In this document: piece after piece, positions 1 through 64,000 of the stretch
Layout: each line of letters begins with the position of its first letter
Position numbering within the stretch: the stretch's first letter is position 1
Assembly (NCBI GenBank): GCA_020631905.1
Contig: JACKGQ010000001.1
Span: 613,854 to 677,853, forward strand
Origin: Candidatus Nomurabacteria bacterium
Lineage (GTDB): Bacteria > Patescibacteriota > Saccharimonadia > Saccharimonadales > VXPC01
Reading direction: 5' to 3'
Length of the DNA: 64,000 nucleotides
Position numbers and translations under genes: made by a program
The notes under the pieces: generated by a model
The model's input: only the letters and a program-made list of their open reading frames with translations
What the model was told of the DNA's origin: nothing
Database searches by the model: none

Positions 1-158
1 AACTCAGCAACTTTTGATTTACTGTCGGCAAGCTTATTTGAGCCAGGCATTTTCCGCTTGCGTGGGGCTGTCTTTGCGTTTTGTTTGGCGGCGCGCTCAC
101 GGACTGTCTCTGGTTTGCTTTTGATTTTTTTTATCCGAGTGGTTTTCTTATCGGCCAT
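1..158 (-). CDS. hypothetical Lys-rich protein, N-terminal part only (gene runs off window start)
   Basis: ATG at 156-158 (minus) is preceded by an AGAGGTGAT Shine-Dalgarno. The frame stays open to the window edge. Translation begins MADKKTTRIKKIKSKPETVRERAAKQNAK... Confidence 0.4.
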   Translation of the reverse strand, partial: MADKKTTRIKKIKSKPETVRERAAKQNAKTAPRKRKMPGSNKLADSKSKVAE

Positions 159-184
159 ATCACCTCTTTTTACAAATAAAAAGG

Positions 185-1723
185 ATGCTAATGCATCCGT
201 CAAGGTGCCATTATACACTTCTATGTATCCGGAATCAAGGTATACTAAAGCCTATGCTTATACTTAATATATTGCTAGGATGCATTGTTTTAGAAATTCT
301 TGCTGTCTGGCAAGTAAAAAATAATATCAGTAGACGTGTAATCGGTAGCTTCGCGCTCGTGATGAATTTAGCGTTACTTTACTTTTGCTTTAAAGTTTTT
401 GGGGATAGGTTTATTGCAACAGATACTCGAGCGATTTATATGATTGTAATTGCTTTAATAACGCTATATTCGATTGTTAATCTGATCAAGTTAATATATG
501 GGCGTGTTGTATATCGCCGTTTATTTCGGTCGACTTTAAGAACCGTGAGTATTTTGTCGATATTGATGGCGATAATCGGTGTTATGGACATGCTTGATAT
601 CCAGATTAACTTAGAGGTTTTTCTTGTGTTTATCCTCGGTATTAATTTGAGCTTAGCGTATTTTTCTTTGCGATCTTGGAAAACGTTTAGAGCACCTAAG
701 GCAAAGCACTCTCTAGTAGATGCTCAATTACCTTCTGTAAGTGTTTTAGTTCCAGCAAGAGATGAAACTGAGGAGCTGTTAGAATGCCTAGATAGCCTTG
801 TGGCCAGTAATTACCCGAAACTTGAGATTATTGTTTTGGACGATTGTTCCGGAAATAAGCGAACAGCAGATATTATCAAGCAGTTCGCCAATAAAGGGGT
901 TCGTTTCATCGCCGGCAAACAACCCGACGATGAGTGGCTTGGAAAAAATTTCGCATATGAATCTCTGCGCCAACAGGCCGATGGAGAATATTTGGTTTTC
1001 CTTGGAGCCGACATCAGAGTTGGTCAACATACAATCAAGAATGTTATTGAGCACATGTCAGGCACAAATATAAAAATGGTTTCAGTATTACCAATGCGAG
1101 CTGAGGGTACTCGACAAAGTCTAACAGCACCACTTCGCTATTTCTGGGAGTTCAGTTTACCGAGGAGATTAACTAAAAAGCCACCAGTTCTAAGTTCTTT
1201 CTGGGTCGTTTCAGCCGATGCATTAAATAAATTTGGTGGATTCAAAGGTGTTAGTAGATCAATCATACCGGAACGACACATAGCACGTGCATCTGGTACA
1301 GGCTACCGTTTCTGGCTTGCGAATAAACTTAACATCCAGGTATACAGTGCCAAATCCTATCAAGCCCAGAGAGAGACTGCCATTGTACAGCGCTATCCGC
1401 AGTGTAAGCGTCGCTTAGAGCGCGTGGCGGTATTTAGTATTATGTTGGCAGTTATTGGCTTAGGGCCATTATCACTGTTGTTTTATTCTCCGATACTTTC
1501 TGGCGCGAGTATCTTGCTTTTATCTTTGTCTGTATACATATCTGAACAAACTGTTACGGGTACTCAATTTATTAGAGCATGTATGAGTCTACCGTTACTT
1601 ATTAACGAAATAGTATTGATTAATATATCTATGATTAAATACGAATTTGGTAAAGTGTTCTGGAAAGGCCGGAACGTCTGTCTACCAGTTATGCGGGTAT
1701 ATAAGGCGCTTCCTAAGATTTAG
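185..1723 (+). CDS. family 2 glycosyltransferase with multi-pass membrane N- and C-termini
   Basis: The 512-aa ORF contains a GT2-type region, SVSVLVPARDE...LEIIVLDDCSGN, flanked by hydrophobic helices. The start is uncertain; an alternative ATG lies at 254. Confidence 0.8.
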   Translation: MLMHPSRCHYTLLCIRNQGILKPMLILNILLGCIVLEILAVWQVKNNISRRVIGSFALVMNLALLYFCFKVFGDRFIATDTRAIYMIVIALITLYSIVNLIKLIYGRVVYRRLFRSTLRTVSILSILMAIIGVMDMLDIQINLEVFLVFILGINLSLAYFSLRSWKTFRAPKAKHSLVDAQLPSVSVLVPARDETEELLECLDSLVASNYPKLEIIVLDDCSGNKRTADIIKQFANKGVRFIAGKQPDDEWLGKNFAYESLRQQADGEYLVFLGADIRVGQHTIKNVIEHMSGTNIKMVSVLPMRAEGTRQSLTAPLRYFWEFSLPRRLTKKPPVLSSFWVVSADALNKFGGFKGVSRSIIPERHIARASGTGYRFWLANKLNIQVYSAKSYQAQRETAIVQRYPQCKRRLERVAVFSIMLAVIGLGPLSLLFYSPILSGASILLLSLSVYISEQTVTGTQFIRACMSLPLLINEIVLINISMIKYEFGKVFWKGRNVCLPVMRVYKALPKI

Positions 1724-2781
1724 TTGGCGTAATATTTCGCTACAGTTGTTTGTTTACTCTCATTGTCCAAGCAGGTGTCTTCCTCGTACAGGACTAGTGC
1801 ACTATTCGATGGGTAGTCTGTGCATTTTTTTATGCTCTGTCCTGTGTAAATTATTTGCCATTGGTCTTGAGCATTAATTCGGTAAAAATCAATACCTCCA
1901 CCGCTAGGTAGATAAATATATACACCGTTGGATTCATCGTAGCTTCCTAAACTCGTTTTGACTCGCTGGGCACCGTCGATGTCTACGACTTTATCTGGCG
2001 CTGCTATCATCGGTTGGTAATCTATCTCTGATGCTGAGTTATGGTCATCACGGTATGCAGCATATAGTTCACCTATTAGGCTTGTATCGACTTTATCTGC
2101 AGCTGCTTTTTCAATACACGTAACGCTGAGTTGATCAACTCCCAGAGCGACTATACATTCTTGGGTATCGTTTTCGTATACCCCCGATGCGTAGCGTAGA
2201 TCATCCTTAGAATAATCTAACTCGTAATTAGATTTTGGACTAAGTTTATAGCCATTATCAACTAGGATGGCAAGAATCCCGTCGCCTAAATCGACCAATT
2301 CTGCGTTTTTTGGAACTGTAGCTGAAACACCAGGGTAAACAATACTGAAATTTGCAGGCACATCGATTAACTCATTAATTTTACTACTGATTACCGTTGC
2401 TATTGGTTCGTCTGCATGTTTTGAATCAGCAGCCAGATCGAGCAAGTCAGTTTCGAATGTAGAATAATTTATTTGAGTTTGATCAGTTTGCGCATCGTTT
2501 TTGTCAGAATTTTGCTGGGTTTCTACAGACTTCTGTGATGTATCTGTTTGTAAAGCGTTCTCGTCTTTAGACTTTTGTTTTTGCCAATACAGCAGAGATC
2601 CAAACACTATAGCGCAAACAGCAAATAGACACCCAACAATCAGATATAGTTTAGTGTGGCTTGTTTTAATCGGTAAGGGTTTTAAGTCTTGCAAATCAAT
2701 CGCTTCAGTGGGAGTAGGCTGTTGAACTTTTTCGGAGCTATGATTTGGATTATCGTTATTTGTTGATTGACTAGAATCCAC
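1720..2781 (-). CDS. hypothetical single-pass membrane-anchored protein
   Basis: The 353-aa ORF has a polar N-terminus, one TM helix (LYLIVGCLFAVCAIVFGSLLY) and an acidic extracytoplasmic domain. No motif recognised. Confidence 0.6.
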   Translation of the reverse strand: MDSSQSTNNDNPNHSSEKVQQPTPTEAIDLQDLKPLPIKTSHTKLYLIVGCLFAVCAIVFGSLLYWQKQKSKDENALQTDTSQKSVETQQNSDKNDAQTDQTQINYSTFETDLLDLAADSKHADEPIATVISSKINELIDVPANFSIVYPGVSATVPKNAELVDLGDGILAILVDNGYKLSPKSNYELDYSKDDLRYASGVYENDTQECIVALGVDQLSVTCIEKAAADKVDTSLIGELYAAYRDDHNSASEIDYQPMIAAPDKVVDIDGAQRVKTSLGSYDESNGVYIYLPSGGGIDFYRINAQDQWQIIYTGQSIKKCTDYPSNSALVLYEEDTCLDNESKQTTVAKYYAN

Positions 2782-2822
2782 GTTCTCACCTCGTTCTATC
2801 GATTACGTTTATGCTAAATATA

Positions 2823-3932
2823 TTACTGTTGTTTTATATTTGGGACAAATATTTTGAATGTGCTGCCTTCGTTCAATTTACTTTCTAGATCTATACTTGC
2901 ATTTAGTATTCGAGTTAATTTCATTGTGACATATAGTCCCAAACCTGTGCCGTTACTTTGGCGGGTTCGATAGTCTTCGCTTCGAAAGAACTTGTCAAAA
3001 ACTCGTTCTTGATCGGCTTTGCTAATGCCTATGCCCGTATCAGAAACTTCGAACTGAACACCGCCATTGGCAGATTTTGCAGCAATTAAGATGTAGCCAC
3101 TTTGCGTGTATTTAATCGAGTTAGTAATAAAATTCTGAAGTATCTCTCTAACATAAAGTTTGCTGCTGTGAAGGAGCTCTAGATTTGGATCGATATCAGT
3201 TTTTACTTGAAGATTTTTTGCGCTAGCAGATGCCGTGTATTCTTTGGCGAGTAAGGTAATCATTTCGTTGACGTTGATGTCTTCTGGTTCAATTTTTAAG
3301 ACCCCTCTCTCTGCTCTAGACAAAGTAGACAAGTCGTTAATCATGCTAGCTAACAAGATTATTTGATCGTAGGACTGCTTAATAGCTTCGTTGATAGGTT
3401 GAGGCAAATCGTGTTTTTGACTCAAAAAAACTACATTACTCAAGTTACCCTCAGCGATGGCGATTGGTGTACGCAGCTCATGACTAACAACACTTATAAA
3501 CTCATCGCGCTCTTCCTCGAGTGATTTTTCTCGAGTTATGTCGCGTAGCAATAACACATAGCCTCGGCCACCCACGGAGCCATAACCTAAATGGACAGGG
3601 GCGATGCTCAGGTATAGGTTTATGTAGCTACCGTCGGAATATTGAAGCCTTAGGTCGCGGTTAGTTACTTGGGTTGTAGTCGATTGAACCATCTGGGTAA
3701 TGTCTACTGCTTGGCCGTTTTTATCGATCGGCTTTAAGATCTGTTTTAATGCCGATTTGGCCTTAATGTTATTGACATCAAGAACATCTAAAGCTGCACC
3801 GTTGAACATTACAACTTTGGCGTGTTCGTCGACAGCTAAAACGCCATCAGCCATGCTATTAATTAGGCTAACAAGTCGGAGATGTTCAATGTCTTTTCTC
3901 TGTAAAAAATTATTTTTAGGTTTTATCGACAT
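2823..3932 (-). CDS. sensor histidine kinase (PAS-like + HisKA + HATPase_c), no adjacent response regulator
   Basis: It carries an H-box (SHELRTPIAIAEGNL) and N/G boxes (FEVSDTGIGIS, GTGLGLYV). Confidence 0.9.
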   Translation of the reverse strand: MSIKPKNNFLQRKDIEHLRLVSLINSMADGVLAVDEHAKVVMFNGAALDVLDVNNIKAKSALKQILKPIDKNGQAVDITQMVQSTTTQVTNRDLRLQYSDGSYINLYLSIAPVHLGYGSVGGRGYVLLLRDITREKSLEEERDEFISVVSHELRTPIAIAEGNLSNVVFLSQKHDLPQPINEAIKQSYDQIILLASMINDLSTLSRAERGVLKIEPEDINVNEMITLLAKEYTASASAKNLQVKTDIDPNLELLHSSKLYVREILQNFITNSIKYTQSGYILIAAKSANGGVQFEVSDTGIGISKADQERVFDKFFRSEDYRTRQSNGTGLGLYVTMKLTRILNASIDLESKLNEGSTFKIFVPNIKQQ

Positions 3933-4596
3933 AAGCAGTATTGTATATCACTGGCGCGTAAGCACGAAGTTGTTTACGCAAGCTTTTATAATTTGAATTA
4001 AAAACACTAACTGTTTCCCAGAATTTGTGAGAATGGTTTAGCTCTACTGTGTGGCAAAGCTCGTGTACGATCACATAATCAATTAGTTCCCATGGTAGCT
4101 GTACCAGAAGAACGTTCAAAGTAATTCGTTTTTGATGATCACAGCTTCCCCATCTGCTCTTAAGGCGACGGAATTTCAAATCTGTGTATGTAAGGTTTAA
4201 TTGATTACTTATCGTGTTCACTCTTTCGGTTAAGAGTGTTTCGGCATCGTTTTTCAAGACACGTAGTATCACTTTTTCAACAAACGCATCCGAACCACTT
4301 ACAATAATTTCTTTATCGTTCAAGCGAGATTTATTGTATGTACTTGTACTCCGTCGCAACACTCTACTTTTACCAATTGTCATGCCGTCGTTAATTTGAT
4401 GAGTAACGGGCCGATTATCTTTAATCCATTGAATCTTGGAATTTAGAAATTGATTGGCCAACTTTATCGGAGTGTAATATGGCATGCTAACCAGCACTCG
4501 ATCGTGCAGTACTCTAATCTTGATATTCTTTTGACCACGCCGTTTTACATAGTCAACTCTGCCTAAGATGTTATGTGAAACAGATTTTGTAGCCAT
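3916..4596 (-). CDS. YgjP/DUF45-type (SprT-like) metal-dependent hydrolase
   Basis: It has the C-terminal zinc motif VIVHELCHTVELNHSHKFW (HExxH...H) typical of the DUF45/YgjP family. Confidence 0.8.
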   Translation of the reverse strand: MATKSVSHNILGRVDYVKRRGQKNIKIRVLHDRVLVSMPYYTPIKLANQFLNSKIQWIKDNRPVTHQINDGMTIGKSRVLRRSTSTYNKSRLNDKEIIVSGSDAFVEKVILRVLKNDAETLLTERVNTISNQLNLTYTDLKFRRLKSRWGSCDHQKRITLNVLLVQLPWELIDYVIVHELCHTVELNHSHKFWETVSVFNSNYKSLRKQLRAYAPVIYNTAYVDKT

Positions 4597-5243
4597 TAGC
4601 CAATGCGAACATTGCGACGCTGAAGGTTTGTCTGAGTTTGAGCAATTAGGTTAAACATTCCCGGATTTGGCAAATGCTTTGAGAGGCTGCGGTCTTCGAT
4701 CAACTGAAGTTCGAAAAGCCGTCTTATGATCGAAGCTAGTTGACCAGTAAAGCTATGTTTTCCACTAACAACAACTGCTTCTTCGTTCGTAGGAGTTTGA
4801 ATATGTGTACTAATTTCTTTAAATGTATCTTTATCGAGGCGGACTGCGAATTTATTATCGGAGTTTTTTTCGGATCGACTAGATACTCTTGAAAAAGCTG
4901 TCTGAGGGTCGATTTGTTGCCAGATCAACATGGTCTCTGCCTTGAGTTTTGAAGCGATATTTTTGATTTCACGACGATCGGCCAATTTGTTTAACGATAC
5001 ATCGTAGACCACCGACAAGCCTGCATTTAGAAATCGCTCAGTCATCATAAGCATCATATGTTTTACGACGCCTTCTTCTTCTGGGCTGAAAGTTGGTTTT
5101 TCGAAAAGTTCAAACCTGATCTCTTCGGCGCTAATATGGACTGCTTCAAGCTTATCCGCAAGTTGACGTGATAAGAAAGTTTTACCAGATCCTGGCAATC
5201 CGACAAAAGTAAACAAGACTGGTCGAGATAACTTGTTTTTCAC
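4596..5243 (-). CDS. P-loop ATPase/kinase (AAA_33-like)
   Basis: Walker A motif FVGLPGSGKTF lies near the N-terminus. The gene has a 1-nt overlap with the downstream gene. Confidence 0.7.
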   Translation of the reverse strand: MKNKLSRPVLFTFVGLPGSGKTFLSRQLADKLEAVHISAEEIRFELFEKPTFSPEEEGVVKHMMLMMTERFLNAGLSVVYDVSLNKLADRREIKNIASKLKAETMLIWQQIDPQTAFSRVSSRSEKNSDNKFAVRLDKDTFKEISTHIQTPTNEEAVVVSGKHSFTGQLASIIRRLFELQLIEDRSLSKHLPNPGMFNLIAQTQTNLQRRNVRIG

Positions 5244-5271
5244 CCTTGTATTTATATCAATAACCGATCAT

Positions 5272-5991
5272 TTATTCAACCACGATAACTCTATTCAGAA
5301 TCTGCGATAGTCTCGAACTTGGTCCTTCGCCCTGATAGGTTTTTGTAATTACCCATATGCCATAACCGAATAAAATCAAGCTTTCTCCTACAAGTGCTAG
5401 ACCTAATATATTGTTAATTTCAGTCGAAAGCGCGGTAATAACGCCACCAACTAATATGCATGCCAATGAAAAAAATCTAATAACTTGCCATTTGCGTATA
5501 TTTCTCGATTTCTTAGTTTTACGAAGTAAAGTGTCAGCAAACACAGTTAAGGCCATACTCAGGCCAACTAGACTAAAACCATACATATGCAGATGATATG
5601 CTCGACCATTACCCCATGCTAGGGGCAATAAGGCCACGACATACAAGCCTAAGATTGTTAGACTTATTAAAGATACGATTACACCGGGTTTTTTAAATGT
5701 TCTGGCTAGATAATTTCGCCAACGCCACAATCCGTAAGCTCCTAAAAATATTGATCCAGCAAAGTATGGGGCTGTGCGAGTATCTCTACTAAAATCGCTA
5801 AAAGCAGAATTTAGTTTTAAAAAACTTGGCTCGATTAAGAAGCATGCAGTAAAGCCGATCACTATACCCAGTAAGCCTGTTATCCCCCAGAAACGACCAT
5901 GAAGTTTTTTGGCAGCCCTTAACAATAATATTTTGTCGATTACGATTACAATTCTTTTGCTATGGAGAGTAAGGCGAAATTTTTTTGCCAT
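5272..5991 (-). CDS. hypothetical multi-pass membrane protein
   Basis: The 239-aa ORF has about 6 hydrophobic helices. No motif recognised. Confidence 0.6.
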   Translation of the reverse strand: MAKKFRLTLHSKRIVIVIDKILLLRAAKKLHGRFWGITGLLGIVIGFTACFLIEPSFLKLNSAFSDFSRDTRTAPYFAGSIFLGAYGLWRWRNYLARTFKKPGVIVSLISLTILGLYVVALLPLAWGNGRAYHLHMYGFSLVGLSMALTVFADTLLRKTKKSRNIRKWQVIRFFSLACILVGGVITALSTEINNILGLALVGESLILFGYGIWVITKTYQGEGPSSRLSQILNRVIVVE

Positions 5992-6003
5992 TTTGTAACA
6001 AGA

Positions 6004-7182
6004 TTATTTATTTCTAAATTTGTTGACTGCGATAATGGCATATACGAAGGTGGCAATACCTATGCCAAAAATAGCGAGTATAAAACCATTAGATAATTCC
6101 GTTAAACCATTCGTAGATCTAAAAGTAATGTATAAGAAAGTAGTCATTACACCGATAAACGCTGGTAGTTTGGAACGCTTTAGCCTGAGGCCTTGTTGAG
6201 CTATCTGGACCCTATCGGTACCTGTGCTGGCAAACTGCGTGACTCGCTGATCTCGATATGAATCTATATTATCTTCGAGATGTTTAGCTAGCCCGTATAG
6301 CTTAGCGTAAAGTTGCCAGAATTCATTTGGCTTAACTGTACCGCCACTATATATAAAGATCTGTCCATCTATGATTTCAATATCAAAGCCATCGAGTTCG
6401 CGTATCAAATAATCCATGATTTCGGGAGTAATGAAGCTTAGAGTATCAACATTATAGTTCTCCGGACTATACAAGCTGAAATGGTCATCGAAATTAGCTT
6501 CGAGAGAGACTTTTTGTGACGAGTCGAACGCAGCAGGTAAATTAGTGAATTTCCATACATTATTTTTTTTCGCGTCGAATAAAAGGTGTGGTAAAGGACG
6601 GCTTAACTGCCAACTAGCAACACGCCAATAATGCCGAGTCCGGTTTTTCCCACTACCGGTTGAGTAGGCATAATCATATATTGCAAAAGTGCCGTTTCCG
6701 ATAATATTCGTGTAGGCTCTGGTATCGCCAGAATTAAAGATTACACCCTTCTGATTAATCGGTAAGTTACTTACGTCTGAACTAGTGTTAATCGTTTTGC
6801 TCGACCACTGTCTCTGGAACATTTTCAACTTTGTGGATAAGCCATTAATCGGTGCAACGTATTGAGATACGAACGTAAGCTGATTTTTACTAGCGATATC
6901 TTGGAATATATATGAATTTCGCTTGCTCTTTATTACCGACCATCTAATTACGCGAATTATGCCTGCAATGGCTAACTCGGATATCAATAAGCTTATCAAC
7001 CATTGTGTAGGATTACTTACTGCCGGTAATGTTGCCAGTAGTACAAGAATCGCTAAGACAATATGAAAAGTTTTGTAGTTTGCGTGTTTACTGGCTAAAT
7101 AATACTTTTTTAAATCCTCATAGGTTGGGTTAGCTAGGTTGTGGTCGGTTTGCATGTTTAAAGTATAAGCACATATAGCCAA
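6004..7182 (-). CDS. hypothetical membrane protein (2 N-terminal + 2 C-terminal TM helices around a soluble domain)
   Basis: 392-aa ORF; the hydrophobic segments are seen in the translation. Confidence 0.6.
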   Translation of the reverse strand: MAICAYTLNMQTDHNLANPTYEDLKKYYLASKHANYKTFHIVLAILVLLATLPAVSNPTQWLISLLISELAIAGIIRVIRWSVIKSKRNSYIFQDIASKNQLTFVSQYVAPINGLSTKLKMFQRQWSSKTINTSSDVSNLPINQKGVIFNSGDTRAYTNIIGNGTFAIYDYAYSTGSGKNRTRHYWRVASWQLSRPLPHLLFDAKKNNVWKFTNLPAAFDSSQKVSLEANFDDHFSLYSPENYNVDTLSFITPEIMDYLIRELDGFDIEIIDGQIFIYSGGTVKPNEFWQLYAKLYGLAKHLEDNIDSYRDQRVTQFASTGTDRVQIAQQGLRLKRSKLPAFIGVMTTFLYITFRSTNGLTELSNGFILAIFGIGIATFVYAIIAVNKFRNK

Positions 7183-7235
7183 TAAACAAACTATTCTAGA
7201 CTAAAGCAATCATGTATACTTTGTTTGCATTTTTT

Positions 7236-7303
7236 AGGGGAGTAGCTCAATTGGTAGAGTAGCGGTCTCCAACCCGTACCTTGCAAGGCACGGGGCAGGT
7301 TCG
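7236..7303 (+). pseudogene. truncated tRNA-Trp copy (5' 37 nt identical to the intact gene, then a hairpin insert and 9 nt of T-arm)
   Basis: Positions 7236-7272 are identical to 7568-7604 (acceptor, D-arm and anticodon loop up to CTCCAA). Positions 7273-7294 (cccgtaccttgcaaggcacggg) form a hairpin. Positions 7295-7303 (gcaggttcg) equal 7616-7624. No T-arm 3' strand or acceptor 3' strand follows. Confidence 0.8.
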
Positions 7304-7316
7304 TTAAAATTACATC

Positions 7317-7577
7317 GTGCATTACGTTTATGTCCTTAGCTCTGTGGGTAAACCTGGGTGGCATTACTATGGGAGTACTTCAGACTTACAACGTAGATAC
7401 GCGGAACATATTAAGGGTATGGTTAAATCAACAAGTGCCTACAAGCCACTAAAACTTGTATATTACGAAGCATATTTAACAAAACAAATGGCTGCAGAAA
7501 GAGAGAAACAATTGAAGAAAAGTCGTTCTGCAACCAAAGCCTTGTTAAGTAGAATAAGGCCAGATTTAGGGGAGTAG
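7317..7577 (+). CDS. small GIY-YIG (URI-domain, YhbQ/COG2827-like) nuclease family protein
   Basis: The 86-aa translation MHYVYVLSS...WHYYGSTSDLQRRYAEH...LVYYEAY...AAEREKQLKK fits the GIY-YIG core (YxYxL, YxG, R, E). It has a GTG start, and its stop TAG lies inside the first 10 nt of tRNA-Trp. Confidence 0.8.
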   Translation: MHYVYVLSSVGKPGWHYYGSTSDLQRRYAEHIKGMVKSTSAYKPLKLVYYEAYLTKQMAAEREKQLKKSRSATKALLSRIRPDLGE

Positions 7578-7643
7578 CTCAATTGGTAGAGTAGCGGTCT
7601 CCAAAACCGTTGGTTGCAGGTTCGAGTCCTGTCTCCCCTGCCA
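7568..7643 (+). tRNA. trnW: tRNA-Trp (anticodon CCA)
   Basis: The hand-folded cloverleaf has acceptor AGGGGAG/CTCCCCT, anticodon stem GCGGT/ACCGT, loop CTCCAAA, T-loop TTCGAGT and an encoded CCA. Length is 76 nt. Confidence 0.93.
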
Positions 7644-7953
7644 TGAAAAGTGCTCGGTCATTCGATCGGGCTCTTTTCATTTCATGATTAGCTTCATCGG
7701 CATAGTCTTTAATTTTAGATCTTGATCTTCTGATAGCTCGTTCTAAGTTTGATTCTTTATATACGGAATCGCTGCTTAGTTGTTTAGCATGTTTACCGAT
7801 TGGCTCTAAGCCGTCTCTCAGCTTTGCGTAAGGTTCGTGGGGTATATAAACCTTAACGTAGTCATCATATACAGTTGCTTTTGAGCCGATGAGCTCCATA
7901 GCCTCATGTTGGCTTATTGGGTTAAATAATAGTTTTAGATCATCTTTTTTCAT
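7579..7953 (-). CDS. hypothetical protein; possible N-terminal fragment of a plasmid/phage replication-initiator-like protein that reads into antisense tRNA-Trp
   Basis: ATG at 7953 has an AAGAGGG Shine-Dalgarno. The segment ESNLERAIRRSRSKIKDYA resembles, from memory, the N-terminal basic helix of rolling-circle Rep proteins. The last ~22 codons are antisense to the tRNA, so the frame is probably truncated or fused. Confidence 0.3.
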   Translation of the reverse strand: MKKDDLKLLFNPISQHEAMELIGSKATVYDDYVKVYIPHEPYAKLRDGLEPIGKHAKQLSSDSVYKESNLERAIRRSRSKIKDYADEANHEMKRARSNDRALFMAGETGLEPATNGFGDRYSTN

Positions 7954-8417
7954 GAAATGACCCTCTTTATGTCCTGTTTATCAAGTAGAACAGGACAAAG
8001 CCGAACTCCGCGCGGCGAGCGCGATGGAGATACGGCTTTGAACACGGTCAATAAACTCAACCAATATAAAAATAGGTAAAGAAACATAAGAAATAATCCT
8101 CATTTAGATAATGAAGAGAACCTTTACTTTGTGTCTTAATTTATTATGGTTCCTGTGTGTAAATAATTAAGGCACCAAAGCATAACAACTAGCCATCGTT
8201 GTCACCACTTTTTAGCTTTTATCAAACTTTATCAGCAAAAAGCTTAAGAAAATAAAGTATACGGTATTAACCGCATACCCTCCCATATCGGCTTATAGGA
8301 TTATATCATTAAGTTCTTTTATGTTATGTTTACAATAAGTAATATAAATAGTTAAACCATTTTACTGGTACTTTAGTATATTATTTGTTATAGATTTCAA
8401 TAAATGGTAAATGCAAA

Positions 8418-8849
8418 ATGTCAAAAGTGAGTAAAAAATATATATTGAAAAATGCAAGTGAAGCAGCACTTGCAGTATACATTGGTGTTCTTATACTTAA
8501 CATCTTGATTGTTTTTTCTAGGGTACATAAAGAACCTAGATTTGAACCAAACTCAGACTATTACTCATCTGTTGCGTCAATTATACCTCTGTTCTTGATA
8601 GCAATTTATCTGCCTAGAGGTTCATACTATTTACAATCTCGAAAAGTAATCGATATAATATCGGAACTAATTACTAGGATTTTACCAGCAATTTTAGCTA
8701 CAGGCGGATCTTTATATGCGCTAGCTAATAAAACTGATAGTAATCTAATATTTTCATTTACAGTTATTGGGCTAACTCAATTGTCGACAACATTTATACT
8801 TCAAATAGTTTTTGAAGGAATATTAACAAAGGATACCGAGAACCATTAA
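8418..8849 (+). CDS. hypothetical membrane protein in AT-rich accessory stretch
   Basis: The 143-aa ORF has 4 hydrophobic helices. The surrounding DNA is about 27% GC in a hand-counted sample. Confidence 0.5.
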   Translation: MSKVSKKYILKNASEAALAVYIGVLILNILIVFSRVHKEPRFEPNSDYYSSVASIIPLFLIAIYLPRGSYYLQSRKVIDIISELITRILPAILATGGSLYALANKTDSNLIFSFTVIGLTQLSTTFILQIVFEGILTKDTENH

Positions 8850-9233
8850 TGCATGATCTGCTAAGCTCTCTATATGATGTAGTTTAAAGTTAACAGATAT
8901 GTTAATAAATCCCATAATAATAGGGCGGAATTGATTTACAAATTAGTGAATTAACACTTAACACTCTAAAATCAACTGCAAAATACGAATGTTATAATTA
9001 TACCATGTACAACATTATTAAATTTACAATGCTGCTCAAAAGTGTATTAGATGCACAGAGGGCATGTGTCTGATTATTGAAGGAAGGGACACAAATTGGC
9101 GAGTTGGGGGCGATCTTCGGATTGTTGATTGAAATGAAAGGCCTACAAATTACTGAAGCCAAACATAGACGTTATCTTGTCTGAGTGAGTTTCATGATTC
9201 AATTTATATTGAAATTGCGATAATTTTAGACAG

Positions 9234-9905
9234 TTAGACGACTGGCCAATTATTTACGATATTTTCAATATAATCGAGAATTTTTTCGTTGCTAGGTAGG
9301 TTATTATTGGCGTAGTAATGGCTAGTCGTAAAAAACATTGGTACAGCCCTAATAATCTCGAGTCTATCTGCAATGATATGAAGCCTATCTACCGCTTCAA
9401 CACTACAAATTGGCGTCGCTAAGATTAATTTCTTGATTTTTATATCATGCAAATAGTCGGCAGCTGCTTGGAACAAATTACCGTGCTTTACGCCATCCGA
9501 GACTACAATTACAGTTTTATTTCTAAAAAATTTTTTATCGAGCAAATTGTTCTTACCGCCCAACACATGCATATCGTGAAGCGCAGCCAATTTGCTTAGC
9601 TCTATCGTGCCTTGATATTCGATCATTAGGTCTTCGAGAGCTCCAATCGAGATACTTTTATTTATTGTAAACTTTCCCGAGTCAGCAATTGTGCCGATAG
9701 TTGTTAGTCCATCAGGCAAACCAATCGCTTTTGTCATAATCAGTGTAATCAAACAGTGTAGCTTTGAGGCTATTTGGGCCGCCACAATTACTGATCCTTC
9801 ACTGACAGCAAGTACGGTAACGTCTGTGTTTGAGATGTCGCTCAAGCGCTCGGCTAGCGACTTACCTGCTTCAACTCTAGATGCAAAATATGGATTATTT
9901 GCCAT
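9234..9905 (-). CDS. predicted phosphoribosyltransferase (COG1926-like)
   Basis: The N-terminus FASRVEAGKSLAERL and the PRPP-loop-like KTVIVVSDGVKHG match the putative PRTase family. Confidence 0.7.
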   Translation of the reverse strand: MANNPYFASRVEAGKSLAERLSDISNTDVTVLAVSEGSVIVAAQIASKLHCLITLIMTKAIGLPDGLTTIGTIADSGKFTINKSISIGALEDLMIEYQGTIELSKLAALHDMHVLGGKNNLLDKKFFRNKTVIVVSDGVKHGNLFQAAADYLHDIKIKKLILATPICSVEAVDRLHIIADRLEIIRAVPMFFTTSHYYANNNLPSNEKILDYIENIVNNWPVV

Positions 9906-10015
9906 AGTTTACGAGTATACAGCAGTTAGTTGTGTATAACTTACAAAAATTCCCTCTTAAAGAGTTTTTTTAAGCTTATGTTTTAGCTATACTCATAGAT
10001 GTAAAAAGGAAAAAA

Positions 10016-11215
10016 ATGAAAATACTAATGCTTGGGTGGGAGCTACCACCCTATCATAGCGGTGGACTAGGCATCGCTTGCTACCAGTTGTGCAAGGGGC
10101 TTGCTAAAGCTGGCGTTGGTATTGAGTTTATTGTTCCTTACGAAGCCGAGCACAACATAGACTTCATGAAAGTTACATCTGCGACTAAAGTTGCTGTCGA
10201 AGAATTTGCACTAGCCCTTGGTGCATATACTACGGAGCGCTCTGCACAAATATCTCTTATGCCGATGAGTTTTCAGAATCTATTCGAACAGACGCAAAAT
10301 TACGCTCGAAGTATTGATCACGTAGTTAAAATGGCTGAGTTCGATGTAATCCATGCTCATGATTGGCTGACTGTTAGCGCAGCACTTCGCGCCAAGGCTA
10401 TTAGTGGCAAACCCTTGATTATGCATTATCACGCTACCGAGTTTGATCGTACTGCTGGTAGTAGAGGCAACGAAATGGTCCATGAAATTGAGCAAATGGG
10501 GCTCAGCATGGCAGACTTAGTAATTACTGTTAGTGAGTACACAAGACAGCTTGTCATTAATAATTACGGTGTTGACCCCGATAGAGTTAGAGTCGTTCAC
10601 AATCGAATCGATGCCGATATGTACGATCTCGCTGATCGCAAAAACAGTTACCCTGCTTTTGAGCAACTTAAAAAAAGTGGCTTCAAGGTGGTTTCTCATA
10701 TCGGTAGAATTACGATTCAGAAAGGTTTATGGAACCTTCTGCATGCTTTTGAGCAAGTTGTCGATAAACGTCCAAAAACACTCCTGTTAATGGCCGGTAA
10801 CGGAGAACAGATTCGAGAGTTACAGGTGTTGGCGGCCGATTTAGGGATAGCGCAAAATGTTTTTTTTACCAATAAGTTTGTTGGAGGAACAGATTGGTCG
10901 AGTGCGTTTAAACAAACTGATTTATTTTTATTACCAAGCGTAAGCGAGCCCTTTGGCTTAACACCTCTAGAAGCAGCTTTATTTGGAGTACCGAGTTTAG
11001 CCACACGCCAATGCGGGGTTACTGAAATATTCAAGAATTGCCTCAAAGTAGATTATTGGGACGAAAAAGAAATGGCTAACCAAATAGTTTCGGCACTTAA
11101 TTCCGATAGTTTGCTCGAAGTTTTAACTGCCAATGCCATGCTAGAAGTTAAACAACTTACATGGCACGCAGCAAGTGAACATTTTATTGATAGCTATGAG
11201 GCGGTTCTAGCATGA
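10016..11215 (+). CDS. GT4 glycosyltransferase (glycogen/alpha-glucan synthase-like)
   Basis: The N-terminus MKILMLGWELPPYHSGGLG and the C-terminal EPFGLTPLEAALFGVP (E-x7-E type) were seen in the translation. Confidence 0.85.
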   Translation: MKILMLGWELPPYHSGGLGIACYQLCKGLAKAGVGIEFIVPYEAEHNIDFMKVTSATKVAVEEFALALGAYTTERSAQISLMPMSFQNLFEQTQNYARSIDHVVKMAEFDVIHAHDWLTVSAALRAKAISGKPLIMHYHATEFDRTAGSRGNEMVHEIEQMGLSMADLVITVSEYTRQLVINNYGVDPDRVRVVHNRIDADMYDLADRKNSYPAFEQLKKSGFKVVSHIGRITIQKGLWNLLHAFEQVVDKRPKTLLLMAGNGEQIRELQVLAADLGIAQNVFFTNKFVGGTDWSSAFKQTDLFLLPSVSEPFGLTPLEAALFGVPSLATRQCGVTEIFKNCLKVDYWDEKEMANQIVSALNSDSLLEVLTANAMLEVKQLTWHAASEHFIDSYEAVLA

Positions 11216-12417
11216 GCAATATAGTCTTGTACTTGCATGCTCATCAGCCTTACAGAGTTAGACATTACACTATTTTTGACGCTGGTAAATCGAGTGACTA
11301 TTTTACCGCCCCTGTCGGATCCAGAGAGTCTAATCGCGATATTATTAACAAAGTCTCCGAAAAGTCATATCTACCAACCAATAAGGTCTTACTACACCTT
11401 CTGACCACTGTCCCAGAATTTAAACTAAGCCTTTCTATAACTGGCACGTTGCTAGAACAGCTTAGAGACCATCGACCAGATGTACTAGCCTCTTTTAAGG
11501 CTCTAGTTGATACTGGTAAAGTAGAAATAGTCGGTGAAACGTATTATCACTCTTTGGCATTTTTCCATGATCGTCAAGAATTCGAACGCCAAGTAGAGGC
11601 TCATTCTCAAATATGTGAAGAATTACTAAATTATAAGCCACATTCTTTTCGTAATACTGAGTTAGCCTATAATAACGAGCTAGGTAGCTGGTGCGATAGC
11701 AAGGGGTACGAAGCTGTAATAACCGAGGGCTGGGATCCAGTCTTAGGCTGGCGAAGCCCGAACCACATGTACCGTCCGCTAAATGCGACCAAGACAAAGC
11801 TATTGGTAAAAAATTATCACTTAAGCGATGATATTGCCTTTAGATTTGGTAATCAAACATGGTCTGAGTGGCCGATGAGCGCTGATAAGTTTACTTACTG
11901 GATTCACGAAGGTTCACCAGATGCAGATATCATTAACTTGTTTATGGATTTCGAAACGTTTGGTGAGCATCAGTGGCAAGAGAGTGGCATCTTTGATTTC
12001 TTAACACATCTTCCGTCTAAGTGGGGTCTAAAAGAAGGCTCTGGTTTTATGACAATCAGCGAAGCAGCCAGAACTTATGAGGCAAAAGACGAGCTTGATA
12101 TTCACAATACAATCACTTGGGCAGATACCGAACGAGATCTTACGGCTTGGCTAGGCAATACTATGCAGACTCAAGCTTTTGACGCAGTCTACGCTCTTGC
12201 TGAATCAGTATTAGCCTCGAACGATCAATCGATCATAGATGATTGGCGTAAACTTCAAACTAGCGATCACTTTTACTATATGTGCACAAAATACTTTAAT
12301 GATGGAGATGTACACGCCTACTTTAGTCCTTACGAATCGCCATACGTTGGCCAAATGAACTACATGAACGTGCTCCTGGATGTAAAAAATAGACTCTCGC
12401 AAAAGGGTTTATTATAG
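11212..12417 (+). CDS. glycoside hydrolase family 57 protein
   Basis: The N-terminus LYLHAHQPYRV and FMDFETFGEH are hallmarks of GH57. The start overlaps the GT4 stop. Confidence 0.85.
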   Translation: MSNIVLYLHAHQPYRVRHYTIFDAGKSSDYFTAPVGSRESNRDIINKVSEKSYLPTNKVLLHLLTTVPEFKLSLSITGTLLEQLRDHRPDVLASFKALVDTGKVEIVGETYYHSLAFFHDRQEFERQVEAHSQICEELLNYKPHSFRNTELAYNNELGSWCDSKGYEAVITEGWDPVLGWRSPNHMYRPLNATKTKLLVKNYHLSDDIAFRFGNQTWSEWPMSADKFTYWIHEGSPDADIINLFMDFETFGEHQWQESGIFDFLTHLPSKWGLKEGSGFMTISEAARTYEAKDELDIHNTITWADTERDLTAWLGNTMQTQAFDAVYALAESVLASNDQSIIDDWRKLQTSDHFYYMCTKYFNDGDVHAYFSPYESPYVGQMNYMNVLLDVKNRLSQKGLL

Positions 12418-12420
12418 TTC

Positions 12421-14349
12421 ATGGCCAGACCAGTTTGTTTATCAAATGGGTCATTGTTCATAGGCTTAAATAAATTTGGCTTAGTTGATGATATCTATTT
12501 TCCGTATGTTGGCCTAGAAAACCTTAAGACCTCTAGACTAATCCCTCATAAAATTGGTGTATTTGTTGATGATAAATTCAGCTGGCTAGATGATGGTACC
12601 TGGGAAGTGTCTTTGAAATATGAATACGGAACTATGGTTTCTGAAATCGTATTTTCTAACGAGAAGCTAAATCTCGAAATACAAGCCAACGACGCTGTAG
12701 ACTACGACGAAAATGCCTTCATGCGAAGCATAAAAGTAATCAATAAACTAAACCGTCGTCGTACAGTTAAGGTATTCTTGCATCAAGTATTCCAAATTAG
12801 TCGAAATGGCCGGGCCGATACAGCATTTTATGTACCTGATGGTAACTATATATTTGACTATAAAGGCCATACAGCAATTATTGTTTATAGCCATAACGAT
12901 GGTTTGGCATTCAACGAATTTGCTGTTGGTAATTATGCGATAGAAGGTAAAAGTGGAACTTTTAAAGATGCAGAAGATGGCGAGCTTTCTGGTAACTTAG
13001 TTGAGCACGGTGGGATTGATTCGGTAATAGCACACAGTTTAGACCTTGGTCCTCAGGAATGGCAAAAAATTGAGTATTGGCTAGCTTTTGGTGACACTCA
13101 GCAAGATGCGTACCGCGTGCACCAGCGCATATTGGACGATTCGCTCGAGGGTAGGCTTAATGCAACTCGAACAAATTGGCACCAGTGGTTAACTAAGGCT
13201 AGCGATAATTTACCTGTAAAACTTAGTCAGACAGAAAAAGAAAATGCCTTGAGTTCTTTACTGACCATTAAAGCCCATATAGATAAAAACGGTGGGATAA
13301 TTGCCAGCGGAGATAGTAGTCTCTACAACTATGGTCGTGACTATTACGCATATTGTTGGCCTAGAGATGGAGCGTATTCTTTGTGGCCTTTGATTAAGTT
13401 AGGTTATTTCGAAGAAGCGCGTAAGTTTTTTGATTTCTTTGCCCAAGTCATGCATCCAGACGGTTATTTACAACATAAATATCAAACCGACGGTGCTTTC
13501 GGAAGTACTTGGCATCCACAGGTTCAGGAACATCATAAAGAGCTCGCTATTCAAGAAGATGAAACAGCCATAATACTATTAATGATTGCCGAATATGATA
13601 TGTACAGCCAAGACGCAGACTATTTTATGCAGACGTTCAATCGATTCGTCAGGCCGTGTGCAGAATTTTTAGCAAATTATATCGATAGCGTCACGCATCT
13701 TCCCCACCCCAGCTATGATTTATGGGAGCAAAAATTCCTTTCAACAACCTATACTTCTTATCTCGTGTCTGCTGCCTTGCGTCGTATTGCTGAAGTAACA
13801 GAAAGATATTACCAAGATGAGGCGACATCACGTTGGCTAGAAGCATCGGCTATTATCGAGAAGAATTTGGACAAATATTATGATCGTGACTTAGGCTATT
13901 ACATAAAAGGCTTTAAAATACAGGAGAACGGAGAATATCTCTACGATAAAACACTTGATGCCAGTAGCATATATCCATTATTCACATTTTCTAAACAGTT
14001 GGAAAATCAATCACATTTAACAAAGTCTGCCGACGCTATAGAGCGCCAGTTAATGAACGGTTCGCTTACTGGTGTTGCAAGGTATACTGATGATGATTAT
14101 TTACGTAACAACCCAAAAGACTCCGGAAATCCATGGTTCATTTGCACATTTTGGTATGTGCAATACCTTGCCAAAACTGGACATATAGAGAGAGCCGAGA
14201 AATTACTGGAGTGGACTAGTCAACGTTTCGGTGCGAATGGGATGATTAGTGAACAAATCGACCCGAAAACATCCAAACAACTAGGCGTTGGTCCACTAAT
14301 ATGGAGCCACGCTGAGTATATAAACTGTTTGATCTTACTACGTAATTGA
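12421..14349 (+). CDS. glycoside hydrolase family 15 (glucoamylase/glucodextranase-like)
   Basis: It contains YAYCWPRDGAY and a C-terminal (alpha/alpha)6-type region (WFICTFWY, GMISEQID). Confidence 0.85.
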   Translation: MARPVCLSNGSLFIGLNKFGLVDDIYFPYVGLENLKTSRLIPHKIGVFVDDKFSWLDDGTWEVSLKYEYGTMVSEIVFSNEKLNLEIQANDAVDYDENAFMRSIKVINKLNRRRTVKVFLHQVFQISRNGRADTAFYVPDGNYIFDYKGHTAIIVYSHNDGLAFNEFAVGNYAIEGKSGTFKDAEDGELSGNLVEHGGIDSVIAHSLDLGPQEWQKIEYWLAFGDTQQDAYRVHQRILDDSLEGRLNATRTNWHQWLTKASDNLPVKLSQTEKENALSSLLTIKAHIDKNGGIIASGDSSLYNYGRDYYAYCWPRDGAYSLWPLIKLGYFEEARKFFDFFAQVMHPDGYLQHKYQTDGAFGSTWHPQVQEHHKELAIQEDETAIILLMIAEYDMYSQDADYFMQTFNRFVRPCAEFLANYIDSVTHLPHPSYDLWEQKFLSTTYTSYLVSAALRRIAEVTERYYQDEATSRWLEASAIIEKNLDKYYDRDLGYYIKGFKIQENGEYLYDKTLDASSIYPLFTFSKQLENQSHLTKSADAIERQLMNGSLTGVARYTDDDYLRNNPKDSGNPWFICTFWYVQYLAKTGHIERAEKLLEWTSQRFGANGMISEQIDPKTSKQLGVGPLIWSHAEYINCLILLRN

Positions 14350-14351
14350 GG

Positions 14352-14555
14352 CTATTTTTTACGAGGTTTTACTTCGTTTCGACCAAGATTTTTCTTTGTT
14401 TCTTTATACTCGACTACTTTACGGGCTACAGGGTCGTACTTATTCAATACCAGAGGTTCTGGTGTATTTAGAGTGTTCTTTTTAGCATAGCGTCGATGGC
14501 CAGTGACCTGACTTACAAGACCGACCAAAACTCTTTTTGACTTAGATTTTGCCAT
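14352..14555 (-). CDS. rpmG: 50S ribosomal protein L33 (Cys-free type)
   Basis: The translation MAKSKSKRVLVGLVSQVTGHRRYAKKNTLNTPEPLVLNKYDPVARKVVEYKETK follows the E. coli-type L33 pattern. Confidence 0.9.
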   Translation of the reverse strand: MAKSKSKRVLVGLVSQVTGHRRYAKKNTLNTPEPLVLNKYDPVARKVVEYKETKKNLGRNEVKPRKK

Positions 14556-14745
14556 AACAGGGGTGTATTGTAACAGATGAAGTAGATTTGGGCAATAAGA
14601 TTTATGGACTAATAATTGTCATCGATAAAGCAGTCCGCCGCAAAACTATTTTTTTTGGAGTGTGAGATACAAAATTATCTATAAAACTGAAAATCTGGCC
14701 ACTTACCCAGCCAGATTCAGGTTATGATCGTTTTTCAGTATGACA

Positions 14746-14820
<75 letters not shown>

Positions 14821-14836
14821 AAATTTAACTCGAATA

Positions 14837-15451
14837 TTGTATCATATAATCATGATTGTATTAGATATCGAGACGAGTGGTTTAGACCCGCAAAAACACG
14901 GAATACTTAGTATTGGAGCTATCGATTTAAGATTTCCAAGTCGACGTTTCTATGAAGAAGCCAGGCTTCACGATAACGAAGCATATGATCCAGAGGCCGG
15001 CAAGATAAATGGTATTTCAGAAGTAATGGCACGCGATAGATATAAGCAATCACGTCAAAGTTTATTACGAAATTTTGCTGAGTGGTACGAGTCTCGGCCA
15101 GTAAAAGTAATCGCTGGCCTACATATTCAAGCCTTTGACGTCCCCTTTTTAAGTGTCAAAGCCGAACAGTCTAGAGTTGCCTTAGTATTACGCAAGCGAA
15201 GTATTGATTTGCACAGTTTAGCTTATGCAAAAATGCTCTCGCTAGGAAAGGTTATACCTTTAACAAATGGCTGGAGCGTTATGGATACGGATTTCATTCA
15301 CCCATTTTGTGGTTTACCTAAAGAACCTCGTCCACATAATGCCTTGCACGGAGCGATGTGGGAAGCAGAAAGTATGCACAGACTAATCTACGGTAAGCCG
15401 TTACTAAAAGAATTTAGCCAGTACACTATACCAGTGTATTTAATAGAATAA
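14837..15451 (+). CDS. DEDD-family 3'-5' exonuclease (DnaQ/epsilon-like)
   Basis: It has the ExoI motif VLDIETSGLDP and a C-terminal H..A motif (HNALHGAMWEAE). The start may be the ATG at 14852. Confidence 0.8.
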   Translation: MYHIIMIVLDIETSGLDPQKHGILSIGAIDLRFPSRRFYEEARLHDNEAYDPEAGKINGISEVMARDRYKQSRQSLLRNFAEWYESRPVKVIAGLHIQAFDVPFLSVKAEQSRVALVLRKRSIDLHSLAYAKMLSLGKVIPLTNGWSVMDTDFIHPFCGLPKEPRPHNALHGAMWEAESMHRLIYGKPLLKEFSQYTIPVYLIE

Positions 15452-15475
15452 CCACCTATTGAGGTGGTTATATCT

Positions 15476-15561
15476 TGGTGCAGGGTGTAGGATTCGAACC
15501 TACGAAGGCATAAGCCAACAGATTTACAGTCTGTCGTGTTTGACCGCTTCACTAACCCTGC
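15476..15561 (-). tRNA. tRNA-Tyr (anticodon GTA), long variable arm
   Basis: In the reverse complement the acceptor is GCAGGGT/ACCCTGC, the anticodon stem-loop is ACAGA-CTGTAAA-TCTGT and the T-arm is GTAGG-TTCGAAT-CCTAC. CCA is encoded. Confidence 0.92.
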
Positions 15562-15604
15562 ATGTAAAAAAATGATATTAAAAGATTGCGTATCGGCATG
15601 ATAC

Positions 15605-15680
15605 TGGAGCCGGTGGAGGGATTCGAACCCACGACCCTCTGTTTACAAAACAGATGCTCTAACCCCTGAGCTACACCGGC
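15605..15680 (-). tRNA. tRNA-Thr (anticodon TGT)
   Basis: The reverse complement reads GCCGGTG..TCTGT-TTTGTAA-ACAGA..TTCGAAT..CACCGGC-T-CCA. There is one T.T mismatch in the T-stem. Confidence 0.88.
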
Positions 15681-15726
15681 TTGATAGTCTAATAAAGACC
15701 GCTAAATAGTAGCAAAAAATCACCCA

Positions 15727-16380
15727 CTAGACAACGGCTTTACTTGGTCTTTTTATCCGCTTATGCTGTCCTGGTGGCAAGACATGTGATTTTAATTTTG
15801 ACTCAATATTTTTTTGATCTTCATCTCTTCCTAGCGTCTGATATGCTTTCGCTAGTAGACTTAAGCTTTCTGGATTTGGTTCGAGCTCAACAGCTTTTTC
15901 TAACTCAATTGTCATTTCTGTTGGTTTGCCAAGTCTTTCAAGCACTTTGGCCAAAGCAATGTGACGAGTAGCCAGACTATCTTCTAGCTCTATGGCTTGT
16001 TCAAAAGCAATTCGAGCTTTTTCATATTGCTCTGTTTCAAAATATATTAAACCCAGATTGTGTAATCCGCTCGCAGTCCGCTCTATTGTTGTGGCGATTT
16101 CAAAACAATCAATCGCATCATCAAATTCTTTTTGCTTAGCATATAGTATGCCTAATCGGTTGTAAGCTGCTGCATTTTTTTCATCTATTTTTAAAATAGT
16201 TAACAAGGCTTTTTCGGCCCTCAAAAATTTACTTTCGCGCATACCTTCTTGGGCTACATCCCATAATCTTGCCATCCTGCTTCCAATTTTGTGGGGAACA
16301 TCATCATGCCCGCTATCTGGTCGATACACAGAACGTAAGGCCATGGCTGCGACTAGTAGTAAAATTAATAACTCGTACAT
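15727..16380 (-). CDS. tetratricopeptide-repeat protein with N-terminal membrane anchor
   Basis: Repeated TPR-like A..YN.LG..Y....F..A...FE.A units are present (AAAYNRLGILYAKQKEFDDAIDCFEIA, etc.). Confidence 0.8.
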   Translation of the reverse strand: MYELLILLLVAAMALRSVYRPDSGHDDVPHKIGSRMARLWDVAQEGMRESKFLRAEKALLTILKIDEKNAAAYNRLGILYAKQKEFDDAIDCFEIATTIERTASGLHNLGLIYFETEQYEKARIAFEQAIELEDSLATRHIALAKVLERLGKPTEMTIELEKAVELEPNPESLSLLAKAYQTLGRDEDQKNIESKLKSHVLPPGQHKRIKRPSKAVV

Positions 16381-16398
16381 TAGTTGTATTATACCAAT

Positions 16399-17226
16399 TT
16401 AGATATTTAATGACATGCTCAGAGCTGCAAGTTTTGGGTTTAATCCTGACTCGACTTGCTTATCTAAGGTATTTAAAACGCGTGTTCTGGCTTGCCATTT
16501 CGAAAGTTCAGTCTTTTTATCGTTAGCTGCATATATCCGCATATAAGCGTTGCAAATTCTAAGCATGCCTTCGAGAAGAGCTTGAATTCCTTCTCGGTCT
16601 ATCTTCATTGTCTCTGCAATTCGAGTTTCAATATTTTTACTCATAAAGTCTTTGGCTTGATTTATTTGTACTACGATTGGTGAATCAGTGTTTTCTAAAA
16701 TATTACGCATTGTTCCAGGCCAACCATCAGCCATATGTAGACTTTGATTAAAATCTGAGTCCGAGTAGCTTGCAAAGACAGTTCTTAAATCATCAATCGC
16801 AGGGCGTTTTAACTTTACAATAAAACATCTCGAGGCAATTGTTGGCAAAATTCTAGACATATCAGACGTCGCCAATATAAAGTGAGTTGATTTTGGTGGT
16901 TCCTCGATTGTTTTTAGTAGTGTATTTTGGGCTTCGATGTTTAGTTTGTGAGCATCATCGATAACAACTAATCTAGGTTTTTGTGTGTTGGCACGGGTCA
17001 CTGATAGTTGTTTAAGTAATTGTCTAGACGCCTCTACTGTGAACTCGCTCATCCTAATAATTTCGCCAGGACGTTCTTTGCCGGCATATATACTGTGTAC
17101 TACGTAATCTATAGCCATGCTTAGGCCGCTTCCTTTAACGCCAACAATTAGTAAATTGCCGTTGGGTTTGCCTGCAAAACTAGACAGTAGCTCATGAACC
17201 GTATCGTGCAAGGCGTAAGATTTCAC
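16399..17226 (-). CDS. holB: DNA polymerase III delta' subunit-like
   Basis: It carries VVIDDAHKLNIEAQNTLLKTIEEPP and SRC (IASRCFIVKL) motifs and a degenerate P-loop (GVKGSGLS). Confidence 0.8.
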   Translation of the reverse strand: MKSYALHDTVHELLSSFAGKPNGNLLIVGVKGSGLSMAIDYVVHSIYAGKERPGEIIRMSEFTVEASRQLLKQLSVTRANTQKPRLVVIDDAHKLNIEAQNTLLKTIEEPPKSTHFILATSDMSRILPTIASRCFIVKLKRPAIDDLRTVFASYSDSDFNQSLHMADGWPGTMRNILENTDSPIVVQINQAKDFMSKNIETRIAETMKIDREGIQALLEGMLRICNAYMRIYAANDKKTELSKWQARTRVLNTLDKQVESGLNPKLAALSMSLNI

Positions 17227-18104
17227 GTTAAGTAGTCCTTAAATTCTTTAGGTAGTGCTGCTGTAAAAGTTTTTTTGTGGCTGTCAGTCGGGTAGTTTAT
17301 TGTTAGTTCAGCCGCATGTAACATTAATCTTGGTGCCTCTAAACTACTATCGTATAGGTTGTCGCCTGCTATCGGGACTCCAAGACTTGCCATATGAACA
17401 CGGAGTTGATGGGTTCTCCCGGTTTTCGGCTTAAGGCTTAAAAGCAACAGACTGCCCGTATCCTCAAGTATCTCGAACTCAGTCTGAGCTTCCTTGCCGT
17501 TTGGATCGACCTTAAACTGCGATGGTTTACGCAAGTTTCTACCTATGGGTTTATCTATGAAGCCTTTTTTGGGAAGGTCTACATGAGGCACGATTGCAAA
17601 ATATGTTTTTTCGACTAAGCGCTTTTCGAATTGTTGCTGTAGATATGCGGCTGTTGTTGAGTCTTTTGCACAAACTAGTAAACCACTAGTAGCCCGATCT
17701 AATCGATGAACTATACCTGCCCGCATATCGGTGATTCCGGCTTTATGTAGTTTGGTACGTATACTAGAAGCCACGGAAGGTTCATCCCAATACTTTCCCC
17801 TAGAGTGTGTAATAACCCCAGAGGGTTTGTTGATAACAATGATATGTTTGTCTTCATAAACCGTCTCCAGATCAAGCTCAGGTATATTTTCTAATTGTGT
17901 CATGTCGTAATCTAATACAAGTAGCCCGGTTTGACGTAATTTATAACCGCAACTAACAGGCTGATCATTAAATTTTAGACGGTTTTCTTTGGCAAGTTTC
18001 TTAATAAAACTTCGACTGAGCATCGGAAAATTTCGTGAGATTACATTATCTGCACGTAAATTTTTGTCATCAATGGTTATATTGATTATCTGTTTAGTAG
18101 CCAT
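17223..18104 (-). CDS. rluD: RluA-family 23S rRNA pseudouridine synthase with S4 domain
   Basis: It contains the catalytic motif HRLDRATSGLLV and HQLRVHMASLG. Confidence 0.88.
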   Translation of the reverse strand: MATKQIINITIDDKNLRADNVISRNFPMLSRSFIKKLAKENRLKFNDQPVSCGYKLRQTGLLVLDYDMTQLENIPELDLETVYEDKHIIVINKPSGVITHSRGKYWDEPSVASSIRTKLHKAGITDMRAGIVHRLDRATSGLLVCAKDSTTAAYLQQQFEKRLVEKTYFAIVPHVDLPKKGFIDKPIGRNLRKPSQFKVDPNGKEAQTEFEILEDTGSLLLLSLKPKTGRTHQLRVHMASLGVPIAGDNLYDSSLEAPRLMLHAAELTINYPTDSHKKTFTAALPKEFKDYLT

Positions 18105-18225
18105 TTAACCTCGCGTAGTTTGATGTAGCTTGGCTACATCAGTACACAATATTATATTAACATTTATTACAGCGTATCTAAATTTGTAGACTTAAACAAC
18201 CAGACGACATTAGAACGATCTAGCA

Positions 18226-18262
18226 TACAAAAAGGTCTCTCGATGTAACAGAAAGACCTTTT
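18226..18262 (-). terminator. intrinsic terminator after rpsI
   Basis: On the minus strand the stem is AAGGTCTTTC...GAGAGACCTT with one mismatch, followed by TTTTGT. Confidence 0.6.
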
Positions 18263-18283
18263 GATTCTGTAGTCTGTGATTTT

Positions 18284-18682
18284 TTAGCGTTTTGTGAATT
18301 GGCGTTGTTTGCGTGCGCCTTTAAGACCGAATTTCTTACGTTCTTTAGCTCGAGGATCTCTTCCGAGTAAATCTGCTCGTCGAAGTGTGCTTTTTTGATC
18401 CTCATTCATGCTGGCCAAGGCCATAGCGATGCCCAATTTAATCGATTCTGCCTGCCCATGGTGTCCGCCACCAGATACTTTAACGGTAACGTCAAACTGG
18501 TCTGCTTTATCTAGAACCTTAAATGGTAGACTAAGTTCTTTTAAAAGCAATTCGCTTTCTGCAAAGTATTGAGAGGCTGGTAAGTCATTTACCACTATGC
18601 TGCCCTTACCGCTCATTACTCTAACCCTGGCTGTTGAACTTTTTCGTCGACCAGTTGCGTAGAAATATGTATCTTTAGCCAT
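18284..18682 (-). CDS. rpsI: 30S ribosomal protein S9
   Basis: The translation ends ...KFGLKGARKQRQFTKR, with GGG.GQA in the middle; both are typical of S9. Confidence 0.97.
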   Translation of the reverse strand: MAKDTYFYATGRRKSSTARVRVMSGKGSIVVNDLPASQYFAESELLLKELSLPFKVLDKADQFDVTVKVSGGGHHGQAESIKLGIAMALASMNEDQKSTLRRADLLGRDPRAKERKKFGLKGARKQRQFTKR

Positions 18683-19119
18683 TATTTAGCTCCAATCGGG
18701 TAATTTACTGGTTTTTGAGCAGCGTGCTTGTGCTCTGTTCCGGCGTAGATTTTTAGTCTTTCTATACGTCCATCTGCTAGCTTATTCTTAGGTAACATTC
18801 CTCTTACCGCAGCTTCGATAACTCGTTCAGGCCGTGTAGTTAATACTTCACCAGCAGTTACTTCTTTTAAGTTACCCGGAAAACCACTATGTCGGTAGTA
18901 CTTTTTATCAGTTAGCTTATTGCCAGATAGTCTAATTTTTTCGGCATTTATCACCACCACAAAGTCTCCACCATCTGTATGCGGTGTAAATGTCGGCTTA
19001 TGTTTGCCACTTAAGAGTGTCGCTACTACTGTTGCCAGTCTACCTAAAGATATTCCGGAGGCGTCAACAATCAGCCACTTACGTTTAACTTCTGTAGATT
19101 TCTGTGAATATGTCTTCAT
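18682..19119 (-). CDS. rplM: 50S ribosomal protein L13
   Basis: [26 protein letters not shown] is the L13 signature. Confidence 0.97.
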
Positions 19120-19673
19120 TATCGGTTACCTCGTCTACCCGTTCTCTTGCCAGCAGTTTTGGCATCACTGGCGTGTAGGCCAGACTGAGTTGCAGTTCTC
19201 TTGGCCGCTTCAGGTGCGCTAGCAGTTTTCTTTGATTTTGCATTAAGCTTTGGTGTGTCAACTGCAGGTAGATTATCTGTCTCTACTTTTTTCGCTACAG
19301 GCGCGACATTAAGTTCATCTACAAATGTAACTGTAGCCATTGCAGCATTGTCACCACGACGACCCATCAAGTCTTTATCAATTCTTAGATGACCACTGGT
19401 ACGTTTTGTAAGTTTTGGAGCGATTTCGTCTACTAATTTGTGGGCGCTTGCTGGATTGGCTAGTTTAGCAATAACTTGACGACGCGAATGTAGATCACCT
19501 TTTTTTGCTTTGGTGATTAGCTTTTCAGTGTAAGGAACTACTTCTTTTGCCTTAGGCAGAGTTGTTTTGATACTACCTCGTTCAATCAAAGCGCTGGCCA
19601 AACCTTTCAGTAGAGCTCTGCGCTGATCCCTTTCTCGGCCGAATTTACGACCCTTATATCCGTGACGATGCAT
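19119..19673 (-). CDS. rplQ: 50S ribosomal protein L17 with ~65-aa basic/Ala-rich C-terminal extension
   Basis: Translation from the internal ATG at 19673 begins [25 protein letters not shown]. The longer frame would overlap the rpoA stop. Confidence 0.93.
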
Positions 19674-19674
19674 C

Positions 19675-20613
19675 TTAAAGCTCCATCTCCGCAAGTTTAT
19701 CTTTAACTTCGTCTAGTGCTTTACTGCCGAAACCTTTAAGTTCTTTTAACTCAATTTCAGACAGTGTAAACAAGTCTTTTAGAGTATGGATGTCGTTGTT
19801 GATTAAAGCGTTAGTAGTGCGTGCGCTAAAGTTTAGATCTTCAATTGAAACCAAAAGCTCTTCTGGATCTTCGCTACTTGTTTCGACATGTGATTCTTCT
19901 GACTTACTAGCAAAAGACTCACTTGCGACTTCAGTCTGTCCGGCTAATGCTTGGTATTGACTGGCTAAAATTGCTGATGCTTCTTCAAAAGCGTCTTTAG
20001 GTGTGATGGTCGCGTCTGTATCTACGGTAACCATTAGTTTATCAAGATTGGTCATTTGACCAACTCGAGTATTCTCGACATGGTATCGCACCCTTAGAAC
20101 AGGGCTAAAAATTGCGTCTAAAGCAATCATATCTGAAGCTTTACGGGCAGTACTTTCTTCGACACTTTGGTAGCCTCGTCCTGTTTCCACAACCAATTCA
20201 ATCTCGATCGAGTCTTTGGCGCTATCTAAGGTAGCGATTAGGTGGTCTTTATTGACTACCTCAACATCGGCATTTCCTGATATGTCAGCTGCTTTTACCG
20301 GACCAGCACCTTTTTTAGAGAGAGTTATTGTTTGAGGCTCGTCAGAAAATACTTTAAATCGTAAACCTTTAAGATTTAACATGATTTGTACTACATCTTC
20401 TTTTACACCCGGTAGAGTTGTGAACTCGTGTGATGCACCCTTTACCTTGAAAGCAGTCACAGCTGCACCAGAGATACTGGTCAAAAGTACACGCCTAATG
20501 CTGTTACCTAGTGTCATACCATAGCCAGCTAACAAAGGCTCTACAGTGAATGTAGCACTATTACCAGTTTCATCAATATTCGTGATTGATGGTGTATGAA
20601 TTGTTTTAGTCAT
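19675..20613 (-). CDS. rpoA: DNA-directed RNA polymerase alpha subunit
   Basis: It is 312 aa, has an NTD (GYGMTLGNSIRRVLL) and a CTD (LNFSARTTNALINNDIHTLKDL), and sits in the conserved position. Confidence 0.96.
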   Translation of the reverse strand: MTKTIHTPSITNIDETGNSATFTVEPLLAGYGMTLGNSIRRVLLTSISGAAVTAFKVKGASHEFTTLPGVKEDVVQIMLNLKGLRFKVFSDEPQTITLSKKGAGPVKAADISGNADVEVVNKDHLIATLDSAKDSIEIELVVETGRGYQSVEESTARKASDMIALDAIFSPVLRVRYHVENTRVGQMTNLDKLMVTVDTDATITPKDAFEEASAILASQYQALAGQTEVASESFASKSEESHVETSSEDPEELLVSIEDLNFSARTTNALINNDIHTLKDLFTLSEIELKELKGFGSKALDEVKDKLAEMEL

Positions 20614-20633
20614 AATATATACCTCTTACCTTA

Positions 20634-21251
20634 TTATCTCGAGTAAAACTCAACTATTAGCTGTTCTTTAATATCTTCTTCGGCGTCATCCCTGGTAGGT
20701 AAATTTGTAACAGAAAATTTCAAATTTTTTCTGTCTACTTTTATCCAGGCAGGTGTGCTCGATGGCTTAGGACTTACCTCTTCGAAATTCTTGAAATAAC
20801 CACTTTTTGTGCTGTGTGGCCTAACAACAATTTCATCACCAACTTTTAAGCGAACAGATGGTATATCTACTCGTCGGCCGTTCAATGTGAAGTGACCATG
20901 CGTAACTAGCTGTCTAGCGCTTTTACGACTAGTGGCAAACCCTGAGCGGTAAACGGCGTTATCTAAGCGTCTTTCTAGAAAGATAAGTGCCATTTCGCCA
21001 GTTTGGCCACGGTTGCGGCTAGCTTCTTTTAGTAAGTTGCTAAACTGCTTTTCTAGTAATCCATATAAACGACGTACTTTTTGCTTTTCGCGCATTTGAA
21101 CAGAGTACTGGCTACTTGAACTTCTTCGACCACCTGACTGCATTTGTGAGCCTGGTGTTGCTTGTTTGGCAAGATACTTATGAGCTTTTGGATGAAGCGC
21201 ATAGCCTTCTCTACGACTTTGTTTAACAACTGGTGTAAGATCTCTGGCCAT
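20634..21251 (-). CDS. rpsD: 30S ribosomal protein S4
   Basis: YGLLEKQF...RLDN.VYR.GFA.SR..ARQLV.HGH is the S4 pattern. Confidence 0.97.
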   Translation of the reverse strand: MARDLTPVVKQSRREGYALHPKAHKYLAKQATPGSQMQSGGRRSSSSQYSVQMREKQKVRRLYGLLEKQFSNLLKEASRNRGQTGEMALIFLERRLDNAVYRSGFATSRKSARQLVTHGHFTLNGRRVDIPSVRLKVGDEIVVRPHSTKSGYFKNFEEVSPKPSSTPAWIKVDRKNLKFSVTNLPTRDDAEEDIKEQLIVEFYSR

Positions 21252-21253
21252 GT

Positions 21254-21694
21254 CTATCCTTTCCTCGATTTTCTTGGTCTAACTCCGCCATGAGCAACAG
21301 GTGTCTTGTCGGTTATCGACTCAATCGAAATGTCTTGACTCATTAAAGCTCGAGCTGCTGTATCGCGTCCCTGGCCAACGCCCTTTACAAATACGTCCGC
21401 TTTACGTACTCCAAAAATTTGTTTAGCCGTACTGGCTACCTTTTCCGCGGCCACTTGAGCTGCATATGCTGTGCCTTTTTTAGAGCCGCGAAAACCGCAA
21501 GCTCCGGCACTTGTAGCAGCTAAAACTGCTCCGCTTGCATCTGTCAAAGTAACGATAGTATTGTTAAATGAAGCAAATACATGAATTTGCGCGTGCGGTA
21601 CGTTGCGCTTAGTTTTTTTACCACGCTTTGCGGTAGCTGTTACTTCGTTTGTAGTTGCTTCTACTGTAGTGGTTTGTTGTGCAATTTCTTCCAT
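21254..21694 (-). CDS. rpsK: 30S ribosomal protein S11
   Basis: It contains HVFASFNNTIVTLTD...GFRGSKKGT.YAAQ. I chose the start at the internal ATG at 21694 to avoid overlapping rpsM. Confidence 0.93.
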   Translation of the reverse strand: MEEIAQQTTTVEATTNEVTATAKRGKKTKRNVPHAQIHVFASFNNTIVTLTDASGAVLAATSAGACGFRGSKKGTAYAAQVAAEKVASTAKQIFGVRKADVFVKGVGQGRDTAARALMSQDISIESITDKTPVAHGGVRPRKSRKG

Positions 21695-21707
21695 AATATA
21701 TACCCGA

Positions 21708-22094
21708 CTAAGTCTTAGATGGTGCTTTCTTCGTAGTTCCACCAACAGTTACTTTTTTACCACGACGAGTACGAGCGTTGGTTTTGGTTCGCTGACCCCG
21801 ACTAGGCAAATTACGTGCGTGACGATCTCCTCGATAAGACTTGATGTCGCGCAACCTTTTAATATTTCCGACTACTACTCGTTGGAGTTCACCTTCAACA
21901 GTGTAGTTGGTGTTAATAACTTCTTGGATACGGCTAATCTCGTCATCAGTTAAATTCTTAACTCGAGTAGTTCGCTCCACCTTGGCGGTTTCCAAGATAT
22001 CATTGCTATGCTTTTGACCAATTCCGTAAACATAAGTAAGCGCGATATGCACTTGCTTCTCTGTTGGAATAGTCACGCCACTTATTCGTGCCAT
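21708..22094 (-). CDS. rpsM: 30S ribosomal protein S13
   Basis: [22 protein letters not shown] is the S13 N-terminus. Confidence 0.97.
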
Positions 22095-22211
22095 TTAGCC
22101 CTGCCTTTGTTTGTGGCGAGGCTTTTTCTTATTGATCACATAAACCTTACCCTTACGACGCACAATAATGTCGTCCGGGGAGATCTTTTTAACGCTTGCG
22201 CGTACTTTCAT
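22095..22211 (-). CDS. rpmJ: 50S ribosomal protein L36 (Cys-free form)
   Basis: This gene is not in the ORF track because it is under 60 aa. My hand translation is [38 protein letters not shown]. Its stop abuts the rpsM start. Confidence 0.9.
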
Positions 22212-22234
22212 GAGACCAGCCTCCTTGTTATTTA

Positions 22235-22453
22235 CTAAATGCGGAAAGTTACGCGACCCTGCGAGAGATCATACATGGTCATCTCTACTTTCACGCGGTC
22301 ACCCGGTACCAAGCGAATGTAATTCTTGCGCATTCTGCCTGATATCGTGCAACGTATCTGATGTCCATTTTCAAGTTCGACTATGAACTTGGTGCCGGGT
22401 AGGCACTCGACAATTTTGCCTTCAAGCTCAATAACTTCCTTGTTTTTAGACAT
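22235..22453 (-). CDS. infA: translation initiation factor IF-1
   Basis: [18 protein letters not shown]...F.VELENGH.I...ISG+MR.N.IR..PGD.V is the IF-1 pattern. Confidence 0.97.
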
Positions 22454-22484
22454 AAGACTAACAGATGGCGATTATACAAAACTA

Positions 22485-24011
22485 TTACTTCTTTGTAAAG
22501 AGTTTTTTAGTAAAACTACCGAAGTTTTTACTAGTTTTGGTAGTTTCATCATTTTTTTCTGTTGGTCCTAGATTACGATCGTAGTCATCATAAGTTAGCA
22601 TTAATGCCTTTGATTCAAGCTGTCGCATGGTTTCAAGGGCTACAGCAACCAAGATTAGTATGCTTGTACCACCAATCGCTAGCTTGCTCGTACCGATTAA
22701 TCCTTGAGCGATTATAGGTGTTAGGGCCAAGAATCCTAGGCTCATAGCGCCAAACAGGTTTAATCTGTTAACTAACTTTGAAAGATACTTCTCGGTGTCT
22801 TTACCTGGACGTATATCGGCTATAAATCCACCTTGTCTTTGCAACTGCTCAGAAATTTCTTTTGCGTTAAACACAATGTTTGTATAGAAATAAGTGAATA
22901 CCATCACAAGCAACAGATATGTTAACGGATAAATATAGGTGTTGAAGGCCGTCCAATCAGCTACTCCAGTTGCTGTAGCTGAACCTGGTGTACTAAACCA
23001 TTCAACTAATTTATGACCTACCGACTGCCAATGGGTGAGGCTCAGATCAGTGGCTAGTGTCGAGCCTACCAATAAACGACCAACCAGCTGTGGAACAGAA
23101 AGAAACGCAACCGCAAAAATTATCGGAATCACGCCAGCAGTAACTAGTTTTACTGGTAGTACTGTTGAAACATCACCGTATGTACGGTTTCCTTGAATCT
23201 TTTTTGCATACGAGATCTTAACCGGACGCTGCGCTTCGTTTAGATACACAACAAAAATAGTAATTAGCAGGGTTGAAATCACGACCCCAAGTGTTATTAA
23301 TAGCCAGGTGCCGTTGATCGGGAGATCGAATAGTCCAAAAATACTGTAAGAAGCAGATTTATCAATAAGCTCTTTAAACAATGTACTGAAGATGAAAGGT
23401 AGTTGACTGACAATTCCGACAGTAATCAACAAGCTGATGCCATTACCGATACTCTTCTCGGTGATAAGTTCTCCAAGCCACATGAGTACCATGGCTCCAC
23501 CAGTCAGGGCACTTATCATTAGAACCCATTGCGACATGCTAGCTTGAGCGATTACGTCACCAAAGCCTCCGGCATTCCCAGCTACTTGGCGTACCAAATA
23601 TATAGCTCCAATAGATTGAATGATTGCTAATGGAAAAGTTAAAATACGGGTGTATTGGTTAATCTTACGTCTACCAAACTCGCCTTCTTTCTGGAGATTC
23701 TCTAACTTCGGTATAGCTTTGCCTAATACCTGCATGATTATCGATGCATTTATATAAGGCCCGAGACCGACAAGCATAATCGATAAACTAGCCAGTGCAC
23801 CACCAGATAAGACGTTCAGAAAGCTTAACAGCTGGGGTGCGTTTTGGTCATTGAGAAGGTTATTAAGAATCTGTTTTAATTGAACTGGCTCTGCTAGAGG
23901 AATCGGCACATGAGCTAGGATTCTAAATACAATCATCATACCGATAACCGCAAAAATCCTTTTGCGCATATCAGCATTCTTAAATCCGCGTGCGAGCAGT
24001 TTCCAGTTCAA
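22485..24011 (-). CDS. secY: preprotein translocase subunit SecY (with polar C-terminal extension)
   Basis: It is a 508-aa 10-TM protein in the conserved position after rplO, with the motif GLGPYINASIIMQ. Confidence 0.95.
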   Translation of the reverse strand: MNWKLLARGFKNADMRKRIFAVIGMMIVFRILAHVPIPLAEPVQLKQILNNLLNDQNAPQLLSFLNVLSGGALASLSIMLVGLGPYINASIIMQVLGKAIPKLENLQKEGEFGRRKINQYTRILTFPLAIIQSIGAIYLVRQVAGNAGGFGDVIAQASMSQWVLMISALTGGAMVLMWLGELITEKSIGNGISLLITVGIVSQLPFIFSTLFKELIDKSASYSIFGLFDLPINGTWLLITLGVVISTLLITIFVVYLNEAQRPVKISYAKKIQGNRTYGDVSTVLPVKLVTAGVIPIIFAVAFLSVPQLVGRLLVGSTLATDLSLTHWQSVGHKLVEWFSTPGSATATGVADWTAFNTYIYPLTYLLLVMVFTYFYTNIVFNAKEISEQLQRQGGFIADIRPGKDTEKYLSKLVNRLNLFGAMSLGFLALTPIIAQGLIGTSKLAIGGTSILILVAVALETMRQLESKALMLTYDDYDRNLGPTEKNDETTKTSKNFGSFTKKLFTKK

Positions 24012-24061
24012 AATTTTACCCTCTTAAATCCTTAAATTTGGCAATTTACAGTAGTATACTA

Positions 24062-24538
24062 CTATTTGTCATTTTTTGACGAGTTTTTCTTTGGGCGTTG
24101 CAATTTTGCAGTCCGTACAAAGCTTCCTCCAGCAGATTGAACCATAGCTAGAGCGCTAGCACTAATTGCGGAGATCTCTAAAGTTTTGGCTGTCTTTAAT
24201 TCACCCTTTACTACTAGTTTTACTGTATGGTAAGCATCTTTAATCAAGCCAGCGTCAGCTAGGACAGTCGAATTGATTTTCTGTGACTTAATAGCATCTA
24301 GTTGGCCAGTGTAAATCGTATAAGCTAGCGGTCGGTGACTCTTAAAACCGCGCAATTTTGGTAAACGCTGGATAAGTGGGTTCTGTCCACCTTCAAATCC
24401 AGGACGAATATTCCCACCAGTTCGGGCTTTTTGACCTTTTGTGCCACGACCAGCAGTTTTACCTTTACCTGCCGAAATCCCTCGGCCAACTCTCGTTGGC
24501 TGTTTACGTGCTTCTATATTTAGCTCATTGAATTTCAT
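24062..24538 (-). CDS. rplO: 50S ribosomal protein L15
   Basis: RVGRGISAGKGKTAGRGTKGQKAR is the L15 signature. Its ATG overlaps the rpsE stop as TAATG. Confidence 0.97.
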   Translation of the reverse strand: MKFNELNIEARKQPTRVGRGISAGKGKTAGRGTKGQKARTGGNIRPGFEGGQNPLIQRLPKLRGFKSHRPLAYTIYTGQLDAIKSQKINSTVLADAGLIKDAYHTVKLVVKGELKTAKTLEISAISASALAMVQSAGGSFVRTAKLQRPKKNSSKNDK

Positions 24539-25056
24539 TATTTAGTCTCCTTTTTTGGAGTCGATTTAGAACTAGCGGTAACCCATTTATTTTCAGGCAC
24601 AAGACTTTGCAATGCCTCGATACATGCATAGGACGCGTTGGTCTTGTTGTTGTTACCGAGAGACTTAGTGACTGCGTTTGCTACACCTAGGGCGTCTAAA
24701 ATCTCACGTACAACACTTCCGGCTATAAGACCAGTACCTTCTGGTGCGGGTTTGATTAAAATCTTAGCGCCGCCGACCTTAGCTTGTACTTCGTGTGGTA
24801 AAGTTGTGCCTTTCAGTGACACTTTAATCATATTTTTCCGAGCAATTGCGACAGCTTTTGTGATTGCAGAAGTAACATCGGCGCCTTTGGCACTCCCAAC
24901 TCCTACGCTACCTTGCTTATCGCCAAGACATACTAAAGCCCGGAAACGGAAACGTCGTCCACCCTTAACAACTCTTGCGACTCGATCAACAGCCAATACT
25001 CTTTGATCCATATTTTGAGTGTCGTCGTTCAATTGTGCTTGTTTGTGTGAATCCAT
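24538..25056 (-). CDS. rpsE: 30S ribosomal protein S5
   Basis: It contains V.RV.KVVKGGRRFRF.ALV.G. The start is at the internal ATG at 25056, which has a GGAG Shine-Dalgarno. Confidence 0.95.
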   Translation of the reverse strand: MDSHKQAQLNDDTQNMDQRVLAVDRVARVVKGGRRFRFRALVCLGDKQGSVGVGSAKGADVTSAITKAVAIARKNMIKVSLKGTTLPHEVQAKVGGAKILIKPAPEGTGLIAGSVVREILDALGVANAVTKSLGNNNKTNASYACIEALQSLVPENKWVTASSKSTPKKETK

Positions 25057-25057
25057 C

Positions 25058-25408
25058 TTAAAACTCCAGTCCTTTCTGGCGTGCGGCATCGGCTAATGCT
25101 TTTACTCGACCATGGTATTTTTTGTTGCCACGATCAAAAGCGACTAATTTAAGCTTAAGTTTGGTGGCGGCTATTGCAATCGTTTCACCAACTTGGGCAG
25201 CTTTTTCTGTCATATTACCATTTTTAATTTTCAACGAATTCGCACTTACCAATGTTTTATGCGTGGTATCGTCAATAATCTGGGCATAGACATTTGTATT
25301 GCTGATATGGACGCTCAATCTTGGGCGATCGCTGACAGTCTTGAGTGTTGTACGCGTACGCTTTGAACGGCTGATCTTATTTTTTGATATATTAGATAAT
25401 CTCGACAT
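25058..25408 (-). CDS. rplR: 50S ribosomal protein L18
   Basis: RPRLSVH.SN..VYAQIIDD......FDRG...YHGRVKALADAAR..GL.F is the L18 pattern. Confidence 0.97.
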   Translation of the reverse strand: MSRLSNISKNKISRSKRTRTTLKTVSDRPRLSVHISNTNVYAQIIDDTTHKTLVSANSLKIKNGNMTEKAAQVGETIAIAATKLKLKLVAFDRGNKKYHGRVKALADAARQKGLEF

Positions 25409-25411
25409 GAT

Positions 25412-25951
25412 CTAAGCTTCCTTTCCGCTCTTGCCAGCTTTACGAATTATATATTCACCGGTGTACCGTATGCCCTTACCTTTGTATGGTTCTGGCTTCT
25501 TCAATGCTCTAATTTCTGAGGCAATCTGACCGACTTTCTGTTTATCAATGCCACTCACTAAAATAGTATTTTGTTCAACCGTTGCCTGAACACCTTCTGG
25601 CAATTTATAGACAACTTCATGGCTAAAACCTAAGTTTAATTTTAAGTCTGATCCATTTAAGGCTACTTTAAAACCAACTCCGTGGATCTCTAACTTTTTG
25701 CCAAAGCCTTGTGTAACACCAATTACCATGTTTGATATTAGGCTACGCATTAAGCCATGCTTAGCTCTTAGCTCTTTAACATCAGATTCTCGACTAACTA
25801 GTAGCTCGTTGTCTGATTGACTAACTGTTATTCCCGGCATTGTAAACTGCTTTAATTCACCTTTTGGTCCTTTAACAGTTACAAAGGCCTCGTCGACAGT
25901 GATTGTCACTCCCGATGGGATTTGGATGGGTTGTTTTCCTATTCGACTCAT
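25412..25951 (-). CDS. rplF: 50S ribosomal protein L6
   Basis: It has MSRIGKQPI.IP.GV...V and a C-terminal EPYKGKGIRY. Confidence 0.97.
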   Translation of the reverse strand: MSRIGKQPIQIPSGVTITVDEAFVTVKGPKGELKQFTMPGITVSQSDNELLVSRESDVKELRAKHGLMRSLISNMVIGVTQGFGKKLEIHGVGFKVALNGSDLKLNLGFSHEVVYKLPEGVQATVEQNTILVSGIDKQKVGQIASEIRALKKPEPYKGKGIRYTGEYIIRKAGKSGKEA

Positions 25952-25969
25952 ACCTTTCTCCTTATTACT

Positions 25970-26365
25970 CTAATAAACGCTGCAGAGAACTTCTCCGCCA
26001 ACTTTTTGTTGCTTAGCTTCGTCTCCGGTCATTATGCCTCGACTTGTTGAAACTAGGACTATGCCACGTCCGTTCTTAATTACTGGCACCTCTTTGGTGC
26101 TAGCATAGACTCGGCTCCCCGGTCGACTCAGTCGCTTAATTTCAGTTATTCGAGGTCGTTCTAGTTCGGCGTGCATTAGAATGTGTATTTGCTTAGTTTT
26201 ACCTTCGCCGCTGACACTAACACTATCTACAAAATTCTTGTTTTTAAGAATGTTGGCAATCTGCTCTTTGATTTTGGAATATGGCACATCTAGCTCGTTT
26301 TTGTTTACCAGCATGGCATTTCGGATACGCGACAACATGTCGGCGATTGGATCTGTACTATACAT
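25970..26365 (-). CDS. rpsH: 30S ribosomal protein S8
   Basis: DPIADMLSRIRNA is the S8 N-terminus. Confidence 0.97.
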   Translation of the reverse strand: MYSTDPIADMLSRIRNAMLVNKNELDVPYSKIKEQIANILKNKNFVDSVSVSGEGKTKQIHILMHAELERPRITEIKRLSRPGSRVYASTKEVPVIKNGRGIVLVSTSRGIMTGDEAKQQKVGGEVLCSVY

Positions 26366-26380
26366 CTATATTCTCCTTTC

Positions 26381-26650
26381 CTACCAGCTGGCCTTAGTTA
26401 CGCCAGGGATATTACCTTTACTTGCTTGCTCACGGAAACAGACTCGGCAAAGCCCGAAATCACGCATATATGATCTTGGACGTCCACACATGTTACAGCG
26501 ATTCTTGTGTCGTGTGACACTTGCCTTACGTGGCAAGTTGTGTAGACCATCGAGGTCACCCAAATTCTTTAACTCGTTGCGTTTTGCAGAAGTTTTCATT
26601 TTTGCGATGTTTCGTTTTTTATCGCGTGCAATCATCGATTTCTTAGCCAT
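26381..26650 (-). CDS. rpsN: 30S ribosomal protein S14 (contains CxxC...CxxC)
   Basis: It has [13 protein letters not shown] and a C-terminal [23 protein letters not shown]...W. Confidence 0.95.
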
Positions 26651-27228
26651 TACTTATCTCCTTCTGATCGTTCAAACGGTACACCAAACTCTTTGAGTAA
26701 AGCTTTGCTATGTTCTTTGTTCTCGCACTTTACAACGATGGTTATTTGCAAACCATGAGCGACAGCAGTTTCTTCATAGCTTAGTTCTGGGAAAACTGCT
26801 TGTTCTTTAAGACCAAAGCTATAATTACCGTTTTTATCAAAAGCTTTTAAGCTAATTCCGTGAAAATCACGGAGTCTTGGTAAAACGATATTGACTATCC
26901 TATCGAGGAATTCATACATCCGATCGCCACGCAATGTGACCATAATCCCAACCTTATTGCCTTCACGCAACTTAAAGCTTGCAATCGACATCTTGGCTGC
27001 AGTTACTACCGGTTGTTGTCCTGTTATTTTGCGAAGTGTGTTTTCGGCTACTTCAAACATACGTTTATCGTCTTTAGCTTTGCCTAAACCGATATTTAAA
27101 ACTATCTTTTCAAGTTTTGGAACTTGATTAATATTAGCTAGATCGAGATCTTTCTGTAACTTTGCGCGTAAAGATTTTGCATATTCAGCTTTGAGCCTAG
27201 GCACAAAGACTGTCGTTTTGTCAGACAT
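26650..27228 (-). CDS. rplE: 50S ribosomal protein L5
   Basis: It shows the L5 pattern ([33 protein letters not shown]) in the conserved position. Confidence 0.97.
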
Positions 27229-27557
27229 TACTTGATCTCCTTTCCACTAGCTTTATAGATCCGAGACTTCTTACCGTCTTTGTCTAGTTTATAGCCAATC
27301 CTTGTTGGCTTCTTTGTGGTTGGGTCGATAACGGCAACTTTACTTACCCAAATCGGTGAAGTACTTTCAATGATCCCGCCTTGTGGGTGTACCTTCGAAG
27401 GTTTTGTATGACGTTTAACAAGGTTAACGCCTTCAACGGTTACTTTATTTAGTTGAGGGTGAGTTGCTAGCACTACACCAGTCTTACCCTTATCTCGGCC
27501 TGTAGTAACCACTACTGTGTCACCTTTTTTAACGCGAATTTTATATATTCCAGACAT
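27228..27557 (-). CDS. rplX: 50S ribosomal protein L24
   Basis: The KOW motif [17 protein letters not shown] is present. Confidence 0.96.
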
Positions 27558-27925
27558 TATAGTACCTCCGGTGCTAAGCTGACGATTTTGCTATAGCCTA
27601 AATCGCGAAGCTCACGAGGTACTGGTCCAAAAATTCGAGTTGCTCGTGGTTCTTTATCATCGTTAATAATTACGGCTGCGTTGTCATCGAAGGCTATCGT
27701 ACTGCCATCTTTGCGTCGAATTTGATCGCGACTACGAACAACTACAGCTCGAACTACCGATTTTTTCTTAATCGCACCCGTCGGACTGGCCTGTTTAACA
27801 CTAGCCACGATAATATCACCGACTCTGGCGTATCTTTTGCGGGTACCACCAAGCACTCGTATGCACGAGATTACTTTTGCGCCGCTGTTATCGGCTACTT
27901 TCAAATAAGATTCCTGCTGAACCAT
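27557..27925 (-). CDS. rplN: 50S ribosomal protein L14
   Basis: [15 protein letters not shown] is the L14 N-terminus. Length is 122 aa. Confidence 0.98.
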
Positions 27926-27926
27926 C

Positions 27927-28205
27927 TTATGCCTCCTCAGCTTCCAATGGTGCGTCTTGATGCTTCATTTCGGCTTGACCAACAATTTTATCTAGTTTCC
28001 AGGTTTTCTGCTTAGATACAGGACGGGTTTCACTAATAATTACGATATCGCCGATTTTGGCCTGGTTCTTTTCATCATGGGCAGCATATTTTTTGGTTGT
28101 TGTGTAGCGTTTCTTGTATAGCGGATGATTCTTGCTAGTCGCCACATTAACAATAATAGTTTTGTTATTTACATCTGATACAACTGTTCCTTGTAACGTT
28201 TTCAT
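27927..28205 (-). CDS. rpsQ: 30S ribosomal protein S17
   Basis: Translation [21 protein letters not shown] starts at the ATG at 28205, which has an AAAGGAG Shine-Dalgarno. The upstream extension to 28220 would overlap rpmC. Confidence 0.94.
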
Positions 28206-28206
28206 A

Positions 28207-28416
28207 TTAGCTCCTTTCACCCTTTTGCTTATTAATTTCTGTCATTAATCTGGCAATTTGTTTACGCGTTGCTCGGGCAGCTTTCATATTTGTAGCTGTG
28301 CCTGATTTCTGACTGCGAATCTGCTCGTTCAAAGTTTTTCTTAATTCTAAGAGTTGGCTTTGGCTATCTTTAGCGACAGGTTCAGTAGTTTTAGTGGTAG
28401 ATTTTTTGTCAGCCAT
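28207..28416 (-). CDS. rpmC: 50S ribosomal protein L29
   Basis: It is a 69-aa helical protein between rplP and rpsQ, with a L.ELR..L.E pattern. Confidence 0.92.
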   Translation of the reverse strand: MADKKSTTKTTEPVAKDSQSQLLELRKTLNEQIRSQKSGTATNMKAARATRKQIARLMTEINKQKGERS

Positions 28417-28829
28417 TAGAACTTCTCCTTTTCGATAACTTTTGTCCGAACAGGCAATTTATGTGCTGCTAGACGTAGGGCTTCGCGAGCAATTTCCTCT
28501 GTCACGCCATCGATTTCAAACATTACCGTGCCGGGACGGACCCTAGCAGCGTAGTACTCTGGAGAACCTTTACCCTTACCCATCTTTAAGCCGATTGGCT
28601 TTTGGGTTACAGGCAAGTGCGGAAAAATCCGAATCCAGATCTTACCACCACGTTTGGTATAGCGAGTCATTGCTTGTCTAGAAGCTTCGATCTGACGACT
28701 CGTAATCCTTGCAGCGTCTTGGGACTGGAGTCCATAACTACCGAAGGATACAGCGTTACCGCGTCGAGCTTTGCCATGAATACGGCCCTTAAAAGCCTTG
28801 CGGTACTTCATTTTATTAGGAAGTAACAT
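28416..28829 (-). CDS. rplP: 50S ribosomal protein L16
   Basis: Translation [16 protein letters not shown] starts at the ATG at 28829, which forms a TAATG overlap with the rpsC stop. Confidence 0.95.
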
Positions 28830-29461
28830 TAGCGCACCTCCCCTTTGTATATCCAAACCTTGACGCCGATAATGCCACTACCTGGGTAATAAGCCCTGGC
28901 ATAGCCGTAATCGACATCAGCTCGTAGAGTGTGCAAAGGTACTGAACCAGCAATTTCTTTTTCGCGACGCGACATTTCGGCTCCACCTAGACGACCGGCA
29001 ACTTCGATGCGTACACCCTTAGCTCCGGCGCGCATGCTAGCAGCTGCAGTACTTTTAATCGCTCGTCTAAAAGATATACGGCGTTCCATCTGGTTTGCAA
29101 TGTTCTCGGCTTGAAGCTGAGCGTAAAGCTCTGGTTTCTTAATCTCTTCAATGTTGATTTTGACTGGTACACCATAAATCTTGGCCAGCTCTTTGTTGAG
29201 CTCTTGAACACCAGATCCACCGCGACCAATAACCACACCGGCTCGACCTGTGTAAATAGTGAATACGATTTGGCTAGCAGATCGTTCAATATTGATACGA
29301 TTAATACTGGCCCGGATGCCTAGCTTTTTACTAATCATCTCTCGAGCCTTCAAGTCTTGCTCTAGATAACTTGCAAAATCGCGTTTGTTAACAAACCATT
29401 TGCTTCGCCAGTCTTTGCTAACCTGAAGACGCATGCTAATAGGATTTACTTTTTGACCCAT
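28829..29461 (-). CDS. rpsC: 30S ribosomal protein S3
   Basis: [10 protein letters not shown] is followed by a KH domain (GVVIGRGG). Confidence 0.97.
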
Positions 29462-29838
29462 TATTTTGCCTCCTTCTTAGTGGTAGCAGGCTTCTTAGCT
29501 GGTCGCTGCTCACCATTTACAATTACATAAACGTTGCTACTTCTGCGAATAAACGGTAGGGCTCGTCCGTGAGCTGCTGGTCGATAACGTTTGAATCTAG
29601 CACCAGCATTAACAAAGATTTGCTCAATATATAAACCATCTTCTTTGAAATTATGGTTCTTGATAGCGTTGGCTTTAGCGCTAGCAACTGTTTTTCGAAC
29701 AGGTTGAGCGGCTCGACGAGGGACGTGGTCTAAAATTACTAAAGCTTCGGCGACAGTCCGACCGCGTACAAGCGCAGCAACTTCGTTAACTTTACGAGGA
29801 CTCATCCGAACATTTTTGGCAATTGCTTTAACACTCAT
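29461..29838 (-). CDS. rplV: 50S ribosomal protein L22
   Basis: It contains A..VRMSPRKV..VA.LVRG and sits in the conserved position. Confidence 0.96.
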   Translation of the reverse strand: MSVKAIAKNVRMSPRKVNEVAALVRGRTVAEALVILDHVPRRAAQPVRKTVASAKANAIKNHNFKEDGLYIEQIFVNAGARFKRYRPAAHGRALPFIRRSSNVYVIVNGEQRPAKKPATTKKEAK

Positions 29839-29841
29839 AAT

Positions 29842-30111
29842 TTACCCCTTGGCCAACTTTCCACCATGGCTGCGGAACTTACGAGTTGGTGAAAATTCAC
29901 CAAGTTTGTGACCGACCATGTTTTCAGTTACGTGTACCGGCACATGTACTTTGCCGTTATGAACAGCTATCGTCTTGCCAACAAATTCTGGCGAAATTGT
30001 ACTGCTGCGGGCCCAAGTTTTGATGATTGTGCGGTCTTCTTTACCGAGTGCTGCAACTTTCTTAGCTAGCTTCGGATCAATGAATGGACCTTTCTTTAAG
30101 CTTCTACTCAT
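29842..30111 (-). CDS. rpsS: 30S ribosomal protein S19
   Basis: It contains [13 protein letters not shown] and [24 protein letters not shown]. Confidence 0.98.
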
Positions 30112-30114
30112 GAT

Positions 30115-30951
30115 TTATTTCCTCTTGCCGGCATGTCGGCTTCTTACAATAAACTTATTGGTTACTTTATTTCTAGCTCGAGTCTTGTAGCCAAGTGTCT
30201 TTTGACCCCAAGGAGTTGTCGGGGCTTTATAGCCCTTACCGCGTGCTTCACCACCACCGTGTGGGTGATCTACAGGGTTCATCACGACACCTCGTACTTT
30301 TGGACGTCGGCTCATGTGGCGACTACGTCCTGCCTTACCAAGCTTAACGTTTTGGTGTTGTTCGTTCCCAACAGCCCCAATATGAGCTTGAGCGTCTTCG
30401 TGAACTCGGCGAACTTCGCCGCTAGGTAACTTGACCTGAACATAACCTTCGTCTTTAGCAGCTAGCTGAGCCATAGCACCAGCGCTCCGAACCATCTGTG
30501 CACCGTTACCAGGGATCATTTCAACACTGTAAATAATCGTACCGGTTGGAATGTTTTTGAGTGGTAGGCGGTTTGCTAATTCAATAGGAGCATCTTGACC
30601 AGCACAAACTGTAGCACCTTGCTTTAAGCCTTTTGGCGCAACTATGTAATGGTACTTGCCTGTGCTTTCTTTTAAGCGAGCAATTCTAGCGCTTCTGGTT
30701 GGATCGTATTCGATATGTTCGACTGTGGCTTTAAAGCCTTCTGGTAGATTCCAGTTCATAACACGGTAATGACGCTTAGCACCTCCACCTCGTCTTCGCG
30801 AAGTAATAACGCCACGATTATTGCGTCCGGCTTGTTGTTTGCGTGTAGCAAGCAAGCTCTTAACAGGGCGTTTGGTGGTAATTGCACTCAAGTCTTGAGT
30901 TGTCATACCGCGTTGGCCTGGAGTTACTGGTCGGTGAGTTTTAATAGCCAT
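30115..30951 (-). CDS. rplB: 50S ribosomal protein L2
   Basis: It contains RGVVMNPVDHPHGGGEARGKG and is 278 aa long. Confidence 0.98.
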   Translation of the reverse strand: MAIKTHRPVTPGQRGMTTQDLSAITTKRPVKSLLATRKQQAGRNNRGVITSRRRGGGAKRHYRVMNWNLPEGFKATVEHIEYDPTRSARIARLKESTGKYHYIVAPKGLKQGATVCAGQDAPIELANRLPLKNIPTGTIIYSVEMIPGNGAQMVRSAGAMAQLAAKDEGYVQVKLPSGEVRRVHEDAQAHIGAVGNEQHQNVKLGKAGRSRHMSRRPKVRGVVMNPVDHPHGGGEARGKGYKAPTTPWGQKTLGYKTRARNKVTNKFIVRSRHAGKRK

Positions 30952-31274
30952 TACTGTTCTCCTCCTTCAGACATCATTTCTGCAAAAACAGGGATTTGAT
31001 CGCCATCTTTTAGGGTCACGTAGGCTTTTTTCATATCAGAACGTCGACCACTTAGGTAGCGACCACGTTGTTTGATTCGAATACTGCGCGCTTGTTTACC
31101 GTCTTGGACTAGGGTGCGCACATTAGTAACACTAACACCGTAAACAGCTTCGACAGCTTTTTTAATCTCAATCTTATTTGCACTTACTGGAACAACAAAT
31201 GCATATACATTGTGCTTATCGGCCTGCGTGTAGGCTTTCTCGCTGATTCTTGGAATAAGTTTAATATCGATCAT
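30951..31274 (-). CDS. rplW: 50S ribosomal protein L23
   Basis: It lies between rplD and rplB and contains P.ISEKA....KHNVYAFVV...ANK.EIK.AVE. Confidence 0.94.
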   Translation of the reverse strand: MIDIKLIPRISEKAYTQADKHNVYAFVVPVSANKIEIKKAVEAVYGVSVTNVRTLVQDGKQARSIRIKQRGRYLSGRRSDMKKAYVTLKDGDQIPVFAEMMSEGGEQ

Positions 31275-31276
31275 GA

Positions 31277-31909
31277 TTATTTACCTGCCAATCGTGCTTC
31301 GAGAGCTTCTACAGCTTTGCTAGTTAACACCACTAAGTCTGCGTCGAGTACGCGCCGTACATTCAGGTAGCTACTGGTTAGCAAACTGACATTGGCTAAG
31401 TTGGCTACTGCCCGACCAACAGAGTCGTTCTTGGTAGCATCGACAAGTACAACCGAGCCTTTTGCGCCAAGTTTGTCGACTAGCTTAGCTAGCTCGGCAG
31501 TTTTACCGCTTGTTGGTAAACTCTCGATAACAACTAATTTATTCGAGATGTTTTTTAAGCTTAAAGCTTGACGCATGGCTTCGCTCTTGGCTTTCTTATT
31601 AAGTTTGGTGGTGTAGTTTTCGTTACCCAAAGGGCCAAAAACGATACCACCGCCAGTCCAGATTGGGTTACGTGTCGAGCCAAATCGAGCTCGGCCAGTA
31701 CCTTTCTGGCGCCAAGGCTTGCGGCCACCACCGCGAACTTCACCACGACGAAGTGTTTTAGCTAGATTACGTCGCACGTCTTGGTTAAAGCCTTCGTAGG
31801 CTAGACGGACTAGTTCATGACTATTAACTTCTACATTGAATACGTCTTTATTTAGTTTAGCTGGCGAAGTAGCTTTTGCGCCTGTCTTTGTGTAAGTAGC
31901 TACGCTCAT
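31277..31909 (-). CDS. rplD: 50S ribosomal protein L4
   Basis: It contains [20 protein letters not shown]. Confidence 0.97.
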
Positions 31910-32526
31910 CTTCGGGCCTCCCTAACTACAACTGTGCTTTTATTTGGTCCAGGTACTGCACCTATAACACCGATAACGTTAAGTTCTGTATCAACTAGAG
32001 CTACACGAAGTCTTTCGGTAGTTACGGTAGTCCCACCATATTGTCCGGCCATTTTCTTGCCTTTAAAAATACGTTGTGGGTACATTGATCCAATCGAACC
32101 AACTTTACGTGTGTCGCCCTTACCACCGTGTGTTTTTCGTTGTCGATGGAAGTTGTGGCGTTTAATGGTACCAGCCCAGCCTTTGCCTTTGCTTGTTCCG
32201 GTTACATCCACGATATCACCAACAGCAAAAGAGTCGACTTTGACTTCGTCTCCAACCTTAAGGTCTTCGGGAAGTTCGTCGACTCGGACTTCTTTTAGTT
32301 TTGCAACTGGTTCGATACCAGCTTTTTTATAGTGACCAGCTGCCGCTTTGCCTGTATTCTTGGCTTTTCCAAAACCAAGCTGAATTGCTTGGTAACCATC
32401 TTTTTCAGTGGTTTTAACTTGGACTACCTTGTTAGGGCTAGCGGAAAGCAAAGTCACGGCAACCATCGAGCCGTTGTCATCAACGATCGAGGTCATACCG
32501 AGTTTTGTACCAAATATAGCTTTCAT
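31906..32526 (-). CDS. rplC: 50S ribosomal protein L3
   Basis: Translation MKAIFGTKLGMTSIV starts at the ATG at 32526, with the downstream motif FKGKKMAGQYG. The track's start at 32550 adds 8 non-conserved residues. Confidence 0.94.
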   Translation of the reverse strand: MKAIFGTKLGMTSIVDDNGSMVAVTLLSASPNKVVQVKTTEKDGYQAIQLGFGKAKNTGKAAAGHYKKAGIEPVAKLKEVRVDELPEDLKVGDEVKVDSFAVGDIVDVTGTSKGKGWAGTIKRHNFHRQRKTHGGKGDTRKVGSIGSMYPQRIFKGKKMAGQYGGTTVTTERLRVALVDTELNVIGVIGAVPGPNKSTVVVREARR

Positions 32527-32731
32527 AGCTTTCTCATCACTGTGCCGCATAAAAACATATGCGTGAAACAGTAAGGAGTGTCTCCTTGGATTTAGTTTAT
32601 AAACAGCTGTTTTATATCGCGAGCTTTGGGCATAAAAAGTACTTGGTGTCTGGTGGTTTCATCTGTTATTGTCTAGCAAATGACCTTCCGGCTCACCAAG
32701 CCTTGATGCTTGCTTGATATTTAACTAGTGC

Positions 32732-32760
32732 ATTTTAGCAAAAATGTTAACAGTAGTCAA
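32732..32760 (-). promoter_or_regulatory. sigma70-like promoter for rplC and the downstream S10-operon genes
   Basis: On the minus strand TTGACT (32755-32760) is followed by a 17-nt spacer and TAAAAT (32732-32737). It starts 4 nt after the stop of the 206-aa orphan. Confidence 0.6.
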
Positions 32761-32763
32761 CAC

Positions 32764-33384
32764 CTATGCTGCCATTGGCAAGCCATCTTCTTGGGCTGCT
32801 CGAGAAACACGGAGAACTTCAGCAAACCGAACCCCACGTGCATAGTTTTCTGGCCGAGTTTCATCCGGCATAGTTAATACGCCATAAAGTCTCATTCTTG
32901 GGATGAAATTACGATAATAGCCAAGATCTTTCGCTGTCGCACGTATAGGTTCAAGATGTCTGCTAAAACTTGCCACACTAAGATACTCTAGCTCGGCTTG
33001 ACCCAGTATTGTTAGATCACGCACATGAAGCCGCGCAGGTACATAATTTAAGGCGGTCTCGGCTGTGGCATGAATCGGTGTTAGTAAAGTTCTTGCTTTA
33101 TCCGGTAAAAATTGATTATCAAGCGCAAGCCCAAGCTGTTTATGTTGAGTCCATACTTCACTAACAAATTCTACCTCCGCTACTTCGACTGTAGTAGACA
33201 GTTTTCCGTGCTGGGATTCTTCGATAATCGCTCTGGCAAGTACTTGGGCTAAGTTTTCGGAAACTTTACCTAATGCATCTAAGCTACCACTCCGACATAC
33301 ATTCTCTAGTCTATCCATTAAGGTCTTGAAGCGTGCCATTCTGTCTCTGACCACTTCCATCGCTGGGGTTAAGGTTTCTGCCAT
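32764..33384 (-). CDS. orphan hypothetical protein inserted between rpsJ and rplC
   Basis: The 206-aa ORF is co-oriented with the operon. No motif recognised, and composition looks more GC-rich than the neighbours. Confidence 0.65.
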
Positions 33385-33422
33385 CTTAAAACTCCTTTCC
33401 CACCATGTTTAAATAAAACTTC

Positions 33423-33746
33423 TTACATCTTGATTTCGGCGTCGCAGCCAGCCGGCAACGATAGGTTCATCAAACTATCAATGGTCTTGGGGCTTGGCTC
33501 GGTGATATCGATAAGTCGCTTGTGGACGCGCATTTCGAACTGTTCTCGGCCTTTTTTATAAACATGTGGGCTTTTCACTACGGTGTAAGTAGTTTTACGG
33601 GTAGGTAGTGGCACTGGGCCAACAATTTTTGCCCCAGTACGCAAGGCCGTATCAACGATCTGCTTAGCAGATTGGTCGATTACTTTGTGATCGTATGCTT
33701 TTAAGCGAATTCGAATTCGCTGAGTTGGAACATTGGCCTCGGCCAT
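33423..33746 (-). CDS. rpsJ: 30S ribosomal protein S10
   Basis: Translation [34 protein letters not shown] starts at the ATG at 33746, which has a GAAAGGA Shine-Dalgarno. Confidence 0.96.
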
Positions 33747-33870
33747 AGTTTTTTTCCTTTCAATAATCTGAGATCTAAGATCCAAGATCTGTTTAGAGTG
33801 TAACATCGTCACGAGCCTATAGAGAGGTTATCGTAAAGACTTTTAGTCACTCTGATTAATAACATATTTT

Positions 33871-33899
33871 ACTATATCTGTTTTTAATGGTTTAGTCAA
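33871..33899 (-). promoter_or_regulatory. sigma70-like promoter for rpsJ
   Basis: On the minus strand TTGACT (33894-33899) is followed by 17 nt and TATAGT (33871-33876). A ~120-nt leader with palindromic AGATCT hairpins follows. Confidence 0.6.
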
Positions 33900-33911
33900 T
33901 CTAGCTGCAGC

Positions 33912-35366
33912 TTAGCCGCGTCGAACTGCACCTAAACCAAGTGATCTTTCCAACTGGGCCATATCACCTCGATAATGAATGTCGACTACAGTTATCGTTT
34001 GCTCTGTATAAGTAAAAGTGACCCGCGTATGTCTAGCGGTTTTTGAGCGTGTCGGGACTCCAACTGCGTCTTGTGGTTTCAGACCGTATACTGGCAACAT
34101 TTTGCCGTCGATTTCAATCGTGTAATGATGTTGTTTTACACCCCTAACCGGCCCATTTGAAAAATCGATTTTTCTCAACCACTCAACAGCTGCAACCAGA
34201 TCTTCGTATAGTAGCCTTGTGCCTCTGTATTGATTCACATAATTTTCGATTAGCTCTTCAAGGCCTAATTTTTCTGAAGCAACCTTAACCTCTCTAAGCG
34301 GACACGGCTCTTGTACATCTTGGCTTTCTGCTTGCTCTGCTTTTAGCTCGTCATTAATTTCGGCGGCCCTAGTCTTTATTTTCAATCTTCGTGGTACTGG
34401 TATGTTTGTGTTGTTACTAAACATGCGCAACGAGTGTCGTTCGTAATGCAATCTCAGCGATTGGATTACTTCTTCAACACTCCGGCCAGTAGATCGAATA
34501 TTGCCAAGTTTTTTACGCCCTTCTTCGATAAAATTACCTAGCCGGTTTAATAGATCATTTCTGTAACTTAGGGCTAATTCTTGAGCTTTTGGGGGCAAGT
34601 TAATCCGACCAGAAGCTACTGCTTCGATTACCATACGCCGATCAACTTCAGCAAACGCCTGTGCGACTCTGACAGCGAACTCGACTTCACTAGCCACTAC
34701 ACCACTATTGGCTTCTTGTTCAATCTGATGAGCTAAGATTTCACAGTCAAATTCGCCCGCTTGATATGCACTAACTATAGCGTCTAAACGATTTGCCTTT
34801 AGCCAAAGTTCTGAGAGTACGAGCCCGGTTACTAACTTCCTCTGCATGGTTTTCTCGGTTGTATTATTTGTTTTATACATCAACAGTTCTACCAGCTGCC
34901 AGTCTGTAACCTTTTCGGCCTCTCTAGCGATCGCCTGCCCAAACTCTCGAGTACTTGCTTCGGGAGTTAAGTCAGAGGCAATTTTAGCCACATAAGCCTC
35001 GGTTGCCTCAGAATCTAGTAGCGGCTCGGTGCCAGTCAACTCCGCTATCGACCTAACTACGTCATACAGAGTTTCTGAAATTGTTGCCTCAAATGCCTGG
35101 CGATCATCTAGTAAGGCGTCTAGTTCGTACAAAGCTGCCGTTATTGCGTCTAGATCTTTTCTGCCGATATCTACATTTGGTGTTGATCGGAGCATGGATT
35201 GAGCATTCGATCGAGAAGTAGCAGATCGTAGGCTGCTTCTAGCGTGTTCTGTCGTACTCTCGTTTTCTGGGAGTAGAATCTTTAGCGAAGGAAACATAGA
35301 TAACATACGTTCCAAAAACGGAGTACGTAAAGGGTCATCAATTATCTCTACTTGCTCAAAAGTCAT
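33912..35366 (-). CDS. orphan 484-aa protein inserted between tuf and rpsJ (helical N-terminal region; C-terminal ~100 aa with a RelE/YoeB-like pattern, speculative)
   Basis: A long uninterrupted ORF sits after the tuf terminator, with an AAGGTG Shine-Dalgarno. The C-terminus ...RHTRVTFTYTEQTITVVDIHYRGD resembles R.x.R[LV]x[YF]....[IV]x[IV]..[IV].HY of RelE/YoeB-type toxins. Confidence 0.7.
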   Translation of the reverse strand: MTFEQVEIIDDPLRTPFLERMLSMFPSLKILLPENESTTEHARSSLRSATSRSNAQSMLRSTPNVDIGRKDLDAITAALYELDALLDDRQAFEATISETLYDVVRSIAELTGTEPLLDSEATEAYVAKIASDLTPEASTREFGQAIAREAEKVTDWQLVELLMYKTNNTTEKTMQRKLVTGLVLSELWLKANRLDAIVSAYQAGEFDCEILAHQIEQEANSGVVASEVEFAVRVAQAFAEVDRRMVIEAVASGRINLPPKAQELALSYRNDLLNRLGNFIEEGRKKLGNIRSTGRSVEEVIQSLRLHYERHSLRMFSNNTNIPVPRRLKIKTRAAEINDELKAEQAESQDVQEPCPLREVKVASEKLGLEELIENYVNQYRGTRLLYEDLVAAVEWLRKIDFSNGPVRGVKQHHYTIEIDGKMLPVYGLKPQDAVGVPTRSKTARHTRVTFTYTEQTITVVDIHYRGDMAQLERSLGLGAVRRG

Positions 35367-35435
35367 ACACCTTAGGATATATTACGACATTTCATCATCC
35401 AAGTCCGATTCCAAAAAATATGTAGTAAATTAAAC

Positions 35436-35461
35436 TAAAAAGAAGCCCGTGAACGAGCTTC
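35436..35461 (-). terminator. intrinsic terminator after tuf
   Basis: On the minus strand the stem is GAAGCTCG-ttca-CGGGCTTC, followed by TTTTT. Confidence 0.75.
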
Positions 35462-35482
35462 CTTTTAGTTGTTAAGAAAGAC

Positions 35483-36667
35483 TTATTTGTCAATCTTGGT
35501 TACCACACCAGCACCTACAGTTCGGCCACCTTCGCGAATAGCGAAATTTAGACCCTGATCCATAGCGATTGGTTGAAGTAACTTAACCTTAAAGGTTACA
35601 GTGTCACCAGGCATAACCATTTCTTTGTCGGCAGGTAGCTCGACTTCGCCAGTTACGTCGGTAGTTCTAAAGTAGAACTGTGGCTTATAACCTTTAAAGA
35701 ATGGTGTGTGACGTCCACCTTCTTCTTTAGTTAAGATGTAGACTTCGGCATCAAACTCGGTATGTGGAGTGATTGAACCTGGTTTGCATAGTACCTGACC
35801 TCGTTCGATATCTTCGCGTTCAACACCTCTTAGAAGTACACCAGCATTGTCGCCAGCCTTACCTTGGTCGAGGTTTTTCTTGAAAGCTTCGATACCGGTT
35901 ACAACTGTTTTCTGAGTTGGTCGAATACCAACAATTTCAACTTCGTCGTTGAGGTTTAGAACACCAGCTTCGATACGACCAGTAGCCACAGTACCACGGC
36001 CTTTAATCGAGAATACGTCTTCGATTGGCATTAGGAATGGCTTGTCTAGGTCGCGTACAGGTTCTGGAATGTAGTCATCCATAGCATGTACAAGCTCCAT
36101 GACTGCGTCCATAGCAGCTTCGTCGCCTTCGACAGCTTTTGTAGCTGAGCCCTTGATGATTGGGCAGTTTTCGTCGAAGTCATACTTAGCTAGCAGCTCA
36201 CGAACGTCCATTTCGACGATTTCTACGAGCTCTGGGTCGGCCAGGTCCATCTTGTTTAGGAAAACAAGAATGCTTGGCACACCAACTTGTTTGGCAAGTA
36301 GCACGTGTTCACGAGTCTGTGGCATAGGGCCATCTGCAGCTGACACAACCAGTACGGCGCCATCAATCTGGGCAGCACCAGTAATCATGTTTTTTACATA
36401 GTCAGCGTGACCAGGCATGTCGACGTGTGCATAGTGGCGCTTTTCGCTCTCGTACTCTTGGTGAGATGTAGCGATGGTTATACCACGAGCTTTTTCTTCT
36501 GGAGCATTGTCGATTTGATCGTATGCAACAGGTTTGTTAACAGCGCTAGGTAGTCGCTTAGAAAGCGTCATTGTGATTGCTGCTGTAAGGGTTGTCTTAC
36601 CATGGTCAACGTGTCCCATAGTACCGACGTTGACGTGAGGCTTAGACCTGTCAAAATTGTCTGCCAT
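35483..36667 (-). CDS. tuf: elongation factor Tu
   Basis: It carries [18 protein letters not shown] and NKMD motifs and is 394 aa long. Confidence 0.99.
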
Positions 36668-36764
36668 TTATTGGTTCCTTTCAAATGGTAGTTAATATTA
36701 TTGTTTCGCGATCCATATTGCACTTGAAGCACAAGAGCAAAGCCCTCACGCGAGTTACCGAAGT

Positions 36765-36793
36765 AGTATACAGAATATTTTTTGCGGCTTCAA
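36765..36793 (-). promoter_or_regulatory. sigma70-like promoter for tuf
   Basis: On the minus strand TTGAAG (36788-36793) is followed by 17 nt and TATACT (36765-36770). Confidence 0.55.
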
Positions 36794-36823
36794 GACCTAA
36801 TCTAGTTGAAATCTGGCAAGACA

Positions 36824-37465
36824 CTATTGAATCGTGAATAAATCAACTTCGAACGACCAGCCATCTCTTTTGCCAGTTAGGTTTACGGCACAATCAGCGC
36901 TCGAAACAGTTATCTTTTCAATGCCTACTGTTGCCGATTGGATCGCCGAACCTCCTAAAGACATCCAACCATGTGGATCTCTTTCTAAAGCTACTGGGTA
37001 GGCCGGAGTACAGCCATTATACTCGAGCACTGTGCCTTCGGTGGCTACTAAAACATCTCTTTGCCAACGTCTTTCATTAGTGTCAGTCACCACCTGTAAC
37101 ATGCCTCTTGCTGCTAGGCTTGTTAACTCAAGGTTCTTAACGAACAATCGATTTAGGGGTATAGCCAAATCGTGTCCTCGTAAATCTCTTTCTAGTGCTA
37201 ATTCTTCGACTAAAGTCGCCAACTCGCTCAGTTTTGATCCAAAGTTTACACCTATACCAATGCCTTCTTTGACTATCTGCCAGTTGATGCCATAGTTTAG
37301 ACTAATATAGCTTATTAGATCATACTGCGACATAGTTATTTGGGCTTCTCTAACTGCTCGAAGCACATTTATAGCCTGAACAGCCGACAAGTAATAGGCA
37401 TCTCCATATAATAACTTACCGTCTTGATCGCAAGCGTAAACTCTTTCTGGTGCAAATTGATTCAT
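36824..37465 (-). CDS. orphan hypothetical protein between fusA and tuf
   Basis: The ORF is 213 aa from the ATG at 37465, which has an AAGAGGT Shine-Dalgarno. The track's 225-aa version starts at 37501. No motif recognised. Confidence 0.65.
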   Translation of the reverse strand: MNQFAPERVYACDQDGKLLYGDAYYLSAVQAINVLRAVREAQITMSQYDLISYISLNYGINWQIVKEGIGIGVNFGSKLSELATLVEELALERDLRGHDLAIPLNRLFVKNLELTSLAARGMLQVVTDTNERRWQRDVLVATEGTVLEYNGCTPAYPVALERDPHGWMSLGGSAIQSATVGIEKITVSSADCAVNLTGKRDGWSFEVDLFTIQ

Positions 37466-37620
37466 CTTTAACCTCTTTCTTTTATGAGGTTCAAAGTGCA
37501 ATCGGGCAAAATCTAGGATGTTTGGACTACTTCAAACCTCTTTGGCAATAACTATTTCGGCTTGGTTTACTAGATCCACACAAAGCTTATCCTTTGTTTA
37601 ACTTACGATTATTTTATCAT

Positions 37621-37658
37621 AAAAAGAAAAAAGCCCCGGATCCTGGTTGGATCGGGGC
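37621..37658 (-). terminator. intrinsic terminator ending the noncoding unit downstream of fusA
   Basis: On the minus strand the stem GCCCCG(A)TCC / GGATC-CGGGGC has 10 bp, one bulge and a 5-nt loop. It is followed by TTTTTTCTTTTT. Confidence 0.8.
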
Positions 37659-38386
37659 ACCAGAGCTGGTATATCCAGTTGGATTTTAAAAGTGAGTTTG
37701 GTCGAGGGCTGCCTACCCCCGACCATCCGGTCTTGAGCTGCAGCTCGCAACGCACCACCGTTCGTCTCTGATTATCCAACGAGCTTGTCGTTTTCCAATT
37801 GTCAACGTTGATGGTTCACTTGCTGAAGTCACACGGTTTCACCAAGTTTTTCCGACCTCGGCTATTCGTCTTCAGACGGGTTCTATCTTGTCCTTCTCAC
37901 GCAATTTGGGTCGTCCGAACAACCACATTCTGCGTGCCGCTTCGCCAGCAGCGGTACGACATATTGCGATCCACACCAGATTCGGATCCAGTGCGGCGCA
38001 GAGGCATGACTACTTCCACGTTTTATACGTGTGCCTGACGGCAAGGTGAGCCCTAACCGAACAACATCTAGCGGCCTCACGCCAGATGCATCATTACACC
38101 AACATTCCGAGACAGACTTACACACCCATCCGTTAGGATGCGATTTTCAGACGGAACTTTTACCTCTGGCTCTAACAAACGAGGAGCAATCCGGACTGGT
38201 CTAGCCCTGGTCACAACTCGCCTGAGAGAACTTTTAGTGTCGGTGCTTGCCAAACACAGTGATGACCTGTCACTGTGCAGAGCGTAAAATGTTCTAGATT
38301 AACAAAATAGACCACTATACGCAATGCACAGTCTGGTTATACTGTGTTGATTGTTAAGTACGTTCAATCAATAAATCGATTGAACA
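37628..38386 (-). ncRNA. candidate large (~760 nt) structured noncoding RNA of unknown class
   Basis: The unit has its own TTGACT-17-TATAAT promoter and a strong terminator. No ORF over 80 aa occurs in any frame despite ~50% GC. Many local hairpins are present (e.g. CACAGTGA-7-TCACTGTG, GGTCGGGGG-7-CCCTCGACC, CACTGGAT-ccga-ATCTGGTG, CATCC-taac-GGATG). Confidence 0.5.
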
Positions 38387-38392
38387 AAAACT

Positions 38393-38421
38393 ATTATACA
38401 CTACCCCCGAGTATTAGTCAA
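38393..38421 (-). promoter_or_regulatory. near-consensus sigma70 promoter immediately after the fusA stop
   Basis: On the minus strand TTGACT (38416-38421) is followed by 17 nt and TATAAT (38393-38398), with TG directly upstream of the -10. Confidence 0.7.
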
Positions 38422-38423
38422 TA

Positions 38424-40514
38424 CTAATTTTTGCGTGAATTTTTAGCAACAATCGCTTCGGCAACATTGCCGGGGACCTCTTGGTAGTTGTGAAGTTCCA
38501 TGCTGCTAGCTGCGCGACCTTGAGTCATCGAACGTAAGTCGGTTGTGTAGCCAAACATTTCGGCAAGCGGCACATAGGCATCAACAACCTTGGCCCCAAA
38601 CCGGTCGTCCATGGCTTCGACACGACCACGACGGCTATTAATATCACCAATCACATCACCCATAAACTCTTCGGGTGTTACTACTTCGACTTTCATAATT
38701 GGTTCGAGCAAGATTGGATTGGCTAGTTTAGCCGCCGCCTGAAAGCCCATGCTACCGGCGATCTTAAAGGCCATTTCGCTCGAGTCGACTTCGTGGTAAG
38801 AACCATCGTAAAGAGTCGCCTTAATGTCGACCATTGGGTAGCCAGCAACTACACCACTAGTCATGGCTTCTTGCACACCGGCTTTAACTGCACTTATGTA
38901 TTCATTTGGAACTACACCGCCTTTGATGGCATCAACAAACTCAAAACCTGCACCAGCTTCTTGGGCATCGAGTCTTATCCAGACATCACCATATTGACCA
39001 CGCCCACCAGACTGACGGACGAACTTGCCTTGGGCTTCTGAACCACTCTTTTTGATAGTTTCACGGTAAGCAACCTGTGGCTGACCGATATTGGCCACCA
39101 CCCCAAACTCGCGTTTCATCCGATCGACCAGAATTTCTAGATGTAGCTCACCCATTCCACTTATAATTGTCTGGTTTGTTTCATCATCGACACTAACACG
39201 GAAAGTCGGATCTTCTTCGGCAAGTCGCTGCAAGGCATTACTCATTTTTTCTTGATCGGCTTTGGTAGCAGGCTCAATCGCAATACTTACAGGTGGTTCT
39301 GGGAACTCAATGCTTTCGAGTACAATTGTATGATTTACGTCTGTTAATGTGTTACCTGTAGTCGTGTTTTTTAAACCAACGATAGCCGCAATGTCGCCAG
39401 CCGTAACTTCTTCGAGATCTTCGCGTTTGTCGGCAAACATGCGTACGATACGGCCAACACGCTCTTTCTCGCCAGTAGCGTTATTGATTACATAACTGCC
39501 GCTCTTTAAGACACCAGAATAAACTCGCACAAATATCAATTTACCTACAAATGGGTCGGTGGCAATTTTAAAGGCTAGGCCGGCAAAAGGTTCGTCATCG
39601 CTCGGCTTGCGCTCGATCTCTTCGCCTGTTTTTGGGTGAGTACCCCAGTTTGAGCCACGATCGATCGGGCTTGGTAGGTAGTCGGTCATTAGGTCGAGGA
39701 CTTTTTCGACGATTACACCGCGGCCGTCACCACCAGTGGCAACATAAAACTGGCCACTCAAAGTAGCTGTACGGATAGCTTGTTTGATCTCGGCTTCGTT
39801 CAAGCCCTCTTCGCCTACTTCTAGGTAGCGTTCGAGCATGGCTTCGTCTTCGGCTACGGCATTTTCGATCAGTAAGCTACGATATTTTTTAGCCTCGTCG
39901 ACCATATCGGCAGGCACTTCGGCTTCGATAAGTTCTTTGTCGGCGAACTCCTTATAGGTATAAGCCTTCATAGTGATTAAATCGACCACACCGTTGATAC
40001 TTTGCTCAAAGCCAATAGGCAAATGAACAGGGAAAATTGCTTTGCTTAGACGTGCGTGCATGCTCTCAAGGCTTTTATAGAAATCACCACCAGTTTGGTT
40101 GATTTTGTTAATAAAACAGACTCGCGGTACGTTATATTTGTTCGCCTGTCTCCAAACTGTTTCTGTCTGAGCTTCGACACCCATTTTGCCATCAAATACA
40201 ACTACAGCACCATCTAGCACTCGCAACGAGCGCTCAACTTCGACTGTAAAGTCGATATGGCCTGGCGTATCGATAATGTTAATCTTCTTACCTTTCCAGT
40301 AGCAGGTGACCGCAGCCGAAGTAATCGTGATTCCACGTTCGCGTTCTTGCTCCATCCAGTCGGTAGTGGTTTCACCTTCGTGGACGGCACCAATCTTATG
40401 CTTTAAGCCTGTACGGTGCAAAATGCCTTCTGTAGTGGTGGTTTTACCGGCGTCGATATGGGCAATAATGCCAACGTTGCGGACGTCTTGGAGCTGATAT
40501 TTTTGTTGAGCCAT
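38424..40514 (-). CDS. fusA: elongation factor G
   Basis: It carries [20 protein letters not shown] and NKIN G-motifs and is 696 aa long. Confidence 0.99.
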
Positions 40515-40616
40515 GATATTTAAGATGTCTTCCCTATTATGTTACTTGTTTTTAGCCAAGAGGAGCAATACCTACAAGGCGTTTCTAGATTATCTTACAC
40601 TATTGTTAGCAATAAG

Positions 40617-41006
40617 TTAAGACTTAAAACCAGTTACAGGTCTACGGACAATCAAGCGCATATCATCGTTAAGGCTTTCTGTATCACCTATTGCCAGAGA
40701 AAGTATTCTACCGGTTGGCAGATTGCAGAATGTCCCATAACCTAACTCTGGTGGATTCGACTGATTCTGACGATTGCAGGTAGTGTTTTTGAGCCCGTTT
40801 AAAGATGTTTCGAGTTCGAGCATGAGTGCGTGTTTTCGCCGTGCTAGTGTTTCAGGAGAAAGCAACTGTTCGACTCTTTCAGATTCCTGAACTGCGATAG
40901 CTGCCTCGTAAACTTGAGGTAACTTACAACCAACACACGCTAATAACTTTATTTTAGTCAGAACATCGCGCATTGCTTTCGGAGTCGGTGCTTCACCTAT
41001 ATTCAT
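40617..41006 (-). CDS. orphan hypothetical protein between rpsG and fusA
   Basis: The 129-aa ORF is preceded by TTGCTA-18-TATATT only 8 nt from the ATG (near-leaderless), with no Shine-Dalgarno. No motif recognised. Confidence 0.45.
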   Translation of the reverse strand: MNIGEAPTPKAMRDVLTKIKLLACVGCKLPQVYEAAIAVQESERVEQLLSPETLARRKHALMLELETSLNGLKNTTCNRQNQSNPPELGYGTFCNLPTGRILSLAIGDTESLNDDMRLIVRRPVTGFKS

Positions 41007-41058
41007 ATCGTAAATAATATATCAGCTAGATTGCAAGTTTAGCAATAGTTAAACTTAA

Positions 41059-41694
41059 TTAGGCTTTATTAAATACAGATCTTATTTTTACCACGACACT
41101 GCGAATACCTCGGGGGACAGTCGGTTGGTTTTGGAGCGCACTTACTTGCTGGCAAGTTTCTGCGTATAAGCTTCTTTCAGCACAGAGCTCTGGATGCAGC
41201 CTAGCGGCGCTTGTATTGCCGTGCATGATAGCTTGCGCCCGAACTCGACCATCACGTGCAAGTTGTTCCGAAAATCCATATGTTTCGCCTTCTCTAAAGT
41301 CGGCCAATGTAAAAACTCGGCTGGTTGCCACTCTCGCCGGACAGACAAAATTTGGCCTATTCGGGCATCTAAGTAGTGGGTCATACGCATCTTTACCTAA
41401 AAATGCAAAGTTTCCAGTCTTGAGCAGGTTAAGGTGAGTTTGTATGCCTTGCTGAAAATCTCGACTGCACGCATGGTAGCCGATGGCGTATATTAGCCTT
41501 TCACGACCATCATTATCGGTCGGATCATCAACTACTTCGCCAGTGAAAGGGTTGTACGCACACAGGCTTTTTTCGACCAATTCTCTAGCTAGCCTAAAGT
41601 AGATATCGGTTGCAGATTCACCTACGGTTTGCTTTGGTGCCGCGAAAAATACTTCACCAATATTGGTCAGTCTGTCTGATACTCTTTTGGCCAT
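41059..41694 (-). CDS. orphan Cys-rich hypothetical protein translationally coupled to rpsG
   Basis: The 211-aa ORF has an ATG overlapping the S7 stop as TAATG (41692-41696), the same architecture as genuine r-protein pairs here. It has 6 Cys. No motif recognised. Confidence 0.65.
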   Translation of the reverse strand: MAKRVSDRLTNIGEVFFAAPKQTVGESATDIYFRLARELVEKSLCAYNPFTGEVVDDPTDNDGRERLIYAIGYHACSRDFQQGIQTHLNLLKTGNFAFLGKDAYDPLLRCPNRPNFVCPARVATSRVFTLADFREGETYGFSEQLARDGRVRAQAIMHGNTSAARLHPELCAERSLYAETCQQVSALQNQPTVPRGIRSVVVKIRSVFNKA

Positions 41695-42173
41695 TACGAC
41701 CTTGCAAAATGAGCGAAGGCGCGGTTGCTTTCGGCCATCTTATGAGTGTCTTCTTTTTTCTTGACGGCTGTACCAGTATTGTTGAAAGCATCAACGATTT
41801 CTAGGCTCAAGCGCTTAGCCATCGGGATTCCTTTGCGACCGCGTGCAGCAGCGACGAACCACATTAGGGTTAGGTGAGTTTGACGTTGGCCCTTTACCTC
41901 AAAAGGTATCTGGTAGTTGGCACCACCGACTCGACGTGACCGAGTCTCGAGACTTGGCTTAACGTTGTCGAGAGCTTTGATCAAGACTTCGAGAGGATCT
42001 TTTTCTTTTAATGTTTTGGCAGCCTGCTCCATAGCTTCGTAAACTAGCTTTTCGGCTAACTGCTTTTTACCGTGCAACATAACTTTGTTAATTAATCTTT
42101 GAACCAACACAGATTCGTACATTCGATCTGGTTTGATATCTCGGACTAGGCTTTTAGTTACTTTTCTTGGCAT
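41694..42173 (-). CDS. rpsG: 30S ribosomal protein S7
   Basis: It contains MPRK......R.I.PD..Y and ...AM.LV.AAR... Confidence 0.97.
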   Translation of the reverse strand: MPRKVTKSLVRDIKPDRMYESVLVQRLINKVMLHGKKQLAEKLVYEAMEQAAKTLKEKDPLEVLIKALDNVKPSLETRSRRVGGANYQIPFEVKGQRQTHLTLMWFVAAARGRKGIPMAKRLSLEIVDAFNNTGTAVKKKEDTHKMAESNRAFAHFARS

Positions 42174-42495
42174 GGAAACTTCCTTTATTTGCGTGAAGAA
42201 TTTGAGAGCGGTAATTCGTTGTATCTCTGCGGCAAGATTTACTTCTACGTACTACTTGTACGCATCCGAATCTGTGCTCGTGATCCATACAAATTACCCT
42301 TGGCTCAAATGCATCACTTTACATCAAGAAATGATGGTTATTAATGATTTCTCTATAATCAAAGATCTGGGATCTATGATCGAATAGATTATCTAGGCTC
42401 TAGATTCGACAATTCTGAGTTCTACACTAGAACTACTGAAGTTATGTCTAGGCTTAGACCCTAGCGTAAGAGCGGTTAAGCTCAAACGTCAGTCT

Positions 42496-42756
42496 CTAAG
42501 CTGCTGTCTCTGGATCAATCTGGGTAGTGCGCTCTGCTAACCTTGCTTCGACCACTTTTAGCTGACAGATGCCGGAGCACCTTAGGGCACTAACTCCCCT
42601 TCTGGTGTCGACATACAATGTGTTAGCGAGTTGCTGCTTGGCTTCGGCGGAAATAGTCGGTGCGAAAGAGCACTGTTCTCCGGTATCCGGGCAAACCCCA
42701 AGTAAATAGGCTGTATTAGCGTTTGTGACTGCAATTGGTCCGGATTCGCGCGACAT
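42496..42756 (-). CDS. orphan small Cys4 protein abutting the rpsL stop
   Basis: The 86-aa ORF has an ATG (42754-42756) immediately following the S12 TAG (42757-42759). Cys spacing is C-x7-C ... C-x3-C. No motif recognised. Confidence 0.5.
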   Translation of the reverse strand: MSRESGPIAVTNANTAYLLGVCPDTGEQCSFAPTISAEAKQQLANTLYVDTRRGVSALRCSGICQLKVVEARLAERTTQIDPETAA

Positions 42757-43164
42757 CTAGGCTTTCTTGGCGCCGTATTTACTACGAGCACTTTTACGAT
42801 CGGAAACACCCTGAAGATCTAGGTGACCACGCACAACGTGGTAGCGGACACCCGGCAAATCTGGCACACGACCACCACGGATCATCACTACGGCGTGCTC
42901 TTGTAGGTTGTGGCCTTCGCCAGGGATGTAGGCCCAGACTTCGTGACCATTGACTAGTCGGACTCGGGCAACTTTGCGGAGGGCTGAGTTTGGTTTTTTA
43001 GGAGTTTTTGTAGTTACTTTTACGCAAACACCTCGTTTGAATGGTGCCGACTTTTCGTAAACAGTTGTTGTTAAACTGTTGGTAACCCGATGAAGTGCGG
43101 GTGATTTTGACTTAGCTTTAGTGGCCTTTCTTGGCTTTCGAACTAACTGATTGATCGTAGGCAC
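42757..43164 (-). CDS. rpsL: 30S ribosomal protein S12
   Basis: It contains [28 protein letters not shown] and [15 protein letters not shown]. Confidence 0.99.
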
Positions 43165-43226
43165 GCTAATATGTCTCCTGCTTAATTTGTTTGATTGTCA
43201 TTCGATTGCCTATCTTAACATTGAGA

Positions 43227-46200
43227 CTATGCATTGTCAACCTCTGTCATATTGGCAAACTCTAATTCAGACTCTTCGGGCTGAACACCTGTTCCAACTG
43301 GTATTTTACGTCCCAAAATCACGTTTTCTTTTAAGCCTCTTAGGTGGTCAATCTTGCCACTTGTAGCTGCGCTAATCAGAACTCTAGTTGTGTCTTGGAA
43401 ACTAGCTGCCGATAAGAAGCTGTCGCTCCAAGTACTAACCTTAGTAATTCCAAGCAGTAACTGGTTAAACTGAGCTGGCTGCTTGTTGTGCGCGACTAGT
43501 TCGGCATTGGCTGCTACAACCGCAGCTTTGCTGACAATATCACCATTTACAAACTCTGTGTCACCGGCTTCTTCGATCTGAACTCGGCTAAACATTTGGC
43601 GGATAACTACCTCTAAATGTTTATCGGATACGTGTCGACCTTGGAGTGCAAACACACGACTAATTTCGGTCAAGATATAGCGTTGAGTGGCCTCGACACC
43701 TTTAAGCGCCATTAATTCTTGGAGATTAATCGAACCGCTAGTCAGTCGATCACCAGCCTCTACAGAGTCACCTTCGCTTACTAGTACCTGCTTGAATCCT
43801 GGGATTTCATAGCGGGCAGTGCTTTCGGTGCTTGGAGTAAGAATCAGTTTGTCTTTGGCTACTTCGACCAATCCGCTGGCAGGTGCAGTTAATGGTCGCT
43901 CGCCTTTTTTATCACTAGCGATGACATCACCAGCTAGTACGGTGCTACCACTAGCAACTTGAGCTTTTCGACCTTCTAAAGCGACCTCGACTGGTTGAAC
44001 ATCTGCGCCAGTCACCTGGACTACATAATGATCGCCATCTTCCCAGACTTTTACCTTACCCGAAACCTGACTTAAGTAAGCCATACCTTTTGGTGCGCGG
44101 GCTTCAAACAACTCTTCGACACGATTTAGTCCAGTCGAAGTTTCATCGGATATGCTAGCTGCACCACCGGTGTGTTTAGAGTCTAGAGACAGCTGTGTAC
44201 CTGGCTCACCAATACTCTGGGCGGCAATCACACCTACAGGGTGATTAATCGCTACTAAGTGACCGGTTGCTGGGTCGATTCCATAGCTTTTTGCAGGGAT
44301 TCCATTTAGATTTGGAGTCGAAAGTACGCTCTGAATTCTAACAGTCTTGATATTTTCATCTTCGTGGATGGCATCGGCCATTTCTTTTGTTACTAGATCA
44401 CCATGCTTGCCATGACCTTTAACGTCTTCGGCAAGGTAACGGCCAACTAATCGACTACCGAACATAATACCTATGTCTTCGGAGTCTGAGCGGTACATTG
44501 GGAAACCTTTGTCGTCAAGGCTGTCGTCTTCGATTGTAAAGACATCCTGGCTAACGTCGACTAGACGGCGTGTCAGGTAGCCTGAGTCTGCGGTACGTAG
44601 GGCGATATCAACCAGTGTCTTACGTGCACCACGTGTTGAAATGAAATATTCCAATGTTGGCAAACCATGTAAGAAGTTGCCATTAACAGGCAGCTCAATG
44701 GCTCGGCCAGTAGTATCTGCAAGCACGCCAACAGAGCCGGCGACCGATTTTACCTGTCCAGCGTTACCACGAGCACCAGATAATACAGCCACAGACATAG
44801 CTGTATCTGTCTTACTGAACTGTTCGGTCACGATTGCTTGAATCTGGTTGTTGATATCAAACCAGTTATCAACCGTTAAGCGATAGCGTTCGTCGTCGGT
44901 AATGAAGCCATGTTCGTACTGTTCGGAAATTTTGGCTGTTTTCTCGGCACCTTCTTTTAGTTTTGCGTCGACACCTTCGATTTCTGGGAAGTCGCCCATA
45001 CCCATCGATAGTCCGGAGCGAGTGGCATATTCAAATGCCATGTTTTTTAGATCGTCGGCAATTTTTGCAGTAGTTTCAGAGCCATACATATCGTAAACAA
45101 GTGCCATAACTTTCTGGATGTTCTTCTTGTTCATCACCTCATTTTGATATGGGAAATCTTCTGGGAATAGCTCGTTGAACAGCACCCGACCAAGTGTAGT
45201 TTCATGAACTTGACCACGGAATCGTATAGTAATTGGCGACTGCCATTGGATTATTTCTTGATCTCTGGCAAAAATTGCTTCTTCGATACTCGAGTAAGCA
45301 CGTCGCTTATGTTCAGGATATTTATCGTAGGTCATGTAATATGCGCCTAGAACGATATCTTGTTCGATGTGTAAGATTGGTGAGCTGTCGGCTGGGTGAA
45401 GCAAGTTCTTGCTAGCAACCATTAACTCACGGGCTTCTTTCTGGGCAGCGTCGGATAGTGGTAGGTGAACAGCCATCTGGTCACCATCGAAGTCAGCGTT
45501 GAAGCCTTTGCAGACTAGCGGATGGAGCTGAACGGCTTTACCTTCGACCAAACGAGGCCGGAAAGCCTGGACACTCAAACGGTGCAAGCTCGGTGCGCGG
45601 TTAAGCAGTACATATTTGCCTTCGATTACGGCGTCTAGGGCGTCCCAAACTTCGGTTTCGCCTGATTCAATCATTCGAGTTGCACTCCGAATGTTGTGCG
45701 CTTGCTCTAGTTCGATCAATCGACCGATTACAAATGGCTTGAAGAGTTCTAGGGCCATCATCTTAGGCAGACCGCATTCATCCATACGCAGTTCTGGGCC
45801 AGCTACAATTACTGAACGACCAGAGTAGTCAACACGCTTACCGAGTAAGTTTTGGCGGAAACGACCTTGTTTACCTTTAAGTAGGTCGGCTAAACTCTTG
45901 AGCTTACGGCGCTGACCGTTGGTGCTAACCGAGCGTCCAGCTCGCGAAGCGTTGTTGTCGATCAATGCATCGACTGCTTCCTGAAGCATACGCATTTCGT
46001 TGCGACGAATAACTTCTGGGGCCTTAAGCTCGTTGAGTTTCTTGAGACGATTGTTACGGTTAATTACGCGGCGGTAAAGATCGTTAAGGTCACTGGTGGC
46101 AAATCGTCCACCGGTTAGTTGAACCATCGGACGTAGATCGGGTGGGATGACTGGCAAAACTGTTAAGCACATGTCGACAGGGGAAATACCAGCGCGTTTC

Positions 46201-47048
46201 ATACTCTCGAGTGTTCGGAGTCGCTTAAGAATCTTTTTCTTGCGTTGGCCTTTTGTGGTTTCGGCTTCGGCACTTAAATCTGTAATCAGTTGATCAACAT
46301 CAATACTTTCAAGCAGTCCTTTTATGGCTTCGCCACCCATAGAAACTTCGATTAGCTCGGCATACTCGTCTGGTAATTTGCGATAATCAGTCTCGTTGAT
46401 CATTGCGTGAAGCTGCAAGCTGTTTAGCTGTTCGCGAGCAACTTCGAAGTTTTCGGCTAACTCGTCGAGCTCTTTGGTGCGGGCTTCGGCTAATGCCTTC
46501 ACGTCTGCGTCTTCGGCTTCGGCAGCTTTTTCGTAGCGAATTTTAACAGCAGCTTGGGCGGCTTCGTACTCGGCTTCTACGTCGGCCAACATAGAATCGC
46601 GCTTTTCCAGATCGACTTTTAAGATCAAATATGAGGCAAAATAAACAATTCGCTCTAAGTTTTTAACTGTCATATTGGTGATTTGACCAATCGCACTTGG
46701 CGTACCTCGCAAGAACCAGATATGTGTAACTGGTGCAGCTAAAGTAATATGCCCCATTCGTTCGCGACGGACAATCGACTTTGTGACTAGTTCGCCGTTT
46801 TTATCGACAGCTGCTTCACGTGAACGGATGCCTTTGTATTTGCTGTCGTTTGGATTGATATCTTTAACTGGTCCAAAAATCTTTTCGCAGAATAGACCAT
46901 CCTTTTCTGGTTTTTGGGTCCGGTAGTTGATGGTTTCAGGTTTAAGCACCTCGCCATGCGACCAGTCTAAGATGTTGTTTGCACTAGCAACTGCTAAGCG
47001 GACGGCGTCGAAGTCGGAAAAACTTGTGCCTTGCGTAACGTTTCTCAT
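43227..47048 (-). CDS. rpoC: DNA-directed RNA polymerase beta' subunit
   Basis: It carries the NADFDGDQM catalytic motif. The start is the ATG at 47048, which has a GAGGAGG Shine-Dalgarno within the rpoB 3' end. Confidence 0.98.
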   Translation of the reverse strand: MRNVTQGTSFSDFDAVRLAVASANNILDWSHGEVLKPETINYRTQKPEKDGLFCEKIFGPVKDINPNDSKYKGIRSREAAVDKNGELVTKSIVRRERMGHITLAAPVTHIWFLRGTPSAIGQITNMTVKNLERIVYFASYLILKVDLEKRDSMLADVEAEYEAAQAAVKIRYEKAAEAEDADVKALAEARTKELDELAENFEVAREQLNSLQLHAMINETDYRKLPDEYAELIEVSMGGEAIKGLLESIDVDQLITDLSAEAETTKGQRKKKILKRLRTLESMKRAGISPVDMCLTVLPVIPPDLRPMVQLTGGRFATSDLNDLYRRVINRNNRLKKLNELKAPEVIRRNEMRMLQEAVDALIDNNASRAGRSVSTNGQRRKLKSLADLLKGKQGRFRQNLLGKRVDYSGRSVIVAGPELRMDECGLPKMMALELFKPFVIGRLIELEQAHNIRSATRMIESGETEVWDALDAVIEGKYVLLNRAPSLHRLSVQAFRPRLVEGKAVQLHPLVCKGFNADFDGDQMAVHLPLSDAAQKEARELMVASKNLLHPADSSPILHIEQDIVLGAYYMTYDKYPEHKRRAYSSIEEAIFARDQEIIQWQSPITIRFRGQVHETTLGRVLFNELFPEDFPYQNEVMNKKNIQKVMALVYDMYGSETTAKIADDLKNMAFEYATRSGLSMGMGDFPEIEGVDAKLKEGAEKTAKISEQYEHGFITDDERYRLTVDNWFDINNQIQAIVTEQFSKTDTAMSVAVLSGARGNAGQVKSVAGSVGVLADTTGRAIELPVNGNFLHGLPTLEYFISTRGARKTLVDIALRTADSGYLTRRLVDVSQDVFTIEDDSLDDKGFPMYRSDSEDIGIMFGSRLVGRYLAEDVKGHGKHGDLVTKEMADAIHEDENIKTVRIQSVLSTPNLNGIPAKSYGIDPATGHLVAINHPVGVIAAQSIGEPGTQLSLDSKHTGGAASISDETSTGLNRVEELFEARAPKGMAYLSQVSGKVKVWEDGDHYVVQVTGADVQPVEVALEGRKAQVASGSTVLAGDVIASDKKGERPLTAPASGLVEVAKDKLILTPSTESTARYEIPGFKQVLVSEGDSVEAGDRLTSGSINLQELMALKGVEATQRYILTEISRVFALQGRHVSDKHLEVVIRQMFSRVQIEEAGDTEFVNGDIVSKAAVVAANAELVAHNKQPAQFNQLLLGITKVSTWSDSFLSAASFQDTTRVLISAATSGKIDHLRGLKENVILGRKIPVGTGVQPEESELEFANMTEVDNA

Positions 47049-47049
47049 T

Positions 47050-50000
47050 TTACGCCTCCTCACTTTCATCTATTAGTTCATCATTCTCATACAAAATGTC
47101 GTCTGGGTCTTCGAGATTGTCGTCGCTAATCTCCGACTCTTCAGAAAACTCTTCACTAACCATTTCTTCGGTTAGGTCGAGACTACTATTTTTGTCTTCG
47201 GGCACCTCAACCTCGATTTTTTCCTCGGCCATTTCTTCGATGTGTTCTTCGAGAATGTCTTCGGCATCGATTTGGTGGTTAGTTTCGGCATCGACTAAAT
47301 CGACCTTCAAACCTAGACCTTGAAGTTCTTTAACCAAAACGTTAAAGCTTTCTGGGACTTTTGGTCCAACGATATCGGTACTCTTAATGATAGCTTCGTA
47401 GGCTTTAGCCCGACCAAAGACATCGTCTGACTTGAGGGTAAGCATTTCTTGTAGTGTATTCGCGGCACCATAAGCCTCTAGAGCCCAAACTTCCATTTCT
47501 CCAAAGCGCTGACCACCATTTTGGGCTTTACCGCCGAGTGGCTGTTGGGTGACCATGGTGTATGGACCTGTGCTACGAGCATGGATCTTATCGTTAACCA
47601 TGTGGTTTAGCTTGAATATATGCATGATACCAACGGTTGTGCGCTCTTTAAACGGCACTCCGGTGCGTCCGTCGTAGAGTTGTTGTTTGCCATCATCAGG
47701 TAGTCCTGCTTCTTTGAGTAGTTCTCGAACCTTTTGGTTGCTTACGCCGTTAAAGGCTGGCGAGCTAACATGAATACCTAAGGCGTGTGCTGCCATACCC
47801 AAGTGAGCTTCGAATAGCTGTCCGATGTTCATACGTGAAGGCACGCCGAGCGGGTTTAGTAAGATATCGACTGGTGTTCCATCTTCACTAAATGGCATAT
47901 CGGCTTGTGGCAGGACTCGAGCAATCACACCCTTGTTACCATGTCGACCAGCCAATTTGTCGCCAATCTGGACTTTACGCATCTGGGCCACAAACACTTG
48001 AATTTGCATCAGAACGCCAGCTTTTAGTTCGTGACCATGTTCTTTACTAAAGATTCGGATTCCAACTACTTTACCGTGTTTACCGGTTGGCATACGTCGG
48101 CTTGTATCGCGAACATCTTTGGCTTTTTCGCCAAATATGGCCCGCAGCAATCTCTCTTCGCTAGATAGTTCTTGTTCACCTTTTGGAGTAATTTTACCGA
48201 CAAGAATGTCGCCGGCGTGAACTTCGGCACCAATTCTAACAATACCGTCTTCGTCGAGGTGACGTAATGCATCTTCTGAAACATTTGGTATGTCGCGTGT
48301 AATTACCTCAGGACCAAGCTTTGTTTCACGAACTTCGACCATGTGATCTGTAATATTTACGCTGGTCAATTCGTCTTGTTGAACTAACCTATCGGAAATA
48401 ATGATAGCGTCTTCGAAGTTATAGCCGCTCCAAGGCATGAATGCAATCAAGGCATCTTTGCCTAAGGCAAGTTCACCTTCGCTAATCGAGGTACCTTCGA
48501 TCAGGACATCTCCGGCACTAACTTTTTGGCCATTGTTAACAACTACTCGTTGAGTCATAGCCGTACTGTCGTTGCTACGAATAAAGTGTTCTGGGTAGTA
48601 ATGAGCTTTGCGGTCTTTATATTCAACCACTACTTCATCGGCAGTCGACTTACTAACCACACCAGCGGCTTCGGCATAGATAACTTGGCCTGAGTTTTGG
48701 GCAATTTCGTGTTCCAGACCAGAGCCAACAATCGCTGCTTTTGGTTTGATTAGAGGTACGGCCTGACGAGCTTGGTTTGAGCCAGTCAAGCTACGCAACA
48801 CGTAGTCTTTCTCAATAAACGGAATTAGACCAGCGCTGGTACCAACAATCTGATCCCTGGCTGCGTCGAGGTGAGTAATTTCTTCGATATCGTACTCTCC
48901 AGCAACTCCGGCTTTACGTCCGCTTACACGGCTCGAGATAAAATGACCATCTTCGTCAAAATCACTACCTGCACCGGCAATTACCGACTCGAGTTCGCGG
49001 TCGGCGTCTAGATACTCAACTTCTTGAGTTACGACTGGTACGATAGGCCAAGTTTTCTGTGATTTAACAGTTTCGAGTTGTTTTGCATCGGCACCGGTGA
49101 TTTTTGCACCAGCTTTAACGATTACTTTACCTTTTTCGTCTTCTAGATTGACACGGGCGGTTTTACCAACTGCTTCTTTGGGGGTAACATTGCTAATTAC
49201 TTTAATGTATGGCGTTTCTAAGAATCCGTATTCGTTTGCTCGGGCATACATAGCCATATTCAATACCAAACCAATGTTTGGACCTTCTGGTGTTTCGACT
49301 GGGCAGATACGACCGTAGTGAGTAGTGTGGGCGTCACGCACCTCAAAACCAGCGCGTTCACGGCTTAAGCCGCCTGGGCCCATTGAACTCAATCGTCGCT
49401 TGTGTGCAAGCTCAGACAGTGGGTTGACTTGATCCATGAACTGCGACAACTGCGAACTTGCGAAGAATTCTCGCACTGCAGCCACTACTGGTCGAGCGTT
49501 GACTAATTGACCAGGTGTAACAGTTTCGATTTCGCACATAGACATGCGATCTTTCGTGTTGCGTTCCATGCGCAATAATCCAACTCGAAACTGTCGCTGG
49601 ACTAGTTCGCCAACCATTTTAATGCGTCGATTCGACAAGCTATCGATATCGTCGGCATGCTCTTGGGTATTGTTCAATCTAATAACTTCGGCGATGATTG
49701 CAATTAGATCTTCCATACGAAGAATACGATTTTCGGATGTATTTGAAACTTCTAGATTTAAACGCTTATTAACTTTGTAGCGACCCACACGGCTAAAATC
49801 AAACCGTTTAGGGCTAAAGAACATCGATTCGAGCATACCTCGAGCATTCTCGATAGTCGCAAGATCACCTGGACGGAGGCGTCGGTACACTTCAATTAAC
49901 GATTCGTTGGCACCACGAGCGACATCTTTTTCGAGTGTTGACTCTAGATAATCAATCGTACCCTGGTTAACGTGCTTAAAAGCCTCTTTCATGTCTGCAT

Positions 50001-50625
50001 CAGACATACCTAGGGCACGTAGCAGTGTCGTAACAGCAACTTTACGACGACGATCGATCTTAACGAAAATTGCGTTGTTGTTGGCGGTTTCAAATTCTAA
50101 CCATGCACCTCGTCCCGGAATAACCTTTGCACCATAATAGTTGGTACTGCCAACTCGATTACCCGAGAAGAAGACACCAGGGCTTCGGACTAGCTGGCTA
50201 ACAACTACACGTTCGGCACCATTGACAACAAAAGTTCCCCGTTGAGTCATCCATGGATAGTCACCCATATAGATTTCTTGCTCTTTTACTTCGCCTGTAA
50301 CCTTGTTGGTTAGTTCGACTACAGCTTTAAGCGAGGCTTCATAACTACTGTTATTGTCTCGAGCTTGCTTGTCGGTCATTTTAGGTTCGTCGAACCGATA
50401 ACTCTTAAAACGTAGATTAAGTTTTTCGCCAGTGTAGTCTTCGATTACGTCAAGCTCGGCAAAGAGTTCGCCTAAGCCTTCCTCGACAAACCACTGGAAC
50501 GAATTATTTTGATGGTTAATAAGATTTGGAAGGTTGATCATACTTGGTGCACCGTATGAAACCCGGGTGTTTGTTTGAGCACTAGCATTGCTAGCGGTTT
50601 TATTGGCGGTTGTTGCTTTAGCCAT
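47050..50625 (-). CDS. rpoB: DNA-directed RNA polymerase beta subunit (acidic ~60-aa C-terminal tail)
   Basis: The 1191-aa protein has conserved blocks (GRHGNKGV, FGEMEVWALEAYGA). The tail reads ...EEFSEESEISDDNLEDPDDILYENDELIDESEEA. Confidence 0.98.
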   Translation of the reverse strand: MAKATTANKTASNASAQTNTRVSYGAPSMINLPNLINHQNNSFQWFVEEGLGELFAELDVIEDYTGEKLNLRFKSYRFDEPKMTDKQARDNNSSYEASLKAVVELTNKVTGEVKEQEIYMGDYPWMTQRGTFVVNGAERVVVSQLVRSPGVFFSGNRVGSTNYYGAKVIPGRGAWLEFETANNNAIFVKIDRRRKVAVTTLLRALGMSDADMKEAFKHVNQGTIDYLESTLEKDVARGANESLIEVYRRLRPGDLATIENARGMLESMFFSPKRFDFSRVGRYKVNKRLNLEVSNTSENRILRMEDLIAIIAEVIRLNNTQEHADDIDSLSNRRIKMVGELVQRQFRVGLLRMERNTKDRMSMCEIETVTPGQLVNARPVVAAVREFFASSQLSQFMDQVNPLSELAHKRRLSSMGPGGLSRERAGFEVRDAHTTHYGRICPVETPEGPNIGLVLNMAMYARANEYGFLETPYIKVISNVTPKEAVGKTARVNLEDEKGKVIVKAGAKITGADAKQLETVKSQKTWPIVPVVTQEVEYLDADRELESVIAGAGSDFDEDGHFISSRVSGRKAGVAGEYDIEEITHLDAARDQIVGTSAGLIPFIEKDYVLRSLTGSNQARQAVPLIKPKAAIVGSGLEHEIAQNSGQVIYAEAAGVVSKSTADEVVVEYKDRKAHYYPEHFIRSNDSTAMTQRVVVNNGQKVSAGDVLIEGTSISEGELALGKDALIAFMPWSGYNFEDAIIISDRLVQQDELTSVNITDHMVEVRETKLGPEVITRDIPNVSEDALRHLDEDGIVRIGAEVHAGDILVGKITPKGEQELSSEERLLRAIFGEKAKDVRDTSRRMPTGKHGKVVGIRIFSKEHGHELKAGVLMQIQVFVAQMRKVQIGDKLAGRHGNKGVIARVLPQADMPFSEDGTPVDILLNPLGVPSRMNIGQLFEAHLGMAAHALGIHVSSPAFNGVSNQKVRELLKEAGLPDDGKQQLYDGRTGVPFKERTTVGIMHIFKLNHMVNDKIHARSTGPYTMVTQQPLGGKAQNGGQRFGEMEVWALEAYGAANTLQEMLTLKSDDVFGRAKAYEAIIKSTDIVGPKVPESFNVLVKELQGLGLKVDLVDAETNHQIDAEDILEEHIEEMAEEKIEVEVPEDKNSSLDLTEEMVSEEFSEESEISDDNLEDPDDILYENDELIDESEEA

Positions 50626-50871
50626 TAATTACCGATGCTCCTTAATTTAGGTTTAGAGTTATAAATGTTACTGACAACAAAAAACCCACTTCGAGATTAA
50701 TTGTTGTAGTTTTGGCGCCGAAGTTATCTGTTGCAAGCTAGAGATGCATGTTTTAGGCACACGCAAGCAAGGCTTGAATTACTCTACTTCTTGGAGTTGA
50801 GTTTGATAGATGTCTGAACATTAGTCAAGCAAATACGTTGTGTAATTATCTACGTTCGTCCGAATATGTTT

Positions 50872-51489
50872 TTAACGGCTTGCGATAACCGTGTCGACGA
50901 TACCGTATTCTTTGGCTTCGACTGCTGTAAGAAAGCGATCTCGATCCCAATCTTTTTGAATCTGTTTAATCGGTTTACCGGTGTGTTTGCTCATAATTTC
51001 GGCAAGTGTATTTTTAATCTTCAGGCCTTCTTCCAGACCGATTTCCATATCGGAGATTTTACCTGTAGCACCACCACTAGGCTGGTGGATCATTACTTTG
51101 GCGTTTGGCAAGGCATGGCGCTTGCCTTTGGCTCCCGCGGCCAGTAGCACCGAACCCATGCTCATAGCCATTCCAATACCGTAGGTTTGAACATCTGGTT
51201 TGATAAATTGCATGGTGTCATATATAGCCAGTCCGGCATAAACCATTCCGCCAGGACTATTTATATAGAAGTGGATGTCTTTATCTGGATCCTGCTGCTC
51301 TAAGAACAGCATTTGCGCCACAATTATGTTTGCCGTATGCATGTTTACCTGATCGCCTAAAAATATAATCCGGTCTTTTAATAGCCGAGAGTAGATATCG
51401 TATGCACGCTCAAACCGACCGTCTTGTTCAATTACAGTTGGTATCAACACATTAGAAATAGGTGTTTGCGTAGTAGCTTGTAAATCCAT
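50872..51489 (-). CDS. clpP: ATP-dependent Clp protease proteolytic subunit
   Basis: It contains RIIFLG..V.....[16 protein letters not shown] (catalytic Ser) and IHQP. Confidence 0.97.
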
Positions 51490-51537
51490 ACTATCAGCAT
51501 ATCACAAACTTAGCACTCAGCAAACTAGACTGCTAGA

Positions 51538-51738
51538 TTAGTGTCTGGACTTTGGTTTTCGGGGATATAGCGCAGCTGATCCGAGGAAGCATGGTATGGC
51601 AAAAGCTGCTAACACTGGTAAGTGTTCACTTAAGGCACCTACAACCGCAACTACTCCGAGCCCGGTAAATAGACCAGAAACTTGAGCTCTCTCTGAAGGG
51701 TCCTCGATTGATCGTAAAAATGATTTTTGCTTAGCCAT
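51538..51738 (-). CDS. small (66-aa) two-helix membrane protein translationally coupled to tig
   Basis: Its ATG overlaps the tig stop as TAATG (51736-51740), and the core is hydrophobic. No motif recognised. Confidence 0.5.
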   Translation of the reverse strand: MAKQKSFLRSIEDPSERAQVSGLFTGLGVVAVVGALSEHLPVLAAFAIPCFLGSAALYPRKPKSRH

Positions 51739-53021
51739 TATTTATAGATGATTTCTTTTAGTTTTGTTAAAGTCCGATCAGTCAAAAGCCGAGCAGCGAT
51801 ATCGCGTCGAGCAGCTGGCTTGTCGAGTTCGGCTTGCATTTTGGCATCGGCGGCATATTGCTGTTTGTAGTCGGTAATGGCTGCTTCGATATCTGATTCC
51901 GAAACCTCGACATTTTCGTTCTTGGCAATCTCGGACAATATGATTCCACCTTTAAGCCGACTAATAGCTTCGTCGCGCAAAGACTGCTTATGGCTTTCGG
52001 AACTCAAGCCTTCTTGCTCTAACCATTCCTGATAGTTCTGGCCTCGATAACTTAAGTTTGCCTGGTGATCGTTTACCATTCTTTCAATTTGGTCAGTTAT
52101 CAAGCCTTCAGGGATTTCAATTTCGGTTTTGTCGGCCAGTTCGCGCATGACTTCGCTTTCCAGCTCGAGCTCGGCCCGATGAATTTTGTCGGCTTTAATC
52201 TGTTTTTCGATGTCTTCGAGTAACTGCTTCGCAGTGCTATATGGTCCAATTTTTTTTGCCAGTTCATCGGAAATTTCCGGAACATGTACAGCCTGAACCT
52301 TCTTGACTAGACATTTAAAAGACACCTGCTTAGATTGCAATGCCTTAACGCCATAATCTTTAGGGAAAGTTAGTTTAAAGGTTGTCTCTTGACCAGCTTT
52401 TGTGCCGATTAGATTGTCTTCGAATCCCGGTATGAAAGTATTACTACCTAAAGCCAGCGGATAGTCCTGACCTTTGGCTCCACTGATTGGATTGCCTTTA
52501 CTATCGACGCCATCAAAATCTATCCAAACTTGATCGCCTTCTTTTGCTTCGCGCTCCACATCTTCTCGCTCGGCCATATCAAATTGAATTCTTTTGGTAA
52601 CAGCATCGATGTCGGCTTGGCTAACAGACACAACTGGTTTAGTCTTTTTCACTTTTTTATAATCGGCTAATTTAATCGCTCCGAGCGTTTCGCAGACAAC
52701 CTCGAGTTCTAGCTCACTAAACGGGACAAACTTGGTAACATTTACACTCGGCGGAACTACTGTTGCGAGTTGCTGACTGTCTAAAGCTTTGCCAACCACA
52801 ATTGGTACAATTTCGTTCAAAAACTCTTGAGCCAGCAGATTCTGATCGAGTTGTTTGGCTATCGCTGATATTGGCGCTTTACCCTTACGGAATCCATCCA
52901 CCTTGATTTCTTTACCAAGTCTTTGGATCACCTTATCTTTGGCTAATTCGATATCGGCCTTAGCAACCGAAACAACAAGCGTCTGAGAAGTGCTTGTTTT
53001 ATTTTTAGACGTAATTTTCAT
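51738..53021 (-). CDS. tig: trigger factor
   Basis: It has N-terminal ribosome-binding GFRKGKAP and an FKBP-like middle region. The start is probably the ATG at 53021 (MKITSKNK...); the track uses the GTG at 53030. Confidence 0.93.
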   Translation of the reverse strand: MKITSKNKTSTSQTLVVSVAKADIELAKDKVIQRLGKEIKVDGFRKGKAPISAIAKQLDQNLLAQEFLNEIVPIVVGKALDSQQLATVVPPSVNVTKFVPFSELELEVVCETLGAIKLADYKKVKKTKPVVSVSQADIDAVTKRIQFDMAEREDVEREAKEGDQVWIDFDGVDSKGNPISGAKGQDYPLALGSNTFIPGFEDNLIGTKAGQETTFKLTFPKDYGVKALQSKQVSFKCLVKKVQAVHVPEISDELAKKIGPYSTAKQLLEDIEKQIKADKIHRAELELESEVMRELADKTEIEIPEGLITDQIERMVNDHQANLSYRGQNYQEWLEQEGLSSESHKQSLRDEAISRLKGGIILSEIAKNENVEVSESDIEAAITDYKQQYAADAKMQAELDKPAARRDIAARLLTDRTLTKLKEIIYK

Positions 53022-53033
53022 AACCGCCACACT

Positions 53034-53669
53034 CTAACAGAGTGAACGATAGTAGTCAAAACCATCTAGTTCGATTTCTATCGCAGTCGCCCATGCTCTT
53101 AGAGCCTGCTTGCCAACTTTACCTATACCATAGATATCAAATGGTTGGGTTACAAAATCCACAAACGACTGCGGGTTTAAGCCGATCGGTGTTTCTACCA
53201 AAGTTCTTGCACCCCTGCTATCTCTGCTAGCCTTAAAAACAGCCGCAAGGTGCAGCGGGCAGCCACACGACCAATCGGCATATTTAGCGCCAGCATGAGT
53301 CCCGTAAAAGTTTTGCTCGAGCCCGTTTTCTACCGACCAGGCATGGTTAAAAGTCGCATGGCCAATCAGTGCATTTACTGCATGAGTCAGGATTCGACTC
53401 GCCGACGAGGGAATAATAGCACCTCTACCGAGTGTACATAAATATGGCACCAACGAACTCGAGACATAGGCTACAAGCCGGTTGTCTCGGTCATCATGGG
53501 CTAGCTCGAAGAATGTCGGATTTAATCCGGATTGGCCAAGCAGCCTAAACCGTGCAGCTCTGGCAACTCCACTAAGCTCAGTTGCAGCTGCCCGCGCTTC
53601 GGCAAGCGAGGCACGCCCAAGCGATTCTCCTTCGATTACATATCTTAAAGACTGATGATATTCGGCCAT
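53034..53669 (-). CDS. orphan hypothetical protein between hisS and tig
   Basis: The 211-aa ORF stops 12 nt upstream of the tig ATG and is Ala/Arg-rich. No motif recognised. Confidence 0.6.
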   Translation of the reverse strand: MAEYHQSLRYVIEGESLGRASLAEARAAATELSGVARAARFRLLGQSGLNPTFFELAHDDRDNRLVAYVSSSLVPYLCTLGRGAIIPSSASRILTHAVNALIGHATFNHAWSVENGLEQNFYGTHAGAKYADWSCGCPLHLAAVFKASRDSRGARTLVETPIGLNPQSFVDFVTQPFDIYGIGKVGKQALRAWATAIEIELDGFDYYRSLC

Positions 53670-53716
53670 GTAGGCTACAGCATACAGCCCGAGCTATGGA
53701 TACAAAAGCACTAGTA

Positions 53717-55024
53717 TTAACGATTCTTTATGGAGTCGATTAAATGATCAACGTCATTGCAAATCTCTTCGCCAGTTTGCATATTTTTGAGTTTTAGTTG
53801 CCCTGACTCTAGCTCGGCATCACCAATAAACAGAACCCAGTTTATGCCTTTTTTGCTCGCCGCTTCAAGCTGTTTTGCTAGTTTGCGACCGCTAAAATCT
53901 ATTGCCACATTGACGGCTTGTTCACGCAATTTTTGAGCGATTGGCAAAGCGTGCCGATATGTATCGCCAACCAGTGCAACGTAAACTTGAGTAACAGGCT
54001 GAAAAGCAGGTAGCAAATTGTTTCCACTTAAAAACTCTCGCAATGTCACATCACCCATCCCAAAGCCAACTGTCGGAAGTGGTTCGACGCCGAAAGCACC
54101 AACTAAGCCATCGTAGCGACCGCCACCAAACATTGAACGCGGATTATCGGGGTTGTTATCAAAGGCTTCAAAAACATTGCCCGTATAGTAGTCAAAGCCA
54201 CGCATAATACAGACATCAAATAGAGCGTTTGTAACCCCAGCTAACTCGAGCAAGTCCAACAATTCGGCTAATTCTTGGTAGCCGTCGGATTGCTTAAGCT
54301 CCTCTGGCAATCCAGCCAACTCTTGGATACTCAGCAGATCCCAAAGCCGTCGATCTAAGCCTTGGCTAAGTTGCTGATCATCAAGGCAATCCCGAATACC
54401 AGACAAAAAATCTTCCTCAGTCAACTTGGCTTTTGCATCGATTAATCTAGAGATCTTAGGCAATTGATTGTCTTCGAATCCCAAGAAACCTTTCAGTGCA
54501 GAGTCCATGAGCTTGCGGTTATTTAACCGAAATCTAAACATCGAATCGTTGGCACCTAAAGTTCGCAATATATCGCGGACAACTAAAATTAGTTCTTGCT
54601 CGGCGGCTACATTTTCGACTCCAAAGATATCAACATTTAGCTGCCAGTGTTCACGTAAGCGCCCTTTTTGCGGGCGTTCGTAACGAAACAGATTGGGTTT
54701 GCTCCACCAACGCAGCGGATAGACAAGTTCTTGGCGACGTGCAGCGACCATCCGACTAACCGTCGGTGTCATTTCTGGCCGCAGGGCAACTTGGCGCTCA
54801 CCCCGATCGCTAAAGCTGTACATCTGATCGTCGACAATCTCTTGATTGGTTTGGTTCTTTAACCGAAACAGTTCGAGTGGCTCGAGTATTGAAGCGTCGT
54901 ACTCTTCGTACCCATAGCGCTCGGCTACGCTTTGCCAAGCCGCAAATAAATAGTTCTGAATTTGTTTATCTGCTGGGTAGAAGTCACGGACACCTTTGTA
55001 GCTTTGGGTAGAAATTTTAGTCAT
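53717..55024 (-). CDS. hisS: histidine--tRNA ligase
   Basis: It has class II aaRS motifs and HisRS-specific sequences (LRPEMTP, GGGRYDGL). Confidence 0.96.
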   Translation of the reverse strand: MTKISTQSYKGVRDFYPADKQIQNYLFAAWQSVAERYGYEEYDASILEPLELFRLKNQTNQEIVDDQMYSFSDRGERQVALRPEMTPTVSRMVAARRQELVYPLRWWSKPNLFRYERPQKGRLREHWQLNVDIFGVENVAAEQELILVVRDILRTLGANDSMFRFRLNNRKLMDSALKGFLGFEDNQLPKISRLIDAKAKLTEEDFLSGIRDCLDDQQLSQGLDRRLWDLLSIQELAGLPEELKQSDGYQELAELLDLLELAGVTNALFDVCIMRGFDYYTGNVFEAFDNNPDNPRSMFGGGRYDGLVGAFGVEPLPTVGFGMGDVTLREFLSGNNLLPAFQPVTQVYVALVGDTYRHALPIAQKLREQAVNVAIDFSGRKLAKQLEAASKKGINWVLFIGDAELESGQLKLKNMQTGEEICNDVDHLIDSIKNR

Positions 55025-55026
55025 AT

Positions 55027-55614
55027 CTAATCATTCTCCTTATTTATGCGTACTTGTGCAAGTTTAACAGCTTGAGCTACAGCTTGACGAGCACTTTTTA
55101 CTGCCCTGAATCTATATCTCTTTCTTGCATCTAGATACTTTCCAGACAGATTGGCTGACCATCCTGGAAATTGATCTATTACTACAACTGGGATACCTGC
55201 TTGATATGCCACACATATTTCGTTTAACGTACCAGAACCACCAGCTATTGCGATTATCGAATCGCAAGACAAACTCTGTACCATCTCCCGCCCCCCTCCA
55301 CGTACTAAGCCCGTTGCTATCACTACACTCGCAGACTCAGGTTTAAATATTTCCAAGCCTATATCATATGTGACACCAATGGTTAAACCGTTATTCTTTC
55401 TGGCAGATAGCGCTGCCTCCGTGGAAAGCGAAAGCGAATCTTTTTCTGCTCCAAACACTAAAGTACAATTGGTGTATGCAAGGTTTTTACCAATACTTCT
55501 TGCTATTTGAATTGATCGTTGGCTGTAGTTAAGATCACTGCAAGACCCTATTACTCCAATTTGCAAATTTCTCATATACATCTCCATTAAATTTTTAATG
55601 TTATTTATAAACAA
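55027..55614 (-). CDS. LOG/TIGR00725-family Rossmann-fold protein (lysine-decarboxylase-like)
   Basis: It contains IGVIGS..., GG..G.M and IAIAGGSGTLNEI motifs. Confidence 0.75.
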   Translation of the reverse strand: MFINNIKNLMEMYMRNLQIGVIGSCSDLNYSQRSIQIARSIGKNLAYTNCTLVFGAEKDSLSLSTEAALSARKNNGLTIGVTYDIGLEIFKPESASVVIATGLVRGGGREMVQSLSCDSIIAIAGGSGTLNEICVAYQAGIPVVVIDQFPGWSANLSGKYLDARKRYRFRAVKSARQAVAQAVKLAQVRINKEND

Positions 55615-55801
55615 AAAGCCGGGTGCTAGCCCCGGAATGATGAGTTATTCAGATATTAGAAACTACCTACCACTTACGAGGCTAACAACCGGCTGAATAT
55701 GTAGATGTAGTTTGATCACTATCTTCTTATTATAGCATGCTTTGCCTAGTAATGTCAAGCTTATGCTTGCTCTTTATGGGTTTTGATGGTTAAATCTTGG
55801 C

Positions 55802-55872
55802 AACTTTGGAGGCAAAAGTCTCTGGAGAAGTACATCCTGTCCTAAATCAGACCTAGCTCCCGAGGAGGAGTC
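55802..55872 (+). promoter_or_regulatory. conserved 5' leader, copy 1 (Clp-N cassette)
   Basis: The sequence AACTTTGGAGGCAAAAGTCTCTGGAGAAGTACATCCTGTC...CTAGCTCCCGAGGAGGAGTC-ATG is nearly identical to 56748-56818. It contains GGAGG / CTCC / GGAGGAG (Shine-Dalgarno) elements. Confidence 0.7.
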
Positions 55873-56565
55873 ATGTTCGATCGTTTTACGCAAGAAGCCA
55901 AGAATGCGGTAATTCTGGCGCAAGAAGAAGCCCGCCTGCATGGCCACACTTATCTTGGCACCGAGCATCTGCTACTGGGGATTCTGCACCAGAACAACAG
56001 CATGGCCGTTACAGCCCTCGAGTGTCTTGGGCTAACATTGGAGCCTGTCCGCCAGCAAGCGCTCGAGATTCTCGGTGTTGGTAGCACATCCCCAAACGTG
56101 CTTCCGTTTACGCCGCGGGCAAGGAAGGTGCTCGAGCTGGCCTACCGTGAGTCGGAACAACTTGGTTCGAATTATATTGGCCCTGAGCACTTGTTGCTCG
56201 GCATTCTGCGCGAAGGAGAAGGCATCGCTTGCCAGACGATTGTGGCGCTCGGCGTCGATCTCGAACATGTCGAGCGCACTGTGATGGGTTCGATCGAAGC
56301 TGCGGATGCCGACACCAAACTCGTTGACGCTGTAAGTAGAACGGTCTATCAGATGTTCCATCGGCACGTCGCAAAGATTGCCAACGCACCACGACTGGAG
56401 GTCGTACCGGTAGTAGTCGTCATCGAGCCAGGTGAGCAGTCGTCGCATAGCGCGACCATCTTGCCGGTTGAACCCGACGTCGAGCAAGTTCTCTTGGCAG
56501 CGCTCGAACGCAGTGACAAAGCCTGCATCACGCTCGCCGATCTCCGCATGGTTCTCGGTAATTAA
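55873..56565 (+). CDS. stand-alone Clp N-terminal (Clp_R repeat) domain protein, no AAA+ module
   Basis: The sequences MFDRFTQEAKNAVILAQEEARLHGHTYLGTEHLLLGIL...LPFTPRARKVLELAYRESEQLGSNYIGPEHLLLGILREGEG form two Clp_N repeats. There is no Walker A motif. A hand-counted sample gives ~62% GC. Confidence 0.9.
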   Translation: MFDRFTQEAKNAVILAQEEARLHGHTYLGTEHLLLGILHQNNSMAVTALECLGLTLEPVRQQALEILGVGSTSPNVLPFTPRARKVLELAYRESEQLGSNYIGPEHLLLGILREGEGIACQTIVALGVDLEHVERTVMGSIEAADADTKLVDAVSRTVYQMFHRHVAKIANAPRLEVVPVVVVIEPGEQSSHSATILPVEPDVEQVLLAALERSDKACITLADLRMVLGN

Positions 56566-56574
56566 CGACTAGAC

Positions 56575-56675
56575 GACAGGATGTAAATCTAGACGCTTCT
56601 CGAGGCACCACCAAGCCTTTCGAGACCGTCATAACCCGCTGAGGAAACTCAGCGGGTCTGTCATTTTAGGCAGAT
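56575..56675 (+). repeat. conserved structured 3' tail, copy 1
   Basis: This 101-nt element matches 57616-57716 at 100 of 101 positions. The closing stem is GACAG/CTGTC, with hairpins TCTCGAGG...CTTTCGAGA and ACCCGCTGAG-gaaa-CTCAGCGGGT. Confidence 0.9.
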
Positions 56676-56747
56676 CTCTAAGTGCCAAGTAACTTACATC
56701 CATTTCATGTCTTTGTTGCAGACTACATATTGTGTTATAGTATAGGT

Positions 56748-56818
56748 AACTTTGGAGGCAAAAGTCTCTAGAGAAGTACATCCTGTCAAAATAGACACCT
56801 AGCTCCCGAGGAGGAGTC
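56748..56818 (+). promoter_or_regulatory. conserved 5' leader, copy 2 (Clp-N cassette)
   Basis: It matches 55802-55872 except for one G/A change and an 11-nt variable patch. It is preceded by TTGTTG-17-TATAGT with TG (extended -10). Confidence 0.7.
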
Positions 56819-57616
56819 ATGTTCGAACGTTTTACCGACCGAGCTCGTCGTGCTGTCGTTGACGCTCAAGAAGAGGCACGACTGCTCAACCACTCGTACA
56901 TCGGCACCGAACACCTGCTGATTGGGCTGACATACAACTCATATGCGGATGAAGGTGGTCTTTCTCAGCAAATCATGGCAGCCCTCGGGGCCGACGTTGA
57001 GACACTGAGGGAACAAGCACGCGAAGTATTCGTAAACGACACCCAAGTTAGGGCTGGCTCGCATATCCCGTTTACACCGCGGGCCAAGAAGGTGCTCGAA
57101 CTGTCGCTCCGCGATGCCCTCCAGCTTGGGCACAACTACATCGGCACCGAACACTTGCTGTTGGCGTTGGCGCGTGAAGGCGGTGGCGGAGCTGCCAAAA
57201 TCATGGAGAACCTTGGCATCGACTTCAGGTACGGCTTCATCAAACAAGTTGTCATTTACATGTTGAACCAAAAAACCAGCGCTCGGGTGGCGGTTGCTCA
57301 TGCTGTGAGCGAGAAGATGCAACCAACGCTCACGCCTAGCCAAGCCGCCGAGGTCGACGCAATGGTCGACCGGCTCATGCCCCAGCTCGTCGCTCAGACT
57401 GTTGCCGGACAAGAATCAGTGACAAGTGATGGCAAGCTCGCACGTCTGGTGCTGACGACAATCCAAGACAGCCGTCCTGGAATGATTCGAGTCGAGCCGG
57501 CAGTGCTGGAACTGGTGTTAAGAGCTGTCGAACTCAACCCGAATACAGCCAGCGTTACGACTGGCCAACTGATGGCGATTCTTCAGTCGCCGGAGGCACC
57601 GGGGCTGCAGAAATAG
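56819..57616 (+). CDS. stand-alone ClpC1-like N-terminal domain protein with unique C-terminal extension
   Basis: The sequences MFERFTDRARRAVVDAQEEARLLNHSYIGTEHLLIGL...IPFTPRAKKVLELSLRDALQLGHNYIGTEHLLLALAREGGG are very close, from memory, to the actinobacterial ClpC1 NTD. There is no AAA+ module. Confidence 0.92.
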   Translation: MFERFTDRARRAVVDAQEEARLLNHSYIGTEHLLIGLTYNSYADEGGLSQQIMAALGADVETLREQAREVFVNDTQVRAGSHIPFTPRAKKVLELSLRDALQLGHNYIGTEHLLLALAREGGGGAAKIMENLGIDFRYGFIKQVVIYMLNQKTSARVAVAHAVSEKMQPTLTPSQAAEVDAMVDRLMPQLVAQTVAGQESVTSDGKLARLVLTTIQDSRPGMIRVEPAVLELVLRAVELNPNTASVTTGQLMAILQSPEAPGLQK

Positions 57617-57716
57617 ACAGGATGTAAATCTAGACGCTTCTCGAGGCACCACCAAGCCTTTCGAGACCGTCATAACCCGCTGAGGAAACTCAGCGGGTCT
57701 GTCATTTCAGGCAGAT
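57616..57716 (+). repeat. conserved structured 3' tail, copy 2
   Basis: See copy 1. This copy starts at the G of the stop codon TAG. Confidence 0.9.
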
Positions 57717-57724
57717 TTTGTTTG

Positions 57725-58405
57725 TTAGCTGTGAACGTAGACTAAGCCTAACTCCAGACGGCTCAAGACGGAGGCTGTGACTGCTTGTGTATGATTACGC
57801 TCGCTTAATCTACCAAGCCTAGCTAGATAGGCATATTCAAGCGAATAAATGTCTAGCTCGCTCCTAAGTGCCGATTGGGCTACAATTCTTAGCAGTCGAA
57901 GGCCGGCACGTAGTGTCGAGTGCGAGTCGTATCTCTCGTTAAAGTACATCAAGTCGGCGATAACTTTAGACACATCGATGTATTCGGGATGTTTTGGCTC
58001 GATACGTGTCGAAACCCAGTAATCCTCGACAAGCTGGCGAAGCGTGGTCGTGTCGAAAATCTTAGGGTATGTGCTTGGCATAGCGTCTGTAGCCGACTCA
58101 TCACTGACCATCTCTGTCTCTACTTCGTCGACTATAGGTGGTGTTGGAAAATTAAGACCAGAATCAAGAATTAGTGCCAAGCCGTTATACACCAAGTCTG
58201 GAACAGCTTCTAAAGCGACACGCTCGCGAGCCTCTTCTTGAGCAGCCAGGTTGTTGGCATGGCCTAAAGCCTCGTCGTAGGCCGCAAACTTGCCGACTAT
58301 TTTACCTAGATGGGTGGCAATGTGTACTCTCGGACTATGTGTTTCGGCGTCACGTAAATCGTTTACTCCCAAAAATGCTTTTTGAATTCTGGCCAGTTCG
58401 ACCAT
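57725..58405 (-). CDS. hypothetical protein (helical; function unknown)
   Basis: The ORF is 226 aa from the ATG at 58405, which has a GAGGTGA Shine-Dalgarno. The track's start at 58480 adds a hydrophobic, unlikely extension. Confidence 0.6.
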   Translation of the reverse strand: MVELARIQKAFLGVNDLRDAETHSPRVHIATHLGKIVGKFAAYDEALGHANNLAAQEEARERVALEAVPDLVYNGLALILDSGLNFPTPPIVDEVETEMVSDESATDAMPSTYPKIFDTTTLRQLVEDYWVSTRIEPKHPEYIDVSKVIADLMYFNERYDSHSTLRAGLRLLRIVAQSALRSELDIYSLEYAYLARLGRLSERNHTQAVTASVLSRLELGLVYVHS

Positions 58406-58516
58406 TGTGTACTCACCTCGAAATGACTGTAGTCTTATCATGCAAAAATTATAGGCATAAATAAAACCGACCACAAGCACAAGGGTTATGGTCGGCTAAA
58501 ATTCTTTTTTTGTTTA

Positions 58517-59620
58517 TTACATATCGAAATCGCTAATGTCTGGTATCTGATAATCGTCTAGTCCAAAGCCTGACATTAGGTCTATATATAGCTCACTAAA
58601 TGGTTTAGCATTGCTTGGGGCATCGATATTAACTTGTTTATCTAGGTCGATGTCGAGGGTTAACGTATCTGTGCCTTTGTTGTCGGCAATTTCGACTCGC
58701 TTTAGTTTGCTGCCATCTAGGTAGAAATACAAACTGCTATCATCCGAACCATCTTGGTTGGTTAGACTATTTGTATCGAGCTCTTGCCCAGTACAGTCCG
58801 ACAGAGCCTTGACTACTGGCATATTGGCGACAATATCGTTCAAAAAGGCCTCGGCAGTTGCGTCGTCGGCTGGTTCTAGTTTGTATTTTGGATATTCGGT
58901 GCCATTGACATCGCCTTTGCCATCCGCCGTTACAACAAACAGCGGATTTTTATCGTAGGCGTTCTTAAAGGCCTCACGATCGGCTTGAGCTTGGTCGGAT
59001 GTAAGTAGAGTCGACACGTCGCACTTAGAGGTGTTTTCGCCGAGCAAACTACCAGCTTGATCTAGGTCGATCTGATACCAATTGCCTTCTAGGCCATCAA
59101 GACTGATCGACTCACCCAAGAATGATGTAGCTAGTGACGATAAGCCGGAAGCGTCTTCGAGACTAATATATGTTTTACCATCTACTGCTCTAGCTACTGC
59201 CTTGATCACGAATCCATCTGCACCAAAGCTTAGGCTCACTTCAGCAGCCGAGGCTTGTAAGTTGAAGTCACCAGTCACGGTCACCGACGTATCGGCAGCT
59301 TTTAGGTTAGCAGTGATCTCCATCTGATCGGCATCAACTAGGTCATAAAGGGCTGTCTTGACCTTGTTCTCGGGCTTGTTTGGAACAAGCACCATGTAAT
59401 AGGCTGCAGCTACGCCACCTAGTAGAAACACCAACACTGTCGCCAAAATAACGAATAATTTTTTCTTGCCACCTTTGCTTGTCGGCTCGACCGGTGCGGG
59501 CATAGAAGTCGATGTATCTTCTGTTTTAGGTTGCGCGACATCTGTATGTGGCGATGTATCGCTAGTTGCTTGATTTGTATCTGGAGCCGTAGTTTGCGGC
59601 TCTGGTGTATTTGGATCCAT
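58517..59620 (-). CDS. hypothetical membrane-anchored surface protein
   Basis: The 367-aa ORF has a disordered Pro/Thr-rich N-terminus, one TM helix (LFVILATVLVFLLGGVAAAYYMVL) and an acidic ectodomain. Confidence 0.65.
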   Translation of the reverse strand: MDPNTPEPQTTAPDTNQATSDTSPHTDVAQPKTEDTSTSMPAPVEPTSKGGKKKLFVILATVLVFLLGGVAAAYYMVLVPNKPENKVKTALYDLVDADQMEITANLKAADTSVTVTGDFNLQASAAEVSLSFGADGFVIKAVARAVDGKTYISLEDASGLSSLATSFLGESISLDGLEGNWYQIDLDQAGSLLGENTSKCDVSTLLTSDQAQADREAFKNAYDKNPLFVVTADGKGDVNGTEYPKYKLEPADDATAEAFLNDIVANMPVVKALSDCTGQELDTNSLTNQDGSDDSSLYFYLDGSKLKRVEIADNKGTDTLTLDIDLDKQVNIDAPSNAKPFSELYIDLMSGFGLDDYQIPDISDFDM

Positions 59621-59873
59621 ATTCCCCTCACTATTTATACCTTAAATATATCATAAGCTCTTTTTAGCAAAATGCCTATAGCTTGTTATAATGCTGTTAC
59701 AGATATTGACACTTCGTCACCGTTGTGTCATTATATATGTTGTTTTTTACCAAATTATCGGTCGAAAAACAGCACATTGACAGCGTACGAATAATTCTTA
59801 CTTCTTGCTAAGTATGCCCACGAACAACCCTGTTCATGTGCAGATCGGCAAGATCTAAGAAAGGAATGCCGAC

Positions 59874-60734
59874 ATGACTCACCAAAAGAATTCTGAATCC
59901 CGCGCACTATACGCGCTCATGGTGGTCCTCTTGGTCTGCGTACTCATCTTGGGGCTTATTTCCGCCTTCGGCAGTCCTTGGAGTCAAGCTCAGCCAGCTG
60001 ACGACTATACGTCGTCCGAGTTGTACTCGTTGCAGGTTCAGCAGATCGCCGATCTCAAACAGCAGGTCGAAGACATGCAGCAGCAGATCTCCGAACTCCA
60101 GACCGAGCTCGATAGTACGGCGGTGGGCGTCTTCGACACGCCACCCAGTGACACAGTGGTCACCGCAACCACTATCGACCTCGACGCGGCTTCGCGCGAG
60201 GCATGCATCCACTACCGTGATGATCCGTTCTTTTTGGCCGACTTTTCCGAGGGCTTCGTCTTCGGAGGCGCCGAGTGCACCCCTGGCCACTTCTGGGGCG
60301 TGCTTTGGCCGGCCAACGACACCTATGTCATCACCACGCCCGAAGGGCTTAACTTCGACGATGGGTTTGCCAGTGTCGGGTTCGACGACAACTGGTACGG
60401 CATACCCGCCAGCCTGCGTCATCCGGCCTATGCAGACGCACTAACCCTGGAAGAGCTGACTCAGCTCCCACCAGGGACAATCATCTGCCGACGGACTGGC
60501 AACAACCCCGAACATGCCACAGAGCATGTCTTCTTCGAGGCAAGTCTAGTGGTCTACGAATACGACGGGTCACTTTATCCTCGCTGGACAGACAGTCAGG
60601 GTATGGCCTCGAGCTTGAGCTCGTGGAGCCTCGAAGATGACGGGGTGATCCCATACAGCAACTACACCGATACCGAATGGTACGGCGGCTGGAGTGGGAC
60701 TCGTCTGACACTGGGAAGGTGTAACGCGGTGTAA
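59874..60734 (+). CDS. hypothetical membrane-anchored protein, high GC (likely foreign origin)
   Basis: The 286-aa ORF has an N-terminal TM helix, a Gln-rich coiled coil (QVQQIADLKQQVEDMQQQISELQTELD) and a Trp/Gly/Asp-rich C-terminal domain. A hand-counted sample gives ~67% GC. Two hairpins follow (60741-60769 and 60766-60810). Confidence 0.7.
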   Translation: MTHQKNSESRALYALMVVLLVCVLILGLISAFGSPWSQAQPADDYTSSELYSLQVQQIADLKQQVEDMQQQISELQTELDSTAVGVFDTPPSDTVVTATTIDLDAASREACIHYRDDPFFLADFSEGFVFGGAECTPGHFWGVLWPANDTYVITTPEGLNFDDGFASVGFDDNWYGIPASLRHPAYADALTLEELTQLPPGTIICRRTGNNPEHATEHVFFEASLVVYEYDGSLYPRWTDSQGMASSLSSWSLEDDGVIPYSNYTDTEWYGGWSGTRLTLGRCNAV

Positions 60735-60924
60735 CCAATCAGAGACGAAGCATTCGTACGCTGTCGTCTCACCAGAGTTATCGACATATCGATACTTCTG
60801 GTGAGATTTACTTGAACAAGCAAACTAAAAAAGCTAAAATGCCCTAGCACTTTTTTAGTCTACTCCCCAATTTTTCAAACCATTAAATTTCTAATTTATG
60901 TTTGCAAAATTGAAAGGAATGGTT

Positions 60925-60994
60925 ATGGTCTGCCAAGCCTTGGATTTTGCTACTTGATTGCAAAATCCAGCGCTTGGCAGTCGCCATAGACCAT
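60925..60994. repeat. long imperfect inverted repeat (about 21-bp stem plus 5-bp outer stem) abutting tRNA-Leu
   Basis: The arm CTGCCAAGCCTTGGATTTTGC (60930-60950) pairs with GCAAAATCCAGCGCTTGGCAG (60960-80), and ATGGT (60925-29) pairs with ACCAT (60990-94). Confidence 0.7.
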
Positions 60995-60997
60995 GAC

Positions 60998-61082
60998 GCG
61001 GATGTGGTGGAATTGGTAGACACGCTAGCCTTAGGAGCTAGTGCCGCAAGGCGTGAAGGTTCAAGTCCTTTCATCCGCACCA
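60998..61082 (+). tRNA. tRNA-Leu (anticodon TAG)
   Basis: This is a type II tRNA. The acceptor is GCGGATG/CATCCGC, the anticodon arm is CTAGC-CTTAGGA-GCTAG, the variable arm is long, the T-loop is TTCAAGT and CCA is encoded. Confidence 0.93.
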
Positions 61083-61245
61083 AACTTATGACCGGCTATA
61101 TGCCGGTTTTAAGTTTGATTAGGGTTAAAGATTTGATGAAAACCCTAAGCCGCGAAGGTTAGAAATGCCTGTGGGATTTCGCAAGAGAACCTTTCAGGTT
61201 CAAACTTGTTTGATGCATGAAAGTTCTGGGCCCGCAGAATGTGGG

Positions 61246-61259
61246 CAAGTCCTTTCATC
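61246..61259 (+). pseudogene. 14-nt remnant identical to the T-arm/acceptor 3' part of tRNA-Leu(TAG)
   Basis: caagtcctttcatc repeats 61062-61075. The surrounding sequence (gtgggCAAGTCCTTTCATCatcatca) looks like a decayed tRNA 3' end. Confidence 0.45.
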
Positions 61260-61364
61260 ATCATCAACTTGAACACCAGTTGATAAAACTTGATATTGAT
61301 TTGGCTTTAGTCAAAAAAAATCTAAAGTTCACAATATGTCACACCGGTAGTATATTTAGAGAAT

Positions 61365-61450
61365 GCGGATGTGGCGAAATGGCAGACGCGCTAGCTTCAG
61401 GTGCTAGTGTACGCAAGTACGTGGAGGTTCAAGTCCTCTCATCCGCACCA
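61365..61450 (+). tRNA. tRNA-Leu (anticodon CAG)
   Basis: It has the same acceptor, GCGGATG/CATCCGC. The anticodon arm is CTAGC-TTCAGGT-GCTAG, the variable arm is long and CCA is encoded. Confidence 0.93.
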
Positions 61451-61489
61451 AAATATATTCGATCTAAGACAAGCTTATATCTTATTATC

Positions 61490-62059
61490 TCAACTAGAAG
61501 AGCCGAGATTCATCACAGCCTCTGGTACTAAGTGAGCAATTGGTTGACCATCTATCATACGTTGTCGAACTTCTGTTGAACTAACCTTTATGTTACCAAT
61601 GTCTATCGTGTGAAGTAGTTTTTTTGGGCGATTTAAGCACTTATAACCAACCCGGTTAACTAAGATAAAACTTAGATGATTTAGCAACCACCTACCATGT
61701 CGCCAGTCTAGAATCGTGTTTAGACTGTCTGTCCCAAACACCCAAATAAAATTAATATCAGGATATTCCTTCTTTAACTCTAGAGCAGTGTCGTAGGTTT
61801 CTGTAGGCTTAACGCGGTATAATTCGTCAGTTTTTATCACTATCTTGACGGATGTACTGACTGACGCGGCTAATGCTCTAGCCAGATCAAGCCGCTGTTG
61901 AATATTGGCAGTTATTTGTTTATCTTTCCGGTTGCCACTTAACATTAACCATATTTCTGCTTGTATGTGCTCAGCGTAGCCTGCTAACTGCTGTAAGACT
62001 GCTTGGTGCGCAATGGTCGGAGGATTAAATGCTCCTCCATAGATAATGATGTTTTTCAT
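61490..62059 (-). CDS. nadD: nicotinate-nucleotide adenylyltransferase
   Basis: The N-terminus IIIYGGAFNPPTIAHQ (HxGH-type) and the C-terminal SSTEVRQ match nadD. Confidence 0.9.
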   Translation of the reverse strand: MKNIIIYGGAFNPPTIAHQAVLQQLAGYAEHIQAEIWLMLSGNRKDKQITANIQQRLDLARALAASVSTSVKIVIKTDELYRVKPTETYDTALELKKEYPDINFIWVFGTDSLNTILDWRHGRWLLNHLSFILVNRVGYKCLNRPKKLLHTIDIGNIKVSSTEVRQRMIDGQPIAHLVPEAVMNLGSSS

Positions 62060-62144
62060 AATAATGTGCTTTCTTGTTATTGTATGCTTGACACTATATA
62101 GTAACTAAAATATAATGTCAATATGACACTAAGTAAGGATTATC

Positions 62145-64000
62145 ATGAAAAAATATCTACCCAGCAATAGTTATATTCGCGTTGCCGCTGCCACACCTGT
62201 AGTTGGTCTAGCCGACGTCGAAACAAATGTAAAAAATATTTTAGAGCTTTATGAACTTGCTGCCACACAAGAAGTGTCGATAGTTACCTTCCCCGAGATG
62301 TCCCTAACTGGCTATACAATCGGTGATTTGGTTTCACAAACTCAGTTACTAGAAGACGCCCTAAATGGCTTAAAGCAACTAATGCAGTTTACTAAGGGCT
62401 CAAATACTGCGATAGTTGTCGGTTTGCCAATAATGATTGGCAATGCTCTGTACAATGCGGCAGCTGTACTTGCACGTGGTAACTTGACAGGTATCGTACC
62501 AAAGGTCAACTTACCGACATACAAGGAGTTTTACGATAAACGGTGGTACCAAGCTGGCCCTATCACAGCTTCGGAAATCCAGTTATTTGGAGAGACGGTA
62601 CGCTTTGGTGCCGATCAGCTATTTGAGCTTGATGGCGTAAAATTTGGTATCGAAATCTGTGAAGATGTTTGGGTGCCCGAACAACGCTCGATTAGTTTAG
62701 TAGCAGGAGGTGCTGATTTGATTCTTAATCCGTCGGCCTCACCAGAGCTAGTTACGAAAGCCGATTATCGACAAACGTTAATCGCCAATACGTCTGGGAG
62801 GTTATCTGCCGGCTACATTTACGCTGGAGCCGATCAAAGTGAATCGACCATGGACATCGTGATGAGTGGCCATGCGATGATTTTTGACCAAGCTAGACTC
62901 CTAGCCGAAAGACAGCCATTTTCACAGAATCAACACAGACTAATCTGCGCCGATATAGATATTGATCATATTCGGCACGAACGACGCTTAAATACCAACT
63001 ACCCCGATCGTTTACTACCGATAACAAAACTGCCGCTCAAACGATTTCAGACTAATTACATCCAGGATATCGCGCAGCATGTATTTGTTCCGAACGGAGA
63101 TCAGAAAGAAGTCGACAAGCGCCTAGAAGAAGTTTTTACGATTCAAGCCATAGGCCTAGAGCAGCGGATTATCCCTAGTGGAGTCGAGAGAGTTGTTTTG
63201 GGTCTTTCTGGTGGTTTAGATTCAACGCTTGCACTGCTAGTCGCGATTAGAACTGCAAGATTGCTAAAAAAGAAGCCCCAGGATTTTATTTGCTGTATCG
63301 GCATGCCAGGACTAGCTAGTTCTAAGCGGACTCAAGATAATGCCAAGATGCTTGCCGAGGCACTACAAACAGACTTTAAAAGAATCCCAATCGATAAGTT
63401 AGCCAAAGATCAGCTCCACGCGATTGGGCACAACCTGACCAGCCAGGATATTACTTATGAAAACACTCAGGCTCGTATGCGCACTAGCACCTTGTTTAAC
63501 TATGCCAACCAGTCGAAAGGGCTAGTACTTGGAACTGGTGACTTGAGCGAAATTGCCCTTGGCTGGAGTACCTTTAATGGCGATCATATGTCCGGCTACA
63601 ATGTTAATGCTTCGATCCCAAAGACTTTAGTACGTTCATTGGTCGAGTATGCAAGTCGAGCAGTGATTGCCGACAATCCAGACGCACAAAGCATCTTGCA
63701 AGACATATTAGCCACTCCGATCTCACCCGAACTCACAAAATCTAGTAAAGATCTTGGCCAGAAAACTGAAGAGATTGTTGGTCCGTATGAACTACACGAC
63801 TTTTTCTTGTACTACTTTGTACGCTGGGGTGACTCGGTACAAAAGATTTACTTCTTAGCCTGCATGGCCTTCGAGGGGAAATATACACCAAGCGAGATTA
63901 AAAAGTGGCTTGAGATGTTCTTGAACAGATTCTATAAGAACCAGTGGAAACGCTCGGTTATGCCCGATGGGCCAAAAGTTGGCTCAGTAAGTTTAAGTCC
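62145..64000 (+). CDS. nadE: glutamine-dependent NAD+ synthetase (N-terminal CN-hydrolase + C-terminal synthetase), 3' end beyond window
   Basis: This gene is not in the ORF track because there is no stop in the window. My hand translation is MKKYLPSNSYIRVAAATPVVGLADVETNVKNILELYELAATQEVSIVTFPEMSLTGY..., with the PP-loop VVLGLSGGLDSTLALLV near 63190-63240. Confidence 0.9.
   Translation, partial: MKKYLPSNSYIRVAAATPVVGLADVETNVKNILELYELAATQEVSIVTFPEMSLTGYTIGDLVSQTQLLEDALNGLKQLMQFTKGSNTAIVVGLPIMIGNALYNAAAVLARGNLTGIVPKVNLPTYKEFYDKRWYQAGPITASEIQLFGETVRFGADQLFELDGVKFGIEICEDVWVPEQRSISLVAGGADLILNPSASPELVTKADYRQTLIANTSGRLSAGYIYAGADQSESTMDIVMSGHAMIFDQARLLAERQPFSQNQHRLICADIDIDHIRHERRLNTNYPDRLLPITKLPLKRFQTNYIQDIAQHVFVPNGDQKEVDKRLEEVFTIQAIGLEQRIIPSGVERVVLGLSGGLDSTLALLVAIRTARLLKKKPQDFICCIGMPGLASSKRTQDNAKMLAEALQTDFKRIPIDKLAKDQLHAIGHNLTSQDITYENTQARMRTSTLFNYANQSKGLVLGTGDLSEIALGWSTFNGDHMSGYNVNASIPKTLVRSLVEYASRAVIADNPDAQSILQDILATPISPELTKSSKDLGQKTEEIVGPYELHDFFLYYFVRWGDSVQKIYFLACMAFEGKYTPSEIKKWLEMFLNRFYKNQWKRSVMPDGPKVGSVSLS

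Follow-up and report, generated by a model that had tools for sequence, protein, structure and literature searches.

What occupies the junctions of the str/S10 ribosomal protein cluster in this Candidatus Nomurabacteria genome, and how can so conserved a locus accommodate it? In the analyzed window (the whole 64,000-nt stretch of DNA) the order rpsL-rpsG-fusA-tuf-rpsJ-rplC is intact on one strand, the minus strand. Gene order and orientation are thus fully those of canonical str/S10 operons, and from rplC onward the cluster is also as tight as canonical S10/spc, with genes overlapping or nearly abutting. Canonical operons have short spacers, whereas the five junctions measured here, i.e. rpsL/rpsG, rpsG/fusA, fusA/tuf, tuf/rpsJ and rpsJ/rplC, are 583, 1179, 1756, 1736 and 872 nt long; for non-CPR bacteria the medians lie at 65-140 nt. 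Another difference from the canonical operon is that promoter-like sites stand before individual genes.

All five junctions do hold extra material on the strand of the ribosomal genes, as the preliminary description had it. Directly abutting the TAG stop codon of rpsL (S12; 43164-42757, PF00164) is the ATG of an 86-aa ORF with four cysteines (O86; 42756-42496), in the same frame as S12. It is followed by a structured spacer of 322 nt (42495-42174, MFE z = -4.7), with no promoter-like site in it, on the 5' side of rpsG (S7; 42173-41694). The stop codon of S7 in turn overlaps the start of a 211-aa ORF (O211; 41694-41059) as TAATG, and a 129-aa ORF (O129; 41006-40617) lies between this and fusA (EF-G; 40514-38424). 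Downstream of fusA there is an ORF-free stretch (38423-37502), containing a candidate non-coding RNA unit (38421-37621), and then a 213-aa ORF (O213; 37465-36824), which is located downstream of the terminator of that unit. The last two junctions each hold one ORF, namely a 484-aa ORF (O484; 35366-33912) between tuf (EF-Tu; 36667-35483) and rpsJ (S10, 107 aa; 33746-33423), and a 206-aa ORF (O206; 33384-32764) between rpsJ and rplC (L3; 32550-31906).

Such a layout could in principle be an assembly or binning chimera, and short-read assemblies do break near tuf and O484. By comparing contigs from Logan (SRR12358675, SRR12358676 and SRR17907852), NCBI (GCA_020428525.1) and ENA (WANG18 and other records), which represent several samples, we found 100% identity over every junction. 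Each junction was recovered in at least one further independent assembly, most of them in several, and the proteins are also recorded on a 770-kb contig. Because independent assemblies agree perfectly across all junctions, mis-assembly is ruled out as the source of the layout, and the probability left to a chimera of any kind is practically negligible.

The inserts match no recognizable family, in agreement with the preliminary description. Pfam, NCBIfam, PHROGs and PADLOC gave no match for any of the six ORFs (zero PADLOC families at E≤0.1), and profile searches placed none of the inserts in a housekeeping family. Pfam matches were missing for all six junction ORFs, but only for 6 of the window's 30 remaining ORFs. 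O86, O211, O129, O213 and O206 were scanned in full with HMMER against 1.84 billion cluster representatives, and each matched nothing but itself; for O484 no relatives were found either, in searches less exhaustive than those for the other five, and no Pfam or PDB sequence match was obtained. The ORFs are absent from all 22 related Saccharibacteria, even the closest of them, whose EF-G is 78% identical, and have no paralogs within the window. The inserts are thereby lineage-specific to the point of being strain-specific singletons, and O211, O129, O213, O206 and O484 qualify as orphan, i.e. taxonomically restricted, genes with a coding signal, which in O86 is weak. With orphan and de novo genes they share the absence of homologs, a modest length, weaker codon adaptation than older genes and, as far as can be judged from sequence, a transcribed intergenic location, although O484 with its 484 aa is long for a young gene. 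For O484 a largely helical protein is predicted, with a small alpha/beta portion at the C-terminus; its two AlphaFold2 models have a pLDDT of 37 and 39, and are therefore unusable, being too poor for a fold search.

A complete lack of homologs is also what would be expected if most of the inserts were non-functional, as decaying gene remnants or chance reading frames in expanded spacers. Several features of the smaller ORFs fit this: O86 is no longer than expected by chance and was called by NCBI but skipped by the Logan gene caller, and O211, O129 and O86 have codon scores at or under the lower end of the native range. The longest open frame, however, exceeded all of 500 shuffles in four of the junctions, the exception being S12/S7 (p = 0.26), so that open frames of 206-484 codons never arose by shuffling. 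The annotated frame had the best codon score of the six for every ORF (in bits per codon, -0.07 for O86, +0.05 for O211, +0.17 for O213, +0.18 for O484 and +0.14 for O206), whereas true non-coding stretches scored negative in every frame. Furthermore, SD-like motifs are found at the right distance for O213 (AAGAGG), O206 (a strong AAGGAG) and O484, while O129 has none. By length and frame-specific codon signal five of the ORFs thus look coding, with O86 remaining doubtful. As a group, the orphans score significantly below background genes (p = 0.0012), in which they resemble accessory genes.

The composition of the inserts is native. The preliminary description had given about 55% GC for samples of an insert, a contrast which did not hold: O211, O129, O213, O484 and O206 have a GC content of 42.5-46.5%, against 43.4% for the window, and the flanking ribosomal genes have 45-49%. 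Higher values are confined to O86 (52%) and the core of the ORF-free unit (about 51%), and the inserts show the native GC1>GC2>GC3 pattern. Islands with a real GC of 0.55-0.61 do occur elsewhere in the window. Two sources of foreign DNA were considered, and neither gained support: cargo derived from a host, given native GC and no homolog anywhere, and a mobile element (IS, integrative island or prophage), since there is no transposase or integrase, no repeats, no deviant composition and no phage or plasmid match.

Across contigs of several samples the ORFs recur intact and without differences, O206 for instance in six contigs. Among the differences that do occur in the orphans, amounting to four events, all change an amino acid or introduce a stop, and none is synonymous. 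O86 has a D24S variant, and in one variant contig O213 carries L35S, E40D and, at codon 148, a stop, with the flanking 583 nt unchanged and no SNPs in the RNA unit. Such changes are as compatible with decay or a relaxation of constraint as with rapid adaptive evolution. A hint of ORF decay exists for O213 only (three amino-acid-changing substitutions and one nonsense change, none synonymous), and it comes from a single variant contig. Weighing this together with the length and frame signals, we regard it as rather unlikely that most of the inserts are non-functional.

None of the three functional readings offered in the preliminary description (translation factor, host-derived cargo, selfish or defense cargo) gained support. 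In the first of these, the inserts would encode ribosome- or translation-associated factors restricted to the lineage, and their co-expression with ribosomal proteins and elongation factors would reflect an action on those proteins. The arrangement is suggestive in this respect, with O86 and O211 joined to S12 and S7 in the manner of true ribosomal protein pairs, all inserts co-oriented, most of them with no terminator separating them from the ribosomal genes, and their sequences identical across several samples. A core partner of the ribosome would, however, be expected to be conserved within the clade, where these ORFs are absent, and the five scanned against the 1.84 billion cluster representatives have no relative there either. 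They match no ribosomal or translation-factor family in Pfam or NCBIfam, their pI of 4.8-8.8 contrasts with 9.9-11.1 in the neighboring ribosomal proteins, their codon scores are below background, and one O213 variant has a premature stop. The same slots in relatives moreover carry metabolic and cell-wall genes, and this reading is, in our judgment, distinctly improbable.

In the 22 related Saccharibacteria compared, 37 of 83 junction gaps reached 400 nt or more (S7/EF-G 8/18, EF-G/EF-Tu 13/20, EF-Tu/S10 9/16 and S10/L3 7/11), compared with 18 of 79 in other Patescibacteria and only 4 of 114 in non-CPR bacteria. The S12/S7 gap, on the other hand, never exceeded 304 nt in 73 other genomes. The adjacencies had initially been assumed to be tight in this lineage too, and here the preliminary description must be corrected: in related Saccharibacteria roughly one in two of these junctions is expanded, and what they hold is unrelated. 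This content includes CTP synthase, a class-V aminotransferase, alpha-amylase, M48 peptidase, VanY, PBP5, PAP2, NUDIX and DUF998 as well as many co-oriented ORFs of 80-240 aa without a Pfam match. Since what lies in these gaps differs widely between related genomes, the junctions are to be seen as fast-changing slots, not as a new machine.

The speed of this change can be seen in two of the related genomes, L002 and L003, which share 93% identity in EF-G, 96% in S7 and 94% in S10. Their slot ORFs have 30% and 57% identity, or are not alignable at all. Where similarity persists, it does so at the protein level (E = 2e-17) while no DNA match was found, and slot ORFs can therefore be real genes, which also argues against chance frames. 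The orphan appearance of slot occupants would come from divergence or turnover too fast for genes to stay recognizable even at the distance of the nearest sequenced relative. The complete lack of homologs fits fast divergence, fresh acquisition and de novo birth alike, and among these fast divergence is tentatively preferred.

How the inserts relate to the transcription of the conserved genes was addressed by promoter prediction. Promoter-like sites precede rpsL (43240-43212), tuf (36793-36765; the conserved leader of tuf is at 36705-36812), rpsJ (TTGACT-17-TATAGT at 33899-33871, directly past the O484 stop) and rplC (TTGACT-17-TAAAAT at 32760-32732, directly past the O206 stop and followed by a leader of about 180 nt). 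The total number of promoter matches is not above that in shuffled sequence (20 vs 16.7). The four best minus-strand matches are all intergenic, and intergenic sequence makes up about 19% of the region. Three of these four, ahead of rpsJ, rplC or the RNA unit, begin no more than 15 nt from a stop codon. Among relatives, only the last 50-150 nt ahead of tuf and rplC are conserved. Another promoter-like site (41045-41016) stops 10 nt before the ATG of O129, and the O129 mRNA may for this reason be leaderless. Of the inserts that the preliminary description placed between promoters and terminators of their own, only the ORF-free unit has a clear example of both; the other promoter-like sites lie downstream of an insert, where they would serve the conserved gene that follows.

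The unit in the fusA/tuf junction has a promoter (TTGACT-17-TATAAT at 38421-38393, score 11/12), a predicted transcript start at about 38386, and a terminator hairpin at 37660-37633 followed by a U-tract at 37632-37621. It has no ATG-start ORF and scores as non-coding in all six frames. Its MFE of -283 kcal/mol corresponds to z = -8.5, against z = -4.0 for the opposite strand, and its folding residual is -3.0 sd compared with 106 same-length segments of the window. The sequence is accordingly a candidate for a structured RNA of about 766 nt, and a singleton, as neither 160 related loci nor phages yielded a similar sequence. Like large structured ncRNAs such as OLE, GOLLD, ROOL, HEARO and raiA, it measures around 770 nt, is predicted to fold very stably and in a strand-specific manner, has a promoter and a terminator to itself, and exceeds the genome average in GC content. 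It differs from them in being a single sequence with no Rfam match, a comparison made through Rfam only: at E≤1, none of the Rfam 15 families (including OLE, GOLLD, ROOL, HEARO, RNase P, tmRNA, 6S, group I/II introns and ribosomal protein leaders) was matched in the region 30000-48000, and only tRNAs reach the gathering score in the whole window. ORF-poor fusA-tuf spacers of comparable stability were also observed in other Patescibacteria, namely in L030 (z = -11) and L017 (z = -7).

The order of promoter, non-coding RNA, intrinsic terminator and ORF of about 200 aa in this junction is that of type III (ToxIN-like) toxin-antitoxin loci, and would suit the reading of the inserts as selfish or defense cargo (toxin-antitoxin or anti-phage) sheltered in an indispensable locus, with junctions comparable to defense-island hot spots. 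The rapid turnover of content between fixed core genes and the exclusively amino-acid-changing variation in the orphans would suit it as well, as would the order alpha-alpha-beta4-alpha at the C-terminus of O484, which, in a low-confidence model (pLDDT 39) that is unusable for a fold search, may recall RelE/ParE. Unlike in ToxIN-like loci, however, there are no tandem repeats in the RNA unit (TRF, 37502-38423), and O213 matches no ToxN/AbiQ, other PADLOC or Pfam model. The failure of PADLOC, PHROG, Pfam and NCBIfam to match any insert, the lack of an integrase or transposase and of flanking direct or inverted repeats, the native GC, the absence of matches to phages, plasmids or viral contigs, and the mostly housekeeping enzymes in the slots of relatives all count against defense cargo, which we consider unlikely. 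Genomic hot spots and variable islands have fixed core flanks, differing cargo, many genes of unknown function and fast turnover, all of which the slots described here share. The slots deviate from them in having no integrase, tRNA site or repeats, no known defense family and native GC, and in that each cargo consists of one or two small ORFs within the most conserved translation cluster.

The best reading, which we favor with a little better than even confidence, is instead that of permissive, separately promoted slots with fast-evolving accessory genes. The cluster would no longer be one tight operon but would have been cut into short units, with rpsL, tuf, rpsJ and rplC each retaining a sigma-70-like promoter or leader of its own, so that a slot would extend from the stop codon of one conserved gene to the promoter or leader of the next. 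The occupants are most likely real yet dispensable genes of native composition. O86 and O211 may be translationally coupled to S12 and S7 for their expression, O129 may use its own promoter, and O213, O484 and O206 could be reached by read-through and translated from their own SD sites, while the fusA/tuf slot would additionally house the discrete, strongly folded transcript of about 766 nt. A bolder proposal, which we put forward only as a long shot, is that the str/S10 junctions of Saccharibacteria are highly transcribed cradles of gene and RNA birth and loss, in which the fusA-tuf transcript would be the founding representative of a large structured RNA class not described before, possibly working together with O213, and the L030 and L017 spacers its analogues.

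Under the favored reading of permissive slots, these would be filled, emptied and rewritten very quickly across Saccharibacteria, and would hold ordinary housekeeping genes at one end of the range and small, soluble, fast-evolving ones at the other. In the genome studied here, the four commonly used slots and the otherwise never-used rpsL/rpsG slot are all occupied at once, which makes it the most extreme example of a trait seen across the clade.

The adjacencies rpsL-rpsG-fusA-tuf and rpsJ-rplC are textbook cases of gene order frozen across bacteria. In the window, which comes from a Saccharibacterium whose EF-G is 77-78% identical to that of the closest species representatives, every gene of the str/S10 region lies on the minus strand, in the order rpoC (47069-43227), rpsL (43164-42757), rpsG (42173-41694), fusA (40514-38424), tuf (36667-35483), rpsJ (33746-33423) and rplC (32550-31906), from which the S10/spc cluster is tight as far as secY. 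The inserts that a preliminary description had placed at all five junctions of rpsL through rplC were borne out. Between rpsL and rpsG there is an 86-aa ORF (O86, 42756-42496) and a 322-nt spacer (42495-42174), between rpsG and fusA are ORFs of 211 and 129 aa (O211, 41694-41059; O129, 41006-40617), and between fusA and tuf an ORF-free stretch (38423-37502) and a 213-aa ORF (O213, 37465-36824), while a 484-aa ORF (O484, 35366-33912) separates tuf from rpsJ and a 206-aa ORF (O206, 33384-32764) separates rpsJ from rplC. The two tight joins were likewise confirmed, the ATG of O86 abutting the S12 TAG in a shared frame and the S7 stop overlapping the O211 start as TAATG. All six orphan proteins are on record as 'hypothetical protein' in two MAGs, in one case on a 770-kb contig. 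Rif-region adjacency is broken in the window too, as rplJ and rplL are absent upstream of rpoB; there, 50626-55614 on the minus strand holds ClpP, trigger factor, a 211-aa ORF without Pfam match, HisRS and a SLOG/LOG-like protein.

An assembly artefact was excluded by independent contigs that match the window at 100% identity and jointly span every junction (Logan SRR12358675, SRR12358676 and SRR17907852, NCBI GCA_020428525.1, and ENA contigs from several WANG18 samples and others). A Logan contig bridges tuf-O484-rpsJ-O206-rplC, and an NCBI contig bridges rpoC through tuf. Breaks in short-read assemblies tend to fall around tuf and O484, e.g. in the NCBI short-read MAG, where 35348, within O484, is the end of one contig and the next begins at about 34375. 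The Logan contig and the window are continuous across this break (window 34371-35348, the N-terminal two thirds of O484), which may reflect local strain heterogeneity.

None of the six ORFs matched Pfam, NCBIfam, PHROGs or PADLOC. The finding is genuine, and its enrichment far exceeds the genomic background: ORFs without a Pfam match make up 6/6 at the junctions vs 6/30 elsewhere in the window. When 1.84 billion cluster representatives were scanned in full with HMMER, O86, O211, O129, O213 and O206 each matched nothing but themselves. The search for O484 was less exhaustive; pattern scans of contigs from genomes, metagenomes and viruses, phage/plasmid tblastn and a comparison with PDB sequences revealed no relatives, and its C-terminus, used alone in a word search, recovered only itself. 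A RelE/ParE assignment of this C-terminus found no sequence support and is no more than a lead. The single-sequence AlphaFold models (pLDDT 37 for O484 and 39 for its C-terminal 131 aa) were too poor for a fold search. No paralogs of the orphans were found within the window.

In four junctions the longest open frames (206-484 codons) beat all 500 shuffles, while the 86-codon frame between S12 and S7 is within chance length (p = 0.26, 500 shuffles). Under a codon model trained on 42 other window genes, the annotated frame was the best of six for all six orphans, with scores (bits per codon) of +0.13 to +0.18 in O206, O213 and O484, +0.03 to +0.05 in O129 and O211, and -0.07 in O86; two truly non-coding stretches scored negatively in every frame. 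These scores are below those of background genes (Mann-Whitney p = 0.0012) and resemble those of other non-ribosomal accessory genes of the window. SD-like motifs are present at O206, O213 and O484. O129 has none, and a promoter-like -10 box ends 10 nt ahead of its ATG. All six proteins are predicted to be soluble, without a hydrophobic segment, and have a pI of 4.8-8.8, compared with 9.9-11.1 for the adjoining r-proteins. Five of the ORFs are probably real genes, and O86 is doubtful as one.

The preliminary description had given ~55% GC for an insert against ~43-47% in flanking genes, a contrast that did not hold: O211, O129, O213, O484 and O206 have 42.5-46.5% GC, in a window of 43.4% with flanking ribosomal genes at 45-49%, and all five keep the native GC1>GC2>GC3 pattern. 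Among the inserts, higher values are confined to O86 (52%) and the core of the ORF-free unit (about 51%). Foreign-looking DNA in the inserts would have shown, since it is visible elsewhere in the window as three islands of 55-61% GC (55873-57616 and 59874-60734, plus strand). Two of these encode Clp_N-domain proteins, and the third, a 286-aa ORF, lacks a Pfam match and has a low codon score; all three look foreign, possibly acquired from a high-GC host. A low-GC segment (33.5%, 7801-8569) adjoins tRNA-Trp, folds 2.8 sd better than its GC predicts and overlaps a 143-aa ORF without Pfam match (8418-8849). A mobile element was rejected as the source of the inserts: with their native GC, the window slots (the stretches between the conserved genes) contained no repeats, target-site duplications, tandem arrays or integrase and had no phage, plasmid or viral matches. 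The inserts may in part be ribosome-associated, host-derived or defence-related, but no positive evidence was gained for any of these readings.

By comparing 80 loci around fusA from species representatives, with a junction counted as expanded at 400 nt or more, we found expansion in 37 of 83 junctions in 22 related Saccharibacteria (S12|S7 0/18, S7|EF-G 8/18, EF-G|EF-Tu 13/20, EF-Tu|S10 9/16, S10|L3 7/11). The corresponding figures were 18 of 79 in other Patescibacteria (0/19, 2/20, 13/14, 1/14 and 2/12, in the same order) and 4 of 114 in non-CPR bacteria (0/36, 0/36, 2/19, 2/12 and 0/11). Three of four junctions were occupied in five of the ten relatives with four observed, and all four in none. 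The rpsL|rpsG gap measures 583 nt in the window vs at most 304 nt across 73 genomes. Given the relatives' expanded junctions and its own fuller occupancy, the window is the extreme of a clade-wide trait and not a unique event. No description of this junction pattern was found in the literature.

The slot content of the relatives is unrelated to the window orphans and mutually unrelated. Housekeeping genes occur on either strand (CTP synthase, lysyl-PG synthase, class-V aminotransferase, alpha-amylase, nucleotidyl transferase), as do M48 peptidase, VanY, PBP5, PAP2, NUDIX, DUF520 and DUF998 genes, and co-oriented ORFs of 80-240 aa without Pfam match are also frequent. DUF998 membrane proteins fill the fusA|tuf slot in two compared loci (L009:12056-12676 and L012:6277-6876), and a weak DUF998 match is present at another place in the window (5272-5991, minus strand), an illustration that ordinary genes moved around within the genome can serve as slot cargo. 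Positional orthology between the window orphans and the relatives' slot ORFs was rejected, as phmmer --max and hhalign both came back empty, and tblastn found no pseudogene remnants of the relatives' slot genes in the slots of the window. A conserved family of small hydrophobic proteins of ~90-115 aa without Pfam match is encoded directly upstream of rplC in several Saccharibacteria (L002:15064-15372, L003:15042-15314, L004:15969-16238, L011:18430-18777, L022:17716-18063) and is not present in the window's rpsJ|rplC slot. Another family, of ~95-140 aa, is conserved just upstream of tuf in non-Saccharibacteria Patescibacteria (L025, L026, L028, L029, L032, L033, L036), one member having a faint, sub-threshold Phd/YefM antitoxin match (E = 0.006). 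In locus L017, both fusA-flanking junctions (9460-9530 and 13100-13230) carry a ~57-nt element rich in CTACAGAA units, possibly a small repeat or mobile element, as direct and inverted copies.

The rate of turnover can be seen in the closely related loci L002 and L003, which share 93% identity in EF-G, 96% in S7, 94% in S10 and 91% in EF-Tu. Identity is down to 30% and 57% between their slot ORFs after S10, and those of the fusA|tuf slot cannot be aligned. For the 30% pair, protein similarity (E = 2e-17) outlasts any DNA match, none being found, and slot ORFs can therefore be real, extremely fast-evolving genes. At 78% EF-G identity to the nearest relative, such genes in the window would be unrecognisable, which is enough to explain their orphan status; a profile comparison of O206 with the post-S10 protein of L002/L003 was empty. 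Two genome and two metagenome scans revealed no relative above 78% EF-G identity over the whole protein, and a scan with the last 230 aa of EF-G reached 73%. Exact-protein look-ups gave only 100% identical contigs and two near-identical variants, the window population being nearly clonal with scarce variation. In one ENA contig, 4 of 1225 positions differ, every one of them within O213 (a two-base L35S, E40D and the nonsense change E148stop), with 525 nt of the RNA unit and the tuf leader unchanged. Another contig carries D24S in O86, again by two bases, and two changes in rpsL that are both synonymous. These four amino-acid-changing or nonsense events against no synonymous ones in the orphans, a sample too small for a test, suggest that selection is relaxed or diversifying and that O213 is dispensable.

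On the minus strand, the four highest-scoring promoter matches (10-11 of 12) are all intergenic, in a region that is ~19% intergenic. One precedes rpsL (43240-43212), and the other three come immediately behind a stop codon: that of fusA (38421-38393), that of O484, ahead of rpsJ (33899-33871), and that of O206, ahead of rplC (32760-32732). A weaker match lies ahead of tuf (36793-36765). DNA-level conservation among relatives is limited to the final 50-150 nt ahead of tuf and rplC. The tuf leader (36705-36812, minus strand) is conserved with L007 (nhmmer E = 4e-6) and with the metagenome locus L091 (3e-7), and may be a regulatory 5' UTR. The intergenic promoters and conserved leaders suggest a model in which a conserved gene is followed by a variable slot and then by the conserved leader or promoter of the next gene.

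The ORF-free unit between fusA and tuf is a good candidate for a discrete structured RNA. Its TTGACT-17-TATAAT promoter starts two bases past the fusA stop, and a GC-rich hairpin (37660-37633) with a U-tract ends it ~766 nt downstream. The sense strand folds at -283 kcal/mol (z = -8.5 vs dinucleotide shuffles; z = -6.4 in a second set), the antisense strand at only -256 kcal/mol (z = -4.0), and the GC-corrected fold is 3.0 sd below 106 same-length window segments. The unit has no ATG-start ORF, scores as non-coding in every frame, has no Rfam match at E<=1, and similar sequence is absent from 160 related loci and phages. A type III toxin-antitoxin pair of this RNA with O213 was rejected, tandem repeats and a ToxN match being absent. 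The 322-nt rpsL|rpsG spacer is structured as well (z = -4.7). Furthermore, fusA|tuf spacers are very stable and ORF-poor in some other Patescibacteria/Saccharibacteria (L030:12086-13095, z = -11; L017:12089-13462, z = -7; L063:5382-6438, z = -5; L015:12074-12738, z = -4), and these four, which have no Rfam match, may be recurrent RNAs of an unrecognised kind at this junction.

The str/S10 order survives in Saccharibacteria, and partly in Patescibacteria generally, with its junctions turned into fast-turnover slots. An evolutionary rather than mechanistic reading of the inserts is the most economical. The saccharibacterial cluster would be segmented into separately promoted units with permissive junctions, and in the window genome every slot is filled, by what would be fast-evolving, probably dispensable accessory genes of native composition and by one candidate large RNA, which could be a new large structured RNA. 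A practical caution for annotators is that Saccharibacteria commonly have orphans in between r-protein genes. These junctions offer a natural system in which to study operon erosion and what becomes of genes that land in highly expressed loci, and may also be relevant to how genes arise in the reduced genomes of episymbionts.

Follow-up and report, generated by a model that had tools for sequence, protein, structure and literature searches.

A candidate stand-alone, GC-rich noncoding RNA gene between fusA and tuf in a Saccharibacteria species

The locus lies within the window, by which we mean the whole 64-kb stretch of DNA that was analysed. Read along the minus strand, fusA is followed by the candidate interval, by an orphan gene and by tuf. 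The products of fusA and tuf were confirmed by Pfam as EF-G and EF-Tu, and the orphan protein is identical to the NCBI hypothetical protein KC878_01000 [Candidatus Saccharibacteria bacterium]. The source organism is uncultured. Between fusA and the orphan gene the gene callers of the source assemblies called no gene within the unit described here. The features of the locus are as follows.

38424-40514, minus strand: fusA
38393..38421, minus strand: sigma-70-type promoter TTGACT-17-TATAAT, agreeing with the consensus at 11/12 positions
37621..38386, minus strand: predicted noncoding transcript of ~766 nt, its ends deduced from the promoter and the terminator
37621..37658, minus strand: intrinsic terminator with the stem GCCCCGAUCC/GGAUCCGGGGC at 37658-37633, which has a one-base bulge and a pairing probability of 1.00
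37570..37580, minus strand: orphan upstream motif TGTGGATCTAG, outside the unit and marking the downstream limit of the insertion
36824..37465, minus strand: orphan gene of 213 aa with native-like codon usage (0.12-0.25 log-odds)
35483-36667, minus strand: tuf

The initial annotation of this stretch had described a self-contained transcription unit that begins with a near-perfect promoter just past the fusA stop codon and ends about 760 nt later in a strong intrinsic terminator. Both signals are present. The −35 hexamer begins 2 nt downstream of the fusA stop codon (TAG, 38426-38424), and the promoter occupies 38421-38393. Sites that match TTGACA-17-TATAAT with at most one mismatch occur four times in the 64 kb, compared with 0.43 expected from shuffled sequence, and no shuffle gave four. 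The putative transcript start was placed ~7 nt past the −10 hexamer. At the other end, the terminator (37658-37621) has a GC stem of 9-10 bp with a folding energy of −18.1 kcal/mol, directly followed by the U-tract UUUUUUCUUUUU at 37632-37621. A consensus terminator scanner overlooked this stem, probably owing to the bulge. No other terminator-like site was found on the minus strand from the fusA stop codon to 37658, and no promoter with at least 9/12 matches was found on the same strand between the terminator and the start codon of the orphan gene. As fusA has no terminator of its own, read-through from the str operon would also stop at the 37658-37621 terminator, and the RNA would exist in two forms, the primary transcript and the fusA 3′ UTR. 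Promoter and intrinsic terminator both belong to the interval and enclose no ORF, which is what is generically expected of an ncRNA gene.

The interval is truly noncoding. Its GC content is 49% for the 766 nt as a whole and rises to 52-53% in the core, compared with 43.6% in coding sequence and 41% in the other intergenic regions, and it is the highest-GC intergenic region among those longer than 600 nt. The GC enrichment reported earlier is thereby borne out. The longest ORFs with a start codon measure 79-80 aa. Thus, the earlier statement that no frame is open for more than ~80 codons is correct for ORFs with a start codon, but not for stop-free stretches, one of which extends over 117 codons on the plus strand. 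A codon log-odds model, for which 36 long genes of the window served as the training set, was applied to the six frames of 37621-38421, and all six resembled the off-frame and antisense null. The best 50-codon window scored 0.18; in-frame sequence averaged 0.26, and the 99th percentile of off-frame sequence was 0.21. Stop codons number 9-21 per frame over ~290 codons. With TGA, TAG or TAA reassigned, the transcribed strand still had no frame open over the whole unit, and small ORFs of at least 10 codons preceded by a Shine-Dalgarno-like motif were not found.

Comparisons at the protein level gave the same picture. Six-frame pieces of the interval had no match in Pfam, and when 5,823 ORFs of related loci were compared with it by tblastn, chance matches alone were returned. 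The 16 stop-free pieces of at least 37 aa, searched as a concatenate against 5.8 billion proteins (8000 word-sharing candidates), had no match at E ≤ 10. A recently decayed protein-coding pseudogene had been named among the outcomes that would refute the proposed RNA, and with Pfam, tblastn and the 5.8 billion proteins we saw neither protein similarity nor any residual codon bias. An old decayed orphan gene could escape these tests.

The 766-nt transcript is predicted to fold with a minimum free energy (MFE) of −283.3 kcal/mol, corresponding to z = −5.2 relative to 20 shuffles and −5.8 relative to 16 shuffles. Forty other 766-nt windows on the same strand had a mean z of −1.1 (sd 1.3, minimum −4.3), which leaves the candidate as the most extreme of the 41. 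When MFE was regressed on GC over 166 windows, the minus strand of the unit came second (z = −2.9), and only a tRNA-containing region near 60.5 kb had a stronger GC-corrected fold; the plus strand of the unit gave z = −1.4. Relative to its own shuffles the plus strand has a z as strong as that of the minus strand, and the MFE difference between the two strands is unremarkable compared with the genome (z −1.6). Strand asymmetry of the MFE is therefore weak evidence of orientation. The excess of G-U over A-C (34 vs 2) was rejected as strand evidence, as it is biased by the choice of pairs in the MFE structure.

The partition function gives 165 pairs at P > 0.7, almost all of them within local hairpins. 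Long-range pairs are poorly supported and multi-helix junctions have no support, and what is predicted is one local hairpin after another, not an “ornate” structure. The six helices quoted in the initial annotation are all in the sequence. The main structural elements, from the 5′ end of the predicted RNA, are listed below.

38362..38385, minus strand: 5′ hairpin of 9-10 bp, GUUCAAUCG(A)/(U)UGAUUGAAC, at +2 to +25, pairing probability 0.99
38254..38347, minus strand: AU-rich imperfect hairpin with ~32 confident pairs (34 when folded alone), an inverted repeat at the DNA level
37699..38245, minus strand: GC-rich core, 52-53% GC, with six confident hairpins (pairing probabilities 0.83-0.98)
38169-38231, minus strand: core hairpin of 24 bp including 6 G-U, from the partition function
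38121-38142, 38064-38089, 37965-38000, 37899-37935 and 37699-37725, minus strand: five further core hairpins, from the partition function

The 5′ hairpin (−10.7 kcal/mol, z −4.2) is equally stable on both strands. Its role could be stabilisation of the 5′ end; since it is a DNA palindrome directly after the −10 hexamer, it might equally be an operator. The AU-rich hairpin at 38254-38347 is also similar on the two strands (−38.6 vs −40.2 kcal/mol) and contains 1 G-U pair. Each of the core hairpins is 3-14 kcal/mol stabler on the minus strand than on the plus strand, because of a total of 17 G-U pairs. With its long imperfect hairpins in a row, the modelled structure hints at neither a catalytic nor an “ornate” fold.

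The initial annotation had matched the interval to no known consensus, and this was confirmed with covariance models. A cmscan of the whole window against Rfam 15 at gathering thresholds detected six tRNAs elsewhere and nothing else. With the cutoff relaxed to E ≤ 10, region 37400-38500 gave five chance-level matches, to unrelated small families only. The best of these was Spot_42, which scored 20.5 bits on the terminator against a gathering score of 80. ARAGORN detected no tRNA and no tmRNA in 36500-38600. As there is no Rfam match, OLE, GOLLD, ROOL, raiA and HEARO are excluded as far as covariance models see, and so are, within the same reach, RNase P, tmRNA, 6S, SRP, rRNA fragments and group I/II introns. 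RNase P had been considered on account of the motifs GAGGUAAAAGUUCC and AGAACCCGUCU, seen by eye, and was rejected, as the P4 pairing is unable to form and Rfam gives no match. A housekeeping RNA was rejected because the locus of the unit is empty in relatives at 83-92% EF-G identity. TRF (minimum score 30) found no tandem array in the unit, and its direct repeats are chance-level pairs of 10-28 nt; with no tandem repeats, a type III antitoxin RNA was rejected as well. Two apparent links between the unit and the tuf leader, the common 8-mer GCGUGAGG and a complementarity of 12 nt, both lie at chance expectation and were discarded.

Searches for further copies of the unit covered several collections. 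Blastn and nhmmer (including --max) against 80 GTDB fusA loci and 13 loci of closer relatives, and blastn and nhmmer against 129 metagenome and viral loci, gave chance matches only. A distant blastn search of phage and plasmid records gave no match, and exact scans with three 20-25-mers in viral contigs and with one 20-mer in metagenome contigs retrieved nothing. A hairpin pattern with a free loop had at least 120 metagenome and 9 viral matches, all of which were unrelated GC hairpins according to nhmmer. A second copy within the 64-kb window was not found. The sole other copies are 99.7-100% identical and come from four independent contigs from other samples (L088-L091) with the same junctions, two of the four covering fusA, the unit, the orphan gene and tuf. 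As unit and junctions recur in this way, the interval is not an assembly artefact. In the literature on Saccharibacteria and Patescibacteria we found no description of such an RNA. The conservation and covariation that the initial annotation proposed to look for in homologous intergenic regions of relatives did not materialise, as no such region was found among the loci searched. With no homologue in the searched collections there is no evidence of conservation, covariation or purifying selection, and structure and function are not inferable by comparison.

To survey the gap between fusA and tuf, one genome per GTDB species was scanned, which yielded the 80 fusA loci, with EF-G identities of up to 78%. 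Their gaps range from ~110 to 3200 nt. Those longer than 400 nt contain forward-strand ORFs that differ among species, with a GC content at or below the genome average. Closer relatives were reached via the protein database and then their contigs. None of the eight close-relative species examined, whose EF-G is 83-92% identical, has the unit, and five of the eight lack the orphan gene as well:

L081, EF-G 92%: fusA, then 228 nt to tuf; no RNA unit, no orphan gene
L084, EF-G 88%: fusA, then 159 nt to tuf; no RNA unit, no orphan gene
L085, EF-G 85%: fusA, then 212 nt to tuf; no RNA unit, no orphan gene
L226, EF-G 85%: fusA, then 181 nt to tuf; no RNA unit, no orphan gene
L229, EF-G 83%: fusA, then 148 nt to the next gene; no RNA unit, no orphan gene

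The promoter and leader of tuf are near-identical between the window and these relatives, and the conservation of the leader sets the upstream limit of tuf's own region at ~36795. As the unit is missing in the close relatives examined, it is young or dispensable. Judged by these sequence comparisons, it is a discrete, species-specific promoter-to-terminator insertion of ~805 nt between the fusA stop codon and the orphan upstream region, with the promoter at one edge and ~40 nt beyond the terminator at the other. A search for target-site duplications or terminal inverted repeats flanking the insertion turned up chance-level repeats only. Better supported are two more general conclusions, namely that the fusA-tuf gap is, in Saccharibacteria, a hot spot at which fast-evolving accessory genes insert and that a conserved leader motif, separate from the unit, lies upstream of tuf. 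As the gap is variable and filled by different small genes in different species, position tells little about function, and the location inside the str operon, taken earlier as a hint of function, loses its force.

The orphan protein matches none of the families in Pfam, PHROGs, PADLOC and NCBIfam, and on the same negative result it was rejected as a type III toxin (ToxN/CptN/TenpN) or defence partner. Three distant homologues of 206-238 aa, with E about 1e-4, came out of a full HMMER search that covered 1.84 billion representatives. They have in common the N-terminal motif P-x-R-[VL]-x(3)-D-x-D-x(2)-[LM]-x-[FY]-G-D-x-Y-[WY]-L. One of the three, P0125, in GCA_964534605.1 (EF-G 84%), stands in the order fusA, 107 nt, homologue, 110-aa gene, tuf. 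Locus L228 (EF-G 84%) has a 251-aa member of the family (profile E = 1.8e-39) after fusA, a terminator and a spacer of ~190 nt. Two other species have genes of the family in this gap, and two further family genes lie in other contexts, all without the RNA unit. Between species with 84% identical EF-G the family is only ~25-30% identical. Upstream of the family genes in L092, L093 and L228 we found TGTGGATATAG, the counterpart of TGTGGATCTAG in the window. As this motif is kept at homologues that have no RNA, the orphan gene probably has its own control region. Judging from these loci, the orphan gene has been in the gap for longer and the RNA unit is an addition to it, and the gene is probably independent of the unit.

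Two of the four independent contigs (L088 and L089) have a nonsense allele of the orphan gene, GAG to TAG at codon 148 (window 37024); of the unit these contigs cover the 3′ ~340-370 nt, which show no change. With four SNPs in total, the contrast between orphan gene and unit lacks statistical meaning. AlphaFold models of the orphan protein reached a pLDDT of 38 from one sequence alone and 43 from an alignment of 4 sequences, which is too poor to read. Viral relatives of the family were not found. A C-terminal match of the orphan protein to a 2116-aa RTX protein is borderline and was set aside as probably spurious.

Taken together, these observations lead us to predict, with a probability of roughly one half, that the interval is an independently transcribed, stable and structured ncRNA gene that was recently acquired. 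This reading is supported by the rare 11/12 promoter, the strong terminator, the absence of coding signal, the extreme fold and the clean edges of the insertion; that the predicted RNA is transcribed and stable, acts in trans and has a role is what we infer. The base composition points the same way: the unit is GC-rich, and the genes that occupy the gap in relatives have a higher AT content than the genomes they lie in. In the sequence of events that we propose, the module entered the variable fusA-tuf gap of one Saccharibacteria species whole, from promoter to terminator. The near-consensus promoter would drive strong transcription of the unit, and the +2..+25 hairpin and the terminator hairpin would cap the ends of the RNA and protect it from exonucleases, the +2..+25 palindrome possibly serving as an operator too. 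The GC-rich core would provide a series of long, G-U-containing hairpins acting in trans, most plausibly as a scaffold that binds or sequesters protein or as a substrate of a double-strand-specific (RNase III-type) RNase. If real, the unit would be a large ncRNA without relatives in a bacterium that is ultra-small and host-dependent and in which each kilobase should earn its keep. It would also exemplify the acquisition of an RNA gene, in the form of a compact cassette, within the most conserved of the translation operons.

The same interval could instead be what is left of an orphan protein gene that was inserted and then died, or acquired junk, in which an old promoter and terminator were kept and the fold is incidental. 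Small fast-evolving orphan genes do come and go in this gap, and the one adjoining the unit is itself polymorphic for a nonsense mutation. At the ~25-30% identity of the orphan family, a decayed orphan would leave no detectable homology, and the absence of the unit from all close relatives examined fits this history as well. However, with no codon bias and 9-21 stops per frame the decay would have to be old, and yet the promoter and terminator are near-perfect. In addition, the GC content of the unit is above that of native genes, whereas that of the relatives' gap genes is below their genomes', the folding z is the most extreme among the windows tested, and ~800 nt of dead DNA would be unusual on a contig of ~0.77 Mb that is maybe most of the genome. 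We regard decay as unlikely, if well worth keeping in mind. A cis-acting role, in which the interval supplies the str operon (fusA) mRNA with a long structured 3′ UTR and a terminator, the orphan gene with an attenuating leader of ~0.9 kb, or both, would account for the lack of a fusA terminator before 37658 and of any minus-strand promoter of at least 9/12 matches between the terminator and the orphan start codon. The order promoter, ncRNA, terminator and gene also resembles that of attenuated operons and of type III toxin-antitoxin loci. Against this, 50-290 nt between fusA and the next gene suffices in relatives, the orphan gene keeps an upstream motif that is also seen at its RNA-less homologues, and a 3′ UTR needs no near-consensus promoter right past the fusA stop codon, so that we consider a purely cis-acting element rather improbable.

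Two further readings grant the RNA a function and go beyond an independent RNA gene. The initial annotation suggested that the RNA and the orphan protein form an RNP, and a type III-like toxin-antitoxin or defence module would be a functional pair of a similar kind. The two genes are neighbours on one strand and follow the order promoter, RNA, terminator and protein gene of type III loci. The proposal is weakened by several observations: the RNA has no tandem repeats, the orphan protein has no match in Pfam, PHROGs, PADLOC or NCBIfam and its models (pLDDT 38-43) are unreadable, genes of its family stand behind their own motif in other species and contexts without the RNA, and in two assemblies the nonsense allele lies beside an unchanged 3′ part of the unit. 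We hold such a pair to be very improbable. The annotation also proposed a candidate novel large ncRNA in the size range of OLE, GOLLD and ROOL. Taken furthest, the unit would be the founding member of a class of large structured RNAs in CPR bacteria, a horizontally mobile cassette of promoter, RNA and terminator with a trans function and a defined higher-order fold, on a par with GOLLD or ROOL. The class would so far have gone unseen because related copies have not been sampled or have diverged beyond the reach of exact-word searches. With no homologue, eight of eight relatives without the unit and no supported junctions, we find this doubtful. Our preferred reading, a recently acquired and independently transcribed RNA gene, makes the unit a new candidate for a stand-alone large bacterial ncRNA that belongs to no known family.

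Among known systems, type III toxin-antitoxin loci (ToxIN, CptIN, TenpIN) are similar in the order of their elements, a promoter, an ncRNA, an intrinsic terminator and a gene for a protein of ~200 aa. Their antitoxin RNA consists of tandem direct repeats of ~34-40 nt upstream of the terminator and the toxin gene. The unit and the orphan gene show the same element order, which for TenpIN has been described as promoter, ncRNA, terminator and protein gene (PMC12283969). They differ in that the unit contains no tandem repeats, the orphan protein has no ToxN-like or defence signature and its homologues occur without an RNA.

Type I 3′UTR-derived sRNAs with an internal promoter, e.g., DapZ and MicL, offer another comparison. 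In geometry the unit fits them: it lies directly 3′ of a coding sequence, has its own promoter at the end of that sequence and uses the same terminator, the only one there, as the upstream mRNA. It is, however, three to ten times longer (~760 nt) than typical examples, and its promoter lies after the upstream coding sequence and not within it.

What defines families of the OLE, GOLLD and ROOL type is a conserved architecture of several junctions, backed by covariation in a large number of genomes. The unit resembles these families, as well as raiA and HEARO, in being a GC-enriched, noncoding, stand-alone unit in the 600-800 nt range within a densely coded genome. It departs from all five in having no covariance-model match even at E ≤ 10, and from OLE, GOLLD and ROOL in being a singleton whose confident pairs lie in local hairpins. 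Like the unit, GOLLD and ROOL have a patchy distribution, and they are often found on mobile or phage DNA (PMC12286853, PMC5737381). In contrast, the unit has no adjacent tRNAs or phage genes and no match in the phage and viral collections; it is flanked by fusA, by the orphan gene, which has no PHROG match, and by tuf, so that the association of GOLLD and ROOL with phages and tRNAs is not seen here.

Long GC-rich intergenic regions in lower-GC genomes are enriched for structured ncRNAs (PMC8632094, PMC11109978, PMC8723152). The unit was found by the same logic as the GC-IGR and DIMPL candidates of the Breaker lab, namely as a long GC-rich intergenic region. Those pipelines accept a motif only once homologues show covariation, whereas the unit has no homologue in the searched collections. 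The GC-rich-IGR rationale is nevertheless the appropriate frame for it, and the label that a specialist would give it is that of an unnamed GC-rich IGR candidate.

The interval between fusA and tuf was compared between the window (36668-38423) and the loci L001-L025, L081-L093 and L226-L229. In Saccharibacteria its length varies between ~110 and ~3200 nt, with an ORF content that differs by species; the gap is a hot spot of variable small genes. The orphan gene (36824-37465, minus strand) belongs to a fast-evolving family found in the fusA-tuf gap of at least three species. The sequence TGTGGAT(A/C)TAG is seen upstream of the family gene in every such gap, the window copy lying at 37570-37580.

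The orphan gene also varies within the species. In two other same-species assemblies (L088 position 967, L089 position 941) codon 148, at 37024 of the window, is changed from GAG to TAG, which shortens the protein to 147 aa. L088 carries three more substitutions (37346, 37362 and 37363), each within the orphan ORF. The candidate structured RNA unit (37621-38421, minus strand) had no substitutions in either assembly over the part covered, which is only its 3′ ~340-370 nt.

Between rpsG and fusA the window holds two further ORFs, both with weak native codon scores:

40617-41006, minus strand, ORF of 129 aa
41059-41694, minus strand, ORF of 211 aa

Relatives have a gene content unlike that of the window at this spot: a single 104-aa ORF in L081 (EF-G 92% identical), four genes including a methyltransferase in L226 (85%), and a 700-nt stretch without a called gene in L085 (85%). 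In this clade the str operon as a whole seems to tolerate insertions.

Elsewhere in the window, the top-ranked 766-nt segment for structure after GC correction was 60515-61280 (plus strand; z -5.5), especially 61100-61270. It contains hairpins 3′ of the gene at 59874-60734 and the first of two tRNA genes, the second lying just past it:

60998-61079, tRNA gene, 82 nt
61365-61447, tRNA gene, 83 nt

The stretch between them terminates in a T-arm-like GGGCAAGUCCUUUCAUC and looks like a degenerate tRNA copy. At 62088-62121 a perfect-consensus plus-strand promoter (TTGACA-17-TATAAT) precedes an ORF of more than 620 codons that extends past the window end, and is overlapped by a minus-strand promoter with one mismatch, giving a divergent pair. 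An AT-rich stretch of 1.28 kb (7954-9233, 32% GC) has a single ORF longer than 60 aa, of 143 aa at 8418-8849.

Directly 3′ of the tuf promoter we found a conserved motif in the 5′ leader:

36793-36765, minus strand, tuf promoter TTGAAG-17-TATACT
36700-36760, minus strand, conserved tuf 5′ leader motif

The motif did not match Rfam at E ≤ 10. Its layout is GUAACUCGCGUGAGGGCU, a variable hairpin of 20-35 nt, and AUAUGGAUCGCGAAA. Among seven species (the window and L006, L022, L081, L084, L085 and L093) the CUCGCG/CGCGA outer helix and the adjoining internal-loop sequences are unchanged, and the middle hairpin differs in length and sequence. L001 and L002 have a variant form, GUAACUCGUGUGAG. We consider the motif a candidate cis-regulatory leader of tuf, for which the comparative support is stronger than for the putative RNA unit.

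Follow-up and report, generated by a model that had tools for sequence, protein, structure and literature searches.

Mycobacteria depend on ClpC1 for viability, and several natural cyclic peptides target it. In the full-length protein (Rv3596c in Mycobacterium tuberculosis, Mtb), the N-terminal domain (NTD; PDB 3WDC, 6CN8, 8IBO) is followed by a linker and a motor with D1 and D2 AAA+ modules, an M-domain and a ClpP-binding loop. The NTD contains a double Clp_N repeat (Pfam PF02861), a pseudo-symmetric helical domain of approximately 145 aa, whose cyclic-peptide pocket (F2, V13, Q17, H77, F80, L88, E89, L92 and L96) is specific to ClpC1 (PMC9240326); F2, F80 and E89 are contacts in ClpC1 (PMC10030653). 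Motor-less copies of this receptor are already known to blunt the cyclic-peptide drugs. In mycobacterial ClpC2 (Rv2667), the ClpC1-like domain is located C-terminally and preceded by a four-helix dimerisation/DNA-binding domain; it is approximately 40% identical to ClpC1, has one phospho-arginine site and carries an ecumicin-blocking Leu to Phe change (PMC13345244). ClpC2 is a sponge for cyclomarin and rufomycin, in agreement with the decoy role given for it in the original prediction on this locus, and an autorepressor that is released by cyclomarin A and phospho-arginine (PMC10030653, PMC13345244).

Stand-alone ClpC1-head genes are already known from phages and plasmids. The actinophage proteins (PHROG 35667: Mycobacterium phage Myrna gp251, 235 aa, and Phabba; IMG/VR L087, L090 and L095) are 199-240 aa in total and consist of an N-terminal head and a tail of 50-110 aa. 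A Tsukamurella tyrosinosolvens protein, WP_068742849 (284 aa), is an example of the plasmid-borne 'Clp protease N-terminal domain-containing proteins' of Mycobacteriales. Plant ClpT1 and ClpT2, which regulate the ClpP core of chloroplasts, are also motor-less double Clp_N proteins acting on a Clp protease, but are plastid-restricted and very distant from the proteins described here. Two genes in a 64-kb stretch of a CPR contig (the whole stretch analysed, hereafter the window) are a further case of this gene type. The genes and the nearby clpP are located as follows:

50872-51489, strand opposite to ORF1 and ORF2: clpP, 5 kb upstream of the pair
55873-56565, + strand: ORF1, 230 aa, NCBI KDA23_04755, annotated 'hypothetical protein'; GC 56.0%, GC3 61%
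ORF1 product: ClpC1-type N-terminal domain at about aa 1-140, then an orphan tail of about 90 aa
56819-57616, + strand: ORF2, 265 aa, NCBI KDA23_04760, annotated 'hypothetical protein'; GC 56.3%
ORF2 product: ClpC1-type N-terminal domain at about aa 1-150, then an orphan helical tail of about 115 aa

The original prediction described two adjacent ORFs of 230 and 265 aa, each with a complete double Clp_N and devoid of an AAA+ module, and the coordinates, Pfam and a profile scan all agree with it. Clp_N is the sole Pfam family in both ORFs, each of which carries two copies of the repeat (E 1.6e-28 and 6.4e-26; cutoff 20.7 bits). The match to a ClpC1 profile, built from 65 full-length actinobacterial ClpC1 proteins, is confined to profile positions 1-144 for ORF1 and 1-160 for ORF2, and direct reading of both sequences finds no Walker-type G-x4-G-K-[ST] motif. 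The D1, D2, M-domain and ClpP-binding loop that define a full-length ClpC1/ClpC class I AAA+ unfoldase are lacking in both ORFs, which have an orphan tail instead of linker and motor. The fold, the double Clp_N and the MFERF N-terminus are common to the ORFs and the actinobacterial ClpC1 NTD, and the motifs said to be shared with Mtb ClpC1 appear in the alignment as written. The closeness to this NTD, predicted for the second ORF, is borne out for both by their best PDB matches, which are to the Mtb ClpC1 NTD (E 1e-45 to 1e-47), and by an identity of 52-64% to the actinobacterial ClpC1 N-domain versus 39-41% to Bacillus ClpC. PDB matches to Bacillus ClpC are weaker (E 1e-31 to 1e-34), and those to the ClpC2 C-terminal domains (8ad9, 9p2p, 8b9o) lie at E 1e-18 to 1e-22. 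An AF2 model of ORF2 (pLDDT 85-97 over most of the N-domain, 68-70 in two loop blocks and 51-71 in the tail) matches the Mtb ClpC1 NTD in Foldseek with a TM score of 0.93 and an rmsd of 1.6 A. The heads of ORF1 and ORF2 are ClpC1-type, neither ClpC2-type nor Firmicute-type. The two proteins are 43-47% identical to each other, which is below the identity of either to ClpC1.

Comparison with the described motor-less proteins revealed both likenesses and differences. Mycobacterial ClpC2 resembles the ORFs in being motor-less with a ClpC1-NTD-like ligand-binding domain and is a precedent for a decoy or a sensor; however, neither ORF has the ClpC2 architecture, as the head is N-terminal with nothing ahead of it. 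Moreover, the ORF tails are unrelated to ClpC2, the heads are nearer to ClpC1, and L92 and L96 are both intact in ORF2. The order of N-terminal head and tail is shared with the actinophage proteins, and PHROG 35667 matches the ORF heads over profile positions 11-157 of 235 (E 1.5e-43 and 1.2e-46). Beyond the head, neither ORF matches this profile in its tail part, the tail alignment to L090 is weak, and the phage tails show no significant similarity to those of ORF1 and ORF2, whereas the phage heads are much nearer to the host ClpC1 (77-83% for Myrna). WP_068742849 similarly combines a head and an unrelated tail on mobile actinobacterial DNA, at a distance from ClpC1 (51-58%) similar to that of the ORFs, but it is only 41% identical to ORF1 and ORF2, its first TEH motif is degenerate and its tail is different.

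The original prediction that each gene carries its own C-terminal extension is in line with BLASTP, which detected no similarity between the two tails; hhalign gave a weak 32-column match at their C-termini (E 0.06), a hint. Searches with the full-length proteins yielded no match spanning the tail of either ORF, and a search of 1.84 billion representatives with the ORF2 tail found nothing but the tail itself. A by-eye likeness ('VEPxVE...IT') suggested the tails as a decayed ClpC1 D1 small domain, and this candidate was rejected after the ClpC1 HMM at E<=100, hhalign and the other reading frames all came back empty.

Residues that contact cyclic peptides or confer resistance were compared using a list taken for the most part from PMC12350849. 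All 13 checked positions (M1, F2, F5, V13, Q17, R21, H77, P79, F80, L88, E89, L92 and L96) are kept in ORF2, that is, every checked cyclomarin, rufomycin, ecumicin and lassomycin contact/resistance residue of the Mtb ClpC1 NTD. ORF1 keeps 10 of the 13 (changed relative to Mtb ClpC1: H77V, L92Y and L96E); outside this list, T105P turns its second GTEH motif into GPEH, and ORF1 is altered at four of the 18 checked positions. Bacillus subtilis ClpC differs at V13L, R21L, H77T, P79H, F80Y, L88I, L92M and L96R. As for the phospho-arginine sites, which we take to be the GTEH motifs together with the T6 and T81 helix starts, ORF2 possesses both motifs as well as T6 and T81. Judged by residues, the pocket is of the ClpC1 type as opposed to that of Firmicute ClpC, and ligand binding is a prediction from these residues. 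As the pocket is complete in ORF2 and four of the 18 positions are changed in ORF1, the ligand range of the pair probably differs.

We tentatively favour the reading, whose chances of being right fall just short of balanced, that the pair are acquired motor-less ClpC1 heads acting as competitors for ClpC1 ligands in the setting of an actinobacterial partner. Having no AAA+ motor, ORF1 and ORF2 would be unable to unfold or deliver substrates and would most likely be non-catalytic competitors. The heads may bind ligands of the ClpC1 head (i.e., phospho-arginine-tagged proteins, adaptors and head-targeting cyclic peptides), and this binding would titrate the ligands away from the real ClpC1. The likeliest setting would be interference with, or protection from, the ClpC1 network of an actinobacterial partner, since the same gene type occurs in actinophages and the taxon label of the carrier denotes an episymbiont lineage living on Actinobacteria. 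The taxon label varies between Saccharibacteria, in two NCBI MAGs, and Nomurabacteria, for the 770-kb contig, and therefore the actinobacterial host suggested by it is ambiguous too. No signal peptide was found in ORF1 or ORF2 and no secretion signal was identified; delivery to a host is therefore unsupported. This case from a reduced-genome CPR bacterium, in which one of the two genes has the ClpC1-specific pocket intact, suggests together with the actinophage and plasmid genes that ClpC1-head mimicry is recurrent among elements living on Actinobacteria. Were this true, the pair would offer a concrete and testable way into the means by which an episymbiont manipulates its host or protects itself from it, as well as extra natural ClpC1-NTD variants for ligand-specificity studies; coming from a single organism without orthologues, the case is at present a lead, not a principle.

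A new feature of this locus is the presence of near-identical non-coding flanks around two genes whose coding sequences diverge. The identity between the two units is 90% in the 5' flank and 99% in the 3' flank, compared with 54% in the coding sequences. The flank features are as follows:

55799-55872, + strand: 5' flank copy 1, putative 5' UTR, GC 51%
within 5' flank copy 1, + strand: hairpin CUUUGGAGGC/GUCUCUGGAG
55826-55841, in 5' flank copy 1: inverted-repeat arm AGAAGTACATCCTGTC
within 5' flank copy 1, ahead of ORF1, + strand: Shine-Dalgarno sequence GGAGGAG
56575-56675, + strand: 3' flank copy 1, putative 3' UTR, 101 nt, 99% identical to 57616-57716, also with an internal hairpin
56575-56590, in 3' flank copy 1: inverted-repeat arm GACAGGATGTAAATCT
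56634-56657, in 3' flank copy 1: terminator-like hairpin ACCCGCTGAG-GAAA-CTCAGCGGGT
56676-56744, + strand: spacer between the units, AT-rich (33% GC), not repeated
56745-56818, + strand: 5' flank copy 2, putative 5' UTR
57616-57716, + strand: 3' flank copy 2, putative 3' UTR, with a terminator-like hairpin at 57675-57698

The 5' similarity extends over a 91-nt repeat (55799-55889 versus 56745-56835, 90% identical). In the window, the 5' and 3' flank motifs have just two exact occurrences each, at ORF1 and ORF2; public genome, metagenome and viral contig collections gave no match to them, and Rfam yielded nothing in the region. The RNA fold of 57610-57725 has a free energy of -49.7 kcal/mol (z = -6.5 against shuffles). 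Pairing between the 5' and 3' UTRs is weak evidence of any interaction, as the duplex of approximately -40 kcal/mol was equalled by 16 to 49 of 500 shuffles. The spacer at 56676-56744 presumably carries the promoter of ORF2, for which a putative TTGTTG-17-TATAGT was picked out by eye and lies below the promoter-scan threshold. The span of 55802-57716 given in the original prediction coincides with the repeated flank pair, which was left undescribed there. An inverton or cassette arrangement, considered in view of the 16-nt inverted repeats bracketing each coding sequence, is unsupported, with no recombinase nearby.

These flanks bear on the possibility that the pair are ClpC2-like sensors or regulators, in which the head would sense phospho-arginine or a cyclic peptide, the tail would oligomerise or bind nucleic acid, and autoregulation would occur via the flanks. 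The autorepressor ClpC2 is a precedent (PMC10030653, PMC13345244), and the near-identical flanks, the 16-nt inverted-repeat arms 5' and 3' of each gene and the predicted helical nature of the tails (AF2, in a low-confidence region) are all consistent with it. We nevertheless regard this possibility as unlikely: the domain order is reversed relative to ClpC2, there is no homology to the N-terminal dimerisation domain of ClpC2, the tails match no DNA-binding family, and the PDB match to ClpC2 falls far behind that to ClpC1 (E 1e-18 to 1e-22 versus 1e-45). A more elaborate scenario, which we consider distinctly unlikely, is host-directed mimicry, whereby decoy ClpC1 receptors would be delivered into the host and there inhibit or divert proteolysis that depends on phospho-arginine or adaptors, a strategy convergent with that of actinophages. 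The two genes would then be divergent 'alleles', exchangeable via the near-identical transcribed flanks, in a cassette that evolved in an arms race with the ligands of host ClpC1.

The vicinity of clpP raises the question of whether the pair serve the organism's own Clp system, either as trans-acting receptors or as ClpT-like regulators for its ClpP and an unfoldase encoded elsewhere. In addition to this proximity, ORF1 matches plant ClpT1 and ClpT2, regulators of ClpP assembly (E 2e-7 and 1e-6), although the match is forty orders of magnitude below that to ClpC1 and ORF2 shows none to ClpT at E <= 0.001. Furthermore, the genes are compositionally foreign, lie on the strand opposite to clpP and share no operon with it, and a scan of the 64-kb window found no ClpC-like or other AAA+ unfoldase to serve as a partner, just as the original prediction had noted for the surroundings of clpP. 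Such an accessory role is improbable.

The pair might instead be non-functional transfer debris, i.e., decaying captured 5' fragments of clpC1, as the singleton status, the long branches, the orphan tails and the loss of several conserved ligand residues in ORF1 would suggest. Each gene, however, has its own strong Shine-Dalgarno sequence, a native N-terminus (MFERF or MFDRF), a stop codon and a terminator-like hairpin, with conserved UTRs and frames open over 230 and 265 codons. The six-frame scan of the whole 64-kb window with the ClpC1 profile detected no AAA+ remnant, nor is downstream clpC1 sequence present in any frame of the window. On account of these gene signals and the absence of an AAA+ remnant, ORF1 and ORF2 are intact stand-alone genes and not pieces of a broken clpC at this locus, an outcome that the original prediction had named as one that would overturn it. 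Of the columns invariant among the 65 ClpC1 N-domains, ORF1 keeps 66% and ORF2 73%, whereas just 22-26% of the variable columns match the consensus, a contrast indicating that the fold is under purifying selection. Each protein is a singleton among 5.8 billion proteins, and evolutionary evidence of selection across orthologues is accordingly absent. The genes have also been retained in a genome represented by one assembled contig of only 770 kb, and decay to debris appears a poor explanation.

Regarding the origin of the pair, the original prediction contrasted a GC content of about 62% with about 43% in core genes. The native value stands, as the other 45 genes of the window have a GC of 42.9 ± 3.2% and a GC3 of 36.8 ± 4.6%, but the former does not: the coding sequences have 56.0% and 56.3% GC, the richest 200-nt window reaches 59%, and only GC3 attains 61-62%. 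This GC3 differs from that of the native genes by more than 5 SD, and a native GC, which would have spoken against acquisition, is not observed. Among 596 relatives from 185,579 species genomes, the best 80 all belong to Actinomycetota, as do the organism-named single-domain matches near the top of the 5.8-billion-protein search. Based on the GC3 shift, the Actinomycetota nearest relatives and the linkage to native genes, ORF1 and ORF2 were probably acquired horizontally, as copies of the receptor domain of an actinobacterial-type ClpC1. The proposed acquisition from a high-GC Actinobacterium is thus upheld in foreign composition and in relatives but not in a donor, the closest identity being 62-64%, versus 85-100% among the ClpC1 N-domains of the 65 Actinomycetota sampled. 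Since the tails share the foreign GC3 of the heads, head and tail were probably already joined in a stand-alone gene of the donor, be it an Actinomycetota genome or one of its phages or plasmids. The region at 55.8-60.8 kb contains no phage or defence families that would make it a prophage or defence island, no tRNA-derived direct repeat indicative of tRNA integration was found near 55.7 kb, and a third GC-rich ORF (59874-60734), searched as a clue to the donor, has no homologue.

Vertical inheritance, in which the pair would be paralogues derived from a CPR ClpC with no transfer, would fit a neighbour-joining tree that places the ORFs outside crown Actinomycetota, a tree dominated by long-branch attraction and built from a sample lacking CPR ClpC. 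In favour of the acquired origin, the distances are additive, with the ORFs attached at the ClpC1 node as calculated from identities. Against this very improbable origin stand the GC3 shift and the finding that no CPR protein is among the top matches in 5.8 billion proteins or the best 80 of 596 genome loci. Finally, a misjoin of actinobacterial DNA to a CPR contig during assembly or binning, to which high-GC genes within a low-GC genome and the differing locus-tag prefixes in the short-read MAGs (KDA23 for island proteins, KC878 for core proteins) might point, is scarcely credible: the intergenic spacers share the AT-richness of the recipient genome, and typical high-GC Actinobacteria have a GC3 well above the 0.61 seen here. 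Logan contigs of runs SRR12358676 and SRR12358675 independently join ORF1 to SLOG-hisS-tig-clpP, and this link to native core genes in two independent short-read assemblies makes misassembly unlikely; the short-read contigs end exactly at the repeated flanks, as expected of repeats. One ENA contig (L086) seemed to show ORF1 in a variant junction; after 411 nt of 100% identity it continues into unrelated high-GC sequence, and it is most likely a chimeric short contig.

ORF1 and ORF2 form a genuine pair of stand-alone genes for ClpC1-type N-terminal domains (NTDs). The pair and the genes around it are as follows.

50872-51489: clpP
55027-55614, minus strand: SLOG/LOG-family gene, divergent neighbor of the pair
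55873-56565, plus strand: ORF1, 230 aa (KDA23_04755)
56819-57616, plus strand: ORF2, 265 aa (KDA23_04760)
57725-58480, minus strand: unknown gene, convergent neighbor of the pair

Clp_N, present as a double repeat in both proteins (E 1.6e-28 and 6.4e-26), is their sole Pfam family, and NCBIfam returns only sub-threshold N-terminal matches of both to ClpB, ClpA, ClpK, and ClpG. A profile built from 65 full-length actinobacterial ClpC1 proteins aligns with ORF1 solely at profile positions 1-144 and with ORF2 solely at 1-160, and it has zero further matches beyond these heads in the six-frame translation of all 64 kb. The window is therefore devoid of an AAA+ module, a frameshifted AAA+ remnant, and any other Clp/Hsp100 unfoldase, in agreement with the original prediction of two double-Clp_N ORFs of 230 and 265 aa lacking AAA+ and of the absence of a ClpC-type unfoldase gene near clpP. 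The divergent intergenic region shared with ORF1 contains a perfect sigma-70 consensus promoter (55729-55758, minus strand; TTGACA, 18-nt spacer, TG-extended TATAAT, 12/12) directed at the SLOG/LOG-family gene.

Regarding the type of Clp N-domain, PDB sequence searches with the ORFs gave E-values of 1e-45 to 1e-47 for the M. tuberculosis (Mtb) ClpC1 NTD, 1e-34 to 1e-37 for Arabidopsis ClpC1, 1e-31 to 1e-34 for Bacillus ClpC, and 1e-18 to 1e-22 for the ClpC2 C-terminal domains. In a common alignment, identity to 65 Actinomycetota ClpC1 N-domains is 52-59% for ORF1 and 57-64% for ORF2, which bears out the suggested closeness of ORF2 to the actinobacterial ClpC1 NTD; identity to B. subtilis ClpC is 39% and 41%, respectively, and that between the ORFs is 43% (47% over 139 aa by BLASTP). 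The B. subtilis ClpC N-domain equals the ClpC1 consensus at ~66% of columns, and the identities multiply almost exactly (0.6 x 0.66 ~ 0.40); by this arithmetic, ORF1 and ORF2 would join the path between ClpC1 and Bacillus ClpC at or very near the ClpC1 node, as two branches that are long and almost independent of each other. In a bootstrapped NJ tree, the long branches attracted each other and the placement was resolved no further. The AF2 model of ORF2 (48 aligned sequences) has a pLDDT of 85-97 across most of the N-domain, with two loop blocks at 68-70, and superposes on the Mtb ClpC1 NTD (TM 0.93, rmsd 1.6 A). Compared with ClpC1, ORF2 has four extra residues (NSYA) in the first repeat and two extra ones in the last head helix (residues ~136-141), where they create the sequence R-Y-G-F-I. 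Its YGF is similar to the tripeptide (L/I/V)-G-F with which Clp unfoldases dock to ClpP, probably by coincidence because it falls within a predicted helix.

Thirteen positions implicated in binding of, or resistance to, cyclomarin, rufomycin/ilamycin, ecumicin, and lassomycin were compared (M1, F2, F5, V13, Q17, R21, H77, P79, F80, L88, E89, L92, and L96; most from PMC12350849, the F2/F80/E89 contacts from PMC10030653). This pocket has been described as specific to ClpC1 (PMC9240326), and eight of the 13 positions differ in B. subtilis ClpC. Inspection of the pocket, as originally proposed, found all 13 residues and both GTEH motifs kept in ORF2 and the changes H77V, L92Y, and L96E in ORF1, together with T105P within its second GTEH motif. 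Judging by these residues, ORF2 would seem able to bind every ligand of the ClpC1 NTD, and ORF1, with its altered pocket, a smaller or different range.

The C-terminal extensions behind the heads (tails) differ between the ORFs, as had been noted: their sole match is a weak one of 32 columns at the C-termini (E 0.06). HMM and profile-profile comparisons link neither tail to ClpC1, and a search of 1.84 billion representative proteins gave no homologue of the ORF2 tail (aa 140-265). For this tail, AF2 predicts about five helices (pLDDT 51-71), and Foldseek matches of the ORF2 model are confined to the head. The closest architecture, in which a short tail follows a ClpC1-type head, occurs in phage and plasmid proteins: those of the Mycobacterium phages Myrna (gp251) and Phabba (235 aa; 77-83% identity to ClpC1 in the head), proteins of 199-240 aa on at least three of 37 IMG/VR contigs encoding a relative (L087, L090, and L095), and a Tsukamurella plasmid protein of 284 aa. 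A phage-protein PHROG matches both ORFs at 1e-43 to 1e-46, in the head only.

Lacking a motor, ORF1 and ORF2 would be able only to bind. Tentatively, their most likely function is to compete with the ClpC1 receptor domain or to serve as its decoy or mimic. Considering the phage parallel and the Saccharibacteria label, the most probable context of action would be the ClpC1 network of an actinobacterial partner; Saccharibacteria-Actinobacteria associations are documented (e.g., PMC10031880). Counting against this reading, neither ORF has a secretion signal, no orthologues exist, the NCBI labels of the carrier disagree, and the pair comes from a single genome. Motor-less ClpC1-NTD homologues are established in Actinobacteria, where ClpC2 has nanomolar affinity for cyclomarin and rufomycin, acts as a sponge for them, in line with the decoy role named in the original prediction, and is an autorepressor released by phospho-arginine and drug (PMC10030653, PMC13345244). 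ORF1 and ORF2 are not ClpC2: their domains come in the opposite order, they lack its N-terminal domain, and they are much less similar to it than to ClpC1. A ClpC2-like sensor or regulator is an unlikely alternative. An accessory role for the carrier's own Clp protease, whose clpP lies in the same window, is less probable still. Decaying transfer debris is equally doubtful; ORF1 and ORF2 keep 66% and 73% of the ClpC1-invariant columns, whereas only 22-26% of variable columns match the consensus, a pattern that would be expected of a fold under purifying selection, not of decay.

The pair is of foreign origin, most likely from an actinobacterial lineage. The coding sequences have GC contents of 56.0% and 56.3% and GC3 of 0.61 and 0.62, more than five standard deviations from the remaining 45 window genes (GC 42.9 +/- 3.2%, GC3 0.368 +/- 0.046). 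GC3 is equal in heads and tails (0.60-0.63), and the spacer between the ORFs, at 33% GC, resembles the recipient genome. In a search of one genome per species (185,579 species), ORF2 has 596 confirmed relatives, of which the best 80 are without exception ClpC1 proteins from Actinomycetota (50-58% identity). In a 5.8-billion-protein search, organism-named single-domain matches that rank near the top are fragments of ClpC1 from Actinomycetota (60-62%), no proteins of the carrier's bacterial group (CPR) are among the top matches of either ORF, and no orthologues were found. Composition and nearest relatives fit the proposed acquisition from Actinobacteria; the 62% GC originally quoted corresponds to GC3, not to overall GC. 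Vertical CPR origin is accordingly very improbable. ORF2 is the sole member of its 90% cluster, and the one companion of ORF1 in its cluster is a 139-aa fragment that comes from a different assembly of this organism. As ClpC1 N-domains are mutually 85-100% identical (65 Actinomycetota sampled) and the GC3 is still strongly foreign, we infer that the bulk of the divergence is older than the transfer and that the donor gene was an already divergent stand-alone paralogue; the alternative is very fast evolution after transfer.

The conserved flanks of the two genes are a feature absent from the original description. The 5' repeat spans 91 nt (74 nt upstream of the ATG and the first 17 nt of the coding sequence; 90% identical), and the 3' repeat spans 101 nt past the stop codon (99% identical). 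Between these sharply bounded repeats, the coding sequences are 54% identical in nucleotides, with four-fold sites close to saturation (11/25 identical vs 26% expected by chance). The flank motifs occur nowhere else in the 64-kb window and have zero matches in genome, metagenome, and viral collections. The 3' flank has a strong predicted fold (-49.7 kcal/mol, z = -6.5) with a terminator-like hairpin at its end, and a 16-nt inverted repeat connects the 5' flank with the start of the 3' flank, the predicted duplex showing a marginal gain over shuffles. The repeat apparently starts near the transcription start implied by weak promoter-like hexamers, seen by eye and below the scan threshold, and the conserved unit looks like a transcript minus its coding part. 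Gene conversion limited to the UTRs, strong regulatory constraint, or exchange of divergent alleles via the flanks might each account for this conservation.

An assembly artefact is very improbable for ORF1 and ORF2, and the pair is not a broken clpC. Each has its own GGAGGAG Shine-Dalgarno sequence, native N-terminus (MFERF/MFDRF), stop codon, and terminator-like hairpin, and six frames hold no AAA+ remnant, which favors stand-alone genes, as predicted, over fragments of a disrupted clpC. In Logan assemblies of runs SRR12358676 and SRR12358675, ORF1 lies on the same contigs as clpP, tig, an unknown gene, hisS, and the SLOG gene. Separate short contigs carry ORF2 and the genes downstream of it; these contigs start and stop inside the repeated flanks, breaks that a de Bruijn assembler would give. 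A 509-nt contig of another metagenome assembly (L086; ENA ERZ28655670, scaffold_409869, SAMN08389238) is 100% identical to window 55842-56252, 411 nt of ORF1, and continues into unrelated high-GC sequence, yielding the 139-aa 'protein' P0124. It is most likely a chimeric short-read contig, and it shows that the carrier organism is present in another data set.

Downstream of ORF2, at a distance of 2.2 kb, is a third compositionally foreign ORF (59874-60734, plus strand; 286 aa, GC 57.6%, GC3 0.70). Its product starts with a transmembrane helix at the N-terminus and includes a coiled-coil-like stretch rich in Q and E. The flank motifs seen at the Clp_N genes are missing here, and the protein has no family match in Pfam, NCBIfam, or PADLOC; the 5.8-billion-protein search likewise gave no homologue. 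The two NCBI assemblies annotate it with different lengths, 286 aa (KDA23_04775) and 144 aa (H6798_03535). Directly right of the atypical region, two tRNA-Leu genes (60998-61450; anticodons TAG and CAG) stand 367 nt apart, and midway between them the 3' end of the tRNA recurs as a weak third copy (61236-61268, 64% identical, spacing 184 nt). The left edge of the region yielded no corresponding tRNA fragment, and hence there is no evidence for tRNA-targeted integration.

The same DNA is deposited at NCBI under conflicting labels, 'Candidatus Saccharibacteria bacterium' for two short-read MAGs (KDA23_* and KC878_* tags) and 'Candidatus Nomurabacteria bacterium' for the assembly with a 770,081-bp contig (H6798_* tags). 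In the short-read versions, island and core proteins carry different MAG locus-tag prefixes. EF-Tu, EF-G, L2, and ClpP are each the sole member of their 90%-identity cluster, indicating a lineage without a close sequenced relative. Between tig and hisS lies an orphan 211-aa ORF (53034-53669, minus strand) of slightly raised GC (49.5%, GC2 0.49), which has no family match in Pfam, NCBIfam, PHROGs, or PADLOC and is the sole member of its protein cluster. An alpha-glucan metabolism cluster (10016-14349, plus strand) encodes a GT4/GT5 starch-synthase-like glycosyltransferase, a GH57 enzyme, and a GH15 glucoamylase/glucodextranase-like enzyme.

Follow-up and report, generated by a model that had tools for sequence, protein, structure and literature searches.

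Near-identical untranslated regions on two diverged ClpC1-N-domain genes of a Saccharibacteria bacterium: a candidate 5'UTR-3'UTR pairing element

Two adjoining ClpC-N-domain genes lie within a 64-kb stretch of DNA from a Saccharibacteria (TM7) bacterium (the whole of which is referred to here as the window). The genes have diverged strongly from each other and their untranslated ends are almost identical. All features described are on the + strand. ORF1 (55873–56565) encodes 230 aa, comprising a ClpC1-type Clp_N domain and a lineage-specific C-terminus, and ORF2 (56819–57616) encodes 265 aa, comprising a ClpC1-type Clp_N domain and an orphan C-terminal part of 130 aa. The two proteins are 47% identical over 139 aa, their C-termini are not alignable, and synonymous sites in the Clp_N core are saturated (pS = 0.71, dS > 2). 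The best relative of the ORFs with a solved structure is the N-domain of M. tuberculosis ClpC1 (E = 2e-45). phrog_35667 matches them at 1e-43 and 1e-46, and mycobacteriophage matches are 53–55% identical. The C-terminus of ORF2 had no relative besides itself among 1.84 billion representatives, and in a plasmid collection searched with blastn only the coding part of ORF2 has matches, to actinobacterial clpC. The composition of the ORFs is foreign, with a GC3 of 0.61 for ORF1 and 0.62 for ORF2 compared to ~0.4 for the host Saccharibacteria. Stand-alone ClpC1-N-domain proteins occur in Actinobacteria, for example mycobacterial ClpC2 (PMC10030653). The ORFs resemble ClpC2 and the mycobacteriophage proteins (phrog_35667; Myrna gp251) in being Clp_N-only, but differ from them in that the host belongs to the Saccharibacteria and the C-terminal part of ORF2 has no relatives.

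The identity of the flanks was measured by pairwise alignment and with a repeat finder. Each ORF is preceded by a leader and followed by a tail, and we refer to the whole unit as a cassette. The leader blocks (55799–55889 and 56745–56835) fall into three segments. The first (55799–55841 versus 56745–56787) is identical at 41/43 positions, the second is a variable patch (55842–55852) in which only 5/11 positions match, and the third (55853–55889), which reaches 17 nt into the ORF, is identical at 36/37. The tails (56575–56675 versus 57616–57716) are identical at 100/101 positions, T56667 versus C57708 being the sole mismatch. A sequence-only reading of the window had described near-identical leaders interrupted by one 11-nt patch, 101-nt tails matching at 100 positions, and flanks far better conserved than the ORFs that they enclose; all three descriptions were reproduced. 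The borders of the identity are sharp, with 16/39 matches directly 5' of the leader (the region of the two predicted promoters), 5/30 directly 5' of the tail, and 7/45 directly 3' of the tail. Neither the promoters nor the spacer between the blocks (56676–56744), which is AT-rich (GC 0.33), is conserved between the cassettes. The junctions from ORF1 to its tail, from that tail through the spacer and second leader to ORF2, and from ORF2 to its tail were all recovered in short-read assemblies of two SRA runs. An assembly artefact is ruled out because these independent assemblies contain the same junctions.

The identical blocks most likely represent the 5' and 3' UTRs of two distinct mRNAs, because they start at about the transcript start predicted from an extended -10 element and end past a terminator-like hairpin. 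The locus is predicted to hold two ClpC1-N-domain-like genes, each with its own promoter and each set in the same pair of UTRs. Both promoters were read from the sequence. Predicted promoter 1 (55767–55795) consists of TTGCTC, a 17-nt spacer and the extended -10 TGgTTAAAT, with a start at about A55802. Predicted promoter 2 (56713–56741) consists of TTGTTG, a 17-nt spacer and the extended -10 TGtTATAGT, with a start at about 56748, and sits within the non-conserved spacer. A consensus promoter scan did not report the promoter of cassette 1. Leader 1 (predicted 5'UTR, 55799–55872) comprises a 5' hairpin with four G-U pairs (55804–55827), the 5' arm X' (TACATCCTGTC, 55831–55841; ~30 nt from the predicted start and 32–42 nt 5' of the ATG), the variable patch, and a hairpin that carries the SD (55856–55871; GCUCC/CGAGGA/GGAGU). 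Leader 2 (56745–56818) has the same order, with the 5' hairpin at 56750–56773, arm X' at 56777–56787, the patch at 56788–56798 and the SD hairpin at 56802–56817. The sole substitution within the 5' hairpin (G55824/A56770) converts a U-G pair to U-A. Arm X' is unpaired in the fold of leader 1, while in leader 2 its last four bases take part in a weak 4-bp hairpin. The predicted 5'UTR would thus be ~71 nt long, with a hairpin near its 5' end, an exposed 11-nt arm (UACAUCCUGUC) and a small SD-bearing hairpin.

Tail 1 (predicted 3'UTR, 56575–56675) comprises arm X (56575–56585), hairpin 1 (56592–56630), a terminator-like hairpin (56634–56657), the segment X'' (CUGUC, 56658–56662), a U-run (56664–56667) and hairpin 3 (UCUGUC/GGCAGA, 56657–56674). 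In tail 2 (57616–57716), arm X (57616–57626) overlaps the final base of the ORF2 stop codon, the terminator-like hairpin is at 57675–57698 and X'' at 57699–57703, and hairpin 3 is followed by TTTTGTTTGTT. The MFE structure of the tail has a closing stem (GACAG/CUGUC) that encloses hairpin 1 and ACCCGCUGAG-GAAA-CUCAGCGGGU, which is the closed two-hairpin fold that had been proposed. Its z-score is -5.1 and 0/200 shuffles fold as well. The second of these hairpins has the form of an intrinsic terminator, with a 10-bp stem containing 7 G-C pairs and a GAAA loop, followed by CUGUCAUUUU. The true 3' end is uncertain because the U-run is interrupted (CUGUCAUUUU) and conservation extends past it to 56675. 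As predicted, the 3'UTR would begin 0–10 nt past the stop codon with the complementary arm (GACAGGAUGUA) and continue with one or two hairpins and the terminator-like hairpin. The 3' arm also contains CAGGAUG, which we take to resemble CsrA-binding repeats; the relative discussed below, L006, retains only GGA at that place.

The leader and tail of each cassette are joined by an exact complement. The sequence-only reading had pointed out that an 11-nt segment of the leader is the reverse complement of the first 11 nt of the tail, and this was found in both cassettes. The 11-mer (TACATCCTGTC/GACAGGATGTA) occurs four times in the 64-kb window, always in the cassettes, and a perfect leader-tail complement of 11 nt arose in 1/2000 shuffles. 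When full-length mRNAs were folded, the helix was present in the MFE structure with a pair probability of 0.9–1.0 in mRNA1, mRNA2 and the L006 mRNA, although thermodynamic folding tends to pair mRNA ends and caution is required in interpreting these values. Among 27 control constructs from the window, one formed an 11-bp and one a 9-bp 5'/3' helix at p > 0.5, and 1/47 other genes in the window has an 11-nt complement between its 5' and 3' flanks, in that case AT-rich.

The nearest sampled relative, L006 (HisRS 65% identical), has a syntenic Clp_N gene which is divergent from the SLOG-HisRS genes. Its Clp_N UTRs are unrelated in sequence to those of the window and have the same architecture of 5'/3' complement, SD hairpin, closing stem and terminator. 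The L006 leader segment GAACCUGUCCGUG pairs with the tail segment CAUGGACGGGUUC over 13 bp including two G-U pairs, an extent reached by 5/2000 shuffles. The complement is thus contiguous in all three cases, and perfect over 11 bp in both cassettes of the window. The arms of L006 are placed as they are in the window: ~30 nt separate the predicted start from the 5' arm, and the 3' arm follows the stop codon by 6 nt. When the arms are anchored on CCUGUC, U-A becomes A-U, C-G becomes G-C and U-A becomes U-G from the window to L006, giving two doubly changed pairs and one wobble among nine shared pairs in this single relative; the L006 helix is extended on the other side. The closing stem of the tail changes from GACAG/CUGUC to UGGACG/CGUCCA (A-U to G-C), and the terminator stem contains three doubly changed pairs, with a UUCG loop in place of GAAA. 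All three leaders are also predicted to form a hairpin in their 5' part, in L006 as a 7-bp inner hairpin inside a longer predicted stem. Both the 5' hairpin and the L006 helix contain G-U pairs, as fits a structure formed by sense-strand RNA. Hairpin 1 is absent from the L006 tail, and a MAFFT alignment of the tails placed the end of the L006 ORF against it. This comparison is based on predictions for two lineages and three cassettes, two of which are copies of each other. Among the HisRS neighbours, the SLOG-Clp_N block was found only in L006 and not in P0123, P0124, P0125 or P0127 (HisRS 56–59%). The L006 Clp_N protein has its best further match, one of actinobacterial type, at 40% identity, and a probe from the conserved SLOG-leader block designed to retrieve related loci gave 0 matches.

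The two sets of UTRs in the window appear to have a history distinct from that of the ORFs between them. A recent duplication followed by accelerated divergence of the ORFs, the scenario that the sequence-only reading had named against itself, is excluded because synonymous sites are saturated (dS > 2), in contrast to one change per 101 nt of tail. Sequence in common between the L006 and window UTRs is limited to the CCUGUC core within the leader arm and to CAUAACCC ahead of the terminator. Slow evolution does not, judging by this comparison, account for the near-identity of the two copies, which must therefore have been homogenised recently, either by gene conversion limited to the UTR blocks or by replacement of the ORF body between constant UTRs. 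It is the identity pattern that points to gene conversion. Duplicated bacterial genes such as tufA/tufB undergo concerted evolution by gene conversion. As in such cases, the copies here are near-identical within the genome and diverged from orthologues elsewhere, but in this locus homogenisation would have been restricted to the untranslated blocks (88 and 101 nt), with the coding bodies saturated with change.

Together, these observations suggest that the element is probably a real mRNA control element and not a mobile cassette. We favour, with moderate confidence, a cis-acting 5'UTR-3'UTR clamp of the hbs type, the two copies of which are held identical by gene conversion. The 5'-3' mRNA clamp proposed in the sequence-only reading has computational support in the pair probability of ~1 and in the 13-bp complement, of other sequence, that L006 has at the corresponding positions. 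Pairing of the two arms would hold both ends of the mRNA together, while a free 3' arm could instead close the 3'UTR by pairing with the CUGUC just past the terminator hairpin. The clamp may be coupled to translation, because a ribosome halted at the stop codon would cover the 3' arm. Such a cis-acting post-transcriptional element would most likely, on the model of B. subtilis hbs, protect the leader and the 3' end against ribonucleases, although the sign of the effect (stabilising versus repressing) is not derivable from sequence.

In the hbs mRNA of B. subtilis, a 14-bp helix joining the 5'UTR to the 3'UTR limits cleavage by RNase Y (Braun, Durand & Condon 2017, PMC5737220). Like hbs, the mRNAs described here are short, with a strong SD and a contiguous long-range UTR helix that does not cover the SD (14 bp in hbs, 11 bp here and 13 bp in L006), and protection of the leader from endonuclease cleavage is the mechanism that we favour. 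The hbs helix was shown by experiment, whereas the helix here is predicted. Unlike in hbs, the 3' arm adjoins the stop codon and has a second, local partner past the terminator hairpin, identical arms are common to two paralogues, and the organism belongs to the Saccharibacteria. In S. aureus icaR, the 3'UTR also pairs with the 5'UTR (Ruiz de los Mozos et al. 2013, PMC3868564), there through a UCCCCUG motif that base-pairs to the SD, prevents initiation and makes a substrate for RNase III. By contrast, the 5' arm here (55831–55841) ends 20 nt 5' of the SD run (GAGGAGGAG, 55862–55870), and the SD has a local hairpin of its own.

It is also possible, if rather unlikely, that there is no special element, the tail being a terminator with extra hairpins and the leader a plain 5'UTR, with their identity due to recent gene conversion or partial duplication and the 11-nt complement a product of chance or a remnant (such as that of a hairpin once split by an inserted gene). 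Predicted 5'/3' helices are not rare, as the 11-bp helix in 27 controls and the 11-nt flank complement in one of 47 genes indicate. The leader is no more stable than its shuffles (z = +0.68), and a search of Rfam at E <= 10 returned no family match, the lone spurious snoRNA match lying outside the element. The probes used recovered no further copies of the leader or tail: there were none in the window, 0 matches to the terminator hairpin and a leader 22-mer in IMG/VR, 0 matches to a 21-mer from the 5' end of the tail in JGI metagenomes, and among the GTDB species representatives only one unrelated terminator in a Terriglobales MAG (hairpin probe). Against this explanation, L006 has an independent complement at the same positions with both arms changed (5/2000 shuffles), its closing stem and SD hairpin are likewise kept with different bases, and the identical blocks match the extent of the predicted transcript and leave out the promoters.

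The pairing could instead act in trans if the 3'UTR were set free as a small RNA that starts, at its 5' end, with the arm, extends as far as the terminator, and targets both 5'UTRs in feedback or cross-regulation of the paralogues. The arm does open a compact structure that ends in a terminator, both leaders offer the same target, with X' unpaired in leader 1 and partly in a weak 4-bp hairpin in leader 2, and mRNA-mRNA interaction has a precedent (PMC8722363). We consider this improbable given that there is no evidence for processing or an internal promoter, pairing in cis is strongly favoured in the predictions, and L006 perhaps has a single cassette.

Still less probable is a role at the DNA level, either as sites for a site-specific invertase that turns the ORF around with respect to its promoter, which would give phase variation, or as the ends of a mobile cassette, the second of which the sequence-only reading had raised. 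An 11-bp perfect inverted repeat encloses the SD and ORF but not the promoter, a fold is likewise predicted for the tail in single-stranded DNA form (z = -5.35), and the ORFs are of foreign composition. However, the arms are internal to the conserved blocks, set back from their ends by 32 nt on the left and 90 nt on the right, and no direct repeats were found at the four block borders; a transposon or MITE is rejected because the inverted repeats are not terminal and target-site duplications are absent from the borders. No recombinase, transposase or integrase domain was recognisable in the neighbouring ORFs. An integron attC site is rejected because the R''/R' core sites (GTTRRRY) are lacking, GTT being absent from the + strand of the tail and present on the - strand solely as GTTAT, and because the neighbouring ORFs showed no integrase domain. 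Three independent Logan contigs continue through the 5' arm and show no branch of the kind expected from mixed orientation, both mismatches of the L006 repeat are G-U pairs on the sense strand, and the 5' hairpin requires four G-U pairs. With the probes likewise recovering no further copies, mobile-cassette termini are not supported.

The switch proposed for the leader fared only partly better: its three motifs (GGAGG, CTCC and GGAGGAG) are present and an SD hairpin is predicted in 3/3 leaders (the two cassettes and L006), with a 5–6-bp stem, a 6-nt loop and the SD in the 3' strand, while the upstream GGAGG, the proposed anti-anti-SD, has no counterpart in L006. That this hairpin is the main function, a thermosensor or switch for Clp-related genes with the 5'/3' complement secondary, seems very unlikely. 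The hairpin keeps its geometry despite different sequence, and Clp genes count among the classical heat-shock genes, but the stem-loop is short and weak. A three-part SD-sequestering switch or RNA thermometer is not supported, given the missing GGAGG, the leader z-score of +0.68 and the lack of a match to any Rfam thermometer or riboswitch family.

Returning to the cis-acting clamp, pairing of the 5'UTR with the 3'UTR within one bacterial mRNA has been documented experimentally in very few cases, of which we found two, hbs and icaR, and we know of none from the Candidate Phyla Radiation. The pairing described here is backed by comparison with a relative and is present on two diverged paralogues. 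Compensatory mutants and paralogue swaps would thus provide a clean experimental test. The locus also suggests an unusual form of concerted evolution, in which homogenisation is confined to the untranslated blocks and change in the coding bodies has reached saturation. A further idea, to which we attach little probability, is that the unchanging leader and tail serve as a reusable expression frame for ClpC1-N-domain genes from high-GC (actinobacterial) donors. ORF bodies would be swapped by recombination in the identical UTR blocks, as a cassette system without a dedicated integrase, and the clamp would make a closed-loop mRNA that returns terminating ribosomes to the start site. Saccharibacteria live on Actinobacteria, in which the ClpC1 N-domain is an adaptor hub and an antibiotic target. 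We speculate that the ClpC1-N-domain look-alikes encoded at this locus may act in the relationship between host and epibiont.

The cassette locus lies in the genome of a Candidatus Saccharibacteria member and comprises two Clp_N genes, ORF1 (55873-56565, 230 aa; NCBI hypothetical protein MCA9325345.1) and ORF2 (56819-57616, 265 aa; MCA9325346.1), each with a leader (55799-55872 and 56745-56818) and a tail (56575-56675 and 57616-57716). As the sequence-only reading had claimed, the leaders are near-identical apart from one 11-nt patch, the tails match at 100 of 101 positions and the proteins between them have diverged heavily. Identity between the cassettes, in cassette 1 coordinates, is 16/39 in the upstream flank, 41/43 at 55799-55841, 5/11 in the variable patch (55842-55852) and 36/37 at 55853-55889, which includes 17 nt of the ORF. 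It is 59/101 over the next 101 nt of the ORF, and 5/30 and 7/45 in the flanks directly before and after the tail. The proteins could be aligned over a 139-aa Clp_N core only (47% identity), in which synonymous sites are saturated (pS = 0.71, dS > 2). All cassette junctions were recovered in short-read contigs of two SRA runs, interrupted only within the tail's 93-nt identical run, as expected of the k = 31 graph that we assumed for the assembler.

Putative plus-strand promoters with extended -10 elements were read from the sequence, ending at 55795 (TTGCTC-17-TGgTTAAAT) and 56741 (TTGTTG-17-TGtTATAGT). The promoter regions are unrelated and AT-rich (GC 0.33-0.35, compared with 0.51 in leader plus tail). 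Cassette identity begins at the predicted transcript starts (~55802 and ~56748) and stops shortly 3' of a terminator-like hairpin, which suggests, most simply, that the identical blocks are the 5' and 3' UTRs of two separate mRNAs.

Within these blocks, an 11-nt leader stretch (55831-55841, UACAUCCUGUC; the 5' arm, ~30 nt from the predicted start) is the reverse complement of the first 11 nt of the tail (GACAGGAUGUA; the 3' arm, 0-10 nt past the stop), confirming the inverted complement described previously. The 64-kb window contains four occurrences of the 11-mer GACAGGATGTA, each inside a leader or tail, and a perfect 11-nt leader/tail complement arose in 1/2000 shuffles. The tail adopts the closed two-hairpin fold that had been proposed (z = -5.1). 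When the 3' arm is engaged, the tail CUGUC is predicted to pair with a downstream GGCAG, forming a third hairpin whose loop contains the sole tail mismatch between the cassettes.

The only sampled organism sharing this arrangement is represented by a Logan contig, L006 (HisRS 65% identical), in which a 201-aa Clp_N gene is divergent from the SLOG gene; the block with both genes is absent from the more distant Saccharimonadales sampled. The UTRs of the window and L006 are almost wholly different in sequence but alike in architecture. L006 has a TTTACA-17-TATAGT promoter (extended -10 in the window), a hairpin in the leader's 5' part as in the window (7-bp inner hairpin in L006), a 5' arm (GAACCUGUCCGUG) ~30 nt from the predicted start and a 3' arm (CAUGGACGGGUUC) 6 nt past the stop. 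Hairpin 1 of the tail is absent from L006, while both have a terminator (ACCCGCUGAG-GAAA-CUCAGCGGGU in the window, ACCCACCGG-UUCG-CCGGUGGGU in L006; three doubly changed pairs) and a closing stem (GACAG/CUGUC and UGGACG/CGUCCA; one doubly changed pair, A-U to G-C). In L006 the two arms pair over 13 bp, two of them G-U, which only 5/2000 shuffles of its leader and tail equalled. Beside a shared CCUGUC core, in which one U-A pair of the window is U-G in L006, the three neighbouring pairs, U-A, A-U and C-G in the window, are A-U, A-U and G-C in L006. Two further contigs of the L006 locus, from different SRA runs (L012 6679-6735 and L013 1530-1586, corresponding to L006 1-57), terminate at the identical base, 57 nt past the Clp_N stop and directly 3' of the terminator hairpin. 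This indicates a graph branch, and the terminator segment may therefore be repeated in that genome.

Whole-mRNA partition-function folds placed the 5'/3' helix in the MFE structure, with pair probabilities of 0.9-1.0, for both window mRNAs and L006. As a control, 27 other window genes were folded with flanks of 72 nt and 103 nt; one 5'/3' helix of 11 bp and one of 9 bp were predicted at p > 0.5. One case alone is therefore unconvincing, and the weight of the evidence lies in finding the helix at corresponding positions in two lineages whose bases differ. Pairing of the arms within one mRNA as a cis-acting control element, as the sequence-only reading had suggested, is the best-supported reading, with about an even chance of being right: the independent complement in L006 favours it, and the helix is a predicted one. 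Tail 1 could also pair with leader 2 on a read-through transcript.

Alternatively, the 3'UTR may give rise to a small RNA that acts in trans. The proposed three-part Shine-Dalgarno (SD) switch is not supported: the upstream GGAGG is absent from L006, shuffled sequences fold as stably as the leader and Rfam gave no match. The predicted SD hairpin itself is common to the window (5-bp stem, 6-nt loop) and L006 (6-bp stem, 6-nt loop). The anatomy does not support the arms as termini of a mobilisable cassette, MITE or attC site: they are internal to the blocks rather than at their ends, there is no target-site duplication at the cassettes, GTTRRRY core or recombinase, and no other leader or tail copies were found in the collections searched. 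An inverton, in which the segment between the arms flips, is conceivable but has no support; contigs run through the 5' arm without a branch.

Purifying selection cannot account for 100/101 identity of tails in paralogues with saturated synonymous sites, because UTR sequence has changed almost entirely between the window and L006. Recent homogenisation of the UTR copies is needed, either by gene conversion limited to the two UTR blocks or by exchange of one ORF body while its flanking UTRs stayed constant; both are compatible with the present data.

Both ORFs encode ClpC1-type N-domains, with the Mycobacterium tuberculosis ClpC1 N-domain as best solved match (E = 2e-45). ORF1 (54%), ORF2 (59%) and the L006 protein (44%) are each closer to this domain than to either of the other two; ORF1 and ORF2 share 44% in the core, compared with 33-34% for either of them with L006. 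GC3 is 0.61-0.62 in ORF1 and ORF2 (0.61-0.65 including L006 58-663) compared with 0.30-0.46 in host-like neighbours, a foreign composition, and over its first 380 nt ORF2 matches clpC of actinobacteria (Arthrobacter, Nocardia, Nonomuraea) at 75-81% identity. The genes may thus have come from a high-GC donor, which is plausible rather than proven; the donor was possibly the epibiont's actinobacterial host. A search of 1.84 billion representative proteins gave ORF2 alone as a relative of ORF2 residues 136-265 (57224-57613), which align weakly with the ORF1 C-terminus (25%); these 130 residues are an orphan extension of the conserved domain. Stand-alone N-domain proteins are found in mycobacteria (ClpC2; PMC10030653). 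Mycobacteriophages also encode such proteins.

The locus is flanked by a divergent SLOG(LDcluster4)-HisRS-trigger factor-ClpP-rpoB block, whose HisRS matches a partial protein of NCBI MAG GCA_020428525.1 at 100% identity, and by an unknown convergent gene. On the minus strand at 55615-55758, a perfect sigma-70 promoter (TTGACA-18-TATAAT with TG) precedes a ~105-nt leader predicted to fold (z = -5.07) into one long hairpin that ends in a U-run immediately 5' of the SLOG-HisRS operon. L006 retains its 5' block (GATYAAACTWCATCTACATATTCRGCCGGT) and the hairpin, four pairs being doubly changed. The leader matched no Rfam family; it is a candidate attenuator or riboswitch. Elsewhere, a compositionally foreign 286-aa ORF (59874-60734; GC3 0.70, the region's highest) adjoins two tRNA-Leu genes (60998-61082 and 61365-61450) and matched nothing in Pfam, NCBIfam or PADLOC; PHROG gave only a faint hit to a tail fibre. 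An exact 40-nt direct repeat (7233-7272 and 7565-7604) consists of the 5' half of a tRNA-Trp gene (7568-7643) and a partial duplicate 332 nt upstream, and may be an insertion or rearrangement remnant.

The nearest experimentally shown system is the Bacillus subtilis hbs mRNA, in which a 14-bp helix that joins the 5'UTR to the 3'UTR restricts leader cleavage by RNase Y (PMC5737220). In icaR, the 3'UTR pairs with the SD (PMC3868564), which, unlike in the Clp_N cassettes, is the target of the pairing. The Clp_N cassette element is predicted to be a new member of the small hbs/icaR class.
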